This document shows positions 1 to 64,000 of a DNA stretch of 64,000 bases, one piece after another. A program made the translations under genes and the position numbers. The DNA is from Cenarchaeum sp. Its GTDB lineage: Archaea > Thermoproteota > Nitrososphaeria > Nitrososphaerales > Nitrosopumilaceae. The stretch is taken from positions 704,001 to 768,000 of the forward strand of contig CBDESU010000002.1 in the NCBI GenBank assembly GCA_965242695.1. The letters are read 5' to 3'. Position 1 is the stretch's first letter. Each line of letters starts with the position of its first letter. The notes below the pieces were generated by a model, which saw only the letters and a program-made list of their open reading frames with translations, searched no databases and was not told the origin of the DNA.

Positions 1-1
1 C

Positions 2-463
2 GGCCTGGCTGCGACGGCCCGTGCCGTGCACGGGCTCATCGAGCGCATCGGCGGCGTGCGGTCCGTCGGCGGCATCGAGTCCGGCTCCATCCCGATATCG
101 GCTGCCGTCTCGCTGTACAGCGCGCGCATTGCGCCCCGCCCCGCCGCCGCCCTGCCCTCGTTCTACGTCCGAAAGCGGCCCAAGGAGCACGGCCTGGCGC
201 GGTGGATAGAGGGTGCGCCGGCCTCGCCGGCCGTCCTTGTCGAGGACGTGATGACGAGCGGCCAGTCGGCCCTCAAGGCCCTGCGCGTCCTTGCCGACGA
301 GGGCATCGAGGTGAAGCGCCTGATAGCCATCGTGTACAGGGACGCGCCCGATGCCAAGGCGCGGCTCGAGGCCGAAAGCGGCACAAGGATCGACAACCTG
401 TTCTTCGAGTCGGACTTTGCGGGCCCGCCGGGCGGGGACGCAGCCCCGGGCGCGGGCCGCTAG
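2..463 (+). CDS. pyrE: Orotate phosphoribosyltransferase (5'-truncated by window edge)
   Basis: GGIESGSIP, FYVRKRPKEHG and PRPP-binding VLVEDVMTSGQS motifs; frame is open to the window start. Confidence 0.88.
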   Translation, partial: GLAATARAVHGLIERIGGVRSVGGIESGSIPISAAVSLYSARIAPRPAAALPSFYVRKRPKEHGLARWIEGAPASPAVLVEDVMTSGQSALKALRVLADEGIEVKRLIAIVYRDAPDAKARLEAESGTRIDNLFFESDFAGPPGGDAAPGAGR

Positions 464-487
464 GCGGCGCGGGCCGCTAGGCGGCGC
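450..487 (+). repeat. 17-bp tandem duplication spanning the pyrE stop codon
   Basis: GCGCGGGCCGCTAGGCG twice, plus a partial third copy. Confidence 0.8.
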
Positions 488-542
488 TCGCCGCGGGCCG
501 GCGGGGGGCAAGCTATAAACCGAACGCGACCCTGCGCCGGGC

Positions 543-1550
543 ATGGCATCGGGGCGGGCCTCGCAGCCGGCCCCGGCCGCCTGCGCCGCGGCGCTGGCCG
601 GCATCGCCGTGCTGTGCGCCGTCTCGGCCGGCCTCCCCCTGCAGGATGCCGGCGCCGCCGCGGCGCCCAACGGCACGTACTATATCGAGGGCGTCGGGTA
701 CGCCACCTCCGACGCCGAGCCGGCCGGCCCGTCCCAGTTCGGGCTGGCCGTCTCGGCGGGTCCCGCGGGCCCCGGCGGCCGCAGCGACATTGCGATCAGC
801 GGCGGCGTCGTCTCGTTCGACGGGGCCGACTATGCGGCCGACGGCCTCGGCGGCTCGCTGCTGCGCGGCGGCGACCTGATCCGCATATCGGGGACGGCGA
901 CGGGCCGGTCGGGAGCCTCCGTCGAGCTGAGCGTCCTCGGCAAGCTGGTCGAGGACGGCGTGGGCGGCTCGGCGTACCTGTTCACAGGCAGGATCACCGA
1001 GGGCGGCACCCCGTACAGGGCCCTATACTCGTCGCTCGTCTCGCCTGTCGGCGGGGATGCGGGCGAGGCGGCGGCCGCCGCGGGCCCTGCCGGCTCGCCG
1101 CGGCCGGGGGAGGAGGGAGTGACGCTGCGCATACTGCCCGGCTCGTCTGACCGCGGCCTCGGCTCGTACTCTGACCGGACCGGCAGGGCCATGTCGTCGC
1201 CCTCGGCCGGCTACTTTGATCCGACCCGGCTGTCGATCGATCCGGGCACGGCGGTCACCGTCGTCAACGACGACACGGTCCCGCACCGGATTGTGAGCGG
1301 CACGGTGTCGGGCTCGACGAGCCGCGGCGCGCTGGTGATCTGCCCCGAGCCCGCCGAGGATCTTGCCCCGGGATCGAGCTACTCGCAGTCGGGCTGCACG
1401 TTCACCATGGACGGGCGGATCGACACGGGCGAGATCGCGCCCGGCTCGTCTGCCACCGCCGTCTTCTCCGAGAGGGCCCTCTACCGGCTCACCGACCCCC
1501 AGTACGCGTGGATGAGCATCGACGTCCTCGCGTTCGGGGGCGCGCGGTAG
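543..1550 (+). CDS. Secreted protein with C-terminal cupredoxin-like domain (type-1 Cu ligands degenerate)
   Basis: Signal peptide; FDPTRLSIDPGTAVTVVNDDTVPH...DTGEIAPG...YRLTDPQYAWM resembles thaumarchaeal plastocyanin-like domains; TATA-like CTATAAAC at about 513-520. Confidence 0.65.
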   Translation: MASGRASQPAPAACAAALAGIAVLCAVSAGLPLQDAGAAAAPNGTYYIEGVGYATSDAEPAGPSQFGLAVSAGPAGPGGRSDIAISGGVVSFDGADYAADGLGGSLLRGGDLIRISGTATGRSGASVELSVLGKLVEDGVGGSAYLFTGRITEGGTPYRALYSSLVSPVGGDAGEAAAAAGPAGSPRPGEEGVTLRILPGSSDRGLGSYSDRTGRAMSSPSAGYFDPTRLSIDPGTAVTVVNDDTVPHRIVSGTVSGSTSRGALVICPEPAEDLAPGSSYSQSGCTFTMDGRIDTGEIAPGSSATAVFSERALYRLTDPQYAWMSIDVLAFGGAR

Positions 1551-1563
1551 CCCCTCCCTCGCC

Positions 1564-2265
1564 TCACCCGTAGTTTGTGTAGGGATCGGGGCCGGCCTCG
1601 CCGAGCACCACGACGGTCATGTCCGAGAACGTCCTGCCCTCCATGTCGGCCGCCAGCCCGTCGAACACGGACTCGTCGTGCGTCGTGAGGTTCTCGTAGA
1701 CGCGCGCCCGGAGCGAGCCGGTGTCGACCCCGCCGCTCCTGAGAAACACGGCGATCTCGGACGGCATGAAGTTCTTGGCGGGGTTTCGGGGCCAGGGCCG
1801 CGGCACGGCTATGACGGGCCTGCCGGACAGGATGGCCTCGAGCATGTCCGACTTCATGCCGTCGATCGAGCCGGACACGTGCATCGTGATCACCCTTGCC
1901 TTGTCGAGCGGCACGCGGGCGCGCGCGGCGGCGACCTGCACCGAGCTGACGCCTGCCACGAGGACCACGTCGCCGAATATCTCGGCCAGCCTGTCGACGA
2001 CCTCGGACTCTGAAAAGCTCACGTCGCCGGTGAACGGGACGACGACCCGCCTGTCGGCGGGGCCGGCGGCGATCTCGTGGTACACCGTGTCCTGGTTGTC
2101 CATCGTGACGACGTGAACCTCCTTTTCGGCCGTGAGCGCCTTGATGGTGCGCAGCGTGCGGCTGTACCCGACGACCACGTCGCAGTCCCTGATCGCGGCG
2201 ACGGCCTCCCCCGTCACGCATGCCGCCGCGCCGGGCCCCACGCCGACGGCAAAGACGCGGGCCAT
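1564..2265 (-). CDS. cbiE: Precorrin-6Y C5-methyltransferase (cobalamin biosynthesis)
   Basis: VFAVGVGPG, DVVVGY, TGDVSFS, GVSSVQVAAAR and VYENLT tetrapyrrole-methylase motifs; ATG overlaps the upstream stop. Confidence 0.85.
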   Translation of the reverse strand: MARVFAVGVGPGAAACVTGEAVAAIRDCDVVVGYSRTLRTIKALTAEKEVHVVTMDNQDTVYHEIAAGPADRRVVVPFTGDVSFSESEVVDRLAEIFGDVVLVAGVSSVQVAAARARVPLDKARVITMHVSGSIDGMKSDMLEAILSGRPVIAVPRPWPRNPAKNFMPSEIAVFLRSGGVDTGSLRARVYENLTTHDESVFDGLAADMEGRTFSDMTVVVLGEAGPDPYTNYG

Positions 2266-2756
2266 TACTCCTTGACCGTCCTGCCCCTGTTGATAAACCC
2301 GACAAACGGCCCCCAGTCGACCCTCAGGTAGCGGGTCGGCTCCTTGGCGGGGTACTTTACCCAGTCGCGCGCTATCGAGTACTGGAACTTTTCGCGCTTG
2401 CCGTTCTTGACGTAGTCTAGGAGCAGGACGCTGCCCCACTCCTTCTCCTCGGCCCGCGCGTCGAGTATGTCGTCAAACGACAGCTCGACGTTCTTCGGGT
2501 TGGCCAGGTCCCTCGCAAGGTCCTCCTCGCCGTACCCGTCGTGCAGTATTATGGTGTCCTTTGAGCGCATCATCCGCATGGCCTGCCTGGCCACGATGGA
2601 CGTCCACCACCTCTTCTTGGCCTCGGTCTTGTGCACAAAGCACAGGTGCCGGTCGGTCAGGAAGAGCATGCCCTCGCGGCCGCCGATCGACATGAACTTG
2701 CGCGCCTCCCTCCACACGGACACGAGGTGCGCCCTGATCCTCTCGTCGGGATCCAC
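2265..2756 (-). CDS. Conserved hypothetical protein (possible PH-like fold)
   Basis: 163 aa with host-like codon use; GMLFLTDRHLCFV strand pattern; coupled to cbiE. Confidence 0.7.
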   Translation of the reverse strand: MDPDERIRAHLVSVWREARKFMSIGGREGMLFLTDRHLCFVHKTEAKKRWWTSIVARQAMRMMRSKDTIILHDGYGEEDLARDLANPKNVELSFDDILDARAEEKEWGSVLLLDYVKNGKREKFQYSIARDWVKYPAKEPTRYLRVDWGPFVGFINRGRTVKE

Positions 2757-2860
2757 GCATGCCGGGCGGGCGGGGCGCCTTAAAAAACAAACCTGCCTCC
2801 CGCGCGCTGCTTGCCGGCATGCGGCGTGGCTTTTTATTTGGACTTGCGCGCCGCGCCGCG

Positions 2861-4477
2861 TTGAGACCTGCGCGAACGGCTTCCACGCCGCTCCTTGCCG
2901 GGGCGCTTGTGGCCGCCGCTGCCGCCTGCATGGCCGCGGCCGCCCCGCAGGCGGCGCATGCGGCCGAGGACCGCCTCGCCGTCCTCGACACCGGGTCGGG
3001 CCGGATAGTCATCGAGTTCTTTGCAGACGACGCCCCTGCGCACGTCGACAACTTTGTCTCGCTCGCCGAGTCGGGCTTTTACGACGGGACCGTCTTCCAC
3101 CGCGTCATACGCGGCTTCATGATACAGGGGGGCGATCCGAACACGCGCCAGGACGATCCGGGGCCGCGCAGCAGCTGGGGGATGGGCGGGCCCGACGAGA
3201 CGGTCGATGCCGAGTTCAGCGACATACGGCACGACCGCGGGATCGTCTCGATGGCAAGGTCGATGAGCCCAGACAGCGCCGGCTCGCAGTTCTTCATAGT
3301 GCACAGCAACTCAAACTTTCTTGACGGCCAGTACACGGCGTTCGGGAGGGTCGCGACGGCCGACAGCCTCGAGACCCTCGACGCCATAGCCGAGCTGCCG
3401 ACCGACGAGCGGGACGTGCCCGAGGACGTCGCGCCGGCCGTCGTCAGGTCGGTTGCGATAGTCGACAGGGACTCGGTCGAGGGCGTCGAGGACCTCGGCG
3501 AGCCGGCCCGCGTGTCCGTCCCGGCGGGCCCCCCGCCCGGCATGTCCCCGATGGAGGCCGTCCCCGAGAGCGGGACCTACACGAGCGACGCGTTCGGCGT
3601 CTCGTTCGACGTCCCCGAGGGGTGGTTCCTGCAGCTGACCGGCGAGACGGGCGACTTCTTCCCTGACATTGCGATCCTCGGGCCGGCGCCGATGGGCGGC
3701 CAGCCGCAGGCCATTACGATCGCCGTCGACCCGCTCGGCGATGCCACCTTTGAGGAGATGCTCGAGGACCACGCGGCGACGATCCAAGAGGCCGTCGACG
3801 ACGGCCAGCTCGAGATCGAGTCGAGGAGCATGATCACGGTCGGCGGCGTCGTCGCGCAGCAGACCGACGCGAAGAGCGACCTCGAGTTTGCCGGCGAAGA
3901 GGTCACGATCCGGTTCCGCGAGGTGGTCGTGGCGGGCACCGACGACTTTTACACCATAACGTACAGCAGCATCGCCGACCAGTTTGCCGACTCGGAGGGC
4001 GACTTTGCCGGCATCATCTCGTCGTTCGCGGCCGCCGGCGTGGGCCGCCCGCCGGCCGCTGATGCGGATGCTGATGCGGATGCGGCCGAGGCCGCCGGCG
4101 GGGGCGGATGCCTGATCGCGACGGCCGCATACGGCACCGAGCTTGCGCCGCAGGTGCAGCTTCTCAGGGAGGTGCGCGACGGGGCCCTGGCGCAGACGGC
4201 TGCCGGCTCTGCGCTCCTTGGCGCCTTCAACACGGCGTACTATGCGTTCTCGCCTGCCGCGGCCGATGCGATCCGCAACCACCCGGCCGCCGCCGATGCG
4301 GCCAGGGTTGCCGCCGCCCCGCTGCTCTCCGTGCTGTCGGCCGCGTCGCTTGCCGACGGGCAGTCCGAGTGGCAGGCCGCCCCGCTTGCACTGCTCGCCG
4401 CGGCCCTGGCCCTCGGCGCGTACGTCGCCGCGCCAACCACACTCGCCGCCGGCCTTCGCCGCCGTGCGCGCCGCTAG
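2861..4477 (+). CDS. Exported cyclophilin-type peptidyl-prolyl isomerase with PsbP-like domain and CFI-box-CTERM tail
   Basis: FYDGTVFHRVIRGFMIQGGDP, SMARS, SAGSQFFI, LDGQYTAFG; C-terminal GGGCLIATAAYGTELAPQVQLLRE plus TM helix and RRRARR; start uncertain (TTG 2861 follows TTTTTATTT at about 2830). Confidence 0.88.
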   Translation: MRPARTASTPLLAGALVAAAAACMAAAAPQAAHAAEDRLAVLDTGSGRIVIEFFADDAPAHVDNFVSLAESGFYDGTVFHRVIRGFMIQGGDPNTRQDDPGPRSSWGMGGPDETVDAEFSDIRHDRGIVSMARSMSPDSAGSQFFIVHSNSNFLDGQYTAFGRVATADSLETLDAIAELPTDERDVPEDVAPAVVRSVAIVDRDSVEGVEDLGEPARVSVPAGPPPGMSPMEAVPESGTYTSDAFGVSFDVPEGWFLQLTGETGDFFPDIAILGPAPMGGQPQAITIAVDPLGDATFEEMLEDHAATIQEAVDDGQLEIESRSMITVGGVVAQQTDAKSDLEFAGEEVTIRFREVVVAGTDDFYTITYSSIADQFADSEGDFAGIISSFAAAGVGRPPAADADADADAAEAAGGGGCLIATAAYGTELAPQVQLLREVRDGALAQTAAGSALLGAFNTAYYAFSPAAADAIRNHPAAADAARVAAAPLLSVLSAASLADGQSEWQAAPLALLAAALALGAYVAAPTTLAAGLRRRARR

Positions 4478-4626
4478 TGCGCGCCTGCCCGCCAGTGAGC
4501 CCGCCCTTGGCCGCCGCGCCCTTGGCGCGCAGACGGGCAGTGGTGTCGGGAGAGGGGCCCAGCAGATGCCGAGATGTTGTATAAATAGCGGGCGCCGGCG
4601 GCGGCAGCGGTGTCTGTGTGGGGAAA

Positions 4627-4866
4627 ATGCTATTTCGGGCCGGCATCGCCGTCTCCATGCTTGGCGCGCTTGGGATGGCGACGGGCTCCGTGCTGGTCGT
4701 TGGCGCGCTTGGCATGGTGTCTGAGGCCTGGGACGACGACGTCCGGTATGCTGGGTTCGATCTGGCCCCGAACGGCCTTGTCGACATGGGGGCCCGGCTA
4801 GTTGGAGTCGGAGGTCCGGTAGTGGTCTTCGGGTGTGCAATGATGCTGGTTGGGGGCCGGACATAG
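4627..4866 (+). CDS. Small membrane protein, hypothetical
   Basis: Two hydrophobic segments; TATAAATA box at about 4580. Confidence 0.5.
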   Translation: MLFRAGIAVSMLGALGMATGSVLVVGALGMVSEAWDDDVRYAGFDLAPNGLVDMGARLVGVGGPVVVFGCAMMLVGGRT

Positions 4867-4921
4867 CCGCGCCGCATTGTTGGCCCGCGCCCCGGCGCAC
4901 ATCGCCCCCTCCCCCGCCCGA

Positions 4922-6289
4922 CTACCACACGTCGTCGACCTCGTCGAGCGCCTTGTACTCGAGCTCGGCCGGCTTGCGGAAGAACTTCATCCGCGCAATG
5001 TCCCTGTCGAAGAACACGTCGATGATCCAGTCGATGAGGACCCTGACGCGCTTGTCGGCCCTCGGGATCTTCGAGAGGTAGATGTTCCTCCACAGCACCC
5101 ACGCCCAGAACCCCGATATGTTCAGCCCGAACACGGACGCGATCCCCATCCGCTTGCCGATGACGGCCATCTGCCCGCGCGACTTGAACTCGAACCCCTT
5201 CCTACTCCCGCCGCGTATGAGGGCGTGCAGGTTGGCCGCGGCCGTCTTGGCCTGCGCCTCGGCTATCTGCGCCGTAGGCGGGTACGGCCTGCCCGACTCG
5301 GGGTCGAGCAGGAGCGCGCAGTCCCCGACGGCAAAGACGCCGGGAAAGTCGGGCACCTCCATGTGCTCGTTGACGACGATCTTTCCGCGGTCCGTCTTGA
5401 GCATCGACCTCTTTATCGTGTTGACCGGCGTGACGCCGGCCGTCCAGACGAGCGTGTTGGTGCGGATCGTCTCCTCCTCGCCGGGCTCCTCGCCCCCCTT
5501 CTCCTCCGGCAGCCTCTTGACGCTCACCTCGCGGCCGTCAAAGCTGGTGACGGCCGTCCTCAGCCGGATGTCGATCCCGTGCTCGGCCATCTTCTTGTGC
5601 GCGAACGAGGCGAGCTTCTCGCTGAACCCCGGCAGGAGGGCCGGCAGGGCCTCCAGCACGGTCACGCTGATGTCCCCCCTGTGCGTGTTCGGGTAGTACC
5701 GCTCGGCGTCGATGAGCAGGTCCATGATCTCGCCGGCCGTCTCGACGCCGGCGAACCCTCCGCCGACGATGACGAACGTGAGCATGCCCCTCCTCATTAT
5801 GGGGTCCGTCTCGTTCTCGGCCTGCTCGAGCATGTCGATGACGCGGTTGCGCAGCACGACGGCGTCGTCGAGCGTCTTCATCGTATACGCGTGCTTTTCG
5901 ACGTCGCTCATGCCGAAAAAGTTCGTCTCGCTGCCGAGCGCGACGACGAGAAAGTCGTAGTGCAGCGAGATGCCGCGACGGTCGCCCGTCCCCCACAGGT
6001 TGACCAGCTTTCCCCACGGGTCAATGTTCTTGATGCGCCCCTCGTAGAACCTGGTGTGCTCGCAGATGGTCCGTATGGGCATGATGATGTGCCGCGTCTC
6101 GATCATTCCAGACGCCACCTGCGGCAGCATCGGCGTGAACAGCAGAAAGTTGTCCTCGCTGACCATGACGAGCTCTACGTCGTCGGCGCCGGCAAAGTGC
6201 GACTCTAGCTTTCGCGCGCACTCTACGCCGGCGAACCCGCCGCCGAGGATCACAATGCGGCGCTTGCGGGGCTTGGCCGTCAGGGCCAC
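4922..6289 (-). CDS. ndh: Type II NADH dehydrogenase-like FAD/NAD(P) oxidoreductase
   Basis: Two Rossmann motifs (IVILGGGFAG, VIVGGGFAGVETAGE), LVWTAG, VFAVGD, PPTAQIA. Confidence 0.88.
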   Translation of the reverse strand: MALTAKPRKRRIVILGGGFAGVECARKLESHFAGADDVELVMVSEDNFLLFTPMLPQVASGMIETRHIIMPIRTICEHTRFYEGRIKNIDPWGKLVNLWGTGDRRGISLHYDFLVVALGSETNFFGMSDVEKHAYTMKTLDDAVVLRNRVIDMLEQAENETDPIMRRGMLTFVIVGGGFAGVETAGEIMDLLIDAERYYPNTHRGDISVTVLEALPALLPGFSEKLASFAHKKMAEHGIDIRLRTAVTSFDGREVSVKRLPEEKGGEEPGEEETIRTNTLVWTAGVTPVNTIKRSMLKTDRGKIVVNEHMEVPDFPGVFAVGDCALLLDPESGRPYPPTAQIAEAQAKTAAANLHALIRGGSRKGFEFKSRGQMAVIGKRMGIASVFGLNISGFWAWVLWRNIYLSKIPRADKRVRVLIDWIIDVFFDRDIARMKFFRKPAELEYKALDEVDDVW

Positions 6290-6984
6290 CCCCCCGCCGC
6301 GCCGCGGCCGCCGCCGGACGTCTCGGCCCGGAGCGCATCGTACGCCCGCGCCGCGTCGCCCTCGTCGAGCGTAACGACCATCCCGTCGCCTCCCATGTAC
6401 GCATCCACGTACCCTATGCCGTTCCTGCGCAGCAGGTCTACTACCAGCGCGCCCGCATCGGCGGCCGCCCCGCCGGGCACCGTTATCTTGATCCTGACCA
6501 GCCCCGTGTGGATTGCGCCGGCGCCGGGCACCGACTGCACGGCGCTTCTTGCGCCCTCCATGTCCTCGACGATGAGCCTCAGCGAGCCGGGCAGCCTGAA
6601 CAGGTCAAAGTCGCTCGTCACGCGCGAGATGCGCTCGATGAGGCCGGCCATGTCGCCGGCGGCCCCGAGCCGCATGTCCATGATGCCGTCGGTCAGCGAT
6701 ATCCTCGCTCCCTGCAGGGCGTCGGCTCCGCGCGGCGCCTGCCCGCCTCCGCCCCCCTCTTCCCCGCCTCCGCCCCCGCCGAGCGCGTCGGCGTACCGCT
6801 TGACGGCGACCACGACCGTGTTGGGGTTGACCGGCCCGCCGGCGAGCGCCTCGACCTCTGGCCGTATCCTTGCGGCCAGCGCCGTGTAGTTGACCAGGCC
6901 CATCCTCAGGCAGTCGTACACGGAGCGGTTGCTCGACACGATGCGGCGCACGGCCCCCTGTACGGACAGCGCTGTTGCCCTCAC
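6280..6984 (-). CDS. Archaeal ACT-domain-containing protein
   Basis: N-terminal DCLRMGLVNYTALAARI...VVAVKRYA typical of archaeal regulatory ACT proteins. Confidence 0.7.
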   Translation of the reverse strand: MRATALSVQGAVRRIVSSNRSVYDCLRMGLVNYTALAARIRPEVEALAGGPVNPNTVVVAVKRYADALGGGGGGEEGGGGGQAPRGADALQGARISLTDGIMDMRLGAAGDMAGLIERISRVTSDFDLFRLPGSLRLIVEDMEGARSAVQSVPGAGAIHTGLVRIKITVPGGAAADAGALVVDLLRRNGIGYVDAYMGGDGMVVTLDEGDAARAYDALRAETSGGGRGAAGGWP

Positions 6985-7002
6985 GGGCGGGGGGGCCTTG
7001 TC

Positions 7003-7060
7003 ATATTATTTAACCATTGCGTAAAATCCGGCGCCAGATTGCAATATTCTTATATAATGT
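7003..7060. promoter_or_regulatory. Divergent archaeal promoters (ACT gene and hsp20-cdc48)
   Basis: AT-rich patch with minus-strand CAATGGTTAAATA (same 13-mer upstream of the SSS gene at about 24666-24678) and plus-strand TTATATAA. Confidence 0.65.
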
Positions 7061-7092
7061 CAGGGGGCTGACAAAAAGCAAGGAGACATGAC

Positions 7093-7629
7093 ATGTTCGA
7101 CTTTGACGAGTTCGACAAGCTCTTCCGCGGGATGCACGGGTCGTTCGTGAACCTCGACGACCTGCTCGATGCGGCAAGGCATGCAGGCGCCGGCGGCTCT
7201 GGCCGCATCGGCCCGTACTACTACGGGTACACGATGACGGTGGGGCCCGACGGCCGGCCGGTCGTCCGGGAGTACGGCAACGTGCGCCCGGGCCTGGCCG
7301 GCGACGGCTCTGGCGGCGGCGACTGCTGCGCGCCGGCCGTCCGGGACGGCCTGCAGGCCGAGACCATCCTCGACGACAAGGAGCGCGTCCTCAAGCTGGT
7401 CGCAGAGATGCCCGGCGTAGAGAAGGAGGACGTCAAGATCGTCGTCGACGGCGATGCGGTGAGCATCGACGCCGACCGCGGCAAGAAGAGCTACCACGCA
7501 AGGGTCCCGCTCGACCAGAAGGTCGACAAGGACACTGCAAAGGCTACGTACCGCAACGGGATACTCGAGCTGGCCTTCAGGCTGGCCGATCCCGACCCCC
7601 CCAAGGGGACGGCGGTGGAGGTCCAGTAG
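7093..7629 (+). CDS. hsp20: Archaeal small heat-shock protein Hsp20
   Basis: [47 protein letters not shown]. Confidence 0.92.
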
Positions 7630-7647
7630 CCCTCTCCTTTTTTACTA

Positions 7648-9981
7648 ATGGTGGTTGCAATGGGCGGTGAAAGGCTGGCTGCAGGGAAAGGCGAGGCGGG
7701 CAGGGCCGAGCTGCGCGTGGCCGAGGCGCCGCGGCAGTTCGTCGGGACGGGGCGCGGGATAGCCGACCCGCGCGTCATCGAGTCGGCCGGGTGGAGCACG
7801 GGGCAGATAATAGAGCTCGGACACGGCCGCACGACCCACGTAAAGCTGTGGCCCGGCGGGCCCGAGGATGTGGGAACGGGGATCATACGGATCGACGGGA
7901 TGACGCGCCAGAACCTCGGGGCTGGCATAGGCGACAGGGTGTCTGCCAGGGCCGTCGAGGCGGCCGCCGCCGAGCGCATAGTCCTCTCGCCTACCGAAGA
8001 GGTCCGCGTGGCCGGGCTGCAAGAGTACATGGCCGGCCACTTTCCGAACCACGTATTCACGCAGGGCGACGGCGTCGCGCTGCGCACCTCGATGGGCGGG
8101 TCGATGCAGTTTGTCGTGACGCGCACCTCGCCGCCGGGCCGGCCCGTCATCGTCGGCGAGGGCACCGCGTTCGAGCTCGGGCCGCAGGCCGACGCGGCCG
8201 ATGCGGCGCGCCCGCGCGTCACGTACGACGACCTCGGCGGCCTCCGGGCCGAGGTGCAGAAGATACGCGAGATGGTCGAGCTGCCGATGAGGCACCCCGA
8301 GCTGTTCGAGCAGATCGGCGTCGAGGCACCCAAGGGCGTGCTGCTGCACGGCCCTCCGGGGACGGGCAAGACGCTGCTCGCAAGGGCCGTCGCCGGCGAG
8401 ACGAACGCGCACTTTACGTCCGTGAGCGGCCCCGAGATCATGGGCAGGCACTACGGCGAGAGCGAGGAGCGCCTGCGCGAGATATTCAGGCAGGCCGAGG
8501 AGCGCGCGCCGAGCATCGTGTTCATCGACGAGATCGACTCGATCGCGCCAAAGCGCGACGAGGTCTCGGGCGAGGTAGAGAAGCGCATAGTCTCGCAGCT
8601 GCTCACGCTCATGGACGGGATCAAGGGCAGGGGCAAGGTCATCGTCATCGCGGCGACCAACCGGCCCGACTCGATCGATCCCGCGCTGCGCAGGCCCGGC
8701 CGCCTCGACCGCGAGATCGAGATCGGCGTGCCCGACAGGGACGGCCGCGAGCGGATACTCGCCATCCACACGGCCGGCATGCCGCTCGACGGCGGCGTCG
8801 ACCTTGCGCGCACCGCCAGGGCCGCCCACGGGTTCGTCGGCGCCGACCTCGAGGCGCTCGCAAAGGAGGCCGCCATGAGGGCCCTGAGGCGCGTCCTGCC
8901 CGGGATGGACCTGGACGCCGACAGGATCTCCCCAGAGGCGCTCGGGCGCATCCGCGTTACGGAGGAGGACCTGCGCGGCGCGCTGCGCGAGATACGGCCG
9001 TCGGCGTTGCGCGAGGTGCTCGTGCAGGCGCCCGACGTCGGCTGGGGCGACATCGGCGGCCTGGACGGGCTCAAGGAGGAGATGCGCGAGGCCATCGAGT
9101 GGCCGCTCAGGTATGGTGGGGCCATGGCGCACGTCGGGGCCCGGCCGCCAAAGGGGATACTGCTGCACGGCCCGCCGGGGACGGGCAAGACGCTTGCGGC
9201 AAAGGCCGCGGCCCGCACGGCCGAGTCGAACTTTATCAGCATCAAGGGGCCCGAACTGCTCTCAAAGTGGGTCGGCGAGTCCGAAAAGGGCGTGCGCGAG
9301 GTGTTCCGCAAGGCCCGCCAGGCTGCGCCGTGCATCGTGTTCTTTGACGAGGTCGACGCGCTCGTGCCGCGCAGGCGCTCGGGAGGGGGCGGCGACGGGG
9401 GATCGCGCGTCACGGAAAGCGTCGTCTCGCAGATACTCACCGAGATCGACGGGCTCGAAGAGCTCGGCGACGTCCTCATCGTCGGCGCGACCAACCGCCT
9501 CGACATAGTCGACCCCGCCCTGCTCCGGCCGGGCCGGTTCGACCGCGTCATCGAGGTGCCGATGCCCGACGCTGGCGCGCGCAGGAGCATCCTCGGGATA
9601 CACACGCGCGGCAAGCCGCTCGCCGCCGGCGTCGACCTCGATGCGCTAGCCGGCATGACCGGGGGCATGAGCGGCGCCGAGATCGAGGGGGCCGTCGACA
9701 GGGCCGCGCTGGCGGCCCTCCGGCGGCACATCGACGGCAAGGATCCGCCCGAGTACGGGGACATCCGCATCACGCGCGAGGACCTGGAGGGGGCCCTTGG
9801 CGCGGGGGCCGGGGCCGGGGCCGGGAGCCGCCCCGGCGCGCCGCCGCAGGGCGCGGAGGCGGCGAGGACGGAAGGGGCGGCGGAGGCGGCGAGGACGGAA
9901 GGGGCGGCGGAGGCGGCGCCGAAGGAAGGGAGAGACGCCGCCCCCGCCGCCGAAGCCGGCCCGTACCCCGTTAAATCTTAA
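7648..9981 (+). CDS. cdc48: CDC48/p97 family AAA+ ATPase
   Basis: N domain plus two AAA modules (GPPGTGKT twice; FIDEID and FFDEVD; LRRPGR and LLRPGRFD). Confidence 0.95.
9853..9918 (+). repeat. 27-bp in-frame tandem repeat (AEAARTEGA, about 2.4 copies) in the Cdc48 tail
   Basis: GCGGAGGCGGCGAGGACGGAAGGGGCG repeated. Confidence 0.8.
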
Positions 9982-10016
9982 ATAAAAGCCCGCTATTGTA
10001 GGCCGGGCGCCGTTAC

Positions 10017-10898
10017 ATGGAGGCATACGACGATTCGCTGGTAGAGCCGATCGAGCTGCGGATGATCCGCCCCTCAAAGTTCCCCGTGCGCTACCCCGAC
10101 GGCAGGGGCTCGCCAGAGCTTGACGGCCTCAAGGCGAGCATACGGCAGCACGGCCTGCTCCAGCCGATCGTGGTGCGCCCCCTCGAGCACGGCTTTGAGA
10201 TCGTCGCCGGCCACAGGAGGTTCGCCGCCTGCAAGTCGCTCAGGTGGCGGTTCCTGCCGTGCAAGATCCGCGAGATCGACGACCGCCAGGCGTTCGAGAT
10301 CCAGCTGTGCGAGAACCTGCAGCGCAAGACGATGGACCCCATCGAGGAGGCCGAGGCGTTCGAGCGGTACGTCGTCGACTTTGGGTGGGGCGGAGTCACC
10401 GACCTGGGCCGGCGCATCGGCCGCAGCGAAGAGTACGTCTCGCACCGCATGCAGCTGCTCAAGCTGCCCGAGGCCGTCAGGGAAAAGGTCACGAGCTCCG
10501 AGCTTGGCGTCAGCCAGGCCATCGAGATTACGGGCGCAGCCCCGTCGATCCGCTCCGAGCTGATCGACACGGTGGCCGGGCCGGGCGTAGCCAGGATGAC
10601 CGTCAAGCAGGTGCGCCTGGCAAAGTCGCGCTTGGCCGAAAGGGCGGCCGATGCGGGGCAGCGCGATGCGCCGACGCCGGCGCAGCGCGAGCGGCGGCAG
10701 GCCAAGATAGTCAAGAGGAGCAGCCTGGCACTCCGGGTGACCCTGTCCAGGATCGACGACCTCATTGAGGATGCGCACAAAGGCGGACCGGACGGGCGCG
10801 CCGAGCTGATCGAGTTCCTGATGGACCTGCGGCGCCGGACGCACACGATGATCGACGACGCCCTGCGATACGGAAAGGAGTGCGGCCGCGGCGGCTGA
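10017..10898 (+). CDS. parB: ParB/Spo0J family protein
   Basis: SIRQHGLLQPIVVRP, IVAGHRRFAA (GxxR), ENLQR, PIEEAEAF, HTH. Confidence 0.88.
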   Translation: MEAYDDSLVEPIELRMIRPSKFPVRYPDGRGSPELDGLKASIRQHGLLQPIVVRPLEHGFEIVAGHRRFAACKSLRWRFLPCKIREIDDRQAFEIQLCENLQRKTMDPIEEAEAFERYVVDFGWGGVTDLGRRIGRSEEYVSHRMQLLKLPEAVREKVTSSELGVSQAIEITGAAPSIRSELIDTVAGPGVARMTVKQVRLAKSRLAERAADAGQRDAPTPAQRERRQAKIVKRSSLALRVTLSRIDDLIEDAHKGGPDGRAELIEFLMDLRRRTHTMIDDALRYGKECGRGG

Positions 10899-10911
10899 GG
10901 ATGCCGCGCCC

Positions 10912-11463
10912 CTACCTGCCGATGAACGGCGGCACCCACTCCTTGAGGAACGCCTTGTACTCGGCCTCCGTGTACGCCAGGGCGTACGGCGAGACGGGCG
11001 TCTGCGGGACAAAGTCGTACACCTCGTACACCTGCAGTATGTCGCCGAACAGGTTGCGGTAGATGTCGTTCTCCTCGTCGGCCATCTCCGAGGACAGGAA
11101 CGACTTGACGGTGATCCAGTCGTACCCGCCCCTCGTGCGCCCCGAGTAGACGACGAACGGGGCGTCGGCGAGGTACTTTTTGAGGCCCTCCAGCCTGCGC
11201 GGCAGCGCCTGCGACGTCCTGAACGTGACGAGGTCGACGCGCACGACCCTCCTGCCGGCGGGCAGCTTCTTGGCGTCGACCGACACCGTGTACCTGATGA
11301 CGCCGTCCTCCTCGAGGGCGCGCCTGCGCGCCTCGATCTCCTCCTCAGGCACGCTGTGCCCGAGGCCCCTGAGGTAGTCCCAAATGTCGGCCGTCCCCTG
11401 CCTGGCATCCTGGCTTAGGGCCGAGATGATCAGCTCGTCTATCCTGTCGGGCGCCATCCGCAC
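10912..11463 (-). CDS. Lrp/AsnC family transcriptional regulator
   Basis: DRIDELIISALSQDAR...RRRALEEDGVIRYTV N-terminal wHTH; TRGGYDWI RAM-like domain; divergent from the DUR3-USP transporter. Confidence 0.8.
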   Translation of the reverse strand: MRMAPDRIDELIISALSQDARQGTADIWDYLRGLGHSVPEEEIEARRRALEEDGVIRYTVSVDAKKLPAGRRVVRVDLVTFRTSQALPRRLEGLKKYLADAPFVVYSGRTRGGYDWITVKSFLSSEMADEENDIYRNLFGDILQVYEVYDFVPQTPVSPYALAYTEAEYKAFLKEWVPPFIGR

Positions 11464-11575
11464 CTGTACGCGGCGCCGCGCTATTTACGTGTTGAAGGGG
11501 GCCGTTCGCGCCGCCGCTCGGGCCGCATGCGGCGGGGCCAGGCAGGGCGGGGCGGTGCGTGCGCGCGCGATCCCC

Positions 11576-11668
11576 GCCGCGCAGAGGTCGAACCTCAAGG
11601 GCCCAAAGGGAACACGCTGGCGCGGCCCACTAACGGCTTTTGGAGACGGACTCCATTTACGTTGCGGC
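11576..11668 (-). ncRNA. Candidate structured ncRNA with T-loop-like hairpin
   Basis: Closing stem (CCCC)GCCGC/GCGGC(GGGG); internal stems UGGAG/CUCCA, GGGCC/GGCCC and GAGG-UUCGA-CCUC; TATA-like GGTAAAAC about 26 nt upstream. Confidence 0.4.
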
Positions 11669-11781
11669 GGGGCCTGGAAGGGCCCGGTTTTACCCGCGCG
11701 CGCACGGGCGCAGGCGCCGCCGCCCCCGATATAGCGGTTGCCGCCCGCCGATCTTTAATACGCCGCCTCGCCACACCGGAC

Positions 11782-14181
11782 ATGGCGACCCCGACGATCC
11801 TGCCCGAGAACGTCGGGTACCTTGCCCTGTTTGCCGTCGGCCTGATAATGGCCGCCGCCGTCACGCTCATGGTCAGGGCCGAGGCGAGGTGGGGCGGCGC
11901 GCGCAAGACGTCCGAGTGGTTCTACACGGCGGGGCGCACGATCAAGACGGGGCTGATAGCCTCGTCGATCGTCTCGGCGTGGACCTGGGCGGCGACCCTC
12001 CTGCAGTCCTCGACGGTCGCCTTCGAGTTCGGCGCGGCCGGCGCGTTCTGGTACGCCGCCGGCGCCTCGATCCAGGTCATACTGTTCTCGATCCTGGCAA
12101 TAGAGCTCAAGCGCAAGGCGCCGATGACCCACACGTTCCCCGAGGTGCTGTACGTCCGGTACGGCCGCCACCCGCACAAGGTGTTCCTGTTCTTTGCGCT
12201 GCTGACGAACACCGTCGTCACGGCCATGCTCGTGCTCGGCGGCGCGGCCGTCGTCAACTCGCTCACCGGCGTCGACATAACGCTTGCCGCGTTCCTGCTG
12301 CCGGCCGGCATCATCCTGTACACGGTGTTCGGGGGGCTAAAGGCGACGTTCTTTGCCGAGTACCTCAACGCGGCGTTCATCTTTGCCGTCGTGCTCGTGT
12401 TCGTCACGGCGATCTACTTTGCAAGCCCCGACATCGGCGGCGTGCCGGGCATGTACGAAAAGCTCACCGAGGCGGCCGCGCTGCGCCCCGTCGAGGGCAA
12501 CGCGCTCGGCAGCTACCTGACCCTTGCGTCGGCCGGCGCCCTCGTGTTCGGCGTGATCAACATCGTCGGCAACTTTGGCACCGTGTTCGTCGACCAGTCG
12601 TACTGGCAGAGGGCGATTGCGGCCAGGCCGCGGTCGGTCGCCGGCGGCTTCCTGGCCGGCGGCCTTGCGTGGTTTGCGATACCGTTCGCGCTTGCGACCA
12701 CGCTCGGCCTTGCCGCCGTCGCCACCGGCATCGAGCTGACCGAGGACGAGGTCGGGCTCGGACTGGTCGCCCCTGCGGCCGCATCTGCCCTGATGGGCGA
12801 CCTCGGGGCGATCCTCATACTCACGATCGTCTTCACCGCCGTGACGGCGGCCGGCTCGTCGCAGCTCGTCAGCGTCTCGTCGCTGCTCACGTACGACGTG
12901 TACCGCACGTACCTGCGGCCGTCGGCGACGGGCCGCCAGCTCATGCGCATATCGCGGTTCGCCATACTGTCGTTTGGAATAGGCATGGGCGCGCTCGCCT
13001 CGTTCCTGTTCCAGCTCGGCGTCGGGCTCCAGTACGTCTACCTCATGATGGGCATACTCATCGGGCCGGCCGTCGCGCCGATCTCGCTCGGCGTGCTCTG
13101 GCGCCGCACCAACCGGCGGGCCGCCACGGCGGCCGCCGTGGCCGGCCTGGCCGCCGGCTTGGCGGCCTGGACCGGAGCCGCGGCGGCCCTGTACGGCGAG
13201 GTTACGATCGAGACAACCGGACGCACGGCGGCCCTGCTCGCCGGCAACGTCGCATCGATAGGGGTGAGCCTGGCCATCACGCTCGCCGGCAGCGCGGCGT
13301 TCCCCGAGAGGTTCGACTTTGGGGTGCTCCGGCAGAAGATACACCTCGTCGACGACCGGGTGCGCTCGGCGATGCGGCGCGACTCGGACGAGGCAAGGCT
13401 CCGCCGCGCATCGTCCGTGTGCAAGAGGGCCGGCATCGGGGTCACGCTGTTCCTGGTGGTCGTCTGGCCGGCCTCGCTGTACCTGTCGGGGCACGTCTTT
13501 ACGCCCGTCTCGTTTGCCGCGTGGATCGCGCTCATGGTCGTGTGGGCGTTCGGCTCGGCGGCAACGGTCGCACTGCTGCCGGTGATCGAGGCCCGCTCGA
13601 GCATAGGCAGCATACTCGCAAGGGCCGGCGCGGCCGCCTCGGCGGCGGCCTCTGGAGCCGCCGCCCGCTCGGCCGACCCGCCGCCCGCGCGCCGGCTGCT
13701 CGTGGCCATTGACGGCTCGCCGCCGTCGCTGCGCGCCCTCGGCGGCGCGCACGGCCTGTTCGGCGCCGACGCAAGGGCGCGCGTCTACATGCTGCACGTG
13801 GTCAGGCCTCCTTCCGATGCGCCGCCGCCGGGCGGCAGCGGAGGCGGCCCGGGGGCAGACCACGAGGCGATGATGCGCGAGGGCCGTCTGGTCCTCAGGA
13901 GCGTGGCGGTGCCGCGGCACGCCGGCGGCGGCAGCGGCGGCAACGACTACCGCCGCATAGTAAAGGTCGGCGACCCGGCCAGGGTCATTGCAGAGACGGC
14001 CGACCGGCTCGGCGTCGACGTTGTCGTGATGGGGCGTAGCGGCCTGGGCAGGCGCAACGGCGCCGCGGCCGGCGCCGATGCCGATGCCGCAGGCGCGGCC
14101 CGCCGCCCGCCCGGCGAGATGGGGAGCGTGGCCATCTCGGTCCTTGCCCTGACCTCAAAGCCGGTCGCGTTTCTCGGCTAG
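11782..14181 (+). CDS. dur3: DUR3-type urea:sodium/proton symporter (SSS family) fused to a C-terminal universal-stress-protein domain
   Basis: SAWTWAATLLQSS, GNFGTVFVDQSYWQRAIA, LLTYDVYRTY; C-terminal LLVAIDGS...VGDPARVI...DVVVMGRSG...GSVA USP signature; TTTAATA box at about 11755. Confidence 0.9.
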   Translation: MATPTILPENVGYLALFAVGLIMAAAVTLMVRAEARWGGARKTSEWFYTAGRTIKTGLIASSIVSAWTWAATLLQSSTVAFEFGAAGAFWYAAGASIQVILFSILAIELKRKAPMTHTFPEVLYVRYGRHPHKVFLFFALLTNTVVTAMLVLGGAAVVNSLTGVDITLAAFLLPAGIILYTVFGGLKATFFAEYLNAAFIFAVVLVFVTAIYFASPDIGGVPGMYEKLTEAAALRPVEGNALGSYLTLASAGALVFGVINIVGNFGTVFVDQSYWQRAIAARPRSVAGGFLAGGLAWFAIPFALATTLGLAAVATGIELTEDEVGLGLVAPAAASALMGDLGAILILTIVFTAVTAAGSSQLVSVSSLLTYDVYRTYLRPSATGRQLMRISRFAILSFGIGMGALASFLFQLGVGLQYVYLMMGILIGPAVAPISLGVLWRRTNRRAATAAAVAGLAAGLAAWTGAAAALYGEVTIETTGRTAALLAGNVASIGVSLAITLAGSAAFPERFDFGVLRQKIHLVDDRVRSAMRRDSDEARLRRASSVCKRAGIGVTLFLVVVWPASLYLSGHVFTPVSFAAWIALMVVWAFGSAATVALLPVIEARSSIGSILARAGAAASAAASGAAARSADPPPARRLLVAIDGSPPSLRALGGAHGLFGADARARVYMLHVVRPPSDAPPPGGSGGGPGADHEAMMREGRLVLRSVAVPRHAGGGSGGNDYRRIVKVGDPARVIAETADRLGVDVVVMGRSGLGRRNGAAAGADADAAGAARRPPGEMGSVAISVLALTSKPVAFLG

Positions 14182-14186
14182 GCCGC

Positions 14187-15050
14187 CTATCCCTTCCTGA
14201 TTCCCGCGAACGGCCTGCCGGCGCATCGGGACCTTGCGGCCGCGACGACGTCGAGCACGGCATTCCTGACGTCGGCGGCGCGCGCCCCGAGCAGCCTGCC
14301 GAGTATGCCGGATCCGTCGCGCATGACGCTGCACCCGCCCGCCACGCCGGCCCGCCCCGACACGGCCGCCCCGACATCGCCGAGCAGCGCCTCGACGTTG
14401 CGGCGCGGCGTCATCACGTATACGGTGCCGACTACGCCGTGCCCTCCCATCGAGCCGGGCGCCGACAAGTCTAGCCTCGACGGCTCGAGCCGCGCCGCAT
14501 CGGCGAACCTGCGCCGCCCGCCGCACCCGAACGCCTCCGTCCCCAGGTCGCATGCATCGTACTTGAACTCCTCGCCCATTGCCGCCCGCCCCGCCGCGAC
14601 GACCTCGGAGCCGACCATGGTCGCCCCGTCGTGCACGTCAAGCCGCACGCGCTGCCTGAACCTGGCCCCCTCGTACGGGATGATCTGGTCGGGGATCATC
14701 TCCAGGTACGCCCCGTCGGCGACCGACACGCGCACGTCCTGGGAGGCAAGGCCGCCGGGATCCATTCCGTACACCCTGGTCGCGCCCTGCGTCGTGACGT
14801 GCGCCATGGACCACGGCCCGGCCGCTATGTCCACCGAGTACCTGTCGCCCTGCAGCATCCCGCCGGCGACCGACGCCACGTACAGGTACGCCATCGGCGA
14901 CCCCGGCCCGTCGCAGTACATGACGCGCTGCGCCGCGAGCGGAACCTTGGCCGAGACCCTCTCGGCCACGGTGCGGCCGCCCGGCCCGCCTGCCGCAAAC
15001 GCCACCTCGAGCCGCCCGGCCCGGCCCGCCGCCTCTCCCCTGCCCGTCAT
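14187..15050 (-). CDS. ureD: Urease accessory protein UreD
   Basis: GGMLQGD, TTQGATRVY, LEMIPDQIIPY, GRAAMGEEF. Confidence 0.9.
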   Translation of the reverse strand: MTGRGEAAGRAGRLEVAFAAGGPGGRTVAERVSAKVPLAAQRVMYCDGPGSPMAYLYVASVAGGMLQGDRYSVDIAAGPWSMAHVTTQGATRVYGMDPGGLASQDVRVSVADGAYLEMIPDQIIPYEGARFRQRVRLDVHDGATMVGSEVVAAGRAAMGEEFKYDACDLGTEAFGCGGRRRFADAARLEPSRLDLSAPGSMGGHGVVGTVYVMTPRRNVEALLGDVGAAVSGRAGVAGGCSVMRDGSGILGRLLGARAADVRNAVLDVVAAARSRCAGRPFAGIRKG

Positions 15051-15745
15051 GCCCCTCCCTCCCCGCCGGCCGCCCTGGGCGGCGCATCGAACAGCAGGTC
15101 GCGCACGATCCGGCCTGCCACGTCGCCGACGCCCTGGTCGGTCGTGCAGTCTACCATGGCAAACGGCCTGCCAGCGCGCACGCGCTCCGCATCGGCGCGC
15201 ATCACGCCGAGGTCGGCGCCGACGTGCGGCGCAAGGTCGATCTTGTTTATGACGAGCAGGTCGCAGTTCTGTATGCCGAGGCCGCCCTTGCGCGGGTACT
15301 TGTCCCCGCCGGCGACATCCACAATGTAGATGAAGTAGTCGGCAAGCAGCGGGCTGAACGTCGTCGTCACGTTGTCCCCGCCGCTCTCGATCAGGATCAG
15401 GTCGAGCTCGGGGTGGTCCCTCTCCATCTCCTCGATCACCGACATGTTGAGCGACGGATCCTCCCGCACCGCCGTGTGCGGGCAGCCGCCCGTGGCGAGC
15501 CCCACGACCAGGTTCTCTGGGAGCAGCCCCTGGTCCGTGGCCAGCCCCGCCCTCATGCGGTCCGCGTCCTCCTTTGATATGACGTCGTTCGATATGATGC
15601 TCATCCTGTACCCGCGAGCGGCAAGGACGGGAACGACCCGCTCGATGAGCATGCTCTTTCCGGCGCCGACGGGTCCGCCTATGCCGACCCTTGGTATGCG
15701 GCGCGGCCCCCCCTCTTCCTCGCGGCCCCCCTCGTTCGCGTCCAT
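15047..15745 (-). CDS. ureG: Urease accessory GTPase UreG
   Basis: GIGGPVGAGKS, TGGCPHTAVRED, IESGGDN, PRKGG, INKIDL. Confidence 0.95.
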   Translation of the reverse strand: MDANEGGREEEGGPRRIPRVGIGGPVGAGKSMLIERVVPVLAARGYRMSIISNDVISKEDADRMRAGLATDQGLLPENLVVGLATGGCPHTAVREDPSLNMSVIEEMERDHPELDLILIESGGDNVTTTFSPLLADYFIYIVDVAGGDKYPRKGGLGIQNCDLLVINKIDLAPHVGADLGVMRADAERVRAGRPFAMVDCTTDQGVGDVAGRIVRDLLFDAPPRAAGGEGGA

Positions 15746-15759
15746 TTTGCACCCTCCCC

Positions 15760-16518
15760 TCACGCGGCGAACATCCTCGCGTCCATCCGCTCGTGGTCCA
15801 TCTGCGCAATCTCGGCGAGCGGGGCGAACTGCCACGCCCCCTCCGCCCCCTCCCCGCTTTCCGCGCGGCCTCCGGCCTCCCGCGCCGCCTCGGCCATCCG
15901 CGGCTTGAGGCCGTGTATGATCTCCTGCCCCTCCATGTGGTGTATGATCCCGAGCCGCAGCGCCGCGCCGACCATCGATGCGGCAAAGCCGTACAGCGCG
16001 ACAAGGGCCGCATGCCCTGGGGTCATCCCGAGCGAGCCGCAGCATGCCCCGAGCGCGACGGGATACGCGCCAGAGGCGGCGCCCGACGAGATGGCCCGAT
16101 GGTACCTGGCTAGGGCATTGCCGTCCCCGCCGAACCCCTTGACGCACCTGGCCAGCTGCGCGCCCGACCTTGCCGCCGCCTCCCTCTGCTCCCTGACCGG
16201 CTTGAGGGCCGAGCACCTTTCGTCCAGCTCGACAAGCCCCGCATCGTCGCCGCCGGCCGCAAGCGAGCACGCACGCGCCGCCATGACGCAGTCGCACGGC
16301 CCGACCTGCTGGTCGATCAAGGTGCGGCACAGCCCTGCTAGCGCGCCGGCCGACGCTATCGACCCGTCAAGAAACATCGACTCGAGGCCGTTGGACGTCG
16401 CAAACAGCCCCGACGGAAACATAGAGTCGGACAGCTGCATCGCGCCGAGCAGCTGCATCTCGGCCCCGCCGGCGGCCGTGCCGCCGCCGTCGTTGCGGCC
16501 GCCGTCATTCGTGGCCAC
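15760..16518 (-). CDS. ureF: Urease accessory protein UreF
   Basis: QLSDSMFPSGLFATSNGLE, AALRL, C-terminal HERMDARMFAA. Confidence 0.92.
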   Translation of the reverse strand: MATNDGGRNDGGGTAAGGAEMQLLGAMQLSDSMFPSGLFATSNGLESMFLDGSIASAGALAGLCRTLIDQQVGPCDCVMAARACSLAAGGDDAGLVELDERCSALKPVREQREAAARSGAQLARCVKGFGGDGNALARYHRAISSGAASGAYPVALGACCGSLGMTPGHAALVALYGFAASMVGAALRLGIIHHMEGQEIIHGLKPRMAEAAREAGGRAESGEGAEGAWQFAPLAEIAQMDHERMDARMFAA

Positions 16519-16999
16519 GCACGTCCGCCCCCCCGTGCGGCCGGAACACCCCTTCGGACACCTCTAGCTCGACGCCTCCCTCGATGCGGCCAAACAGGCT
16601 CCTGAACACGTCCGCCTCCGAGTCGGCCTGCAGGGGAAACGAGATCGACCCGCCATCGGCCGACACCGAGATCGGCCTGTGCCTGTTGCCGACTATGTGG
16701 CCGACAAGGAACGCAACTGCGTTCCCCGCGCCGCCTGCCGGCCTTGCGGTGGCGATCTTTTCGGGCGCCTGCTCTACCAGTATGCGCCCGCCGTCCCCGC
16801 CGCCTGCATCAAGCAGGTCGCCGTCGCGCAGGACGGTGCCGGCCGGCAGCGACACCGCAATGTCCGTTCCCCCCTCGGTCGTCTTTCTGATCCTGCTCTT
16901 TTCAAGCTCGGCCCTTGTCATCCTGACCCGATCGACGACGTTCCCCCCCTCTTCCTCCCCGGCCCCGCCGCGCGCAACGGACTTGACTGCTACCAGCAT
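16505..16999 (-). CDS. ureE: Urease accessory Ni chaperone UreE
   Basis: KSRIRKTTEGG, LRDGDLL, GHIVGNRH. Confidence 0.9.
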   Translation of the reverse strand: MLVAVKSVARGGAGEEEGGNVVDRVRMTRAELEKSRIRKTTEGGTDIAVSLPAGTVLRDGDLLDAGGGDGGRILVEQAPEKIATARPAGGAGNAVAFLVGHIVGNRHRPISVSADGGSISFPLQADSEADVFRSLFGRIEGGVELEVSEGVFRPHGGADVRGHE

Positions 17000-17088
17000 G
17001 CCCCACGCCGCGGCGCCCTACAATATCAAAATTGCGCCCCCCGCAGGGCCGTCCTGCGCCCCACGCCCGCGCGCCTTATTCCTGTCCG

Positions 17089-17961
17089 CTAGAATGCGCC
17101 GGCGGCCACCCCCGACACTATGGCGATCCCGATTGCCACGCTGGCGATGCCAATGCCTGCCCGCATCGCCCTCTTGGCCCTGTCCAGCCTGGCCGCAAAG
17201 GCAAACGGGAGCGACAGCGTCCCGCTCGCCAGCATCATGCCGGCGACCGAGCCGGCCCCAAAGGCGAGGACCATCGCGATCCCCGCCTCCATGCTTCCCA
17301 TGGCGGATGCGCCCAGGGCGATCAGGCCCCCGCTGCCTGCCAGTCCGTGTATGCAGCCGATCAGGTACGACCTGTGCCCATGCCGGTGCGCACTGCCCCC
17401 GTCCCAGCCTCCGTGCGAGTGCGGGTGCGTGTGGACCGTGCCCCCCGCGTGCGAGTGCGGGTGCGTGTGGACCGTGCCCCCCGCGTGCGAGTGCGGGTGC
17501 GGATGCGCCCCGCCTCTTCCCCTTCCCCGCATCCTCCTCCAAAGGCCAAGCATGCTGGTTCCGGTCCACGCCGACACGCCGAGCGCCACGAGCATGACGC
17601 CGACGGCCGCCTCGAGCCCGTCAAAGACGGCGCCCGGAATGCTCAGCGAAAAGGCGAGCACGCCGAGCGCCACGAGCAGTATGGCCGAGGTGTGGCCGGC
17701 GCCCCACAGCGCGCCGAGGAGCGAGCCGCGCGACAGGGCCCTTTTGACGCGTACGGGATCCGCCTCTTCCCCTCGCCGCCCTCCCGTCCTCCCGTGACCC
17801 GATGCGAGCACGGCCGCCACGTGATCGGGATCCAGGGCGTGCGCCAGCCCGACGACCACCCCAGCCGAGAGGAGCGCGGCAGGCGCCGCCGCGGCCGCAA
17901 CAGCGGCAACCCCCTCCCCGCCTCCGGCCCCCATCGCCTGCGCCACAATCTCGCCGAGCAC
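17089..17961 (-). CDS. Nickel/cobalt permease (UreH/NiCoT-like) with His-rich loop
   Basis: GLAHALDPDHVAAV, WGAGHT, GCIHGLAGSG; HPHSH repeats. Confidence 0.85.
   Translation of the reverse strand: MLGEIVAQAMGAGGGEGVAAVAAAAAPAALLSAGVVVGLAHALDPDHVAAVLASGHGRTGGRRGEEADPVRVKRALSRGSLLGALWGAGHTSAILLVALGVLAFSLSIPGAVFDGLEAAVGVMLVALGVSAWTGTSMLGLWRRMRGRGRGGAHPHPHSHAGGTVHTHPHSHAGGTVHTHPHSHGGWDGGSAHRHGHRSYLIGCIHGLAGSGGLIALGASAMGSMEAGIAMVLAFGAGSVAGMMLASGTLSLPFAFAARLDRAKRAMRAGIGIASVAIGIAIVSGVAAGAF
17412..17501 (-). repeat. 36-bp in-frame tandem repeat expanding the His-rich loop (HPHSHAGGTVHT, about 2.5 copies)
   Basis: Identical 36-nt units at 17412 and 17448, partial copy at 17484. Confidence 0.85.
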
Positions 17962-17974
17962 AGCAACCGCCCTC

Positions 17975-18388
17975 CTACTCCTCCCCGCGGCCGCCGCCCT
18001 CCGGCCAGAGGCCCTGCCGCCCGATCTCGATTGGCCTGTCTATCGCCACATGGGCGGCCTTGCCGAGCCCGTCCATCTCGAGCTCAAACCTCATCGAGTA
18101 GAGCATCTCTGGCACGCCGACCATTACGTTGTGCGGCTCGAGCATGCCGCGCGCATCCTCGGCTATCCGCCGCCCGTCCCTGCCGTCCCCGACCGACACG
18201 GCAACGTAGGCTGCGAACATCAGCAGGGCATCGTTGACGTTGAGCCGCATGCCGCGCGCGAGCATGTCCCTGATCCTGCCCGCCGAGGCGGCAAGCACGT
18301 CGTCGTCAAGACCCGCATACTCGAACACCCTGCGAAGCGGGGCTGCGTGCGGCCCGGCCTCGGCGGCCGTGACCGCGATGCGCATCAT
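17975..18388 (-). CDS. Orphan urease gamma-subunit-like protein
   Basis: LARGMRLNVNDAL...GDGRD...ARGMLEPHNVMVGVPEMLYSMRFE aligns by eye with Ure[11 protein letters not shown]...RDGRS...[24 protein letters not shown]; novel N-terminal extension of about 35 aa. Confidence 0.7.
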   Translation of the reverse strand: MMRIAVTAAEAGPHAAPLRRVFEYAGLDDDVLAASAGRIRDMLARGMRLNVNDALLMFAAYVAVSVGDGRDGRRIAEDARGMLEPHNVMVGVPEMLYSMRFELEMDGLGKAAHVAIDRPIEIGRQGLWPEGGGRGEE

Positions 18389-19500
18389 CCCCTCTTGGGG
18401 ATCACGGCGCGGGGCCCGCCAAAGCTGTACGTGTTCCCCGTCCCCCTGTAGTCGCGCGGCCTGACCGGATCGCCCCCCTCCAGCCCGCGCTTCGTGAGCG
18501 ACAGGCCGGCGAGCAGCTCTACGATCAGCCGCTGGCCTAGGCCCGACGTTATGCCCCCGTTGTACGAACTGTTGTCGCTAACGTCGTACGCCGGCGCGAC
18601 CTCGACGAGGTCCATGGCGAACCTGTCCGGGTCGAACGACTTTGAGAGCAGGCGGATCATCCGTATGCCCTCCCTCGACGTCAGGCCGTTCGGCTCGGGC
18701 TCGCCCGTGCCGGGCGCGTACGCCGGATCGAACGAGTCGATGTCCCAGCTCAGGTACACCGCGTCGGTGCCGTCGTTGGCCCTGTCGGCGATCTCCTTTG
18801 CGATGTAGTCGATGCCGAGCTCCTCGACGTCGAGCATCGTAAACCACTGAAAGTCCTGGTCGGACATCCACTTGTACAGGTCGGGCCCCGGCCAGTACCC
18901 GCGCGGCCCCACTAGCGAGTAGTTCCTGCCCCTCAGGCACCCGATCTCCATGATCCTCCTAATGTGCGCGCCGTGGTCGTACTTGTACCCCGTCAGCCCC
19001 TGCGGGGCGCAGTCCGCGTGGGTGTCGAAGTGGATCATGCCGATGTTCTTGTACTTTTTGGCGAACGCCCGCACGTTGGCGTACGTGATCGAGTGGTCGC
19101 CGCCGAGCATGACGGGGATGCCGTCCTGCTCGAGCACCTCCTTTACCTTTACGGTCATCCTCTTGTGCGACTCGATGACGTCGCCGGGCGAGACCTGCAC
19201 ATCCCCGTAGTCGACCGTCCTGAACGTCCCGAACGGGTCGGCGCCGGTCTCTATGTTGAACCTCTCGTACGGCGGCGACGGTATCGTGGATGCGGCCCTG
19301 AGGGCGCGCGGCCCGTACCTTGCGCCCGGCCGTATCGTCGTGCCAAAGTCGAACGGCTCCCCTATTATGGCCACATCGGGCCTCGCCTCGACGAGCTGCT
19401 CGCGCGTCTGCACCCACGGCAGGTGCAGGAACGTGTTGATCCCGACGAACGGCGCCACGTCGGCGCCGCGGTACGCGTCGCCGTAGAACTCCATGCCCAT
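18385..19500 (-). CDS. Ureohydrolase (agmatinase/arginase superfamily), substrate unknown
   Basis: GARYGPRALR, GGDHSIT, HFDTHAD, WDIDSFDPAYAPGTGEPE, DLVEVAP: full binuclear metal ligand set. Confidence 0.9.
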   Translation of the reverse strand: MGMEFYGDAYRGADVAPFVGINTFLHLPWVQTREQLVEARPDVAIIGEPFDFGTTIRPGARYGPRALRAASTIPSPPYERFNIETGADPFGTFRTVDYGDVQVSPGDVIESHKRMTVKVKEVLEQDGIPVMLGGDHSITYANVRAFAKKYKNIGMIHFDTHADCAPQGLTGYKYDHGAHIRRIMEIGCLRGRNYSLVGPRGYWPGPDLYKWMSDQDFQWFTMLDVEELGIDYIAKEIADRANDGTDAVYLSWDIDSFDPAYAPGTGEPEPNGLTSREGIRMIRLLSKSFDPDRFAMDLVEVAPAYDVSDNSSYNGGITSGLGQRLIVELLAGLSLTKRGLEGGDPVRPRDYRGTGNTYSFGGPRAVIPKRG

Positions 19501-19544
19501 GCGAACCGCACCACGCTACGGCCGGCATATACATAAGGAATCCA

Positions 19545-19555
19545 CGTAAAGTACG
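19545..19555. promoter_or_regulatory. Palindromic site CGTA-AAG-TACG upstream of the ureohydrolase TATA box
   Basis: Motif recurs at 20910, 24688 and 24721. Confidence 0.6.
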
Positions 19556-19606
19556 CACGCGCGCCGGCCGGGGCACTGGTTAAATGCAGGCGCGGCAATT
19601 CCCTGC

Positions 19607-20878
19607 GTGGCGGGATCCGCGGGGGGCGAGTGGGCGCTGATCGCCGAGGGGCGCCGCTGGGAGGGGTACGGCGAGTTTCAAAGGGCCGCCTCGTGCTTTG
19701 AGAGGGCCCTGCGCATCGACGCGCGCAACGCCGTCGCGCTGCTGCGCCTCGGGCACGCGCTGTACGGGTGCGAGAGGTTCTCGGACGCCGAGGCGCGCTT
19801 TTCCGAGGCCCTCGCCGAGGCGCCGCGCGGGATCGACGCGCTGTACGGCCGCGGCCTTGCCCTTGAAAAGCTAGGCCGCTTCGAGGAGGCGGCCGGGTGC
19901 TTTGCGGCCGTCTCCGAGATCGACGCCTCGTACTCTGACGCGCAGTCCTGCAGGGCATCGTGCCTGAGCGGCGCAGGCCGCCACGCCGAGGCGCTGCGGC
20001 TCGTCGACGAGGCCCTAACGTCGCGGCCGGGCGATTCGTCCGCCGCCTTCTACTGCAAGAGCCGCATCCTGGGCAGGATGGGGCGCGCAAAAGAGTCCGT
20101 GTCGTGCCTTGAGGAGGCCATACGCGAGGACTCGAGGCGCTCTGCCGAAAGGTACGAGGAGGGCGCGGCCCTGGCCCGGCGCGGCAGGCACGAGGATGCG
20201 ATCGCGCTGTACACGGAGGCCATCAGGCTGGACCCAAAGAACACGCGCGCCCTTGTCGCAAAGGGCTGGACGCTGGACTTGGCCGGCCTCCCGCCCAAGG
20301 AGGCCGTGGCCTACTTTGACAGGGCGCTGGCCGTCGATCCGCGCTGCCACGAGGCGCTCATCAACAAGGGCATACTGTACGACCGCACGGGCCTCTACAA
20401 GAAGGCCGTCGAGTGCTTTGACCGCGTGCTCGGCGACGATCCGGCCAGCGCAAGGGCCATGTACAGCAAGGCCGTCTCCCTGTTCGGCCTAAACCAAAAG
20501 GCCGCGGCCGTGTTCTTCTGCGAGAGCGCCATCCGGCTCGACCCGACGAACGTAAAGGCGCTGTGCAGCATGGTATGGATACTCGAGCACAGCAAGAGGT
20601 ACGCCGACGCGCTCGCCTACTGCGACAGGGCCCTTGCCGAGGACCCCGGCTACGCCTACGCGGCGAGCTATCGCGGCAAGCTGCTCCTGCTCCTCGGCAG
20701 GCACGACGAGGCCCTCTCGCAGTACGACAGGGCGCTAGAGCTCGACCCCGGCAACCGCACCGCCATCTACCACCGCGACAGGGCCCTCGAAAAGGTAGAG
20801 GCGGAGGAGCGGCGGCGGGGCGGCGGGGCGCCGCGGCTGCGGCGGCTGTTTGGCCGCCCCGGGCCGGCGGCCGCGTAG
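19607..20878 (+). CDS. Tetratricopeptide-repeat protein
   Basis: About 11 TPR units (A..CFERAL.IDP..ALxxKG pattern); TTAAAT box at about 19580. Confidence 0.88.
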   Translation: MAGSAGGEWALIAEGRRWEGYGEFQRAASCFERALRIDARNAVALLRLGHALYGCERFSDAEARFSEALAEAPRGIDALYGRGLALEKLGRFEEAAGCFAAVSEIDASYSDAQSCRASCLSGAGRHAEALRLVDEALTSRPGDSSAAFYCKSRILGRMGRAKESVSCLEEAIREDSRRSAERYEEGAALARRGRHEDAIALYTEAIRLDPKNTRALVAKGWTLDLAGLPPKEAVAYFDRALAVDPRCHEALINKGILYDRTGLYKKAVECFDRVLGDDPASARAMYSKAVSLFGLNQKAAAVFFCESAIRLDPTNVKALCSMVWILEHSKRYADALAYCDRALAEDPGYAYAASYRGKLLLLLGRHDEALSQYDRALELDPGNRTAIYHRDRALEKVEAEERRRGGGAPRLRRLFGRPGPAAA

Positions 20879-20907
20879 CGCCGGCGGCCGCGCGGCGCGC
20901 CGGAAAA

Positions 20908-20922
20908 TGCGTATTGTACGCA
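20908..20922. promoter_or_regulatory. Palindromic site TGCGTA-TTG-TACGCA upstream of the 84-aa gene
   Basis: Perfect 6-bp arms, upstream of the CTTAAAT TATA box. Confidence 0.6.
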
Positions 20923-20974
20923 CGCCCCGCCCGCCCGAAAAAAGCCTTAAATCAAACCGCCGCACTTGCGGGGC

Positions 20975-21229
20975 ATGGTTCAAGTCTCGACGGCCGAGGA
21001 CATCGACAGGGAGTCGCGCAGGGTGATCGCCTCGCTCTACGGCGACGGCGTGTCGGACTTTCGCGTCAACGAGTCGTTTGCGGTGCCCGAAAAGGGGCCG
21101 CGCGAGGCGTGGGACGTGCAGGTCAACTTCATGCTCAACGGCCTAAAGTACACCGTCGACCTGGAGATACAGGAAAAGGACTGCCAGGTGACCAACGCGC
21201 GCCTGATCGACACGATGACCCCCCTGTAG
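20975..21229 (+). CDS. Small conserved hypothetical protein (84 aa)
   Basis: Host-like codon use; GAAAAAGCCTTAAAT BRE/TATA about 25 nt upstream. Confidence 0.7.
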   Translation: MVQVSTAEDIDRESRRVIASLYGDGVSDFRVNESFAVPEKGPREAWDVQVNFMLNGLKYTVDLEIQEKDCQVTNARLIDTMTPL

Positions 21230-21264
21230 TTTTTTGCGTGCGGCCGCGGGCGGGCGGCCCCTGC

Positions 21265-22977
21265 CTAGTAGTGGTGGTGCATCTGCCGCTGCTCGAGCCC
21301 CTCCTGCTCCCAGTGGCTGTGGTTCCTGCCGGGATCCTTGTGCGCGTGGACCGTCCCGTCTATGTGGCAGTGGGTGTTGTCGATGAGGTCCTTTACGAAC
21401 ACGTCGTCGACGTTGAGGATCAGGGCGGCCGTCTCGACGGCCGACTTTAGCACCTGCCTCTTGACGGCGGCCGTCTCGACGACGCCCGACCCCGACATGT
21501 CGGCGACCCTCCTCGCAGACGAGTCTATGCCGTGCCAGCAGCGGGCGGGGCCCCCGCCTGCCTCCGCCCCGCCGCCTCGCCGGGCGTGCTCCGACCTGAG
21601 CCTGGGCAGGGCGTCGAGCGGGCTCATCCCGACGTTCCCTGCAAGGGTCGCCGGGACCTCCTCGAGTGCATCGGCGACGCGCGATGCGGCAAGCTGCCGC
21701 TTGCCCTCGAGCGAGACGGCGCGCTCCCTGACGTCGCGCGCCATGGCGGCCTCGCATGCGCCCCCGCCGAAGACGACGTACGGCCTCTCGATATAGTTGC
21801 GGAGGACAAAGATCGCGCTCTTTGCCGTCCGGTGGAACTCGTCAAGGTGCTCCTTTGAGACCGCCCGCAGCAGCAGCGTGACCGACCGGGGCCTCTCGGA
21901 CTCGACGAACACCATCCTGTCGCCGCCGACGCTGCGCTCGTACACGCGGGATGCGAAGCCGAGCTCTTCCTCGGATATGTCCTCTACGCTGCGGCACGTC
22001 CTTGCGCCGGTCGCCTTTTCGAGCCACCACAGGTCGTTGTACTTTGCCCTGCGCACGGAGACAATGCCCTCGGCGGCGAGCATCTCTTGGGCGCGCGCGC
22101 CGATCCCCTTCCTTGATATGACCACCCTGGCGCCCGACTCGACGACCCTTCTTGCGAGCATCGCCACATTGGCGCCCTCTTGCAGGGCGAACTGCGCCAT
22201 GTTGTTCGGCGACGTCACTATGATCTCGGACTCTGTCCTTGTCCTGGTCGCCTCCAGCTCGTCGTTGATCAGCAGCACCTTTGCGTCCCTGACGGCGCGG
22301 GGCATGGCCGGGCTGTCCACGGGCTTGTCGATAACGGTCCCCATGACCAGCTCTATGCGCTCCGAGCCGCCCCGCTTTTCCTCGATCTTGATGTCGTCGA
22401 CGTCGACCGCGCCGGCGCGCGCATCGTGCACGGCCGAGACCGCGCCGACGACGGCATCGCGCACGGACTCCCTGTCGGCCATCGAGTCGAATATCGCCTT
22501 GCCCGAGAGGCAGGTGTCGACGAGGCTGTTCATCGTCGCAGCGTCCGCGCCCCCCGCCCGCACCTCCATCCCGTCGAGCGACTCTAGGGCGAACTCGAGA
22601 CCCGCCTCGAACCCGTCGATTATGGATGCCGTCGGCACGCCGGAGGCGCGCAGGTGCTGCGCGTGGCCGAGCAGGGCGCCGATCAGGACGGCCGCCGTCG
22701 CCGTGCCGTCGCCGACGTGCGTGTCGACGGCATTGACCCCCTCGACGACGGCCTTTGCCGCCGGATGGTCCACGTCGAGCTTGCGCAGGAACGCCCCACC
22801 GTGCTTTGTAATCGTCGCCTCGCCGAGTATGTCGATGTACACCTTTTCCATGCCCCTGGGGCCGAGCGACGTCCTTACGGTGTCCGCGGCCAGGCGAGCT
22901 GCCACCAGGTTGTACGCCTGCGACTCGCGCGCGCCGATCCTGGACAGCTCGGGGTTGAATATGTCGGGATACTTCAT
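21265..22977 (-). CDS. Divergent group II chaperonin (thermosome) paralogue with His-rich C-terminal tail
   Basis: RTSLGPRGMEK, VGDGTATA, DDIKIEEKRGG, GGGACE, VKRQVLKSAVETA; tail HCHIDGTVHAHKDPGRNHSHWEQEGLEQRQMHHHY. Confidence 0.88.
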   Translation of the reverse strand: MKYPDIFNPELSRIGARESQAYNLVAARLAADTVRTSLGPRGMEKVYIDILGEATITKHGGAFLRKLDVDHPAAKAVVEGVNAVDTHVGDGTATAAVLIGALLGHAQHLRASGVPTASIIDGFEAGLEFALESLDGMEVRAGGADAATMNSLVDTCLSGKAIFDSMADRESVRDAVVGAVSAVHDARAGAVDVDDIKIEEKRGGSERIELVMGTVIDKPVDSPAMPRAVRDAKVLLINDELEATRTRTESEIIVTSPNNMAQFALQEGANVAMLARRVVESGARVVISRKGIGARAQEMLAAEGIVSVRRAKYNDLWWLEKATGARTCRSVEDISEEELGFASRVYERSVGGDRMVFVESERPRSVTLLLRAVSKEHLDEFHRTAKSAIFVLRNYIERPYVVFGGGACEAAMARDVRERAVSLEGKRQLAASRVADALEEVPATLAGNVGMSPLDALPRLRSEHARRGGGAEAGGGPARCWHGIDSSARRVADMSGSGVVETAAVKRQVLKSAVETAALILNVDDVFVKDLIDNTHCHIDGTVHAHKDPGRNHSHWEQEGLEQRQMHHHY

Positions 22978-23027
22978 CGCTCGCTCGCCCCCTGCGCCCG
23001 CTCCCGCCAAATGGCGGGCGGGCCCCG

Positions 23028-24644
23028 CTACGCCGCCCTGGCCTCCGCCGGCGCCCGCTGGCCCGGCCTTGCCTCCGGCCTGTCCGCCCCCTCGTCCCCT
23101 CCGGCATCGTCCCCGCCGAGCCCCGACGTCATAAAGCCGCTCTTGAAGTGCTTGAGGTCCTCGCCGGCGATCACATCCTCCTCGGGCGGGACATAGTCCC
23201 TCACGTCGTGCCGGGCCTTTCCGGGGTACCTGCCCTGCGTCGCGAGCGCCACCGCTATGAACACCAGGAACGAGACCATGGCGGCGACCATCGTGTCGAG
23301 CCCGACCAGATCCTCGGGTATGGCAAAGAAGAGGTACAGCCTGAGGAACGAGCCGACGAGGAGGGCGGCCACGGCGGCCGGCATGTTCGACTTTTTCCAG
23401 AACAGGCCGAACGTGAGCGGCGCGAGCGCGCCGGCGAACATGATGTCGAACGCGAGCACAAGGTAGACGCCGGGCGCCGGCACGAGGTAGCCGAGCGTCG
23501 CGCCGGCGGCCATCATCGGTATTATGGCCACGCGCGTCATCAGGAGCAGCCTCCTGTCGCTCGTGCCCGGCCGGCCTAGCCACCTCCTCTGGATTATGCG
23601 GACAGCCAGGTTGCGCGAGACGACGCTCGATATGGCCAGCAGGCCGCCGCTTGCCGTCGACATCGACGCGCCGACGACGCCCATCAGTATGGCGGCCCCT
23701 ATCGCGAACGGCAGGTGCTCGGTCGCCAGTATGGGCAGGACCAGGTCGGGCAGCGTGTCGGCGGGGAGGTAGTAGAGCGCGACGATGCCGAGCATGCTCG
23801 TCGGGACGACCGTGAACAGGGTCAGGGCCCCGCCCATGAAGGCGCCGCGCCGCGCCACCTTTGGGCTCTTTGCGGCAAACACCCTCTCCATAAAGTCGAG
23901 CGCGATGATGTCCCCGAGGCCGAGCGCGAGTATGGTCGCCCAGCTTATCAGCGCGCCGTTGCCCACGTCGAAGAGGCCTGACAGGTCCACCGCCGCTGCC
24001 GGCGCGCTCCCGTAGATGACGTCCCACGGCGCGTCGGCGAACCCGCCGGCGAAGAATATGAAGCCGGCCCAGAACGCGGCGATCGCCAGGTACACCTGGA
24101 AGAGGTTCGTGTACGCCGATGCGAACAGCCCGCCGGCCGAGGTGTACACCAGGACGACCAGCGCCGATATCAGTATGCCCCAAAAGTAGTCTATCCCGAA
24201 TACGGTCTCCATGATGAACCCACTTGCGGCCAGGTTGCCGGCCACCAGTATGGTAAAGCTGATGATCATCAGGACGCTCGATATGCCCTCGGCCCCGTTG
24301 CCGAACCGCCTGAAGTAAAAGTCCGGCAGGGTGATCATCGACATGCGGTTGAGCGGCCGCGCAAAGAACGCGGCCGTGACGAGCAGGCATATGCCGAGCC
24401 CTATGGGGACCGTCGCGCCGGCCCAGAACCCGAACTCGAAGACGAGCGCCGCGTTGCCGAGCGTGGAGTTGCCGTCGACGGCCTGCGCGGCGAGCATCGT
24501 GCCGACCATCACGAGGGGGAGGCTCTTGCCGGCCACGATGAGGCGCTTGCCGCTCTTCCTGACGAGCCTGCCGGCGAGGACGCCGACGGCGAGCGTCAGC
24601 ACGATGAACGCGGTGATCGCGATGCCGAAGCCGTCAAACTCCAT
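23028..24644 (-). CDS. Sodium:solute symporter family transporter (not DUR3-type)
   Basis: VAGKSLP, ITLPDFYFRRFG, YTSAGGLFASAYTN, FMERVFAAKS, GASMSTASG; about 13 TM helices. Confidence 0.88.
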   Translation of the reverse strand: MEFDGFGIAITAFIVLTLAVGVLAGRLVRKSGKRLIVAGKSLPLVMVGTMLAAQAVDGNSTLGNAALVFEFGFWAGATVPIGLGICLLVTAAFFARPLNRMSMITLPDFYFRRFGNGAEGISSVLMIISFTILVAGNLAASGFIMETVFGIDYFWGILISALVVLVYTSAGGLFASAYTNLFQVYLAIAAFWAGFIFFAGGFADAPWDVIYGSAPAAAVDLSGLFDVGNGALISWATILALGLGDIIALDFMERVFAAKSPKVARRGAFMGGALTLFTVVPTSMLGIVALYYLPADTLPDLVLPILATEHLPFAIGAAILMGVVGASMSTASGGLLAISSVVSRNLAVRIIQRRWLGRPGTSDRRLLLMTRVAIIPMMAAGATLGYLVPAPGVYLVLAFDIMFAGALAPLTFGLFWKKSNMPAAVAALLVGSFLRLYLFFAIPEDLVGLDTMVAAMVSFLVFIAVALATQGRYPGKARHDVRDYVPPEEDVIAGEDLKHFKSGFMTSGLGGDDAGGDEGADRPEARPGQRAPAEARAA

Positions 24645-24687
24645 CGGCAGGAATTGCCCGCCGTTTATTTAACCATTGAAAAATTTC

Positions 24688-24731
24688 AGTAAAGTACGTC
24701 TTTAGGCACGAAAGGCGGAGCGTATAGTACG
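24688..24731. promoter_or_regulatory. Two palindromic sites (AGTA-AAG-TACG, CGTA-TAG-TACG) upstream of the SSS-chaperonin operon
   Basis: First site lies at nearly the same distance from the ATG (about 45 nt) as the site before the ureohydrolase. Confidence 0.6.
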
Positions 24732-24818
24732 AAAACGCCGGATCCGCCGGCAGAATCGGGCGGAATCCGCCGCACGCCGGCTCGGATCCTTTTATCGCAC
24801 GGCGCCGCGCCCCCTGGC

Positions 24819-25034
24819 GTGGACAAGCAGTTTGCGTTCGCCGTGATCCTGATAATCCTGGGATTCGGGCTCACGCAGGCCGGCGGCGAGGACGAGCCGT
24901 TCCTGGCCGGCCTAGGGTTCGGACTCGTCGTGATAGCCTCGGTGTGGATCGCCGTCCGGATCGTCCGCGAGTACCGCGGGGGCGGCGGGGGCGGCGGGGG
25001 CGGCGGCCCAGGCCCCGCGCCTGGCCAAAAATGA
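24819..25034 (+). CDS. Small two-TM membrane protein
   Basis: Two hydrophobic helices; TTTTAT box at about 24790. Confidence 0.6.
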   Translation: MDKQFAFAVILIILGFGLTQAGGEDEPFLAGLGFGLVVIASVWIAVRIVREYRGGGGGGGGGGPGPAPGQK

Positions 25035-25061
25035 TTTAAAGAAGCCGGCTATTTCCCGGCG

Positions 25062-25583
25062 ATGCCCAAGAACGGCTACTCGACGCTGGGGCTCAAGCCG
25101 GGCACGTTCTCACTCCTCGAGAGCCTCACCGACACGTTCTACCCGGGCATGTTCCTGCCGAGCACCCTGATCATGCTCATGAACGAGGTCAGGCGGGGGT
25201 CGTACCAGGTCAGCATGCACCCCGTGCAGGTCAGCAGGTCGGGGCGCTACAAGACGCTGACGGTCCGCTCCGACGTCCGCGCGTGGCTCGAGGAGACGTA
25301 CGAGGAGAACTCGACGGCGTACAAGGGCAGGTACCATACAAAGTGCTTTGCCCACTTTGTGAGCTACTTTGTGGCCAACCTCTTCAAGTCAAAGTTCGAG
25401 GCGCAGCACAACGTGATAAAGCTCAAGGAGTCCGACTTTACGTGGCTCCACGACGAGTACCAGAAGCACAGAAAGGCCGACGGCGACCCCTACGACACGT
25501 CGTCGTTCGAGCGGTTCGCCGACTCGTACGTCAACGACCTCCTCGGCAAGGTGAGGGCCGCAAGGGAGATGCTCGCCGCATGA
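25062..25583 (+). CDS. Hypothetical protein with internal beta-alpha-alpha repeats (ribbon-helix-helix-like)
   Basis: YSTLGLK, YKTLTVR and NVIKLK each followed by helices; TTTAAA box at about 25036. Confidence 0.65.
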
Positions 25584-25656
25584 CGGCCCCCGCCCCCCGC
25601 CCCCCGCCCCGCGCCCCCTCAATGCACAAATACACCGCCGCCCTGCCGCGCATCGG

Positions 25657-25959
25657 ATGATCTTCACCCAGGGCGAGGCCGAGAAGATGCAGGTGTTCGT
25701 CGCAGCCGAGATCGCCCGGCGCCGCCGCGGCCGCGGCCTAAAGCTGAACCACCCAGAGGCCGTCGCGCTGATCGCCGACCACATACTCGAGGGGGCCAGG
25801 GACGGCAGGTCGGTGCCCGAGCTTGCAAGCTCGGGCCGCTCCGTGCTCGCGCGCGGCGACGTCCTGCCGGGAGTGCCCGAGATGATCCGCTCCGTCCAGG
25901 TGGAGGCTACGTTTGAGGACGGCACAAAGCTCGTCACGGTCCACGATCCGATAGTGTGA
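25657..25959 (+). CDS. ureA: Urease subunit gamma
   Basis: [38 protein letters not shown]. Confidence 0.97.
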
Positions 25960-26327
25960 TGCCCATGATCCCCGGCGAGTACTTTCTGGGAGACGGCGAC
26001 ATCGCCGCCAACGAGGGGCGCCCGACCGTCACGGTCAGGGTCGCCAACACGGGCGACCGGCCCGTGCAGGTCGGCTCGCACGCGCACTTCTTCGAGGTCA
26101 ACAAGGCGCTATCGTTCCCGCGGGCCGACGCGTACGGGTTCCACCTGAACATACCGGCGGGCACGTCGGTGCGCTTCGAGCCGGGCGACGAGCGCGACGT
26201 GGAGCTTGTCGGGTACGGCGGGCGCCGCACCGTGCACGGGTTCAGCGGCCTGGTCCGCGGCCCGCTCGACGAGAGGCGCGATGCCGCGATGCGGGCGGCC
26301 CGGGAGGGCCGCTTCAAGGGGGTGTAG
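25959..26327 (+). CDS. ureB: Urease subunit beta
   Basis: [36 protein letters not shown]. Confidence 0.97.
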
Positions 26328-26330
26328 GCG

Positions 26331-28055
26331 ATGGCCCTGACCATACCGCGCAACCGGTACGTAGACCTGTTCGGGCCGACGGCCGGCGACCGCATCCGGC
26401 TTGGCGACACCGACCTCGTAATAGAGGTCGAGAGGGATCTCTTGCGGCACGGCGACGAGGCCGTGTTCGGCGGGGGCAAGAGCGTGCGGGACGGGATGGC
26501 GCAGGCCTCGGGCGCGCCGCGCAGCGCCTCGCTCGACCTGGTCATTACGAACGCGGTCGTCATGGATCCCGTCCTCGGCATCATAAAGGCCGACATCGGC
26601 GTCAGGGACGGCCGCATAGCCGGGGTCGGAAACGCCGGCAACCCCGACATCATGGACGGCGTAGACATGACGATATCGTCGCATACGGAGGTCATCGCCG
26701 GCGAGCACACCATCTGCACGCCGGGCGCAATCGACGCGCACATTCACTTCATCTCGCCGCAGCAGGCGGTGACGGCCGTGTGCGCCGGCACCACGACGAT
26801 GATCGGCGGCGGGACGGGCCCCGCCGACGGCACGAACGCGACGACGTGCACGCCCGGCGAGTGGAACATACGCCGCATGATAGAGTCCGTCTCGGAGTTT
26901 CCGCTCAACTTTGGCCTCCTCTGCAAGGGCAACGACTCGCAGGAGGGGCCGCTGCTCGAGCAGGTCGCCGCCGGAGCGTGCGGCCTCAAGCTGCACGAGG
27001 ACTGGGGCACGACGCCCGCGACGATAGATGCGGCCCTCCGCGTCGCCGACCAGACCGACACGCAGGTTGCAATACACACGGACACGCTCAACGAGTGCGG
27101 CTACGTCGACGACACGATAGCCGCAATCGCGGGCAGGACTATACACACCTACCACACCGAGGGGGCCGGCGGGGGGCACGCACCCGACATTATGCGGGTC
27201 GCCGGCGAGGCCAACGTCCTGCCGTCCTCGACGAACCCGACACGCCCGTTCACCGTCAACACTCTCGAGGAGCACCTGGATATGATGATGGTGTGCCACC
27301 ACCTGAGCCCGTCGGTCCCCGAGGACGTCTCGTTCGCCGAGTCGCGCATACGGCGCGAGACCATAGCGGCCGAGGACGTCCTGCACGACATCGGGGCGAT
27401 CAGCATGATGTCCTCCGACAGCCAGGCCATGGGGAGGGTCGGCGAGGTGACGGCGCGCAACTGGCAGACGGCCGACAAGATGAAGCGCTCGACGGGGCCG
27501 CTGCCCGAGGACATGCGCGCCTCGGGCGGGCGCAACGACAACTCAAGGGCCCTGCGCTACCTTGCAAAGATCACGGTCAACCCCGCCATAGCGCACGGCG
27601 TCTCGCGGCACGTCGGCTCGCTCGAGCCAGGCCGCCTTGCCGACATAGTGGTGTGGTCGCCGCAGTTCTTTGGGGCCAGGCCCAGGATGGTCGTAAAGGG
27701 AGGCATGATCGCGTACGCGCTCATGGGCGATCCGAACGCGTCGATCCCGACGACCGAGCCGGTCATGTACAGGCCCATGTTCGGGGCCCTCGGCGGGGCC
27801 AGGCGGTCGACGTCCGTGACGTTCACGTCGAAGGCGGCCCTCGAGGCGGGGCTGGCCTCCAAGATTGACGCCGGCCGGCCGCTCGTCGCCGTCGAGGGGT
27901 GCCGCTCGATAGGCAAGAGGGACATGGTCCGCAACTCGCTGACGCCGAAGATCGAAATCAACCCCGAGACGTACAGGGTTACGGTCGACGGCAAGGTTGC
28001 CGAGGCCGAGCCTGCCGAGCGCGTCCCCCTCGGCAGGCTGTACAACCTGTACTAG
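26331..28055 (+). CDS. ureC: Urease subunit alpha
   Basis: [48 protein letters not shown]. Confidence 0.98.
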
Positions 28056-28173
28056 CCGTCGCGCAACAGCAGCAGCCTCGTGCCGCGCAGTCCGCTTCGC
28101 GCCCCGCCGCCGGCTGTTCGGCCCGCGCGCGCTAGGCAGGATGTAGGCCGCCCGCGCAGTCTGTCGAGCGCCT

Positions 28174-28254
28174 CCGCCGGGCGCCCTCCAACCTAGCCGA
28201 TGTCGGCTAGCCTGCGCGCCGCCGGGCGCCCTCCAACCTAGCCGATGTCGGCTA
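28174..28254 (+). repeat. 36-bp direct repeat (2 copies, 9-bp gap) ending in a palindrome
   Basis: CCGCCGGGCGCCCTCCAACCTAGCCGATGTCGGCTA at 28174 and 28219; TAGCCGA-TG-TCGGCTA inverted repeat. Confidence 0.85.
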
Positions 28255-28346
28255 ATTGGCCCCCTCGCACCCACGCCTGCCGGCCCCGCTATTAAGGCGC
28301 CTTGCGGCATTAACCGACTAGTACGGGCCGCCCCCCGCCTGTTCGC

Positions 28347-30395
28347 ATGCTGGCTGGCACGAGGCCCCTCTGGGCCGGCAGGCGGTCCACGGCGACCATA
28401 GCGGCGGCGATCGCCGTCTCCTCGGCGCTTGCGATTGCGGCGCAGGCGCAGCCCGCATACGCGGCAGGCGTCATCGGCGAGGGCTTTACGATCGGCGAGG
28501 TCCTCGACGAGAGCTGGGGCTGGTTCATCGTTGTCGGGCTCGGCGCCGTGTTCGCAATCGTAATCACCGCCGAGACCAAGATAGAGGAGCGGTACCTGGG
28601 CGTCTCGCAGACGTCAGAATGGTTCAACACGGCCGGCAGGGTCATCAAGACGGGCCTGACGGCGGCGGCGATCGTCTCGGCCTGGACGTGGGCGGCGACG
28701 CTCCTACAGTCCTCGACGGTGGCGTACCAGTACGGGATAAGCGGCCCGTTCTGGTACGCGGCAGGCGCGTCCATACAGGTGCTGCTGTTCGGCATACTGG
28801 CCATCGAGCTAAAGCGCAAGGCGCCCAACGCCCACACCTTCTTGGAGATCATCCGCGCCAGGTACGGCGACGGGGCCCACCGCGTGTTCCTCGTGTTCGC
28901 CCTCATGACGAACATGATCGTCACTGCCATGCTGCTGCTCGGCGGCGCGGCCGTAGTCAACGGCCTTACCGGCATGGACATCTCGCTGGCCGCATTCCTC
29001 ATACCCATCGGGGTCATGATCTACACGCTGGTGGGGGGGCTAAAGGCCACGTTCGTCGCCGACTACATGCACACGATCATCATATTCATCGTCATACTCA
29101 CGTTCGTGGCCACCGTCTACTTTGTCAGCCCGCTCACCGGCGGCATAGAGGGCATGTACGACAAGCTCACCGAGGCCGCCGCGCTGCGCCCCGTAGAGGG
29201 CAACGCCGCCGGCATGTACCTGACGATGGCCTCGCTCGGCGGCCTCATATTCGGCATCATCAACATCGTGGGCAACTTTGGGACCGTGTTCGTCGACCAG
29301 GCGTACTGGCAGAGGGCCATCGCCGCGCAGCCGACGTCCACGGTAAAGGGGTTCCTGCTCGGCGGCGCGTGCTGGTTTGCGATCCCCTTTACGCTGGCCA
29401 CTACAATGGGGCTGACGGCCGTCGCGCTCGGCGTCGACCTCACGCCCGAGCAGGTGCAGCTCGGCCTGACCGTGCCCGCCGCCGCGTCCGTGCTCATGGG
29501 CGAGGTAGGCGCCGTCCTGGTCCTGACGATGCTGTTCATGGCCGTCACGTCGGCAGGCTCTGCCGAGCTGATCGCCGTCTCGTCGCTGATCACGTACGAC
29601 GTGTACCGCACGTACAAGAACCCGAACGCGTCGGGCAAGAAGCTGCTAAAGGTCTCGCGCGCGACAATCGTCGGGTTCGGGATCGGTATGGGCGGACTCG
29701 CCGTCATACTGCTCAGCATGGGGCTGAGCCTGGGGTTCGTGTACCTGGCCATGGGCGTGCTCATCGGCTCGGCCGTCATACCCATCGCCCTGACCATAAC
29801 GTGGAAGCGCACCGACAAGGTCGCAGCCACCGCGGGCGCGATCATCGGCCTGTTCGTGGCGCTCGGCACGTGGATCGGCGTGGCCGCCTCGCTGCCGGCG
29901 TACGGCGGCACGGTCTCGCTTGCGAGCCTCGGCGACAACTATTCGATGCTGTTTGGCAACATCGCCGGCATACTGACGGGCGGCGCGATCGCCGGCCTCG
30001 GGAGCCTGGCTCGGCGGACGACGTTTGACTGGAGCCTCATGCGCGAGCGCATAAAGCTCGTCGACATCTCGCAGGCCGAGGTGCGCCAGCTAGAGGAGGA
30101 CGAGGAGACGCTGGCCAAGGCGTTCAAGTTCAGCCTCCGCGGCGGCGGCATCATGACGCTCGTGCTGATCATCGCGTGGCCCATGCCGCTGTTCTTTGCG
30201 GGGTACGTGTTCGACATCGCGTTCTACTCGTTCTGGGTCGGCATCTCGATCGTGTGGGTGAGCGCCGCGACGTTCTTCATCGTCGGGCTCCCGATCATCG
30301 AGGCGCGGCACGGCATCGCAAAGGTGGCGCGCAGGCAGCGCGCGCCGCCGGCCTCGGAGGGCAACGGCGGAAGCGGAGGCGAGGACGGCAGGTGA
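28347..30395 (+). CDS. dur3: DUR3-type urea active transporter (SSS family), second paralogue
   Basis: SAWTWAATLLQSS, KRKAPNAHT, GNFGTVFVDQAYWQRAIA, AVTSAGSAELIAVSS. Confidence 0.92.
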   Translation: MLAGTRPLWAGRRSTATIAAAIAVSSALAIAAQAQPAYAAGVIGEGFTIGEVLDESWGWFIVVGLGAVFAIVITAETKIEERYLGVSQTSEWFNTAGRVIKTGLTAAAIVSAWTWAATLLQSSTVAYQYGISGPFWYAAGASIQVLLFGILAIELKRKAPNAHTFLEIIRARYGDGAHRVFLVFALMTNMIVTAMLLLGGAAVVNGLTGMDISLAAFLIPIGVMIYTLVGGLKATFVADYMHTIIIFIVILTFVATVYFVSPLTGGIEGMYDKLTEAAALRPVEGNAAGMYLTMASLGGLIFGIINIVGNFGTVFVDQAYWQRAIAAQPTSTVKGFLLGGACWFAIPFTLATTMGLTAVALGVDLTPEQVQLGLTVPAAASVLMGEVGAVLVLTMLFMAVTSAGSAELIAVSSLITYDVYRTYKNPNASGKKLLKVSRATIVGFGIGMGGLAVILLSMGLSLGFVYLAMGVLIGSAVIPIALTITWKRTDKVAATAGAIIGLFVALGTWIGVAASLPAYGGTVSLASLGDNYSMLFGNIAGILTGGAIAGLGSLARRTTFDWSLMRERIKLVDISQAEVRQLEEDEETLAKAFKFSLRGGGIMTLVLIIAWPMPLFFAGYVFDIAFYSFWVGISIVWVSAATFFIVGLPIIEARHGIAKVARRQRAPPASEGNGGSGGEDGR

Positions 30396-30997
30396 CCCAC
30401 TGCAGCGGCTGCGGCGTGGTCCTCGGCTGGAAAAAGTACAAGTTCCAGCGCATGTGGCGCATACCCGGATACTACTGCCGAAAGTGCATGATCGACCTCG
30501 GTCGGGACTTTGACAAGAACGCCAGGCTTACGCTGCCGACCCACCCGTGCGCGCTGTGCGGCGTCGAGTACTACTTTCTGAAGGGGTGCACCAAGGGCGG
30601 GGGCAAGCGGCACATGTACTGCAAGGTGTGCCACGAGGCCGTCTCGAACGGCGTCGTCCCCGCTACGCAGCAGGATGCGAAGGCGGGCGGGCAGAAGCAG
30701 CTGAAGACGCCCCCGCGGAACCTGCCGCTAGTCATGATGATCTTTGCCGGCCTCGGCGCGCTAATGATGGTGATGGGCTTGGTATTCACGATGATGTCGA
30801 CGGGCGACGATGCCAACGTGGCCAACATACTGTTCGGGTCGGTGACGACGGCGCTCGGGTTTGTCCTGCTGCGCAAGACGCTCCGGTCGCGCAGCCTGCT
30901 GCTCGGCCGGGCGGCCGCTGGCGGATCGGGCCCGCCGCAGTCCGCCTCGCCTCCTGCCGCGGCCGCGACTGCCGCCGTTGCCGATGGCCGAGCGTAG
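30392..30997 (+). CDS. Zinc-finger membrane protein (4 CxxC, 2 TM)
   Basis: CSGC, CRKC, CALC, CKVC then two TM helices; GTG overlaps the dur3 TGA. Confidence 0.7.
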   Translation: MTHCSGCGVVLGWKKYKFQRMWRIPGYYCRKCMIDLGRDFDKNARLTLPTHPCALCGVEYYFLKGCTKGGGKRHMYCKVCHEAVSNGVVPATQQDAKAGGQKQLKTPPRNLPLVMMIFAGLGALMMVMGLVFTMMSTGDDANVANILFGSVTTALGFVLLRKTLRSRSLLLGRAAAGGSGPPQSASPPAAAATAAVADGRA

Positions 30998-31222
30998 CTC
31001 CCTTTTCTCCAACGGCACCCCTCACAGGCCTCAATGCGATGTCGCTAGGTGGGTTGCATGTGTAGACTTTCAAGCCTCTCGTTACGGCACAAGATCGTAA
31101 GCGCCCTGTGAACCCCCTGCACCGACAGCCACTGCCTAGCACCACTCACATTATTATACACTAGGGAAAGCCGCCGCTGTACGATCACAAAAAAATCAGC
31201 GATCATCATTGTTATATTAGCA

Positions 31223-32329
31223 ATGACAGGCGGAGCAGCCGGATATGCAGCTTATCCCTTCATGACCGAGGAAGACACAGAATGGACCACTAGCGCTGAG
31301 GGCACCGTCAACCAAGTTCAACGAAGTGTGCCTGAGCTGCATGCCGTACCCAAGCCAGCGCCCACCGCAGAGCCGTCCGCCGACAGCCCGATCGAATTAA
31401 TCACCTCTGCAGTGACAAAACAGATGGCAAGGCACAAGATAGATATGGCGACTGAACGCATCAATGATGCCCAGCGACAAGCGCAGCATGCCGAATTATC
31501 CACGGGCATGTTTGTGGTATCCGGCACACGATCTTTGACAACCCTGACATGGGCCGCCGACATAATCCACTTACCCGTCACAGATGACACCGCCGATGCT
31601 GTTGAGCTAATGGCAAACACGTTTGAGCGAACGGCAAACGATGCTGAGCGAATAGCAAGAGCGGAGCAACACATTCTAGACATGAAGGACACCCTCAGAA
31701 GTGACCCTGAAATCAGGGCTAAACTCGCTGGGAAATACATCATGGGATATAGCATGATGGAGGAGGTGGAAGCAACAATGAACCTGCGCATGAAGCCAAC
31801 CATAGAGGAATATGATGCGTTGTTAGCTAGTGGAGCCGAAATCGACAAGACCAGAGATGCAGTAAACGCTGAGATAACAGCAATGACATTGGTACGGCAA
31901 AGTGAGGCAATAGCAAATACCATGTCGACACTCGCCGATTTTTCAGAGCGTAAAGCAAACACTGCAACAGAATTTATCAACTACCTGAGAACTCAACTCG
32001 CCGACGACGACGGCAACGACACAGTACAGGCCATCACCGACACTGTCGGAGTGTCCGATAAGCTCGGTGCGTATCCAGAGTCCGTCGAGTTCAAGCGCCT
32101 GTATCCAGAGCACATGGAGGATACCCTCATCACTTTGCCTTCGCACTACCTGTACGAGTTACGCGCATTAGACAAGGACGGCGGTGTTTTTGAAACCGAC
32201 AGCCTCATTATCGATTACAATGCAGACACGGGCGAATCCACAATTACATACGTGTGCACCGAGCAAGATGGCGACCGCGTCAGCTACACACGTGACGACC
32301 TGATAGAGGTTATGGCCGGCATGTGCTGA
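31223..32329 (+). CDS. Hypothetical exported helical/coiled-coil protein in a lower-GC insert
   Basis: 368-aa ORF with atypical codon use; in-frame upstream ITKKSAIIIVILA completes a signal peptide. Confidence 0.7.
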   Translation: MTGGAAGYAAYPFMTEEDTEWTTSAEGTVNQVQRSVPELHAVPKPAPTAEPSADSPIELITSAVTKQMARHKIDMATERINDAQRQAQHAELSTGMFVVSGTRSLTTLTWAADIIHLPVTDDTADAVELMANTFERTANDAERIARAEQHILDMKDTLRSDPEIRAKLAGKYIMGYSMMEEVEATMNLRMKPTIEEYDALLASGAEIDKTRDAVNAEITAMTLVRQSEAIANTMSTLADFSERKANTATEFINYLRTQLADDDGNDTVQAITDTVGVSDKLGAYPESVEFKRLYPEHMEDTLITLPSHYLYELRALDKDGGVFETDSLIIDYNADTGESTITYVCTEQDGDRVSYTRDDLIEVMAGMC

Positions 32330-32586
32330 CAATCCTTGCGGTGCACGGTAGCGGTAACGCCTAATCGGGCGGTAACGCCTGCGGGCGCACTCGGTGAAAG
32401 GATACGGAGAGTGTTATCTGTATGAGGCACTGTCACCAGATCTTAAGGTAGCGCGAGCCTATGCAACCGGCGTCCACACGTGCGACTGCCACACACACTT
32501 CATCATTATGAAATGTGCAAGACATCCACATGTAGCATAAACACCACGATTTTGTGTTGCGCAAGTGGATATGTTGCCATTGAAGC

Positions 32587-34041
32587 CTAGCCGCCCTTGG
32601 CATCGCCGTCCCGCACGAACCCGCCGTTGGGGGCCGCAGGAGCGGCCTGCTCCCCGCCCTCCGGTTTTTTGCCCCCCTTGCCGTCGTCCCGCACAAACCC
32701 TCCCTCGGCCGCCTCGGGCGGCGGTATCCTCTTGGCCGAGCCTAGTCCCGCCGTCGTGATCACGACCGATGCGAGTATGATGAAGAAGACGATCTGCGGA
32801 TACGCCTCGCCGTTGGGCAGGCCGAGCGTGAGGGGCATCGTGGCCAGCACGGCGGCGGCCAGGCCGCGCGGGATCATCACCTGCGTGACCTTCTTGTCTA
32901 GCCTCGAGAACCTTGCGGTAAGGACGGCCCTTGCCACGGCCGTCCTGAGGATGAATATCGCGACGGTCGCGACGATGCCGAGCAGGATGTACTCGATCTG
33001 CCCAAAGCTTGCAAGCAGCCCGACGAAGACGAAGAAGAACGCCCTGACCAGGAACGCGAGCTGGTTGTGCGTCGGGTCGTCGCGCTCGATCATGCGCACC
33101 TTGAACCGGAACACGCGCGACAGGCTCGCCTTGTTGCCGAGCATGAGCCCAAAGACGAGCGCGGTGAGTGCGCCGGACTCGCCGAACGTGTTGGCCATGA
33201 AGAACAGGACGAACAGCATGCCGAGGGTGAGCATGTACGCGTGCTGCGCGTTGCCGAGCTTTGTCGTCACGTACATCCACGGTATGCCGACGCCGAGGCC
33301 GAGGACGAGCCCGACGACAACGGCCGTGCCGATCGTCTCGCTCAGCACGGCCAGGCTCAGCCCGCCGGCCAGCACGGCCTGGAACATGATGAACGCGATT
33401 ATCGTAGAGAGGATGTCCGTGAGGGCCGACTCGAAGCTGAGCATCGACTTTGCCGACTCGGACAGCCTGATGTTCCGCACCAGGCCGAACACGATGGCCG
33501 AGCTGCTGCCGCCGACTATCGAGCCGAGCAGTATGCTGTCGAGCAGGGGCCAGCCGATCCAGAGGTGGGCAAGCGCGGCGACCGCCGAGATGCTGGTCAC
33601 GAACCCGACGAGCGCCAGTCCGAAGGCAAAGTGGACCGTCCTGGCCATGGACCGCAGGTCCAGGCTCCTCCCGCCGTCGAACATGATTATGATCAGGGCC
33701 ACGGCCGCAAAGTACGGGACTACCGCAATGACGACGTCGTGCGAGATGATGCCGAGGACGGGCCCGATCACCACGCCGAGGATCATCAGGAACGCGACGT
33801 CGGGTATGCCCGTCCGCTTGAAGAACGCCTCGCCGGCCACGCCGAGGAAGACTACCGTGCCGGCGGCGAGCAGCACCACGGGGGCCGAAGCTATGCCCCC
33901 GTCTGCCGACAGCGACGAGACGGCGGCGATCATCTCGCGGAGCGGGCCGAGAACGGCGTCGGCCGCGCCGGGGCCGCCCGACGCCGCGCCGGCCAGCAGC
34001 TCGTCAAGTGACCCTAGGATGCTCAGCTGGACGGGTAGCAC
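32587..34041 (-). CDS. Cation:proton antiporter (NhaP/CPA1)
   Basis: IPDVAFLMILGVVIGP, GGSSSAIV, LSFESALTD, PRGLAAAVLA. Confidence 0.88.
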   Translation of the reverse strand: MLPVQLSILGSLDELLAGAASGGPGAADAVLGPLREMIAAVSSLSADGGIASAPVVLLAAGTVVFLGVAGEAFFKRTGIPDVAFLMILGVVIGPVLGIISHDVVIAVVPYFAAVALIIIMFDGGRSLDLRSMARTVHFAFGLALVGFVTSISAVAALAHLWIGWPLLDSILLGSIVGGSSSAIVFGLVRNIRLSESAKSMLSFESALTDILSTIIAFIMFQAVLAGGLSLAVLSETIGTAVVVGLVLGLGVGIPWMYVTTKLGNAQHAYMLTLGMLFVLFFMANTFGESGALTALVFGLMLGNKASLSRVFRFKVRMIERDDPTHNQLAFLVRAFFFVFVGLLASFGQIEYILLGIVATVAIFILRTAVARAVLTARFSRLDKKVTQVMIPRGLAAAVLATMPLTLGLPNGEAYPQIVFFIILASVVITTAGLGSAKRIPPPEAAEGGFVRDDGKGGKKPEGGEQAAPAAPNGGFVRDGDAKGG

Positions 34042-34130
34042 GCGCCCGTCCCCTGCCCGCTCCCGCTAATTAACCTGCGCCGCGCCACGCCGCCCGCACG
34101 TTTAAACGCCGACCCCCAGTGCCGCCCCGC

Positions 34131-34679
34131 GTGGGAACGGCCACCGACATGCTCCGCGAGGACCACAGGCACGCGATGCGCCTAGAGCGGGTGGTCGCCT
34201 CGTGCGCCGATGCGATCGCCGGAGGCGAGGACGTGCCGCCGGACGACGTCGAGAGGATCGCGCGCGTCATATCCGAGTTCTTCGACTCCATACACTACTC
34301 GCGCGAGGAGGACTCGTACTTTCCGTGCGCCGGCGCATCGGGCCGGTTCGCCGACGAGGTGCGCAAGTTCCTCATCGAGCACGAGTTCGGGCGCAACGTG
34401 GCAGCCCAGGTCTCGAGGCACCTTGCCCGCTGGCGGGACGGGGGCGGCGAGCAGGCCCGCGAGGCCGTCGCCCGGTTCCTGCGCACGTACTCGGTGTACC
34501 TCCGCGACCACATTGCAAAGGAGGACAAGTTCTTCGACGAGGCCGAGGGGGCCCTTGACGGGGCCGAAGAGGCCGAGATGGCCGAGTACTTTAGGGCCGC
34601 CATGGCCACGGCGCCGAGCATCGACCGCATCCTCGCCGAGATCTCATCCCTCGAGCGGAGCGGCTGGATGCGCGCCTAG
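34131..34679 (+). CDS. Hemerythrin-domain protein
   Basis: LREDH, HYSREEDSYFP, IEHEFGR, DHIAKED; TTTAAA box at 34101. Confidence 0.85.
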   Translation: MGTATDMLREDHRHAMRLERVVASCADAIAGGEDVPPDDVERIARVISEFFDSIHYSREEDSYFPCAGASGRFADEVRKFLIEHEFGRNVAAQVSRHLARWRDGGGEQAREAVARFLRTYSVYLRDHIAKEDKFFDEAEGALDGAEEAEMAEYFRAAMATAPSIDRILAEISSLERSGWMRA

Positions 34680-34742
34680 CCGCCGCCGCGCGATCGCGCC
34701 GGCCCGCAAGGGCTTTTTAAGAGCCGCCCGGCCCGCCCCGCC

Positions 34743-35258
34743 GTGAAGCCGTTCGTGCTGTGGATGACGGGCCTGCCGTGCTCGGGCAAGACGACCATCG
34801 TGCGCGAGCTGCAAAAGCAGGTGCCGAACCTGGCCATACTCGACGGCGACGAGCTGCGCGAGTGGTTCTCACCAAAAGACTTTAGCAAGGCCGGCCGCGA
34901 CGAGCACAACCGACGCGTCGCGCACCTGGCCTCGCTGCTCCTCAAGCACGGCGTGCCGAGCTGCGTCTCGCTCGTCAGCCCGTACAGGGAGAACCGCTCG
35001 GCGGCGCGCCAGATACTCGACTGCGGCCCGGCGTTCGCCGAGTGCTACGTCAAGTGCTCGCTGGCCGAGTGCGAGCGGCGCGACGTAAAGGGCATGTACG
35101 CAAAGGCGCGCGCCGGCGAGATCAAGGGGTTTACGGGCATCGACGATCCGTACGAAGAGCCCGAGTCCCCCGACCTGCTGATCGACTCGGAGGGCGAGGA
35201 TGCCCCCGCATCGGCTGCGCGCGTCATGGACTTTCTGCGCTCGCGCGGCCTTGCCTGA
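34743..35258 (+). CDS. cysC: Adenylyl-sulfate kinase
   Basis: WMTGLPCSGKTT, LDGDELR, RDVKGMY, FTGIDDPYE. Confidence 0.95.
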   Translation: MKPFVLWMTGLPCSGKTTIVRELQKQVPNLAILDGDELREWFSPKDFSKAGRDEHNRRVAHLASLLLKHGVPSCVSLVSPYRENRSAARQILDCGPAFAECYVKCSLAECERRDVKGMYAKARAGEIKGFTGIDDPYEEPESPDLLIDSEGEDAPASAARVMDFLRSRGLA

Positions 35259-36093
35259 GCACCACATCGTGCAGCGGCCCGTTGGTGGCCAGCACCCCGT
35301 TCATGTGCCTTGTGCCGGGGCCCTCGTACCCTAGGGGTGCGCCCCCGACGTCCGTCATGATGCCGCCGGCCTCGGCCAGTATGCACTCAGAGGCGGCCGT
35401 GTCCCACACGTGCATCTTGTCCGTGTAGGTCAGGTAGACGTCGGCTGACCCCTCGGCTATCCGGCATGCCTTGAGCGAGCTGCCGACCCCCTCGCGCCCG
35501 GCGATGCCGAGCGAGTCGAGCATGCCCCGCTCGCGGTCGGTCAAATGGTTTCGGCTGACGACGGCCGTGGCGCCGCGCAGGTCGGCCGTCTTGCTCGCGG
35601 CAATCCTCTCCCATGCAGTCCCGCCTGCCGCCAGTCGGAACGCGCCCCTGCCGGACTCGGCAATGTACGCGGCGCCGCTCCCGGCGCCGGCCGCCGGGCA
35701 GTTGATCACACCGACGGCGGGCCGCCCGTCCCTGACCAGCGCGATCATGACGGTGAACTCGCCGGTGCGCCCGACAAAGTCGGCCGTCCCGTCCAGCGGG
35801 TCGACAATCCAAGTCTCTCCATGCCGGCCGCCTTCCTGCGCCTTGCCGTTCCCCTCTTCGGACAGCACAGGGATTCCCGTCCTGGCCAGCAGCCCCGATA
35901 TGATGCGGTGGCTCGCAAGGTCCGCCTCGGTCAGCGGCGAGCCGTCCTCCTTTGCCTGCGACTCAAAGTCCGTCCCGTACACTTCCATGACGGACCTGCC
36001 GGCCCGGAGGGCCGCCGACAGGGCGGCAGCCGCGTTGCCGGACATGCCGGCCGGGGGCTGCATGCGGACCGGCTCCGCCCCTTCGCCGGTCAT
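35224..36093 (-). CDS. cysQ: 3'(2'),5'-bisphosphate nucleotidase
   Basis: KEDGSPLTEAD, LSEE, WIVDPLDGT, GSSLK, WDTAA. Confidence 0.9.
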   Translation of the reverse strand: MTGEGAEPVRMQPPAGMSGNAAAALSAALRAGRSVMEVYGTDFESQAKEDGSPLTEADLASHRIISGLLARTGIPVLSEEGNGKAQEGGRHGETWIVDPLDGTADFVGRTGEFTVMIALVRDGRPAVGVINCPAAGAGSGAAYIAESGRGAFRLAAGGTAWERIAASKTADLRGATAVVSRNHLTDRERGMLDSLGIAGREGVGSSLKACRIAEGSADVYLTYTDKMHVWDTAASECILAEAGGIMTDVGGAPLGYEGPGTRHMNGVLATNGPLHDVVLRQGRASAESP

Positions 36094-36320
36094 GTCGTCA
36101 GCTCGGGCCTGAGGGACCAGACCACGCCGAGGACGACGAACGGGATCGACATTATGCCGACGATGCCGAGCACCGTGTACAGCGACGACTCGGAGACGTC
36201 GGGGTTGCCGACAAGCCACGGCAGGGGCAGCGTGACGACGAACCATATAACGGCAAGCAGTATGACGAGGCGGAGCTTGCTCCTCTTCCTCACAGGCCCC
36301 GCATCCTGCCGTCCCTCCAT
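36090..36320 (-). CDS. Small two-TM membrane protein
   Basis: Two hydrophobic helices; ATGA overlap with cysQ. Confidence 0.65.
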   Translation of the reverse strand: MEGRQDAGPVRKRSKLRLVILLAVIWFVVTLPLPWLVGNPDVSESSLYTVLGIVGIMSIPFVVLGVVWSLRPELTT

Positions 36321-37262
36321 GGGCGGCAACGCACGGGCGCGCTATTATTTGGTGCGGCGGCTCCGCCGCCCTCCTTCCCGTATTCGCCCCCCGCCGGCTG
36401 TGCTAGTGTGCCGACTCTGCGGCCTGCATGCGACCGTCCTGCTGTCTGGCGCGATCGGCGCGGCCTGCGCCTAGCGTCTGCCGTCCTTTCCTCCCGCTTG
36501 CGCCCGCGCGCGCCTGCCCTGCCAGGGGCAAAATTTCACATAAAAACTGCCAATTTCTTGTAAGATCTTTGGTGAAGGCTTAAGTACAAGCGAGATATAC
36601 ACGATTCATGCCGATGGAAGCAGTTTCTATCGACTAACCGTGCGTGATCCCGCAGGACAGAAAGCGTACAAGACGCCCAAGGGCGGCTTGTCAGGGAGGC
36701 AGTCTCCCAACGTCCTGCAACATAGGGATCACGCCGTTTCATTGCAAGAACGGTGGGCAGTGCCCTTCCCGCTTGGCGGATGCATGGCGCCTTTCCCTGC
36801 CGGCAGTAGCGCCGGGTGGCGTCGGCCAATCTGCGAGCGGCCGCCGTATAGGGGCGCATGACGACGGCCTGCGCGCCCGCATCATGGGACGGAATGGACC
36901 ACCACTCGTACACTGCTCAACGTCGCCGGGCCCTGCCGGTGTGGGGCTAAGGCCATGGCAGGATCAGCGCACCGGCCGCTCCGCTAGCCTGTCATACGCC
37001 GCATTGCACCCGTGATCCGTTCTGCGCTGGCGCGGGGGCCGAGCCTTGGCGGTGCACCGGCACCGGTCGCTTAGGATTGGGCTCCTAGAACCCGACACAT
37101 CCCGCTTGGCTGGGCTCTCGATGTTTCCGCCGCCGCCACTCGCTCGGCTACCGTGCAGGACGTCATACGCTGTTTACATAGACGGCGCCCACCCACTTGC
37201 TGTCTTGCGCCCGTTCACGCGGCGGTGATGTTATATCCGCGCGTTTGGCGCCGCCTCGTGTG

Positions 37263-40200
37263 ATGCGGCTAGGTTTGGCCCTGCTGCTGGCCCTCGCTGT
37301 GGGGCTGGCCGTACTTCCCGCGGCGGTGGACATCGGATCGTATGCCATGCATGGCAGCGACGCGGCCGAGCCGCACGGTCAGGAGCCGGGCATTATTGCC
37401 GTGGCCGACACCGACAACCACCGCATCCTAGTGTTCCATTCCAACGGCACCTTTGCCCACAGCTTTGGGTCGTACGGCTCGATCCACGAAAAGTCCTCCT
37501 ACTTGACCTACGGCCAGTTTCACTCGCCGTCCGGCGCCGCCGTCGGCCCAGACGGGCGGATCGTCGTGGCCGACACCGGCAACCGCCGCATCCAGGTGTT
37601 CAGCGCTGACGGCACTTTTGTCAACGTCCTTTACTTCGGCCGGTATGACACGCCGTACGCCGCCGCATTTGCCCCCAACGGGAGCATCGTGGTGGCCTAC
37701 AGCGACAGCACGTACGTCAGCGGCAGCGGCCGCCAATACGAGAGCCGCATCCAGGTGTTCAACGCGGACGGGACGCGCACCCCTGGCTTCGGGCTGTACG
37801 GTGATGTCGTTCCCTCATCCCCGTCCGACATCGCCGTCGGCCCCGACGGCCAGATCGCGGTGTCACACAGCAACAGCCACACACACATCCACCGCATCCA
37901 AGTCTACCACCCCAACGGCACGCTTGCCATTGCGTTTGGGTCGTACGGAGTAGGACCCGGGCAGTTCCAATCTCCCTCAGGTGTTGCAATCGCCCCCGAC
38001 GGCCGGATCGCGGTGGCCGACACCGGCAACGACCGCATCCAGGTGTTCCACCCCAACGGCACCCTCGCACTTGCGTTTGGGTCGTACGGCGCCGGCCCTG
38101 GACAGTTCATATCACCGTCCGGCGTTGCAATCGCCCCCGACGGCCGGATCGCGGTGGCCGACACCGGCAACGACCGCATCCAGGTGTTCCACCCCAACGG
38201 CACGCTTGCCAGCGCCATTGGGACCGTTCCCGACGCAGGACGGGGCTATGCCGTTCCCGAAGTCGCCGTCGCCCCAGACGGGAAGATCGTGGTGGCAGAC
38301 GCCAACAACCACCGCATCCATGTCTACCACCCCAACGGCACCCTTGCCAGCGCATTTGGGTCGTTCGGTGAGGGGCGCGGGCAGATCCAAGATATGAAAG
38401 ACATTGCCGTCGCCCCCGACGGGAAGATCGTGGTGACTGACTCCCCCCACTCCAACGGATTGGCCAGGCGCATCCAGGTGTTCAACGCGGACGGCACACC
38501 CGACCTCGGCTTTGGGCCGCGCGGCGACGGGACTGCGTACTTGCGCCTGATATCCAACTATCCCTGCTACGTGCGTTCTTACGATGCCCCGCAGCCCATA
38601 TCCGCCCTCGCCGTCGCCCCCGACGGGAAGATCGTGGTGGCCTACAACAGCGGCAGCAGGAATTATATTCCAGACTACCATATACGAGTGCTCAACGCGG
38701 ACGGCACGTGCGACCTCGACTTTGGTTTGGATTTCCAAAGCACCGCGCGCACGGTATCCGTAGACGCCCTCGCCGTAGCCCCCGACGGGCGGATCTTGGT
38801 GGCCTACAGCGAGGGAGTCGATCGCCACCGCGAGGGCCGCATCCTAGTGCACAACGCGGACGGCACGCGCGCCGATCCGCCTCGCATTTCGGCGTATGCC
38901 GTTTGGCCCTCGCGGGTCGGGAATGTGATCGACATGGCAGTCGCCCCAGACGGGCGCATCGCGGTGACTCACGCCTACAGCAGCCGCATCCACGTGCTCA
39001 ACGCGGACGGCACGCCCGCCAATGTCTTTGCAACGTTCGGAGACTTTTTCCGTTGGGGGCCACGCCCGTCATCCATGGCCGTAGCCCCCGACGGGGGCAT
39101 CGTGACGGCCGACACCTACAACGATCACATCCAAGTGTTCCACCCCAACGGCACGCGCGCACTTGTCTTTCCATCGTCGCTCGCACGGGAGCCATGGACG
39201 ACCGACGCCGCCAGCGACGGCCCCCATCCACACGGCATGCCAGACCTCGACTTTGCGACGTCCCGCGTCGGCGCCTCGTCCGTCGCCGTCGCCCCCGACG
39301 GGAGCATCGTGACGGCAGATGCCAGCTACCACCGCATCCTAGTGCGCAACGCGAACGTCACGCCCGCCTTTTACATAGGGTCGTTCGGCGCCGGACCCGG
39401 GCAGTTCGACTACCCATCCGGCGTCGCCGTCGCCCCCGACGGCCGCATCGTGGTGTCCGACACCGGCAACCACCGCGTCCAGGTGTTCAGTGGCGACGGC
39501 ACGTATTCCTTTGGTTTTGGGTCGCGCGGCAACGGGACAGGGCAGTTCGACTACCCGTCCGGCGTCGCCGTCGCCCCCGACGGCCGCATCGTGGTGTCCG
39601 ACACCGGCAACCACCGCATCCAGGTATTCGACGCGGACGGCGCTCCAACCCTCATCATTGGGTCGACCGGCAACAGGTCTGGGCAGTTCGACTACCCGTA
39701 CAGCGTCGCCGTCGCCCCCGACGGCCGCATCGTGTCGGCCGACATCGGCAACGGAGTCCAGGTGTTCCACCCCAACGGCACGTTTGACCTGGGGTGGTAT
39801 GTGGGCGAAGTCAGGGGCGTGAACCACCCGACACCTCTGGCCGAAGTTGCTGTCGCCCCGGACGGAAAGATCGTCGTGGCAACCGTCATAGTACCCGGCC
39901 AACTTATGCCCTACGGTGTAGGAGTGTTCCACCCCAACGGCACGCGCGCCTTTGACTTTCTGTCCTACTACGGTTCTCCCCGCTATGGTGGCACCCCGAC
40001 AGGCGTAGCCGTCGCCCCCGACGGGAGGATCTTGGTGGCTGCCGGCAACCTCTACGGGTTCGACGCGGACGGCACACCCTCCTTTGCCTTTGGTGGACGT
40101 GGTGGATATGCCAATGAACCGTCCGGCGTGGCCGTCGCCCACGACGGAAAGATCGCGGTGTCCGACCATCACAGCCACCGCATCCGCGTGCTCGACGCGG

Positions 40201-42416
40201 GCGGCGCTCTGGTCCGCACCATTGGGTCGTTCGGTAGCGGGACGGGGCAGCTCCAATATCCCCAAGACATCGACATTGGCGGCCCCGACGGCCGGATCGC
40301 CGTGGTCGACGGCAGGCCATTATTCTGGGCCAACCCAGACCGCATCCAGGTGTTCCACCCCAACGGCACGTTCGCCTTTTCCATCGGGCCGCACGACGTA
40401 GACGACGAGGCGGCAGGGCCGTTCTACCCGAGCGACGTCGCCGTCGCCCCCGACGGGAGGATCGTGGCGGCCTACAACAACGACTACAGGGTCAGGGGGC
40501 CGTGGGGCCCCCTTGACCCACATGTCAGGGTGTTCGACGCGGACGGCACCTTCTCCTTTGCCTTTAGGCCGCCGCCCGACGGGCTGCCGTGTTCTTTGCA
40601 CGGCGTTGATGTTGCTCCAGACGGGAGGATCGTGGTGGCCACCTCTGCCAACTGCCTCGGCGGCGGCTCTCGTAGCAGCATTCAGGCCTACCACCCAAAC
40701 GGCACGTTTGACACCACCATCAAGTCGGGGGCATACTGGGACGTCGCTGTCGCCCCCGACGGGTGGATTGCTGCGGTGAACTACGTCGGCCACAGGGCGA
40801 ACTACCGCGCGAATATCCAGGTTTTCGACTCCAGTGGCGTGGGCCATTCTAACATTGGCACTAAGGGTGCGGGGGCCGGGCAGTTCTCTTGGGGCGTGCC
40901 AGACATTGCCGTCGCCCCCGACGGGAGGATCGTGGTGGCCGACAACAGCAACGATCGCATCCAAGTGTTTCAACGAGACGGCACGCTAGACCGCATCTTG
41001 GGGTCGTCCAACCTCGGCTTTGCCGCAGGCGCCGGGCCGCTGCGATCTCCAGCAGGAGTAGCCATTGGCCCTGCCCAGCCCCCCGTCGTCGTCGAGCCCC
41101 CGCCCCCGTTCAACGGCACCGGGCCGCCTCTGGCGCCCAACGGCACCGCTCCCCAGCCCCCCGTCGTCGTCGAGCCCCCGCCCCCGTTCAACGGCACCGG
41201 GCCGCCTCTGGCGCCCAACGGCACCGCTCCCCAGCCCCCCATCGTCGTCGAGCCCCCGCCCCCGTTCAACGGCACCGGGCCGCCTCTGGCGCCCAACGGC
41301 ACCGCTCCCCAGCCCCCCGTCGTCGTCGAGCCCCCGCCCCCGTTCAACGGCACCGGGCCGCCCCCTGCACCACCACCCCCGGCCGTCGCAGGACCGGGCG
41401 GCGGCATCGGGACGCCCGGCTTCGCCGGCGTCGGGGCCGCATCGCAGCTGGTAATCGACGTGGCGAGGCTGGCAGACTCTAGCGCCTCGCAGATCTCGGG
41501 CGACCCGAATGCGAGCACCGCGACGTTCCCGCCGCGCGAGACGGCCGTGGTTACGCCGTTTGTAGAGGTCACGTTCCCGCCCAGCGTGACGGCCTCGCGC
41601 GTGCCGTCCGATGGCTTGCTTGCCCTGAACGTCTCTGCAGAGGCGCCGCCCGACGAGCAGGTGCAGCGCGCACTTGCGTATGCAGGGTCGGGGCGCGTCG
41701 TACCGCAGAGGATTGTCGAGGTGGGCGGCTCTAACAGCGGCGGCGGAGCAGAGCGCGTCACGTTCGATCAGCCCGTCCGCATAGTCCTAGAGGGGCAGGC
41801 GGGAGGCCGCGCATTCTACATCCAGAGCGCGGGCGGCGCGATCATGCCCATTGACGCCGCCTGCGCTGCCGACGATACGGCCAGGGTGCACCGGCAGCTG
41901 GCCGGCGCCGGCGAGTGCTGGGTGGACTCTGCGGACGGCAACGACAAGATCATCTACACGTACCACTTTACCCGGTTTGGCACCGTGGTGTCCGAGAACG
42001 GGGCTCTGCCGCCCGTGGTCCACACGTGCTCGGCGCGCCTCGGAACGCCGAACCTAGACGTGAGCGCATCCCTCGGCGAGCAGTCGTCTCCCGTGCAGCA
42101 AGCGCTGATCAACTCGGGATCGCTGCCGTTCGCAAGAGTAGAGCTTGAGGCGACGCCGTGGTACGTTGACTGGGACGGTAGCGCCCCGCCCGCCGCGGGC
42201 CATCCGTCCCTGCCCTCCTCGATCTCCGAGGTGCTCTTCGAGGACGTCGACTTCGGCCATGTGGCAACGGCTGTCAATGGGACGGTGGTTGCACGCGGGC
42301 TCGGTGGCGGGGACATCGCGCCATTGTCGTTCGTGGCAGACCTGACTCCGTATGACGAAGTACAGGGCAGCGCACTTGTTCAGTATGTTACGTACCTAGC
42401 CCAATGCAGCCGGTAG
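37263..42416 (+). CDS. Large secreted NHL-repeat (beta-propeller) protein with Pro-rich linker and C-terminal domain
   Basis: Signal peptide; more than 20 repeats of PSGVAVAPDGRIVVADTGNxRIQVF; start uncertain (ATG 37263). Confidence 0.9.
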   Translation: MRLGLALLLALAVGLAVLPAAVDIGSYAMHGSDAAEPHGQEPGIIAVADTDNHRILVFHSNGTFAHSFGSYGSIHEKSSYLTYGQFHSPSGAAVGPDGRIVVADTGNRRIQVFSADGTFVNVLYFGRYDTPYAAAFAPNGSIVVAYSDSTYVSGSGRQYESRIQVFNADGTRTPGFGLYGDVVPSSPSDIAVGPDGQIAVSHSNSHTHIHRIQVYHPNGTLAIAFGSYGVGPGQFQSPSGVAIAPDGRIAVADTGNDRIQVFHPNGTLALAFGSYGAGPGQFISPSGVAIAPDGRIAVADTGNDRIQVFHPNGTLASAIGTVPDAGRGYAVPEVAVAPDGKIVVADANNHRIHVYHPNGTLASAFGSFGEGRGQIQDMKDIAVAPDGKIVVTDSPHSNGLARRIQVFNADGTPDLGFGPRGDGTAYLRLISNYPCYVRSYDAPQPISALAVAPDGKIVVAYNSGSRNYIPDYHIRVLNADGTCDLDFGLDFQSTARTVSVDALAVAPDGRILVAYSEGVDRHREGRILVHNADGTRADPPRISAYAVWPSRVGNVIDMAVAPDGRIAVTHAYSSRIHVLNADGTPANVFATFGDFFRWGPRPSSMAVAPDGGIVTADTYNDHIQVFHPNGTRALVFPSSLAREPWTTDAASDGPHPHGMPDLDFATSRVGASSVAVAPDGSIVTADASYHRILVRNANVTPAFYIGSFGAGPGQFDYPSGVAVAPDGRIVVSDTGNHRVQVFSGDGTYSFGFGSRGNGTGQFDYPSGVAVAPDGRIVVSDTGNHRIQVFDADGAPTLIIGSTGNRSGQFDYPYSVAVAPDGRIVSADIGNGVQVFHPNGTFDLGWYVGEVRGVNHPTPLAEVAVAPDGKIVVATVIVPGQLMPYGVGVFHPNGTRAFDFLSYYGSPRYGGTPTGVAVAPDGRILVAAGNLYGFDADGTPSFAFGGRGGYANEPSGVAVAHDGKIAVSDHHSHRIRVLDAGGALVRTIGSFGSGTGQLQYPQDIDIGGPDGRIAVVDGRPLFWANPDRIQVFHPNGTFAFSIGPHDVDDEAAGPFYPSDVAVAPDGRIVAAYNNDYRVRGPWGPLDPHVRVFDADGTFSFAFRPPPDGLPCSLHGVDVAPDGRIVVATSANCLGGGSRSSIQAYHPNGTFDTTIKSGAYWDVAVAPDGWIAAVNYVGHRANYRANIQVFDSSGVGHSNIGTKGAGAGQFSWGVPDIAVAPDGRIVVADNSNDRIQVFQRDGTLDRILGSSNLGFAAGAGPLRSPAGVAIGPAQPPVVVEPPPPFNGTGPPLAPNGTAPQPPVVVEPPPPFNGTGPPLAPNGTAPQPPIVVEPPPPFNGTGPPLAPNGTAPQPPVVVEPPPPFNGTGPPPAPPPPAVAGPGGGIGTPGFAGVGAASQLVIDVARLADSSASQISGDPNASTATFPPRETAVVTPFVEVTFPPSVTASRVPSDGLLALNVSAEAPPDEQVQRALAYAGSGRVVPQRIVEVGGSNSGGGAERVTFDQPVRIVLEGQAGGRAFYIQSAGGAIMPIDAACAADDTARVHRQLAGAGECWVDSADGNDKIIYTYHFTRFGTVVSENGALPPVVHTCSARLGTPNLDVSASLGEQSSPVQQALINSGSLPFARVELEATPWYVDWDGSAPPAAGHPSLPSSISEVLFEDVDFGHVATAVNGTVVARGLGGGDIAPLSFVADLTPYDEVQGSALVQYVTYLAQCSR
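41076..41361 (+). repeat. 78-bp in-frame tandem repeat (QPPVVVEPPPPFNGTGPPLAPNGTAP, about 3.7 copies)
   Basis: Units start at 41076, 41154, 41232 and 41310; near-identical. Confidence 0.92.
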
Positions 42417-42680
42417 CGCTGGCGGCCGGGCTGCGGGGCGTAGCGCCGGCCCGTGCAGCTAGCCTGCCGTACGCCGTATTACGCCCCACCTTCAACCTAG
42501 TTCGGTTCTGGGACCATAGCAGGCCCTGCCGGCGGCCGTCTCGGGCGGGTCACGGGACATGAGCCGCCCCCATCCGCCCGCCGGCGAAGGCCCGGGCCCT
42601 GCACACTTGCCGTCATGCACCGTATTACGCCCGAGGTCCGTTCACCGCCAGGTTGCGACACTGCTATGCACGGGCCGGCA

Positions 42681-43124
42681 TCAGGGCGCCGCGCCGATCA
42701 TGACCGAGACGGTCCCGATCACGTTGCCGTTCGGGTCTATCGTAATATCGACGCTCTGGCCTTCGGGCACCTCGAACGCCTTTTGCCCCTGGTAGTCCCA
42801 GGTGTAGTACTCGGAGATCGGCGACTTGTGCAGCGTGCCGTCGAGCTCAAAGTCGTCGGCGAACGAGAACGACTCGCCCTCCATGCTGATCGACAGGACG
42901 CGGGGGCTGTCGCCGTTGGGGACGAACTTGAACTCGTACCTGCCGGCCGCAATGTCAAACGTCCTCTCGTGGATGCCGTCGACGTACTCTTCCTCCCACA
43001 AGAGGGCGTGGAACGCAAAGCCCTGCCTGGCAGAGCCTGTCGTGTCCGAGGCGACGGTGTTGATGACGAACAGGGCGGCGATGGCGGCCACTGCCGCTAT
43101 TGCCGCGTACGCCGCCTTTTTCAC
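42681..43124 (-). CDS. Conserved hypothetical exported protein
   Basis: N-terminal TM/signal; FVPNGDSP, SEYYTWDY, IDPNGN; TTAATT box about 25 nt upstream. Confidence 0.75.
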   Translation of the reverse strand: MKKAAYAAIAAVAAIAALFVINTVASDTTGSARQGFAFHALLWEEEYVDGIHERTFDIAAGRYEFKFVPNGDSPRVLSISMEGESFSFADDFELDGTLHKSPISEYYTWDYQGQKAFEVPEGQSVDITIDPNGNVIGTVSVMIGAAP

Positions 43125-43367
43125 GCCCCGCCCGCGGCGCCGGGCCAAATTAAGTCTTGCCGGCGGCCGGCCCGCGGATGGGAGCAGAGCGGGGCGGAGC
43201 CGCCGCCTGCCTCTTGGCTCGCAGTCGTTGCCGCCCCCGCCTTTTGCATGCGCGTACGCCGCCTGCCCTTGGCGGTGCCATGAACCGCGCCCCGACCCGA
43301 CCTGCCGGCTCGCCTTCCCGCTCGGGAGGCATCTGCCCGCGGGCCTCCGCCCCCGCCGCCCGGACGG

Positions 43368-43467
43368 CTAGGGAATGTCGATTCGTCCCTGCCTGTCCCA
43401 GCGCGGGAGTCGAGACAGCGGTGCGGGGCATGCCGCCGATGTCCAATGACGGCACGCCCGACGCACC
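43368..43467 (-). ncRNA. Candidate structured ncRNA
   Basis: 18-bp hairpin GGUGCG-uc-GGGCGUGCCGUC/GGCGGCAUGCCC-CGCACC with G-U pairs on this strand, two further stems, CTTAAT box about 28 nt upstream. Confidence 0.4.
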
Positions 43468-43906
43468 GGCGCGAGTCCACGAAGGGCGGCATTAAGGCTA
43501 ACCCTGAGCCTGTCGGGATGCTAGGGTTGCCCGGCAGGAGGCGTCCACTGCCCTGCACAGCTTGCGTTTGGCGGCAATCATGCGGCCGTGCTTGAGTTGC
43601 CCGGCAGGAGGCGCCCGCCGCGCGGCACAACGGGGGCGATGACACTGCGGCCACCCTTGGCGCCGGGGCGCGGCAGGGGGAGGCGGCCAGAGACAAGGGC
43701 GCACCTCCCCCGATGCCTAGGCCGCCCCGCCGCAGCCCTCCCCGCCGCCCCGCCGGCGCGTGGCAGGGCGCCTCATCCCCCTCCGGCACCTGTGCGCCGC
43801 CAGGCCGCCCTCCGCCCCCCGTCGCCCGCGCCTTGTCGGCCATTGTTGACCAGTTGTCAACCGAACTTGACCCCCTCCATTAAGCCGCCGCCCGCCAGCA
43901 TGGGGC

Positions 43907-44569
43907 ATGACACGCTTTGAAGACACGTGGACGCGGCCCGTCTCGCCCGGCCTGACCGAGCGACTAGGCACCGCCGTCCACCCCCCGGGCCCCCTCAAGC
44001 CCAGGATAAAGACCGCCGTCCAAAGCATACAGCAGCAGGTCGGCAAGCTCGACGCCATCCTGGCAAAGCTCAAGGACAAGGACGCAAAGCTCTTCCAAAA
44101 GGTCGTCGCGGCCACGCAGCAGCACGACGCGCACGCGAGCAGGGTCCTGTCCAGCGAGCTTGCAGAGGTGCGCAAGGTCACAAAGGTCCTCGGCAACACG
44201 AGGATAGGCCTGGAGCAGATCGAGCTGCGGCTTACCACGTGCAGCGACATCGGGGACACAGTGATGACCATAATGCCCACCGTCGGCCTGATGAGGGGCA
44301 TACAGTCGTCCCTGGCCAGGTTCATGCCCGGCGCGGACCAGGAGATCGGCAAGATGACCGAGATGCTCGGCGGCCTCATGACCGAGACGTTCTCGGGAGA
44401 CTCGATGTTCGGCTCCGGCGAGGTCTCCAACGAAGAGTCCGACAAGATACTCCAAGAGGCCGCCGCGGTCGCAGAGAGCTCGGTCGGGACCAAGTTCCCG
44501 TCGACCCCGTTCGACCTCGACGAGCACGCAAAGGCGGCCGAGCAGCAGCAGCCAGGCAAGTTTGCCTAG
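43907..44569 (+). CDS. cdvB: CdvB/ESCRT-III (Snf7) cell-division protein paralogue
   Basis: PGPLKPRI, LSSELAEVRKV, LEQIELRLTT, KILQEAAAVAE. Confidence 0.88.
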   Translation: MTRFEDTWTRPVSPGLTERLGTAVHPPGPLKPRIKTAVQSIQQQVGKLDAILAKLKDKDAKLFQKVVAATQQHDAHASRVLSSELAEVRKVTKVLGNTRIGLEQIELRLTTCSDIGDTVMTIMPTVGLMRGIQSSLARFMPGADQEIGKMTEMLGGLMTETFSGDSMFGSGEVSNEESDKILQEAAAVAESSVGTKFPSTPFDLDEHAKAAEQQQPGKFA

Positions 44570-44603
44570 CCGCAAACACCCACCCCCCTCTTCTATTTCT
44601 CTC

Positions 44604-45317
44604 CTAGGGTCCGGCTCCGGCCGCCGCCCCTCCCCCGTTCTGCGGCGCGGACACCGAGGCCGCCCGGGCCGACAGCTCGGCCCTGACGCTCTTTATCCTG
44701 CCGCCCTCGTCGTTGACGACCTCGTCGATGTTGGCCAGGCGGCCCCTCAGGTCGGTAATGATGGCGCCGACCTCGTCGGCCTCGCCCTCTACCATGGCGC
44801 GCTTCTCGGCCAGGTCGCGCATGCCCCTGCTCTCCTCGTCGATGTACTCCCTGATCTTGACGAGCTTTTCGCGCAGGTTCTTGATGTCGACGAGCTCGTC
44901 CTCAATGTCCTTTTCGAGCCGCGTCCGCTTGTCCTTTAGGTTCTTGATCATGACGCCGACGTAGTCTATGGCCTCTTCCAGCCGGGCGCGCTTGCCGATC
45001 AGCGCATCGATGCCAATGTCCGACGAGCCCTGCAGGGGAGCCTGCATGCCGCTTCCTCCTCCAGCCTCCTGCCCGGCCGCGGGCTGGGCCCCCTGCCCTG
45101 CGCCGTCCTGCCGCCCCGCCTCGGCGGCCACACTACCGCCGCCGCCCTCGCCGTACCCCGAGAACCGCTCCGGCCCGGCGGCCGCCGCCTCGGCCTGCCC
45201 CGCCGCCAGGCCGTACGGGTCGGCGGCCACACTACCGCCGCTGCCGCCCTGCTCGGCCAGCCCGGCCCCTTCCCCGCCATCCCCGTCCTTCTTGAAGCGG
45301 TCAAAGAGCCCAGCCAT
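44604..45317 (-). CDS. Hypothetical coiled-coil protein
   Basis: Low-complexity N-terminus then heptad-rich LEEAIDYVGVMIKNLKDKRTRLEKDIE. Confidence 0.7.
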   Translation of the reverse strand: MAGLFDRFKKDGDGGEGAGLAEQGGSGGSVAADPYGLAAGQAEAAAAGPERFSGYGEGGGGSVAAEAGRQDGAGQGAQPAAGQEAGGGSGMQAPLQGSSDIGIDALIGKRARLEEAIDYVGVMIKNLKDKRTRLEKDIEDELVDIKNLREKLVKIREYIDEESRGMRDLAEKRAMVEGEADEVGAIITDLRGRLANIDEVVNDEGGRIKSVRAELSARAASVSAPQNGGGAAAGAGP

Positions 45318-45416
45318 TTAGCCCGGGGCGGGGCCGGATGTTATTAAACAGTCGTATCGGGCGCCGCCCGCGCCGCCCGATCAACCTTCATATTGCTAGC
45401 GCCGCGGCCGCCCAGC

Positions 45417-45611
45417 ATGGCATCCCGGGCCATCTGCGCCGGCGTCGGCATACCGATGATGGCAGTAGGCGCGCTCATCGCCGTCCTGTGGTCGCCGGCG
45501 GCCGCGGACCTTGCGGGCACGGTAGAGTTCGTCGGCGGCACTATAGGCATACTCGGGGCGGTCTTCTTCATCGCCGGCCTGTTCTACACGCGCGAGCCGG
45601 TCATGCGCTAG
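45417..45611 (+). CDS. Small two-TM membrane protein
   Basis: Two hydrophobic helices, host codon use. Confidence 0.6.
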   Translation: MASRAICAGVGIPMMAVGALIAVLWSPAAADLAGTVEFVGGTIGILGAVFFIAGLFYTREPVMR

Positions 45612-45682
45612 GCCCCCGCCGGACCGCGCCCCCTGCACGACCGGTTAAATTGAGCATCCCCCGTCCGGCCGCGTTGAAGCCG

Positions 45683-46396
45683 GTGCGCATCTCCGAGGTG
45701 TTCACGTCGCTAGAGGGCGAGGGCGTCCTGCTCGGCACCAAGACGCTGTTCGTCCGGCTAGCCGGCTGCCCGTTCAGGTGCGGCTACTGCGACACGGACT
45801 ATGCGCTGCCCATGGACTCTGGCACAGAGTACGGCATGGACGAGGCGTTCGAGCTCGTGCGCGGCTCGCTCGAGAGGGGCACGTTCAAGGTGAACTTTAC
45901 CGGCGGCGATCCGCTCGTGCAGCACGAGGCCGTCGCCGAGCTGGCCCGGCGCGTCCGCGGCGAGGCCGGCACGCCGACGTACCTAGAGTCGTCGTGCTAC
46001 GACGCGGCGCGGTTCAGGGCCGTCCTGCCCCACATGGACTACGTAAAGGCCGAGCTCAAGACGGCCGACTCGGGGTTCGTCGACGAGGCGCGCTACCCGG
46101 CCCTGCTCGAGAGCGCGCTCGAGTGCCTGCGCGCGTCCGTCGCCCTCGGCACGTTCACCTACGTCAAGATCGTCGTCGGCGCCTCGACGTCGGCGGCCCA
46201 CCTTGCCGACCTTGTCGGGAGGGCGCTAGAGGCGGCGCCCGGCGGCGCCGGCCTGTCCGGGATGGTCATCCAGCCGGTCACGGGGAGCGGCGCGCCGTCC
46301 CTCGGCCACCTGCTGCGCCTCTACGATGCGGCCCGGCCGCTGTACGAGGACGTCCGCGTCGTGCCGCAGCTGCACAAGGCGATCGGCGCGCCCTGA
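45683..46396 (+). CDS. queE: 7-carboxy-7-deazaguanine synthase (radical SAM)
   Basis: [38 protein letters not shown]. Confidence 0.92.
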
Positions 46397-46440
46397 GCGG
46401 CATTCCCACGACTTTTATAGGGCCTGCCCAGACGGGGGGC

Positions 46441-47007
46441 GTGGATGCGGACAGGGTGCGCAAGCTCGTGCGCGAGCTGATCATCGAGATCGGCGAGGAC
46501 CCGACGCGCGAGGGGCTGCGCGGGACGCCCGACCGCATAGCGCGCATGTACTCCGAGATATTCGGCGGGTACGAGTCGGACTCGGAGCTGTCCGTGCAGT
46601 TCTCCGAGGACTCTGACGTCGTCGTGGCACGCGACATCCAGTTCTACTCGATGTGCGAGCACCACATGCTCCCGTTCTTTGGGCGCGTGAGCATCGCGTA
46701 CGCGCCCAACGGCCGCGTGTTCGGCGTCTCAAAGCTCGTCAGGCTCGTCGAAAAGTACGCCCGCCGCCTGCAGATACAGGAGCGCCTCACCCGCGACATC
46801 GCCGACGAGCTGTACTCGCGCGGCGTCAAGGGCGTCGCCGTCGTGGCCGAGGCCGAGCACCTGTGCATGAAGATGAGGGGGGTGCGCAACGGGGCGCGGA
46901 TGACGTCGAGCGCGTTCCGCGGCACCTACCAAGAGGCCAGCGAGAAGGCCGCCGTCGTCTCGATGATCCGCCGGCCGTTCCACGGCCAGTCCCCCGACGC
47001 GGCGTAG
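46441..47007 (+). CDS. folE: GTP cyclohydrolase I
   Basis: [43 protein letters not shown]. Confidence 0.95.
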
Positions 47008-47089
47008 CGGGCGCGCGCGCGGGAGGGGGTGCGCAGGCGCCGCCAGCCCGCCTTGAATAATTAAATACCGACCCGGCCGGCGCGCGGGC

Positions 47090-47434
47090 GTGACGGCGCA
47101 CGACAACGTCCACATACCGAGCGAGTCGTGGCCGAACTGGACGTGGTACGCCCTAGAGTTCGGCGTGGTCCTGGCCGTGTCCATGGTCATAGGCTGGAAG
47201 ATCTCGGATGCGATCCTAGGCGACGTGGCGGCCGTGCTCGGCCACGCCGGCGCCCTCGAGTCGTGGGCCGGCCTGACCGTGCACTCGACCGAGTTCAAGG
47301 CGCTCGACGATGCGATCGAGCGCAAGATCGTCGCCTACTCTAACTGGATATTCTACGGCATACTAGGCACGATATTCGGCGTGTGGTACCTCGTCATACG
47401 CGGGATCGTCCTCAAGAAGAGGATACTGCGCTAG
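47090..47434 (+). CDS. Conserved hypothetical membrane protein
   Basis: HIPSESWPNWTWY, two TM helices; AATTAAAT box upstream. Confidence 0.7.
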   Translation: MTAHDNVHIPSESWPNWTWYALEFGVVLAVSMVIGWKISDAILGDVAAVLGHAGALESWAGLTVHSTEFKALDDAIERKIVAYSNWIFYGILGTIFGVWYLVIRGIVLKKRILR

Positions 47435-47455
47435 TAGGCGCCCGCCCCTCGCCGG

Positions 47456-48148
47456 CTAGGCCGGGCTCGCGTACCTCGTCCTGTCCTCGATGCCGGCGTC
47501 GGCGAACGCCGCGCGCCGGTTCCTGCACGACTCGCACCTGCCGCACTGCACCGTCTTGGGTCCTCCGTCGCCGTAGCAGCTCCACGTGCCGAACACGGCA
47601 TCGCCGAGCTCGGCGTGGCCTGCCCTGAGCAGGTCCGCCTTTGTCATGCCCTCCCTGTACGGGCTCCACACGGCAAGGCGCCTGCGCCGGCCGGATTCGA
47701 CCGCGTCGGCCTCGGCCTTGCCGAGGGCCGCCTCCATCGACCTTGCAAAGGCCGGCCTGCAGTCGGGGTACCTCGAGTCGCCCGCATGCGCGCCGTACGC
47801 GACCGTCCTTGCCCCGATCGAGTAGGCCCACGCCGATGCAATCGAGAGGAACACCGCATTGCGCGCGGGCACGACGATCGAGGGGCTGAACCTGCCGGGT
47901 ATGGCCGTTCCGGGATCGGTCAGGGCGTTGGACTTTCCGTACAGCCCGCGCATGAACCCGATGTCGGCCGTGCGGTGCTCGGCAAGGCCGGCCGCCCGGG
48001 CAAGCCGCGCGGCCGCCGCCGTCTCGGCCCCCGCGCGCTGCCCGTACGAGAATGTGATGCCGTGCAGCGAGTACCGCCGCCGCAGGACGGCGGCCGTGCA
48101 CGCCGAGTCCAGGCCGCCGCTGAACACGACGACGGCCCTTGCCTTCAC
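47456..48148 (-). CDS. queC: 7-cyano-7-deazaguanine synthase
   Basis: VFSGGLDS, YGQR, VVPARN, YPDCRPAF, TWSCY...CGRCESC. Confidence 0.94.
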   Translation of the reverse strand: MKARAVVVFSGGLDSACTAAVLRRRYSLHGITFSYGQRAGAETAAAARLARAAGLAEHRTADIGFMRGLYGKSNALTDPGTAIPGRFSPSIVVPARNAVFLSIASAWAYSIGARTVAYGAHAGDSRYPDCRPAFARSMEAALGKAEADAVESGRRRRLAVWSPYREGMTKADLLRAGHAELGDAVFGTWSCYGDGGPKTVQCGRCESCRNRRAAFADAGIEDRTRYASPA

Positions 48149-49101
48149 CGCGCCATCCCCTTTGGGTTCATGATCGTCGTCGCCCCGCCGCACGGCTTGC
48201 ACCTGACGGCACGGCTTGCGACGCCGGCGGCGGCAAACTCCCCGCGCATGGCCCTCCCCGCCGCGTTCCTCTTCGCCAGCGAGGTCGCAAACGCGACGAC
48301 CGACGGGCCGGCCCCGCTGATGGTCGCCCCGGATGCGCCGGCATCGAGCGCGGCTGCCTTTACCTCGCGGTACCCCGGTATCATGTGCTCGCGCGCCGGC
48401 TCGACGATGGCATCGCCGCTCGCGGCCCTCCCGGCCGCATCGGCATCGCCGCGCATCATGGCGGCGACGAGCATCGCCGCCGCGGCCAGGTTGTCGGTGC
48501 ACCCGGCGAGCGGGACGCGCCGCGGCACGGCGCCCCTCGAGGCGGCCGTCTTTGCCCTTGGCACGGGGATGCCGGGGATCGCGACGACCGCGTGCAGGCC
48601 GCGCGGCGCGTCGATGCGGACCGCCTCTAGCGGACTGGCGCTCTTGACTATGACGAACCCGCCGAGGATCGACGCGGCGACGTTGTCGTAGTGCGGCGCG
48701 CCGGCGCTAGCGGCCTCGCCTTCGCCCGCAAAGCGGACGAGCTCGGACGGCCCGAGCCCAAGCTTGAGCAGCCTGTTGAGCGCGACGGCCGCGGCGGCGG
48801 CCGATGCAGCGCTGCTGCCCATGCCGTACCCCGCCGGCACGCCCTTTTCGACGCGCACCCGCAGCTCGCCGCCGGCGGATCCGAACACCTCTGCCATCCT
48901 CTTGACCGTGAGCCCCGCAGTGTTCCTCCCCACCGCCGCCGGCATGCCCCTTCCGGGCTCGGACATTGTTACGCGCCCCTCCCTGCCGTCCGGGACGTGC
49001 TCGATCGTGACCGTATCGTGGAACGCGTTGAGTGCGAGCCCGAACACGTCGTACCCGGGGCCCAGGTTCGCGGTCGACGACGGCGCCCTTGCGGCCGCCA
49101 C
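48145..49101 (-). CDS. thrB: Homoserine kinase
   Basis: PSSTANLGPGYDVFGLAL, PAGYGMGSSAAS, HYDNVA, ISGAGPS. Confidence 0.93.
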   Translation of the reverse strand: MAAARAPSSTANLGPGYDVFGLALNAFHDTVTIEHVPDGREGRVTMSEPGRGMPAAVGRNTAGLTVKRMAEVFGSAGGELRVRVEKGVPAGYGMGSSAASAAAAAVALNRLLKLGLGPSELVRFAGEGEAASAGAPHYDNVAASILGGFVIVKSASPLEAVRIDAPRGLHAVVAIPGIPVPRAKTAASRGAVPRRVPLAGCTDNLAAAAMLVAAMMRGDADAAGRAASGDAIVEPAREHMIPGYREVKAAALDAGASGATISGAGPSVVAFATSLAKRNAAGRAMRGEFAAAGVASRAVRCKPCGGATTIMNPKGMAR

Positions 49102-49154
49102 GCCGCCGGCCGTAACCTCGCCGCCCTTGCGGTCGCGCGCGTCCTGCTCGGCCG

Positions 49155-49925
49155 TCAGTCCTCGACCTCCTCTCCCAGGTTCAGGATGCGGCTGAGGGCC
49201 CCCCGCAGCGCCTCCATGCCCTCGCCCGTCACGTTGGACACGGGCAGGATGCCCTGGGCAAATCCCCCCTCGCCGAGGCCGCGCAGCATGCCGGCAGACA
49301 GCGCGTACGTCTCGCCGTCGCCGTCGGCGGCGAGCGCATCGGAGAGCAGGGCCGCGCTGGTAGTCCAGCCGAGGATGTCGCCTAGCCGCTCGGCGATAAG
49401 GTCGCGCTTTGTCAGGACGTTGACGGCGGGCAGGCCGAGGCGCAGCCTGATCGACGTGGCCAGCAGGGACACGGACACAAAGCTCGTCGGCGAGGACGCG
49501 AGGGCCCCGTCGAACAGGAACAGGCACACCCTCTCCTCGCGCGCCAGGTTCTCGGCTATGAACGGCCCGCTAGACCTGTACGCGAACAGCTCGACCTGCC
49601 CGGGCGTGTCCACGATGAGGTAGTCGGGGCTGACCGCATCGACCTGCTCTCGTATCTCGCCGATCTTCGAGGCCGCCAGGTCGGACGCCATGACCAGGGC
49701 CCCGTTCGGGCCGAGCTCGTACCTGCGCATCACCTGGACGACATCGACGTGGTCGCGCACGTCCACGTCGCACGCGTACGGGAGGCTCTCGGCGCCGGGG
49801 TCCATGTTGAGTATGGCCGCAAACGAGCCGCCTGCCGTGTAGTACTCGCTGATCTTCGAGGAGAGCAGCGACTTGCCCGATCCCGCCGTCCCGGTCACGA
49901 ACACGGTCTTCACGGGCTTGGCCAT
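49155..49925 (-). CDS. GPN-loop GTPase
   Basis: GTAGSGKS, NMDPG, LGPNGAL, DTPGQVELF. Confidence 0.92.
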   Translation of the reverse strand: MAKPVKTVFVTGTAGSGKSLLSSKISEYYTAGGSFAAILNMDPGAESLPYACDVDVRDHVDVVQVMRRYELGPNGALVMASDLAASKIGEIREQVDAVSPDYLIVDTPGQVELFAYRSSGPFIAENLAREERVCLFLFDGALASSPTSFVSVSLLATSIRLRLGLPAVNVLTKRDLIAERLGDILGWTTSAALLSDALAADGDGETYALSAGMLRGLGEGGFAQGILPVSNVTGEGMEALRGALSRILNLGEEVED

Positions 49926-49960
49926 TATTCGCTTATATTTGAACCTGCGAAAAGCGCGCG

Positions 49961-52246
49961 ATGAACTGGCGCCTAGCGGCCGTGCCTGCGAGCATGGTGC
50001 CGATCGCCGTCATAGCCGTCCAGTTCGACGTGAGCCTCGAGGACGTGCTCGCCGTCGGCGCCGTCCCGTTCGCCGCTGCCGCCCTCGTCATGATGGCCAA
50101 GCTCGGCGTGCAGGGGGCAAAGTTCACGTACATCGCGCGGCACTACCTGGGCCCCATCGACACGGTCTGGCGCATGTCCGGCGTGCGCGTAGGCAGCGAG
50201 TTCATCAAGTTCACGACGCCGATGTTCGTCGGCGCCGAGTTTGTCGTCATATACTGGATGCACAAGAAGGGCGTGCCCCCGTCCAAGGCGATGTGGGTCG
50301 CGATCCTCGACATCGTCACCGAGGTCCTCGCCGGCGGCCTGCTGTCCATCATGGCCGGCGTCGTCGCGCTGCTCGCCGGCGCGTACGTCGTCGCCGCCAT
50401 CATACTGGCCACGAGCGTGTCGGTCACGTCGGCGTGGGTCGTGATGTTCTTCCTGTCGTCCAAGCGCACGTTCCAGACGCCGCGCGCGATCGCGCGCCTT
50501 GCGGCCCGCATCGGCGGCGAGCGCATCGCCTCGTACGTCAAGGAGGCCGACAAGTGGATGGCCGAGGTCTGCGCGATGAGCCGCGAGAACATGTCGACGC
50601 GCGACTCGAAAAAGGTGTTTGCCGGCGGGCTGGCCCTGTCGACCGTATCGTGGCTGTTCTACGGCATATCGTTCATGATCATCGCGGCCGGGGTCGGCTA
50701 CTCGGTCGGCGCGTTCGACTCGGTCATGGCCGTCATGGGGGCCAATGCGATAGGAAACCTGCCCATTACGGTCGGCGGGTCGGGGCTTGCCGAGTTTGGC
50801 ATCGTCGCGTACCTGGAGAACCACAACCCGTTCGCGTTCGACGTCTCCGAGGGGGCCCTCGAGTGGGACGCGGTGATTGCGTGGAGGATCGCGACGTACT
50901 ATGTGCCGATCGCCGTGACGTGGTTCCTGCTGATGCGCCTTGCCCTGGGCAAGTACGAAAAGGTGAAGACGGCCGCTGCCGTGGCGGGAGGCGGCGCCAG
51001 CAGCGCCAGCGCATCCGGCGCCAGCAGCGTCGGCAACGCGGACGCGGGCGGCGAGCCTGCGGGAGGCGTCAGCGCTAGCGCCGGCAGCAGGAGCAGCGCC
51101 AGCGCATCCGGCGCCGGCACACCGGGCGCCAGCAGCGGCGATGCATCCCGCCGGGCCGCTCCGTCCGCCTTTACGGCCCGGCTTGCAGAACGAGAGCGGC
51201 GGGAAAACGTCGAGCTCATACTGCGCGTTGCCAAGGGCGAGCGCAAGCGCCGCGCCCGCGCCCGCGCCCGCGCCGGCACCGAACCCAAGACCACGCTTTA
51301 CCAAGACGTCGTCCACCAGATCCGGCACTGGTGCGACGACATTCCCGAGGACCAGATCCGGGCCGTGATGCAAGAGCATTCGCTCCTGCCTGCCGGCGAC
51401 GGCGACGGCGACGCCAGCTCTAGCTCCAGCGCTGGCGACGGCGACGCCGACGCCGACGATGCATCCCGCCCTGCCCCTCCGCCCGACTCCGCGTACTCGC
51501 TTGCCAAGCGCCTCGACCGCAGGTGGAACGTCCAGACGATCAAGAACGTCGTCGAGAGGGAGCGCAAACGCCGCGAGGAGTGGGGCACCAGGGGGCTTAC
51601 GCTCGAGCAGGCAGTCGTACGCCAACTCAAGCACTGGCGCCCCGACATCCCCGAGGACGACATCCGCAAGGTGATGCGGGGCGAGACCCTCCCTGCCGGC
51701 GGCGGTGATGGCGGCGGCGGCGTTGCCGGACAAGACGGAGGCGGAGACGGCAACACGGGCAGCGGCATTGACAGCACTGACAACGGGAGAGAGACCAATG
51801 GCGACTGCGACGCCAGCGGCGATGCCTCCCGCCCCGCCCCGCCGATGGCGTCCAAAGTCAGCAAGTCCCTCTCGCTGGCCATGGCAGAATGGGACAAGGA
51901 GACCAACACCGAGGTCATCCTGGGCATCGCCAAGAAGATGCGGCGGCTGCGCGAGCGCGATCTTCTCAGGGACCCCGACTACAAGCATACGACTACCCTC
52001 GTACAGGACACCATTCACCACGTACGGCACTGGCGCGACGACATCTCCGAGGCCGACATCCGCAAGGTGATGAGGGGCGAGTCGCTCCTGCCTGCCGGCG
52101 ACGGCGACGATGCAGGCGACAGCGGCACTGCCGGGCGGGGCGGAGGCGGCGACGGCAACGCGAGCAGCGGCACTGATAGCACTAGCGGCGGGAGAGGGCC
52201 CAATGGCAGCGGAGATGGCGGCGGCGGAACAGACGGCCGGCAGTGA
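49961..52246 (+). CDS. Lysylphosphatidylglycerol-synthase-like/flippase (UPF0104) membrane protein with C-terminal triple-repeat extension
   Basis: TTPMFVGAE, LPITVGGSGLAE, IAWRIATYY in about aa 1-330; then a low-complexity linker and three homologous domains of about 70 aa. Confidence 0.8.
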   Translation: MNWRLAAVPASMVPIAVIAVQFDVSLEDVLAVGAVPFAAAALVMMAKLGVQGAKFTYIARHYLGPIDTVWRMSGVRVGSEFIKFTTPMFVGAEFVVIYWMHKKGVPPSKAMWVAILDIVTEVLAGGLLSIMAGVVALLAGAYVVAAIILATSVSVTSAWVVMFFLSSKRTFQTPRAIARLAARIGGERIASYVKEADKWMAEVCAMSRENMSTRDSKKVFAGGLALSTVSWLFYGISFMIIAAGVGYSVGAFDSVMAVMGANAIGNLPITVGGSGLAEFGIVAYLENHNPFAFDVSEGALEWDAVIAWRIATYYVPIAVTWFLLMRLALGKYEKVKTAAAVAGGGASSASASGASSVGNADAGGEPAGGVSASAGSRSSASASGAGTPGASSGDASRRAAPSAFTARLAERERRENVELILRVAKGERKRRARARARAGTEPKTTLYQDVVHQIRHWCDDIPEDQIRAVMQEHSLLPAGDGDGDASSSSSAGDGDADADDASRPAPPPDSAYSLAKRLDRRWNVQTIKNVVERERKRREEWGTRGLTLEQAVVRQLKHWRPDIPEDDIRKVMRGETLPAGGGDGGGGVAGQDGGGDGNTGSGIDSTDNGRETNGDCDASGDASRPAPPMASKVSKSLSLAMAEWDKETNTEVILGIAKKMRRLRERDLLRDPDYKHTTTLVQDTIHHVRHWRDDISEADIRKVMRGESLLPAGDGDDAGDSGTAGRGGGGDGNASSGTDSTSGGRGPNGSGDGGGGTDGRQ

Positions 52247-53165
52247 GCGCCGCCCCCTCCGCCGCGGCCGCACCGGCCGCGCCGACGACGGCCGCACCGG
52301 CAAGCCGGCGGAGCCGCGGCAGCCTTCAGGGTCCCCGCCGCGCAAGGCCCCCCGCACGGTGGCCATTACGGGCGCCTCGTCGGGCATCGGCGCGGCCGCC
52401 GCGGTCGAGTTTGCCCGGCGCGGCGCCTCCCTTGCACTGCTCGCCCGGCGCGGCGCCGAGCTGGAGCGCGTGTGCGCCTCGGCCAGGGCCGCCGGCGCCC
52501 CCTCCGCCGCGGCCGTCCTGTGCGATGTGTCCGACGCCGCCGCGGCCAAGGCGGCGTGCTCCCGGGCCGCGTCCGAGCTCGGAGGCCGCATCGACATCCT
52601 GGTCAACAACGCCGGGTTTGCGGTGTACGGCCGAGTCGCGGACATGGCAGTCTCCGACATAGAGGCGCAGATGGCGACCAACTACATGGGGATGGTCCAC
52701 TGCACAAAGGCCGTCCTGCCGGCCATGCTCGGCCGCGGCTCGGGCCATATTGTCAACGTGGCCTCGGTAGCAGCGAGCATGGGCCTGCCGGGAATCGCCC
52801 CGTACTGCGCGTCAAAGGCGGCCATGCTGTCCTTTTCCGAGGGCCTCAAGCACGAGCTCGCCGGAACCGGCGTCGGCATTACGGTCGTCAGCCCCGTAAT
52901 GGTCCGCACGCCGTTCTTTGACGGCCCGTCGTTCCGGGGCATGCCGCGGCCGTCGGGCCGCTCGGCGACCTCGCTCTCGCCGGAGACGGTCGCCCGGGCG
53001 ATAGTGCGCGCCTCGTCGTCGCCGCGCCTCGAGATCATCGTGCCGCAGGTCGTGCGCGCCGCCGTGTGGTCAAAGCAGACCTTTCCGTATCTGGTCGGCC
53101 CCGTCGTCGGGTCGGCATTTTCCCGCATGATGGAGCGCGCAGAGCGCGAGCAGGGTGGCCGCTGA
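52215..53165 (+). CDS. Short-chain dehydrogenase/reductase
   Basis: ITGASSGIG, LVNNAG, YCASK; start uncertain (ATG 52215 or GTG 52359). Confidence 0.88.
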   Translation: MAAAEQTAGSERRPLRRGRTGRADDGRTGKPAEPRQPSGSPPRKAPRTVAITGASSGIGAAAAVEFARRGASLALLARRGAELERVCASARAAGAPSAAAVLCDVSDAAAAKAACSRAASELGGRIDILVNNAGFAVYGRVADMAVSDIEAQMATNYMGMVHCTKAVLPAMLGRGSGHIVNVASVAASMGLPGIAPYCASKAAMLSFSEGLKHELAGTGVGITVVSPVMVRTPFFDGPSFRGMPRPSGRSATSLSPETVARAIVRASSSPRLEIIVPQVVRAAVWSKQTFPYLVGPVVGSAFSRMMERAEREQGGR

Positions 53166-53196
53166 GGCGCCGCCCTTCACCCCCCCGCGCCCTCCC

Positions 53197-53604
53197 CTAC
53201 TCGTCCAGGTCGTCGCCGGCCGCGCCGCCGCCGGCCTCCTCGTACTCCCTCAGGACGAACTTGTACACGGCGTTCATGTCCACGCCCATCTCGGAGCGGA
53301 GGTACTCGGCGGCCTTGCCGCTCAGCGGCGCCTTGAACTCGTCTATCGCGAACTCGTACAGGACGCCTCGCTGCAGCTCGCCGATCCTGATCTCGGGGGC
53401 CACGTCCATCGTCACTATATGCCTGCCGTCCTCGACCGGATCGTCGAGCTGCGCGTCGATCTTGCCGTCCGCGACGTACGTGTCGAGCACGTGCCCCGTC
53501 CTCTTGACCGCGGCGGGCCTGCCGAACTTGGCCGTCTGCACCTCGTCGGCGACCCATTGGGGGATGCCCTTTCGACTGCCGCCCTTGCCGCCGCCGCCCG
53601 CCAT
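53197..53604 (-). CDS. Conserved hypothetical protein
   Basis: IPQWVADEVQTAKF...DGRHIVT; host codon use. Confidence 0.72.
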   Translation of the reverse strand: MAGGGGKGGSRKGIPQWVADEVQTAKFGRPAAVKRTGHVLDTYVADGKIDAQLDDPVEDGRHIVTMDVAPEIRIGELQRGVLYEFAIDEFKAPLSGKAAEYLRSEMGVDMNAVYKFVLREYEEAGGGAAGDDLDE

Positions 53605-53616
53605 AGCTGATTCCGC

Positions 53617-53937
53617 CTACCCTTCTTCGGCCTTGTCCCGCTTGCTCTTGGACCACCACTCTTGGTACTCGTACTGCCTGTCCTCCTTTGTCTTGACCCT
53701 CTTGTTGAGGCGGGCCCTGATGTCGCCAATCTGCTCGCGCGTCGCGTACAGGCCGCAGATCGTGCACACGTAGTGCTTTGTGCGAGGCTCCAGCTTCATC
53801 GGTATGCTGATCTCGTCGAACATGCGGAACAGGTCGTCCCGGTTGCGATCCTCCTCCTCGGGCACGGCCTCTTCATATTCCTCCTCCATCTTTTTCTTCT
53901 CGCGTGCGACGCACTCGGGGCAGTTGGGCAACGGCAC
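53617..53937 (-). CDS. Conserved hypothetical zinc-ribbon protein
   Basis: CPEC...CTICG; YQEWWSKSK; TTTTAAG box upstream. Confidence 0.75.
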   Translation of the reverse strand: MPLPNCPECVAREKKKMEEEYEEAVPEEEDRNRDDLFRMFDEISIPMKLEPRTKHYVCTICGLYATREQIGDIRARLNKRVKTKEDRQYEYQEWWSKSKRDKAEEG

Positions 53938-54030
53938 GGGCCCCCTGATTTTTCCTTAAAAGCGTTGCCGGCGCCCGGCTACCGCCGTTAGTCTAGCCTA
54001 ACCCGCGCCGCCGCCCGGCTCGGCGCGATA

Positions 54031-54098
54031 ACCGGACGCGCGGACTATATCGTCATCCCTCTCGGTCAGTTCGCCCATCGAACTGCCGCGCGCCCGGC
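54031..54098 (-). ncRNA. Candidate K-turn-containing small RNA (box C/D- or H/ACA-like)
   Basis: 13-bp terminal stem with G-U pairs; CUGA-CC-GAGA-GG-GAUGAC D'/C'-like motif; CAACAGATAAAC BRE/TATA about 29 nt upstream. Confidence 0.5.
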
Positions 54099-54237
54099 GG
54101 GCCGCCAGGCGCCCGGCGCGGGTTTATCTGTTGGCAGGCAGGGCCTGTGCTCTCCGGCAGTGGACGGCCTGGGACGGCCGGGGCCGCCGGGTCGGGCCGC
54201 CCGGCGTGCGGCGGCAGCGGCCCCCTGCCGTCTCGGG

Positions 54238-55332
54238 CTACTTTGGCTCTTCTAGGCCGCCCCTTGCATGGCTGCCGCGGTAGGGGGAGCTGCCCTTCCC
54301 TAGATGCCTCATGCCCTCCTCTTCCTCGTCGTCGAGCATGCCGGCCTTTCTGAGCGCGTCCCCGACCTTTTTCTTGATCGCATCCGTGTTGCCGATATCC
54401 TCGTCCGTCAGCCCAAGCACGTCGGCCACGCCCACGGAGCGGAGGCACTCGATCGAGCAGCGGTGGCCCGCGGCGCTGTCCGGGTTCAGCCTCAAGAGCT
54501 CCATGCTGCTCTCGAGGCCCTCAGAGTACATTCCCGCCTCTATGTACAGCTTGCACAGCCTCTCGCGCTTCTCCTCGCTCGAGGGGTCGGCGCGCACGGC
54601 CCTTTTGGCCGCCTTGATCTCGTCGGACGGCGCCTCGCGGCCTGGCTTTTCCGCCGGGCCGGAACCTGCGTCGGAACCTGCGTCGGAACCGGCGTCGGGG
54701 CCCTCTCCCTCCTTGTCGCCTTCCCGATCGAGCCTCATCATCTTGTGGTAGCATGCGGCCGCCTTTTCCAGGCGCCCGAGCCTGCACAGCGACTCGGCCT
54801 TGTGGTAGTAGTAGTACGACGCGTCGGGGTCGAGCCTGATGGCCCTGTTGTACCACTTGACGGCCCTCCTGTGGCGCCCCATGTCGGCCAGGACGCTCCC
54901 CACGTTGTCGCAGATGTCGCCGTCGCCGGGGTCGAGCTCGGCGGCCCTCTTGTACGCCTTGAGCGCCGCCTTGTAGCGCTTCATTTCGTGCAGCACAATC
55001 CCCTTGTCGTTGTGGGCTCCCGCCATGTCGGGGTCCACCCCGATTGCGGTCTCGAACGCCTGCAGGGCCTCTTCGTTTCGCTTGAGCTCGTGCAGCGAGT
55101 GGGCCATGTAGTAGTACGTGGCGTACATGTCCGGCTTGAGCCTGGCGGCCGCCGCGTAGTGGTCGAGCGCCTCCTCGTGCCTGCCAAGGTCGGCCAGCGT
55201 CATGGCCGTGTCCAGGTACGGGGCAAAGTCTCCGGGCCTCTCCTCGGCCATCCTCTTGAAGTACTGCAGATCCTCCTCGGTCCTCTTCGGGCCCATCCCC
55301 CACATGCTTTCCTCCTCTTCGCCGTCGCCCAT
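54238..55332 (-). CDS. Tetratricopeptide-repeat protein
   Basis: About 6-7 TPR units (AHNDKGIVL, AIRLDPD). Confidence 0.85.
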   Translation of the reverse strand: MGDGEEEESMWGMGPKRTEEDLQYFKRMAEERPGDFAPYLDTAMTLADLGRHEEALDHYAAAARLKPDMYATYYYMAHSLHELKRNEEALQAFETAIGVDPDMAGAHNDKGIVLHEMKRYKAALKAYKRAAELDPGDGDICDNVGSVLADMGRHRRAVKWYNRAIRLDPDASYYYYHKAESLCRLGRLEKAAACYHKMMRLDREGDKEGEGPDAGSDAGSDAGSGPAEKPGREAPSDEIKAAKRAVRADPSSEEKRERLCKLYIEAGMYSEGLESSMELLRLNPDSAAGHRCSIECLRSVGVADVLGLTDEDIGNTDAIKKKVGDALRKAGMLDDEEEEGMRHLGKGSSPYRGSHARGGLEEPK

Positions 55333-55356
55333 GCCTGCGGCACCGTATGGCGCGCT

Positions 55357-56634
55357 TTATTCGTTGGGGGCCGCCCTGCGCGGCGCGCGTGCGCCCCGCC
55401 CCTCCAGCTCCCGCAGGGCCGCATCCGCCGCCCTGCCGGCCCCGCCCCCGTCGAACCCGCCGGCAAACTCGGCCAGCCTGGCCGCATACGCGTCGCGCTC
55501 GCCGCGCACGCGGGCCACAGCCCTTGCTATACCGCGCGCGTCGCGCGCGAGCACGCCCAGCCCCCTCTCCTCGGCCCACCGCACCTGGTTGGTGTGCTCG
55601 TCGTACACGGGCACGCCCACCACGGGCTTTGCCGCGCCGCCCATGACCTCGCCCATTACCGTGTGCGAGCCGTTGACGACGGCGTACGCGCACCCCGCCA
55701 GGACGGCCTCCCTGTCCACATCGGACAGGAACCCGACGTCTATCTGCACCCAGTCGACCCCCTTCTCGCGCGCCTCTGCTATCGCGTACGTGCGCCCGTC
55801 CGCTCCGGTCACGCGGTCGACCGACGCGTCCCTCCTGGCGTGCGACACGACCCTCTTCTCGCCCCTCAGCTCGTCCGTGGCAAAGGCCTCTTCGTACCTC
55901 CTGCCCGTCCCCTCGTTGGTCGAGCGGTCGCCCGTGCGCATCCAGTACCCGTAGTCCGCCCCCTCGATCAGCCCCGCAAGGTCCGCCCTGGGCGCGCCGC
56001 CGGCCGCCTTGGCCCTGCCGGAAAAGTGCCCCACGTACTCTACCCTGCCCGCAACGTCGGCCGGAAAGTTGAGGTTGTACTCGCAGATGCAGTGGGGGGG
56101 AGGAGAGTCGGCCACGAGTATCCTTGACGCCTTTGCGATCTGCCTCGAGACGAACAGCAGGCCGGGGTACAGGTACGCCCTGGACGCCCAGAGGCGCGGC
56201 CTGAACTGGTTCGTGACGAACAGGCACGGGATGTTCCGGTTGCGCGCGAGCACGTTCGTCCCCATGTCCCCGTCGCTGATCACCAGGTCGAACCCGATCG
56301 TGTCGTACAGGCGCCTCTCCTCGCGCAGGTACGCGGCTATCTGGGAGACGAGCGGCCTGTTTCCGGCCGCCGGCAGCAGCACGTTGAGCAGCGAGCGGGG
56401 CAGGTCGGGCCCCCGCCTGCCGTCTATCGGCGTCGGCATCTGCACCTCGTGCACCTTGTCCGGCCCGCTTGGGTGCTCGGCAAGCAGGCGGCCGTAGATC
56501 GGCTGCTTGCTTGCCGCGTGTATGTCCATGTCGCCGTCCCCGAGGCGCCTCCGCAGCTCGGCATCGAGCCGCATCATCCTCGTGTAGTGGCCGCCGCCCC
56601 AGGGATAGACGAACTCGGCGATCCTTTGCGCCAT
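55357..56634 (-). CDS. GT-B glycosyltransferase (family 28 C-terminal-like)
   Basis: WGGGHYTR, DLVISDGD, VEYVGH, NGSHTVMGE, PVYDEHTNQ. Confidence 0.82.
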   Translation of the reverse strand: MAQRIAEFVYPWGGGHYTRMMRLDAELRRRLGDGDMDIHAASKQPIYGRLLAEHPSGPDKVHEVQMPTPIDGRRGPDLPRSLLNVLLPAAGNRPLVSQIAAYLREERRLYDTIGFDLVISDGDMGTNVLARNRNIPCLFVTNQFRPRLWASRAYLYPGLLFVSRQIAKASRILVADSPPPHCICEYNLNFPADVAGRVEYVGHFSGRAKAAGGAPRADLAGLIEGADYGYWMRTGDRSTNEGTGRRYEEAFATDELRGEKRVVSHARRDASVDRVTGADGRTYAIAEAREKGVDWVQIDVGFLSDVDREAVLAGCAYAVVNGSHTVMGEVMGGAAKPVVGVPVYDEHTNQVRWAEERGLGVLARDARGIARAVARVRGERDAYAARLAEFAGGFDGGGAGRAADAALRELEGRGARAPRRAAPNE

Positions 56635-56635
56635 G

Positions 56636-57892
56636 CTATGCGGGCGCCCCCCTCCGGCGCCCCTTATTGCCCCTATTCCCGCCGCCGATCACGGCGTTCA
56701 GCATCTCGTGGACGGTGTTGGGGCCGGCGCGGACGCTGACCTGCATGCGCCGGGCCCCGGCCGCCATCTCCTCGGCGCGGGACAGGATGCCATGAACCGC
56801 CTTTGTCCCGTCCTTTCGAGCACTGGCGTCTGTCGTCGCCGCCGTAGCCGCCAGCCGGGCGGCTTCTTGGGCAAACCCCTCGAACCCGGCCGCCGCCGCG
56901 TTGGCGAATATCTCGTCCTCGAGCGCCCCGAGCGGGGCGTACGCGGCGATGCCCCTGCGGGCCAGCTCGCCTGCCGCCGCGTCGATTGCGGCCTGCGAGT
57001 CTACGACGGGCGAGACGGGCAGGACGGCCCGCTTGATCCCGCCTCCTTCGGCCATCTTTGCGGCCAGCAGGCACGAGGCGAGCAGGCGCACGGCGCGGCC
57101 GCCCGGCGCCTTTTTGATCCGGATGAACTCGATGCCTACCGGCTCTCCTCCGAGCAGGGATGCGGCGGTGCGCGGCACCAGCCTGCCGGCCGCCTTGGCA
57201 AGCCTCCGCAGCTCTGCCTCGGTCGAGTACGCCACGGACATGCGCACGTCGTACCCCTGCCTGATCGCCTCGAGGCATGCGGCCGCCGAGAGGCCGTCGA
57301 ACATGCAACATGCGACGGGCTCGGGGTGCGTGCCGGCTGGCACTCCACCCACCCCCCTGTCCGCAAACAGGCACGCGTACGAGTGCCTGGCCGTAACATA
57401 TGCGTACAGCTCGCGGTCGTGCCTTGCGGGCGTGCCCGGCTTGGCGCCGATGCCCGCATGCTTTTCGATAATCGACGAGGTTGCGGCCATCTCCAGATCG
57501 CCGGGAACGTACCCCCTTGGCCGCCCCTCGGCCTTCACCAGATACATCTCGCCCTCGAGCAGGATGCTCCCTGCCACCTGCGATACGGCCTCGGCGGCGT
57601 CCGCCAGCGTTGCGCCGGCCCGCCGCGCAATGCCGACCCTTTGTACGCCCGACAGCATGCCGACGGCCGCCGAGGCCAGTACGGGGTCCGCGGCCCCCTC
57701 CACTACGACGAGCGAGCCATCCCTAGCGATCGACTTGAACGGCTGGCCGGCCGACTTGAGAGCCGACCTGACGTTGCGAGCAAGCGACACCGTTTTTTTT
57801 TTGGCAAACACGGTGGGCACGGCTATTACAAAGAGTGAGCTACATGGTCCAGCCGACCAGCCATCGTTTTTTTCAGGCATCTGATTATCCAT
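56636..57892 (-). CDS. Degenerate ThiI/THUMP-like protein
   Basis: THUMP-like N-half, DRGVGGVPAG, MFDGLSAAACL in place of the SGGxDS PP-loop. Confidence 0.65.
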   Translation of the reverse strand: MDNQMPEKNDGWSAGPCSSLFVIAVPTVFAKKKTVSLARNVRSALKSAGQPFKSIARDGSLVVVEGAADPVLASAAVGMLSGVQRVGIARRAGATLADAAEAVSQVAGSILLEGEMYLVKAEGRPRGYVPGDLEMAATSSIIEKHAGIGAKPGTPARHDRELYAYVTARHSYACLFADRGVGGVPAGTHPEPVACCMFDGLSAAACLEAIRQGYDVRMSVAYSTEAELRRLAKAAGRLVPRTAASLLGGEPVGIEFIRIKKAPGGRAVRLLASCLLAAKMAEGGGIKRAVLPVSPVVDSQAAIDAAAGELARRGIAAYAPLGALEDEIFANAAAAGFEGFAQEAARLAATAATTDASARKDGTKAVHGILSRAEEMAAGARRMQVSVRAGPNTVHEMLNAVIGGGNRGNKGRRRGAPA

Positions 57893-58111
57893 TTTCTACA
57901 CCTAACAAACTTTTTTCTGGTCAACATTGTTACTGGGCATTAGATTTTTGTACGTGACACCAGTAATATATCAAAGCGCAAAGATTTTGAACACTTTTTG
58001 TATTAGACATGTTACGCTTTAGAAGCACTTCATATTTATAATTATGATTGTGTCGGCAAACTACCTCGAGATTTAAAGTCACCCCTACCCTCTCCCACAA
58101 ACAACAAATAT

Positions 58112-59524
58112 TTATTTTTCTTTTTGCGTGTACACATCAATGATATATGGGATCGCCCTTACTATATCACTGTTGTTGATTATTTTAGATCGATATTTAC
58201 CATGCCCGCCTACCATGTTGATTTTTTTGCCATTTTTAATCATGTACTTAACAAAGCCCATATCATCTTCAGCCACATCCAGCTGTCCAGTAATATAGAT
58301 GACATTTAGTGATTTTTTAAGTACTTCTATCACGCAGAACAACCTGCCAGATGTCGATGAACGCCAACCGATATATCTCACCGTTGCCTTGATTTCGACT
58401 CCTGGAATATTTGTACCTAGCCTACCCCGCAGTTCTCTGTAAAGCGCCCGTGTTTCGTTAGATCCGTGTGTACTCAAGTAGCCTTCTTCACTATACTGCT
58501 CCAATGATCTCGATCCTAGATTCCTTCCGTGTCCATGCCTGTTACTAGCGTTTTTGTTCTCTCCGTCATGAACTTGTTTGACGTAGCGAATTGCTCTTGT
58601 CACGCCATCTTCATTTTCTATTTTAGATCTATAATGACCAGAACCACGACTGCCAATTTTCGTGCCGTCAGGCCTAACCATGTGTTGTACAAAAGATCTG
58701 TCTTTGTGTTCTATGATTAGGCGTTTCGTTGTATAGCTTAGCTCTAATGATTTTTTTCGTACTTCAACTGTACAAATTATCTTGTCATGCTCATTCACCA
58801 TATTAATGACATACTTCATTGATTTTATTTTTAAGTCTGGCATGTTTTTAGCGAGGTCTGCCTTAAGTTTATTATAGAGATTATGTGTTTCGGCAGAGGC
58901 TTTTTTCAAATGTGTATTCTCGGGGGTTGTTTTTTCAATGGGCAATACATCTTCTTGTTTTTGATGAGTAGCATCTTCTTGTTTTTGATGAGTAGCATCT
59001 TCTTGTTTTTGATGAGTAGCATCATTTAACGTCATGACGCCATTCTCGTACCTTATAATTTGATACAATTCTACTGGTTCACCCCCTCCCCTCGCTGCAG
59101 AAAGCTGGTGTTCAGTAAAAGATGGTGATATTATAATAGCCCTGCTTTTATCCCACGCAATATCATTTTTAGTAAAATTTTTACCGCGTTTTTCATGGTA
59201 TAGCTGTAGAAAGTCAGCTTTTCTCTCAGTCATCAGACTTAAATAGCTTTTTACTTGTTCTATTGCCCCCTGCATCTTATTTTTCTTATACTCGATAAGC
59301 ACAAAGGTCTTAGATTTTATGTTGAACGCAACGGTGTCTATTCTCTGATTTGCTATTACAAATTCACGCTTCACAAATTCATGGTCGGGGAATATCACGC
59401 TTAGGTTCTCCTCGATCAGATCCTGTATGGCCCTCTCATCGCCAAATCCGCCCTTCGTTTTCTTGATCTCTTCTAGGCTGCCTTCTGTTCCTTTGAAGAT
59501 CGCCCGGAATATTCTTGCCGCCAC
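58112..59524 (-). CDS. PD-(D/E)XK nuclease (NucS/Mrr-like) with two DUF5655-like domains
   Basis: ERAIQDLIEENL...REF...RIDTVAF...VLIEYK; duplicated C-terminal domain (LY..LK/R...IK....YI/V...C.VEV.KKSL...G.G.YRSKI.N...RAI.Y). Confidence 0.7.
   Translation of the reverse strand: MAARIFRAIFKGTEGSLEEIKKTKGGFGDERAIQDLIEENLSVIFPDHEFVKREFVIANQRIDTVAFNIKSKTFVLIEYKKNKMQGAIEQVKSYLSLMTERKADFLQLYHEKRGKNFTKNDIAWDKSRAIIISPSFTEHQLSAARGGGEPVELYQIIRYENGVMTLNDATHQKQEDATHQKQEDATHQKQEDVLPIEKTTPENTHLKKASAETHNLYNKLKADLAKNMPDLKIKSMKYVINMVNEHDKIICTVEVRKKSLELSYTTKRLIIEHKDRSFVQHMVRPDGTKIGSRGSGHYRSKIENEDGVTRAIRYVKQVHDGENKNASNRHGHGRNLGSRSLEQYSEEGYLSTHGSNETRALYRELRGRLGTNIPGVEIKATVRYIGWRSSTSGRLFCVIEVLKKSLNVIYITGQLDVAEDDMGFVKYMIKNGKKINMVGGHGKYRSKIINNSDIVRAIPYIIDVYTQKEK
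58948..59023 (-). repeat. 24-bp in-frame tandem repeat (DATHQKQE, 3 copies)
   Basis: CATCTTCTTGTTTTTGATGAGTAG three times. Confidence 0.92.
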
Positions 59525-59832
59525 GACTCCGCCCCGCCATGAGGCGTTAATATAGTTTGGTCTGACCTGATGGGCGTTGCTCGCTCTTTGGCGGTTAGGC
59601 ATGTCGCGTGGCACTGCCGCCTTGGTATGCCACACAAGTACCAGAGGGGCCTGATCGTGCTACCTAGCGGAACGCCACTGGCTTGCTCGGTTGTGGGCGC
59701 AGTCCCTCGTTGTAATGGTTATAAACCCCTGCTGTTTGCGCGCACTGACGAAATGCCTAAGCGAGGTCGCCGTGCACTTGTTGGCCTTGTTTCAAACGTC
59801 CTGGATTACCTAACAGTATCGGGAGGATCAAA

Positions 59833-61239
59833 ATGCCCAATTTAGGAAAGGACACACTGCGAAAACAGAGCCTTCGACGCAGCGCCAACGTCCGCGTACC
59901 TCTTAAAACCACTGCCGAGGCAAACAGTGACTGGACATTTCGAGACATAAGCACTCAAAAGTATACCCATGGCATACATCTGTACCCTGCTAGGATGCAT
60001 CCAGAAATTGCTCGGCGTGTTATTTCCAAATATGCCCATCCATCTGATGTAGTATTTGATCCATTTATGGGGTCGGGTGGGGTCCTCCTTGAATCAATTT
60101 TGCATGGTAATAACGCAGTAGGGCTAGACATAAATCCGCTGGCAGTTCTTATATCTAAAGTTAAGACAACAATTTTTAAAAATAACAAAATTTCGTTAAT
60201 ACCAAAGTTTCTGGAAACAATTTTATCAGACAGTAACCACGCATTTAAACGGGGGGGGGGGGGGAGACAATGGGATAATCAACCAAATTTATTATGCTCT
60301 AATAACTTGTATCCAAGTGAATACGATACAACTGGATGGTTTGATACTCATACATTGATCCGTCTTGGTCTATTAAAACGAAGTATGATCAAAGTTACTG
60401 ACGATGACATTTTAAATTTTTTTAAGATCTGTTTTTCGTTAACAGTTAGAAAATCTAGCTGGCAACGCAGTGGTTCATGGAAAATTCATAGAATTCCAGA
60501 ATTGGATCGTTGTGGAGCCAGTCCTGATCCATTTGCTATTTTTAACAATGTATGTAACGCTAATATTAAAAAAATCAAAAATTTGGCTATGATGCATCCC
60601 GTCGGACGAGCGTATCCTCTGCTCGGAAACACCAAAGAAGTTGACCTGAATTTTAAACGCGTAACACATATACTTCAAGACAAAAAAGCAAACCTCGTCG
60701 TCACGTCACCTCCATATGGAGACCACAAAACAACGGTTGCATACGGGCAATTTTCGCGCCATTTGAGTCACTGGCTAGATCTTCCCGTTGATGAAGTTCG
60801 AACCGTTGACAGTATGGGATTAGGTGGGAAAAATTATAAAACAAATAATGATCTTGAATCGCCAGCTTTAGGCCACACACTCACTAAGATACAAAAAAAT
60901 GATGTTAAACTGACAAAAAACAAAAAACCATGCAGGGACCGTGAAGTTTATGCATACTTTTATGACCTTGATCAATGTTTGGAACAGATTTCTCAATGTC
61001 TCGTGACCGGCAAAAGTCATGCATGTTTTGTTGTGGCCAACCGAACCGTCAGGCGCATCACTATCCCTACCGACACAATATTGATTGAACTTGGACGCAA
61101 GTACGGATTTGTCGTCAAAAACACAATGCAACGACAGATTCCAAACAAGCGAATGCCAATCCGTAATGCTCCCGAAAACATAACAAATGCGGTTGGCAAA
61201 ACGATGACCCAAGAGTCTATTATTATTATGAGGTGTTAA
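59833..61239 (+). CDS. Type II DNA methyltransferase, N4-cytosine type (M.MvaI-like, alpha motif order)
   Basis: THGIHLYPARM, VFDPFMGSG (motif I), VVTSPPY (motif IV); followed by an MvaI/BcnI-family gene. Confidence 0.88.
   Translation: MPNLGKDTLRKQSLRRSANVRVPLKTTAEANSDWTFRDISTQKYTHGIHLYPARMHPEIARRVISKYAHPSDVVFDPFMGSGGVLLESILHGNNAVGLDINPLAVLISKVKTTIFKNNKISLIPKFLETILSDSNHAFKRGGGGRQWDNQPNLLCSNNLYPSEYDTTGWFDTHTLIRLGLLKRSMIKVTDDDILNFFKICFSLTVRKSSWQRSGSWKIHRIPELDRCGASPDPFAIFNNVCNANIKKIKNLAMMHPVGRAYPLLGNTKEVDLNFKRVTHILQDKKANLVVTSPPYGDHKTTVAYGQFSRHLSHWLDLPVDEVRTVDSMGLGGKNYKTNNDLESPALGHTLTKIQKNDVKLTKNKKPCRDREVYAYFYDLDQCLEQISQCLVTGKSHACFVVANRTVRRITIPTDTILIELGRKYGFVVKNTMQRQIPNKRMPIRNAPENITNAVGKTMTQESIIIMRC
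60251..60264 (+). repeat. G14 homopolymer inside the methyltransferase ORF
   Basis: AAAC-G14-AGAC encoding RGGGGR, currently in frame. Confidence 0.9.
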
Positions 61240-61241
61240 AG

Positions 61242-61952
61242 ATGCAAGAATATGCACAATTAGTTGACCAGTTGCCTTATATTGAAGCAATGGGATATGT
61301 TCGTACACATCGCAGTGGCGATACCGGCGTGGGTAAAACACTAGAAGATCTTTTGCACATACGAGAGAACAATTTTGCGGGACCCAATGGTCATATGACA
61401 GAGTTAAAATCTGGCCGAAAAAATGCAACAGGGATGCTTACTTTATTTACAAAGTCTCCTCTACCACGTAAGATCAATAGGCAGTTAGTTGAAAAATTTG
61501 GAACACGTGATCAAAACGGTAGATTAAAATTACATACGACGATAAACGCTCTTTCTAGAAATACGTTGTATGGCAATTCCGGTTTTATTATAAAAGTGAT
61601 GCAAGCTACGATTGTTTTAGATCATCCTCAATATGCAGATTTGCCTGTTCCATATTGGAATCGAGATGATCTCGAGAAAGCTTTTACCAAAAAATACCCC
61701 CAAAATTTATTATATGTTAAAGCTGACCACAAGGGACATGGCATCGACGAAGAATTTCACTATAATGAGGCGTGGCTTATGTCTGGATTTAGCTTTAGTC
61801 GCTTTATTGATCTACTGATGAGCCGACAAATTTTGGTCGACATTAGACTAGGTCGTCACCCTGACGGTAGGCTACATGACCATGGAACAGGCTTCCGTGT
61901 CACTAAGAGCAATTTAGATTTGTGCTTTGAGCATAGAAAGCAAGTCCTTTGA
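61242..61952 (+). CDS. MvaI/BcnI family restriction endonuclease
   Basis: GDTGVGKTLEDLL..ENN..GPN....ELKS, LTLFTKSP, DIRLG, HDHGTGFR; alternative GTG start at 61233 overlaps the MTase stop. Confidence 0.85.
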   Translation: MQEYAQLVDQLPYIEAMGYVRTHRSGDTGVGKTLEDLLHIRENNFAGPNGHMTELKSGRKNATGMLTLFTKSPLPRKINRQLVEKFGTRDQNGRLKLHTTINALSRNTLYGNSGFIIKVMQATIVLDHPQYADLPVPYWNRDDLEKAFTKKYPQNLLYVKADHKGHGIDEEFHYNEAWLMSGFSFSRFIDLLMSRQILVDIRLGRHPDGRLHDHGTGFRVTKSNLDLCFEHRKQVL

Positions 61953-62040
61953 TTGCCAACTTTTAGCGCGCCCCTGAGCGGCGTGCTTGCTTTTAGGATG
62001 GTTCATAATAGTTATAACCTGCACATGTGGCGCCGGCTCG

Positions 62041-62790
62041 TTGGCAGGGCTCACGCAGGCGCAGGTCGACGGCCTCAACTCGACCATCCGCACCGCCGAC
62101 GAGGCCCTGCGGTGGGCCTCGGACAACCTCCACCCCCGGGTGGCCAAGGCGTCGAGCTTTGGGGCCGAGGATGCGGCCGTCACGGACATGATGGTGCAGA
62201 TCAACCCAAGGTTCAGGTTCTTCACGCTCGACACGGGTCGCCTGCCAAAGGAGACGTACGAGGCCATGGACGCCGTCCGCAAGAGGTACGGCATAGACCT
62301 AGAGGTGCTGTTCCCCGACGCGACAGAGGTCGAGGAGATGGTCCGCACCAAGGGCGTCAACCTGTTCTACGACAGCGTAGAGAACCGCCGGCTGTGCTGC
62401 GCCGTGCGCAAGGTCCACCCGACGGCCCGCATCCTCAAGACGCTCGACGGCTGGATAACCGGGTTGCGGCGCGACCAGACGCCCGACCGCGCCGACGCCC
62501 GCATGTTCGAGCTCGACGAGTCGCGCGGCGGTCTGCTCAAGATCAACCCCATCATAGACTGGTCGCTGGAGCGGGTTTGGGATTATATTAGGAGCCGCGG
62601 GGTTCCCTACAACAAGTTGCTCGACGAGGGATACCCCAGCATTGGCTGCGCGCCGTGCACGCGCGCAGTAAAGCCCGGCGAGGATACGAGGGCCGGCCGG
62701 TGGTGGTGGGAGCAGGACGACCACAAGGAGTGCGGCCTGCACGTGGGGCCGGCCGGGCAACTCGAGCGCGGGGGCGAGGGCAGTGGCTGA
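62041..62790 (+). CDS. cysH: Phosphoadenosine/adenosine phosphosulfate reductase
   Basis: [44 protein letters not shown]; TTATAA box at about 62012. Confidence 0.93.
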
Positions 62791-63931
62791 CGCCGCCTCC
62801 GCCCAGGGCATCAGGCCGCACGGCGGCCGGCTCGTGGACCGCCACTCCTCGACCGACACGTCCGGCATGGAGGCGTTCGACATACCGGCCGACCTGTCCA
62901 ACGACGTCGAGAATATAGCCGACGGCATATTCAGCCCGCTCGAGGGCTTTCTCACACGCGGCGACCTAGAGAGCGTGGTGAATGGCGGCCGCCTAGCGGA
63001 CGGGACGGCCTGGACCATACCGATCGTCCTCGACGCCGATGCGCAGGAGGCGGCCCGCATGCGGGACGCCGGCGACGTGCTGCTGCGCGGAGCCAACGGC
63101 GGCGAGGCCGTCCTGCACGTGGAGGAGTCGTACCCGTACGACAAAAAGGCCGTCGCGCTCGGCGTGTACGGGACGGACGACCCCGACCATCCGGGCGTGG
63201 CCCGCACGATGTCGATGCGCGACACGCTAGTCGGCGGCCGCATAGACCACACCCGCCGGCCGGCGGCGGACGAGTCGCGCCGGTACAGGCTCACCCCGAG
63301 CCAGACGCGCGCGGCCTTTGCCGAGTCCGGCTGGAAGACCGTATCGGCGTTCCAGACGCGCAACCCGCCGCACGTGGCCCACGAGATGCTCCAAAAGGCG
63401 TCCATTGCGACCAGGGACGGCGTGTTCGTCAACCCACTCATAGGCAGGAAGAAGGCCGGCGACTTTGCCGACGACGTGATCGTAAGGTGCTACGAGGCCG
63501 TCATCGAGCACTACTACCCGAGGGACAGGTGCAGGATGGCCACGCTGCACACGGAAATGCGCTACGCGGGGCCAAAGGAGGCCATACACCACGCGATAAT
63601 GAGGCAGAACTACGGCTGCACGCACATCATCATCGGCAGGGACCACGCCGGGGTGGGCAGCTACTACGACCCGTTCGCCGCGCACCGCATATTCGACGAC
63701 TATGGGGACCTGGATATCGAGCCGATATTCTTCCCCGCCTTCTTCTACTGCCGCAGGTGCCTGACGTACACCAACCCAAAGGCATGCCCGCACGGCGACG
63801 GCGACAGGGAGCAGATCAGCGGGACAAAGCTGCGGCAGATGATACAGGACGGGCAGGCGCCGAGCGAGTACATACTGCGCCCCGAGGCGTCCAGGATCAT
63901 ACTCGAGCACCCGGCGCCGTTCGTCTCCTAG
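62783..63931 (+). CDS. sat: Sulfate adenylyltransferase
   Basis: [48 protein letters not shown]. Confidence 0.96.
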
Positions 63932-64000
63932 CTCCGCGCGGATGGGCCGCCTTCTTCCTATCCGGCAAACCGCTCGTCCAGCCTGTAGGCGTCGACTACC

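Follow-up and report, generated by a model that had tools for sequence, protein, structure and literature searches.

Closest described systems

The closest described counterparts of the locus reported here are those of the Ni-dependent guanidinases, GdmH of Synechocystis (7ESR/7OI1) and the guanidinase of Nitrospira inopinata (9FEK), which belong to the same protein family as its ureohydrolase (UH). In the accessible parts of the literature, these enzymes have the pathway logic that we propose below, from a guanidino compound to urea and on to ammonia via urease, in a nitrifier (PMC11410670, PMC12186494). Each has a dedicated importer and nearby metal-handling genes, and the UH locus has candidates for both. 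The same partial sources place Ni chaperones in the operons of the Ni-dependent GdmH and metformin hydrolase, and a Ni transporter in the latter as well (PMC11399263, PMC12186494). The metformin/dimethylguanidine hydrolase operons (MefH/MfmAB with hypA, hypB, and hupE) likewise group a ureohydrolase gene with urea genes and with those of a nickel importer and nickel chaperones. According to the accessible part of one report, metformin hydrolase needs a second, co-encoded subunit (PMC11399263). That partner is another ureohydrolase-family protein, whereas the UH locus has a paralog of the urease gamma subunit, UreA; the metformin hydrolase helpers are HypA/HypB rather than a chaperonin, and the product is guanylurea, not urea.

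Three other relatives, guanidinobutyrase (GbuA, 3NIO), guanidinopropionase (GpuA, 3NIP), and proclavaminate amidinohydrolase (PAH, 1GQ6), all release urea and share an H-G-x-x-x-R-R loop with UH. GbuA is its top single-sequence match among solved proteins (E = 2e-50). In contrast, these enzymes are about 40% identical to UH or less (alignments judged by eye), carry Thr at the position of the UH Glu, and lack its insertion, C-terminal extension, and accessory genes. Databases file UH under the name of SpeB, the housekeeping agmatinase, with which it shares a superfamily. A 2024 article mentions in passing, in its accessible part, that one soil clade expresses an "agmatinase (SpeB)" whose gene clusters with one for an SSS protein (PMC11131427). 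The module, though uncharacterized, is thus not wholly undescribed, contrary to a sequence-only reading of this DNA.

Organization of the locus and proposed function

The stretch of DNA analyzed here (the window, 64 kb) comes from an amoA-bearing archaeon. Annotation confirmed the gene order of the sequence-only reading, with two minus-strand units between ureEFGD and ureABC; a TPR gene, an 84-aa gene, and a 173-aa gene for a tandem ribbon-helix-helix (RHH)-like protein lie there as well.

15050 to 14187, minus strand: ureD, urease maturation
15745 to 15047, minus strand: ureG, urease maturation
16518 to 15760, minus strand: ureF, urease maturation
16999 to 16505, minus strand: ureE, urease maturation, first gene after that of the permease
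17961 to 17089, minus strand: His-rich NicO/UreH-like permease, 290 aa, GTG start; unit 1
18388 to 17975, minus strand: UreA (urease gamma) paralog, 137 aa; PF00547, 32.9 bits, cut-off 23.9
19500 to 18385, minus strand: UH, 371 aa; PF00491, 271.6 bits; first gene of unit 1
19607 to 20878, plus strand: TPR-repeat protein, 423 aa; TPR family matches
20975 to 21229, plus strand: 84-aa protein without a Pfam match
22977 to 21265, minus strand: thermosome (group II chaperonin) paralog, 570 aa; PF00118, 424 bits; unit 2
24644 to 23028, minus strand: SSS symporter, 538 aa; PF00474; first gene of unit 2
25062 to 25583, plus strand: 173-aa protein, tandem RHH-like in its N-terminal part, without a Pfam or NCBIfam match
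25657 to 28055, plus strand: ureA, ureB, and ureC, urease, the presumed consumer of urea

Two DUR3-like genes flank this island. The permease gene starts 13 bp past that of the UreA paralog, and 50 bp separate the symporter gene from that of the thermosome paralog. With its start overlapping the UH stop by 4 bases, an arrangement kept in 15 of 23 loci, the UreA paralog is translationally coupled to UH.

On balance, we consider it probable from sequence comparisons that the region supplements archaeal urease genes with a conserved set that converts an imported guanidino compound to urea. As we infer cargo and direction of flux, the 538-aa SSS symporter would import the guanidino compound with Na+, the 371-aa UH would cleave its guanidinium group to give urea and ammonium or an amine, and urease would turn the urea into ammonia, which the amoA-bearing host would then oxidize. 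The tandem-RHH-like protein would probably control the units via a shared CGTA-N3-TACG operator. In ammonia-oxidizing archaea (AOA) only, as we infer their roles, the permease, the His-tailed thermosome paralog, and the coupled UreA paralog would help supply or assemble the metal of UH, probably Ni, with the His-rich tails of the thermosome paralog pointing into the folding chamber. The gene set is found in many urease-carrying AOA and, if this reading is true, would broaden the range of nitrogen sources known for some of Earth's most abundant nitrifiers. The guanidino-to-urea module of the sequence-only reading gains partial support from a distinct enzyme, co-occurrence, and a conserved operator; as described below, it is neither host-specific nor always nested among urease genes.

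UH belongs to a distinct subfamily

The NCBIfam scores of UH fall below the cut-offs of both agmatinase models and those of HutG and arginase. Its alignment has invariant H136, D159, H161, D163, D253, and D255, which we take to be the metal-binding positions of the ureohydrolase family, together with E300. UH belongs to a distinct "GTGE / SYNGG-insertion" subfamily, marked by a Glu after PGTG and an S[YF][NS]GG insertion. This signature occurs in 77 of the best 120 matches, and 76 of its bearers fall among the 83 matches with at least 50% identity; another 35, all at 46% identity or less, have Thr and no insertion, and the remaining 8 have other or unreadable motifs at this site. The loops GYKYDHGAHI and GPRGYWPGP are present as the sequence-only reading had listed them and are typical of the subfamily. 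DHGAH resembles the corresponding loop of GbuA, GpuA, and PAH rather than that of guanidinases.

A quick tree placed all 29 UH rows from AOA in one clade (SH-aLRT 99) with a haloarchaeal clade as its sister, the two sharing a long branch away from bacterial relatives. Very distant from them was the second PF00491 gene of the genome, a housekeeping-type paralog on its other contig that is about 31% identical to UH.

The closest solved relatives of UH are GdmH, GbuA, and the N. inopinata guanidinase, which scored 232, 220, and 217 bits, respectively, against the subfamily profile; agmatinases scored at most 158. The subfamily is as near to the Ni guanidinases as it is to guanidinobutyrase. UH and the Ni guanidinases have in common a GTT motif, an aromatic GxxG-loop residue, and a PEP motif that follows the pocket position. 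In contrast to them, UH has a GbuA-like DHGAH loop, an extra SDxxSYNGG insertion, a C terminus extended by about 35 aa, and a Glu at the site of the pocket Trp (Trp313, N. inopinata numbering). It is therefore not a canonical guanidinase. The systems differ as well in their importers (SSS here, ABC or APC for the Ni guanidinases) and in the archaeal host of UH.

Orthologs in the 61 related genomes are 74 to 99% identical, which exceeds the conservation of UreC. Between genera, at the same loci, UH is 81 to 95% identical, versus 71 to 77% for UreC, 51 to 82% for the symporter, and 33 to 48% for the permease. UH is thus under strong selection, and since it is better conserved than its neighbors, recent transfer of the whole block does not explain its conservation.

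Co-occurrence with urease

We surveyed 61 Nitrososphaerales and 151 Halobacteria genomes. In the former, UH was found in 19 and ureC in 27, including all 19 with UH, and UH was absent from the 34 ureC-negative genomes; in the latter, UH was found in 11 and ureC in 43, again including every UH genome, although kin genomes are not independent and such counts overstate the statistics. A ureohydrolase-family match at E ≤ 1e-20 was obtained in 55 of the 61 relatives; outside the 19 UH genomes and one 37% match in another genome, these matches are 27 to 38% identical. UH is thus not the housekeeping agmatinase.

The module genes track UH in the 61 Nitrososphaerales genomes and the UH-SSS core recurs in Halobacteria, so that synteny extends across genera, families, and a second archaeal class. 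Nesting in the urease island, observed in the window, is not general: in four genomes (G002, G009, G017, and G032) the module is kept together though ureC is 90 kb to 1.3 Mb away, and urease adjoins UH in just 2 of 12 haloarchaeal loci, although all these genomes are ureC positive. Module loci carry the names Nitrosopumilus, Nitrosopumilaceae, and Nitrososphaeraceae. With its core also in haloarchaea, the module is not sponge- or host-specific, which weakens the earlier idea of a host phosphagen as substrate.

Urease-only relatives have plain ureABC/EFGD with DUR3, or a different, tail-less Hsp60 homolog. The latter is known from the urease loci of Nitrosocaldus/Nitrososphaerales (Abby et al. 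2018) and was found in no Nitrosopumilales genome, according to the accessible part of that paper (PMC5797428). It is likewise a chaperonin-family gene among AOA urease genes, but its copies in G044 and G050, where UH is absent, are 25 to 26% identical to the chaperonin of the window and lack His altogether in the final 45 residues.

The symporter, and internal urea recycling as an alternative

As the sequence-only reading held, the symporter is not a DUR3, being 24% identical to the DUR3-like transporter of the window (DUR3b). It was detected in 18 of the 19 UH-positive and none of the 42 UH-negative Nitrososphaerales genomes (0/8 with ureC, 0/34 without), and it adjoins UH in 17 of 18 AOA and 11 of 12 haloarchaeal loci. 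It is thus a candidate importer of the UH substrate. Most SSS carriers transport neutral or anionic solutes, which counts against guanidino import; the nearest solved relative of this one is the choline transporter CHT1 (E = 7e-23), whose cargo is a cation.

Alternatively, UH might be an agmatinase or arginase that uses internal agmatine or arginine, in polyamine synthesis or arginine turnover, and the symporter a low-affinity urea transporter, both feeding or balancing the urea pool of urease. This is the reading offered by the article that mentions the SSS-"agmatinase" pair, in its accessible part (PMC11131427). The agmatinase models are the top NCBIfam matches of UH, albeit below cut-off, and urea from either route would explain the restriction of UH to urease-positive genomes. 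Nevertheless, we consider it unlikely: the genome holds a separate housekeeping paralog, most relatives have a divergent ureohydrolase of their own, and the subfamily profile is nearer guanidinases and GbuA than agmatinases. A urea carrier would also be oddly absent from the eight urease-positive, UH-negative genomes, and it would come on top of the two DUR3-like genes at the flanks of the island.

Putative metal and assembly helpers

The UreA paralog aligns to true UreA over its full length at 22 to 27% identity and has an N-terminal extension of about 20 aa. By analogy with the second subunit of metformin hydrolase, it could be a partner of UH.

The product of the next gene had been called a Ni permease. 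It has six transmembrane segments as judged by eye, but the label rests on sub-threshold NicO and DsbD_2 matches of its orthologs and on motifs; the window copy has no Pfam or NCBIfam match. Some homologs carry a precomputed PF03824 assignment and the JGI name "high-affinity nickel permease." An H-X4-D-H motif and a loop with 11 to 14 His per 40 aa are present in all 20 copies (19 orthologs and that of the window), and we suspect Ni or Co to be the cargo. The permease was found in 16 of 19 UH-positive versus 0 of 8 urease-only genomes; extra copies adjoin ureG/ureC in G019 and G032.

The thermosome paralog has 9 His among its last 45 residues in the window and 7 to 9 in all 18 complete copies. 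It was found in 16 of the 19 UH-positive genomes and in no other of the 61; within the window's own family, it occurs in 16 of 37 genomes, G000 included. In f4-type loci, UH itself has His tails.

Nickel is a likely metal of UH, hinted at by the permease motifs, the extra permease copies beside urease genes, the His-rich tails of chaperonin and UH, and the precedent of GdmH and metformin hydrolase. On the other side, the usual metal of ureohydrolases is Mn. Unlike the Ni guanidinases, the module has no detected HypA/HypB-type helpers, and HypA was not found in the genome. Haloarchaeal orthologs occur without permease, UreA paralog, or His-tailed chaperonin, and metal transporters adjoin UH in only 2 of their 12 loci; these are of ZIP and ZnuA type, suggesting Zn or Mn rather than Ni.

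The helpers might instead serve urease through Ni uptake, storage, and assembly, with UH and the symporter as passengers of unrelated role. In Helicobacter, His-rich chaperonin partners do serve urease. In addition, ureEFGD directly follows the permease in the window, the sole ureF of G009 adjoins the His-tailed chaperonin, second permease copies lie by urease genes, and the UreA paralog derives from a urease subunit. Such an upgrade of urease maturation is nonetheless quite improbable. Urease-positive relatives manage without symporter, permease, His-tailed chaperonin, and 173-aa gene, the UreA paralog is coupled to UH and not to a urease gene, the whole set goes with UH in the four genomes where urease is remote, and the UH-SSS core recurs in haloarchaea, within urease-positive genomes.

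It is very unlikely that UH releases a product other than urea, in the manner of metformin hydrolase or formiminoglutamase, with an indirect link to urease such as shared nickel handling: the family does include such enzymes, with subunit A of metformin hydrolase clearly related to UH (124 to 144 bits), and the pocket Glu has no precedent among the solved relatives examined, but the nesting of UH in urease-positive genomes of two distant archaeal lineages is most simply explained by urea, and haloarchaeal loci have no consistent nickel genes.

Substrate

If the module does import a guanidino compound, we tentatively favor guanidine itself or a very small substituted form of it. Neither AOA nor haloarchaeal loci have a conserved gene for a carbon by-product beside UH, in keeping with guanidine, which would yield ammonium as its other product. 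The criteria applied by Palatinszky et al. identified no genes for guanidine degradation in AOA, according to the accessible part of their paper (PMC11410670), which counts against guanidine. Guanidino acids are a reasonable possibility under the same premise, and agmatine or arginine an improbable one.

A shared operator and its candidate regulator

The sequence-only reading had placed the same palindrome upstream of both units and the 84-aa gene. Indeed, CGTA-N3-TACG has three matches in the window (0.43 expected; 1 of 100 shuffles reached three), all in island promoters. The genome has 95 matches in 3.89 Mb, so that three inside 5.2 kb are a local excess.

19545 to 19555, no strand: copy 1, CGTAAAGTACG, within the divergent promoter region of UH and the TPR gene, 55 nt ahead of the UH ATG
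20910 to 20920, no strand: copy 2, CGTATTGTACG, 65 nt before the 84-aa plus-strand gene
24688 to 24698, no strand: copy 3a, one mismatch, 54 nt before the symporter ATG
24721 to 24731, no strand: copy 3b, perfect, 87 nt before the symporter ATG

Of 28 loci, 20 have the operator at −54 to −59 relative to the UH start, in line with shared regulation; it precedes the orthologous 84-aa gene in 8 of 19. By eye, it sits just upstream of a TATA-like box. Counting against the proposed function, no guanidine riboswitch was detected in the 64 kb.

The 173-aa protein is probably the regulator that reads this operator. Its model (pLDDT 85.2) shows strand-helix-helix twice, with AvtR and TraY (Z 5.7 each), DndE, single-chain Arc, and VirC2 as best fold matches, and its gene is present in 15 of the 61 genomes, every one UH-bearing. 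The TPR gene adjoins UH in 13 of 18 related loci. The 84-aa protein, 32 to 84% identical between loci, is modeled as one helix on a four-stranded sheet (pLDDT 80.7), with weak matches to cystatin/monellin/NTF2-like folds.

Organization of the island within the urease locus

The source genome (3.89 Mb in two contigs, 96% complete) contains archaeal amoA, and the host is therefore an ammonia-oxidizing archaeon (AOA). The G+C content of the window is ~68%. A reading of the sequence alone had described two minus-strand units between ureEFGD and ureABC, and we confirmed both their gene content and their arrangement, as follows.

14187-16999, minus strand: ureD-G-F-E, on the 5′ side of the island in window coordinates
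19500->18385, minus strand: candidate ureohydrolase (UH), 371 aa, first gene of unit 1
18388->17975, minus strand: UreA (urease-gamma) paralogue, 137 aa, unit 1, with a 4-base overlap with the UH stop
17961->17089, minus strand: His-rich membrane protein (permease), 290 aa, unit 1, 13 bp after the UreA paralogue
24644->23028, minus strand: SSS symporter, 538 aa, first gene of unit 2
22977->21265, minus strand: thermosome paralogue, 570 aa, unit 2, 50 bp after the symporter
19607-20878, plus strand: TPR protein
20975-21229, plus strand: 84-aa gene
25062-25583, plus strand: 173-aa gene
25657-28055, plus strand: ureABC, on the other side of the two minus-strand units
25657-25959, plus strand: true ureA, separate from the UreA paralogue

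The permease gene is followed after 89 bp by ureE, and the island is bordered by two DUR3-like transporters. The upstream one (window 11527-14181) has a C-terminal extension of ~170-200 aa that by eye resembles a universal stress protein domain.

UH belongs to a distinct ureohydrolase subfamily

UH matches PF00491 over profile positions 2 to 277 of 280 (271.6 bits, cut-off 22). Residues H136, D159, H161, D163, D253, D255, and E300 are invariant in an alignment of 27 sequences, and we take the motifs GGDH, DxHxD, and DxD, with the conserved Glu, to form the binuclear metal site. However, UH scored below the agmatinase cut-offs (156.6 versus 174.3 for TIGR01230 and 204 versus 302 for NF002564), as well as below the curated NCBIfam cut-offs for formimidoylglutamase and arginase. 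A second PF00491 gene, ~31% identical to UH, is present on the other contig (C1:413412-414191). A ureohydrolase-family match (E ≤ 1e-20) is present in 55 of 61 related genomes, whereas a UH orthologue (74 to 100% identity) was found in just 19. Since there is a separate paralogue and the orthologue is restricted in this way, the possibility that UH is a housekeeping agmatinase is ruled out.

The closest relatives of UH outside the AOA are haloarchaeal “agmatinase family” proteins, at 50 to 53% identity. The AOA and haloarchaeal proteins have in common a Glu after PGTG, an SDxxSYNGG insertion, the loops DHGA(H/W) and GPRG(Y/F)WPGP, and a C terminus that reaches ~35 residues past the end of bacterial relatives. 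Among the best 120 database matches, 77 have both the Glu and the insertion, 76 of them within the 83 matches at ≥50% identity; 35 have Thr without the insertion, all at ≤46% identity, and the remaining 8 have other or unreadable motifs. In a quick IQ-TREE phylogeny of 60 rows, the 29 AOA UH rows formed one clade (SH-aLRT 99), sister to 12 haloarchaeal and 4 unnamed rows (support 93). The two groups sit on a long common branch (99), apart from relatives in Chloroflexota and Actinomycetota, and the housekeeping PF00491 paralogue of the source genome was placed far from UH. GbuA, GpuA, GdmH, and SpeB (CHARACTERISED enzymes) were not among these rows and were compared with UH by profile scores against solved structures instead. 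The UH of three genomes of the window's own family (G008, G034, and G011) clustered with Nitrososphaeraceae UH, apart from the rest of that family, which may reflect transfer between AOA families or deep paralogy.

The active site differs from those of characterized enzymes

When solved enzymes were searched with the single sequence, guanidinobutyrase was the best match (E 2e-50), followed by the Nitrospira inopinata guanidinase (E 2e-47) and Synechocystis GdmH (E 3e-46). With the subfamily profile, GdmH ranked first (232 bits), ahead of guanidinobutyrase (220), the N. inopinata guanidinase (217), proclavaminate amidinohydrolase (196), guanidinopropionase (183), and agmatinases (≤158).

The available text of Palatinszky et al. 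(PMC11410670) names four residues that may matter in guanidine catalysis: Thr105, His222, Trp313, and Glu344. The equivalents of Thr105, His222, and Glu344 are kept in UH, at the GTT, D-H-G, and V-E-V positions; however, they discriminate little, because they are also found in non-guanidinases. In contrast, the pocket position after PGTG, occupied by Trp313 in the guanidinases (9FEK and 7ESR), is aligned with Glu267 in UH, a pairing taken from printed alignments with a numbering offset of 2 by our own count. GbuA, GpuA, and PAH have Thr at this position. UH thus fits none of the canonical types, whether guanidinase, agmatinase, or guanidinobutyrase. As for the HypA/HypB-type nickel helpers and the riboswitch associated with GdmH-type guanidinases, the source genome (96% complete) yielded no HypA match, and no guanidine riboswitch was detected in the window.

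Synteny and conservation of the module

The sequence-only reading called for a synteny survey, and the module genes proved to co-occur as neighbors in other genomes. In 18 fetched loci around UH orthologues, counted within the fetched DNA although several contigs end early, the UreA paralogue lies directly 3′ of UH in 15; one further locus (L033) has a more UreA-like copy, and two (L029 and L032) have none. The permease was found in 15 of these loci, the symporter in 17, the TPR gene in 13, the 173-aa gene in 12, and the chaperonin (the thermosome paralogue) in 10. The same gene set occurs in at least 11 further loci named Nitrosopumilus, Nitrosopumilaceae, Nitrososphaeraceae, or Nitrososphaera. 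The module remains clustered even at a distance from urease: in four genomes (G002, G009, G017, and G032), 90 kb to 1.3 Mb separates it from ureC and the single ureG. The module of G009 contains that genome's only ureF match (C1:816093-816761; L025 2188-3051), next to the His-tailed chaperonin and ~500 kb away from ureC and ureG. A substrate specific to sponges was rejected, because the module is also present in the loci named Nitrosopumilus, Nitrosopumilaceae, and Nitrososphaeraceae.

Cross-genus identity in the 18 loci is 81 to 95% for UH, compared with 71 to 77% for UreC, 51 to 82% for the symporter, 45 to 68% for the chaperonin, 33 to 48% for the permease, and 26 to 46% for the UreA paralogue. 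The higher identity of UH than of its neighbors thus indicates selection on the enzyme rather than recent spread of the block.

UH and its symporter are confined to urease-positive genomes

We then compared distributions over 61 AOA genomes, that of the window included. ureC is present in 27 of them, 19 of which also have UH, and none of the 34 ureC-negative genomes has UH. Of the eight ureC-positive genomes without UH, two belong to the same genus as the window and one is just 72% complete. The 538-aa symporter was found in 18 genomes, all UH positive; the one remaining UH-positive genome, in which it was not found, is assembled in 210 contigs. The His-tailed thermosome, defined by a match aligned through the tail at E 4.5e-129 or better, is present in 16 genomes and the 173-aa gene in 15, again all UH positive; all other thermosome matches are at the housekeeping level (35 to 42% identity) and stop near residue 502. 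The permease was found in 16 of the 19 UH-positive and in 0 of the 8 urease-only genomes, with weak matches in five genomes without urease.

Six urease loci of UH-negative genomes were inspected. Four have plain ureABC/EFGD with DUR3. In the other two, ureC and ureE are separated by an Hsp60 homologue of a different kind, which shares 25 to 26% identity with the chaperonin of the window and lacks His in the last 45 residues. This protein fits the homologue described in the available text of Abby et al. 2018 (PMC5797428). Identification of the His-tailed chaperonin with that homologue was rejected, given the low identity and the lack of tail His in that type.

A second, independent lineage, sampled as 151 Halobacteria genomes, gave a related picture. 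UH orthologues, 81 to 92% identical to protein P0042, are present in 11 genomes and ureC in 43, and all 11 UH-bearing genomes have ureC. In 11 of 12 haloarchaeal UH loci examined, the genes flanking UH encode an orthologue of the window's SSS protein (39% identity) and an AbrB/PhoU-type regulator. Urease is adjacent to UH in only 2 of the 12, a ZIP or His-rich ZnuA-type metal transporter adjoins UH in 2, and the UreA paralogue and the permease were found in none of them. The haloarchaeal loci thus keep the symporter but not the helpers, and the conserved core consists of enzyme and symporter, nested in urease-positive genomes. Two closely related haloarchaeal loci, L127 (1698-3149) and L128 (16668-18119), have a chaperonin homologue 5 to 6 kb from UH, whose C terminus contains four His (HDHAH...AVGH).

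Accessory proteins

The UreA paralogue matches PF00547 at 32.9 bits (cut-off 23.9); its L027 orthologue scores 37.6. It is far under the equivalog level (33 versus 123 bits for NF009712, 31 versus 82.3 for TIGR00193), and it aligns with true UreA over its full length at 22 to 27% identity, with ~20 extra N-terminal residues and invariant positions N50, V88, G91, P93, P119, and I120. Of 23 loci, 15 have the 4-base overlap of its start with the UH stop and 20 a spacing between −4 and 0, which argues for coupled translation. The small partner in L033 is more UreA-like (72.5 bits), and the UH variant of L032 and L033 (f4-type) has its own C-terminal tail with 9 to 10 His in the last 45 residues.

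The window's permease has no Pfam or NCBIfam match at the thresholds used, PF03824 included. Some orthologues have sub-threshold matches (L050 to NicO PF03824, 21.6 against a cut-off of 27.7; L027 to DsbD_2, 23.8 against 24.9), and some homologues bear a precomputed PF03824 assignment and the JGI name “high-affinity nickel permease.” All 20 copies (19 orthologues and the window's own) contain H-X4-D-H, as well as 11 to 14 His within 40 residues. H-X4-D-H in an early transmembrane helix is a signature of nickel-cobalt transporters. The label “Ni permease” in the sequence-only reading is thus favored by the motif but not by a family match of the window's copy. This copy is ~40 aa longer than most orthologues, owing to a loop (window 17400-17530) in which a tandem His-rich unit, H-P-H-S-H-A/G-G-...-H-T, is read three times. 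Second permease copies adjoin ureC/ureG in two genomes (G019:C12:5628-6389 and G032:C1:1161686-1162374); the former has an in-frame TGA, and the latter consists of two open frames of ~125 aa.

The chaperonin matches Cpn60_TCP1 over its full length (424.2 bits). It scores above the threshold of Thermosome_beta (422 versus 400) and below those of Thermosome_alpha (438 versus 450) and TIGR02339 (428 versus 671), and by sequence it is a divergent thermosome paralogue. Its tail, T-H-x-H-x-D-G-x-x-H-[AS]-H ... H-[ND]-H ... Q-R-x-x-H-[HQ]-[YH]-Y, contains 7 to 9 His in all 18 complete copies, from two AOA families.

The symporter matches PF00474 (92.4 bits, cut-off 22.8). It is 24% identical over 367 residues to a DUR3-like protein of its own genome and fell short of DUR3-type similarity; its best solved relative transports choline, a small organic cation.

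The 173-aa protein has no Pfam or NCBIfam match. Its model (pLDDT 85.2) shows strand-helix-helix twice, then two helices. Its best fold matches, at Foldseek E values of 0.017 or weaker, are to tandem ribbon-helix-helix DNA binders of a single chain, namely AvtR (Z 5.7 over 77 residues, rmsd 3.2), TraY (Z 5.7), DndE (Z 4.7), single-chain Arc (Z 4.1), and VirC2 (Z 4.0). The model is suggestive of such a protein. The 84-aa protein, which has no Pfam match, was modeled as one helix on a four-stranded sheet; its fold matches are weak and generic (cystatin/monellin/NTF2-like, E 0.06 or weaker).

A shared palindrome in the promoters of the module

The palindrome reported upstream of UH, the symporter gene, and the 84-aa gene is indeed present at all three. 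CGTA-N3-TACG has 3 matches in the 64-kb window, compared with 0.43 expected, a number reached in 1 of 100 shuffles, and all 3 fall in promoter regions of the island, 55, 87, and 65 nt upstream of the UH, SSS, and 84-aa gene starts, respectively. The symporter promoter has an extra copy at −54 with one mismatch. The whole genome of 3.89 Mb contains 95 matches.

We examined 28 loci in which the UH start could be recognized; L039 and L044 among them represent a single contig. In 20 of the 28, spanning 33 to 70% G+C, the palindrome occurs with no more than one mismatch at −54 to −59, where it closely precedes a TATA-like TTTA(T/A) box identified by eye. No match was found in seven of the others, and the last has just a distant one, probably due to chance. 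The palindrome also occurs upstream of the 84-aa gene in 8 of 19 loci and of the symporter gene in 4 of the 6 loci where a pattern search located its start.

Proposed pathway, substrate, and metal

AOA are drivers of nitrification in oceans and soils, and to our knowledge their substrates are few: ammonia, urea, and cyanate. On the comparative genomics, the module most likely serves a pathway in which the symporter would bring in a guanidino compound, UH would hydrolyze it to urea, and urease would split the urea to ammonia, which would then be oxidized. The guanidino-compound-to-urea interpretation, already put forward in the earlier reading, is thus favored by gene distribution, although its chemistry is unproven. 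This interpretation accounts for three observations: UH is absent without urease in two lineages, the symporter tracks UH and not urease, and the conserved neighbors of UH include no enzyme that would handle a carbon by-product.

We favor guanidine or a very small guanidine as the substrate, because UH is as close to guanidinases as to anything else, because the pocket carboxylate may pair with guanidinium's third amino group, because the by-product would be ammonium, and because the best solved relative of the symporter carries choline. Guanidino acids and other substrates are also possible, since the UH loop is GbuA-like and the guanidinase Trp is missing.

Manganese is the default metal of the ureohydrolase family. 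Nickel as the UH metal is plausible given the His-rich accessory proteins described above, and by analogy with the GdmH and metformin hydrolase operons, as the available text of two reports describes them (PMC11399263, PMC12186494). The case for nickel is tempered by the haloarchaeal orthologues, which occur without these helpers.

One might go further and propose that many urease-positive AOA (marine, soil, and sponge-associated) use guanidine or a small relative such as methylguanidine for energy and nitrogen, by means of a Glu-pocket nickel ureohydrolase that would be metallated inside a dedicated thermosome with Ni-carrying His-rich tails in its folding chamber, the UreA mimic serving as an adaptor to the urease maturation machinery or, for urea channeling, to urease. 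We regard this combination as unlikely in its entirety. If true, it would represent the first “metallochaperonin” of group II type, and it would overturn the statement, in the available text of Palatinszky et al. (PMC11410670), that no guanidine-degradation genes were found in AOA. A floodplain study likewise reports none for its MAGs (PMC12625717).

More generally, a strongly selected pair of enzyme and importer, confined to urease-positive genomes, points to a further organic nitrogen source, which would have been overlooked because current gene screens file the enzyme as “agmatinase.” In full-text searches that covered main texts, this UH subfamily came up only as agmatinase or SpeB. Most AOA are reported to have two to three speB copies (PMC10753782), work on sponge symbionts treats agmatinase as a ubiquitous SpeB (PMC6790972), and the available text of one study notes that in a single clade from soil an SSS transporter gene clusters with an “agmatinase (SpeB)” gene that is expressed, and suggests a role in urea balance (PMC11131427). 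The same enzyme-importer core in urease-positive haloarchaea suggests that the pathway extends beyond nitrifiers. Three proteins also raise new questions: a ureohydrolase subfamily whose pocket residue is acidic, a paralogue of urease gamma that is coupled to an enzyme other than urease, and a chaperonin whose His-rich tail is conserved. The module has unusual accessory proteins and is present in globally important organisms, and the hypothesis is directly testable in cultured strains by comparing module-bearing with urease-only ones.

Other features of the window

The sole Rfam match at the gathering score is 5_ureB_sRNA (window 26487-26775, minus strand; 40.3 bits versus a gathering score of 40). 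It lies antisense within ureC and may merely reflect the conserved coding sequence of urease alpha. Positions 58100-62000 form a low-G+C island (0.40 to 0.43 versus ~0.68) with ORFs of 507, 468, and 239 aa. By eye, the 468-aa ORF has DNA-methyltransferase-like motifs, and the region looks like an acquired restriction-modification unit.
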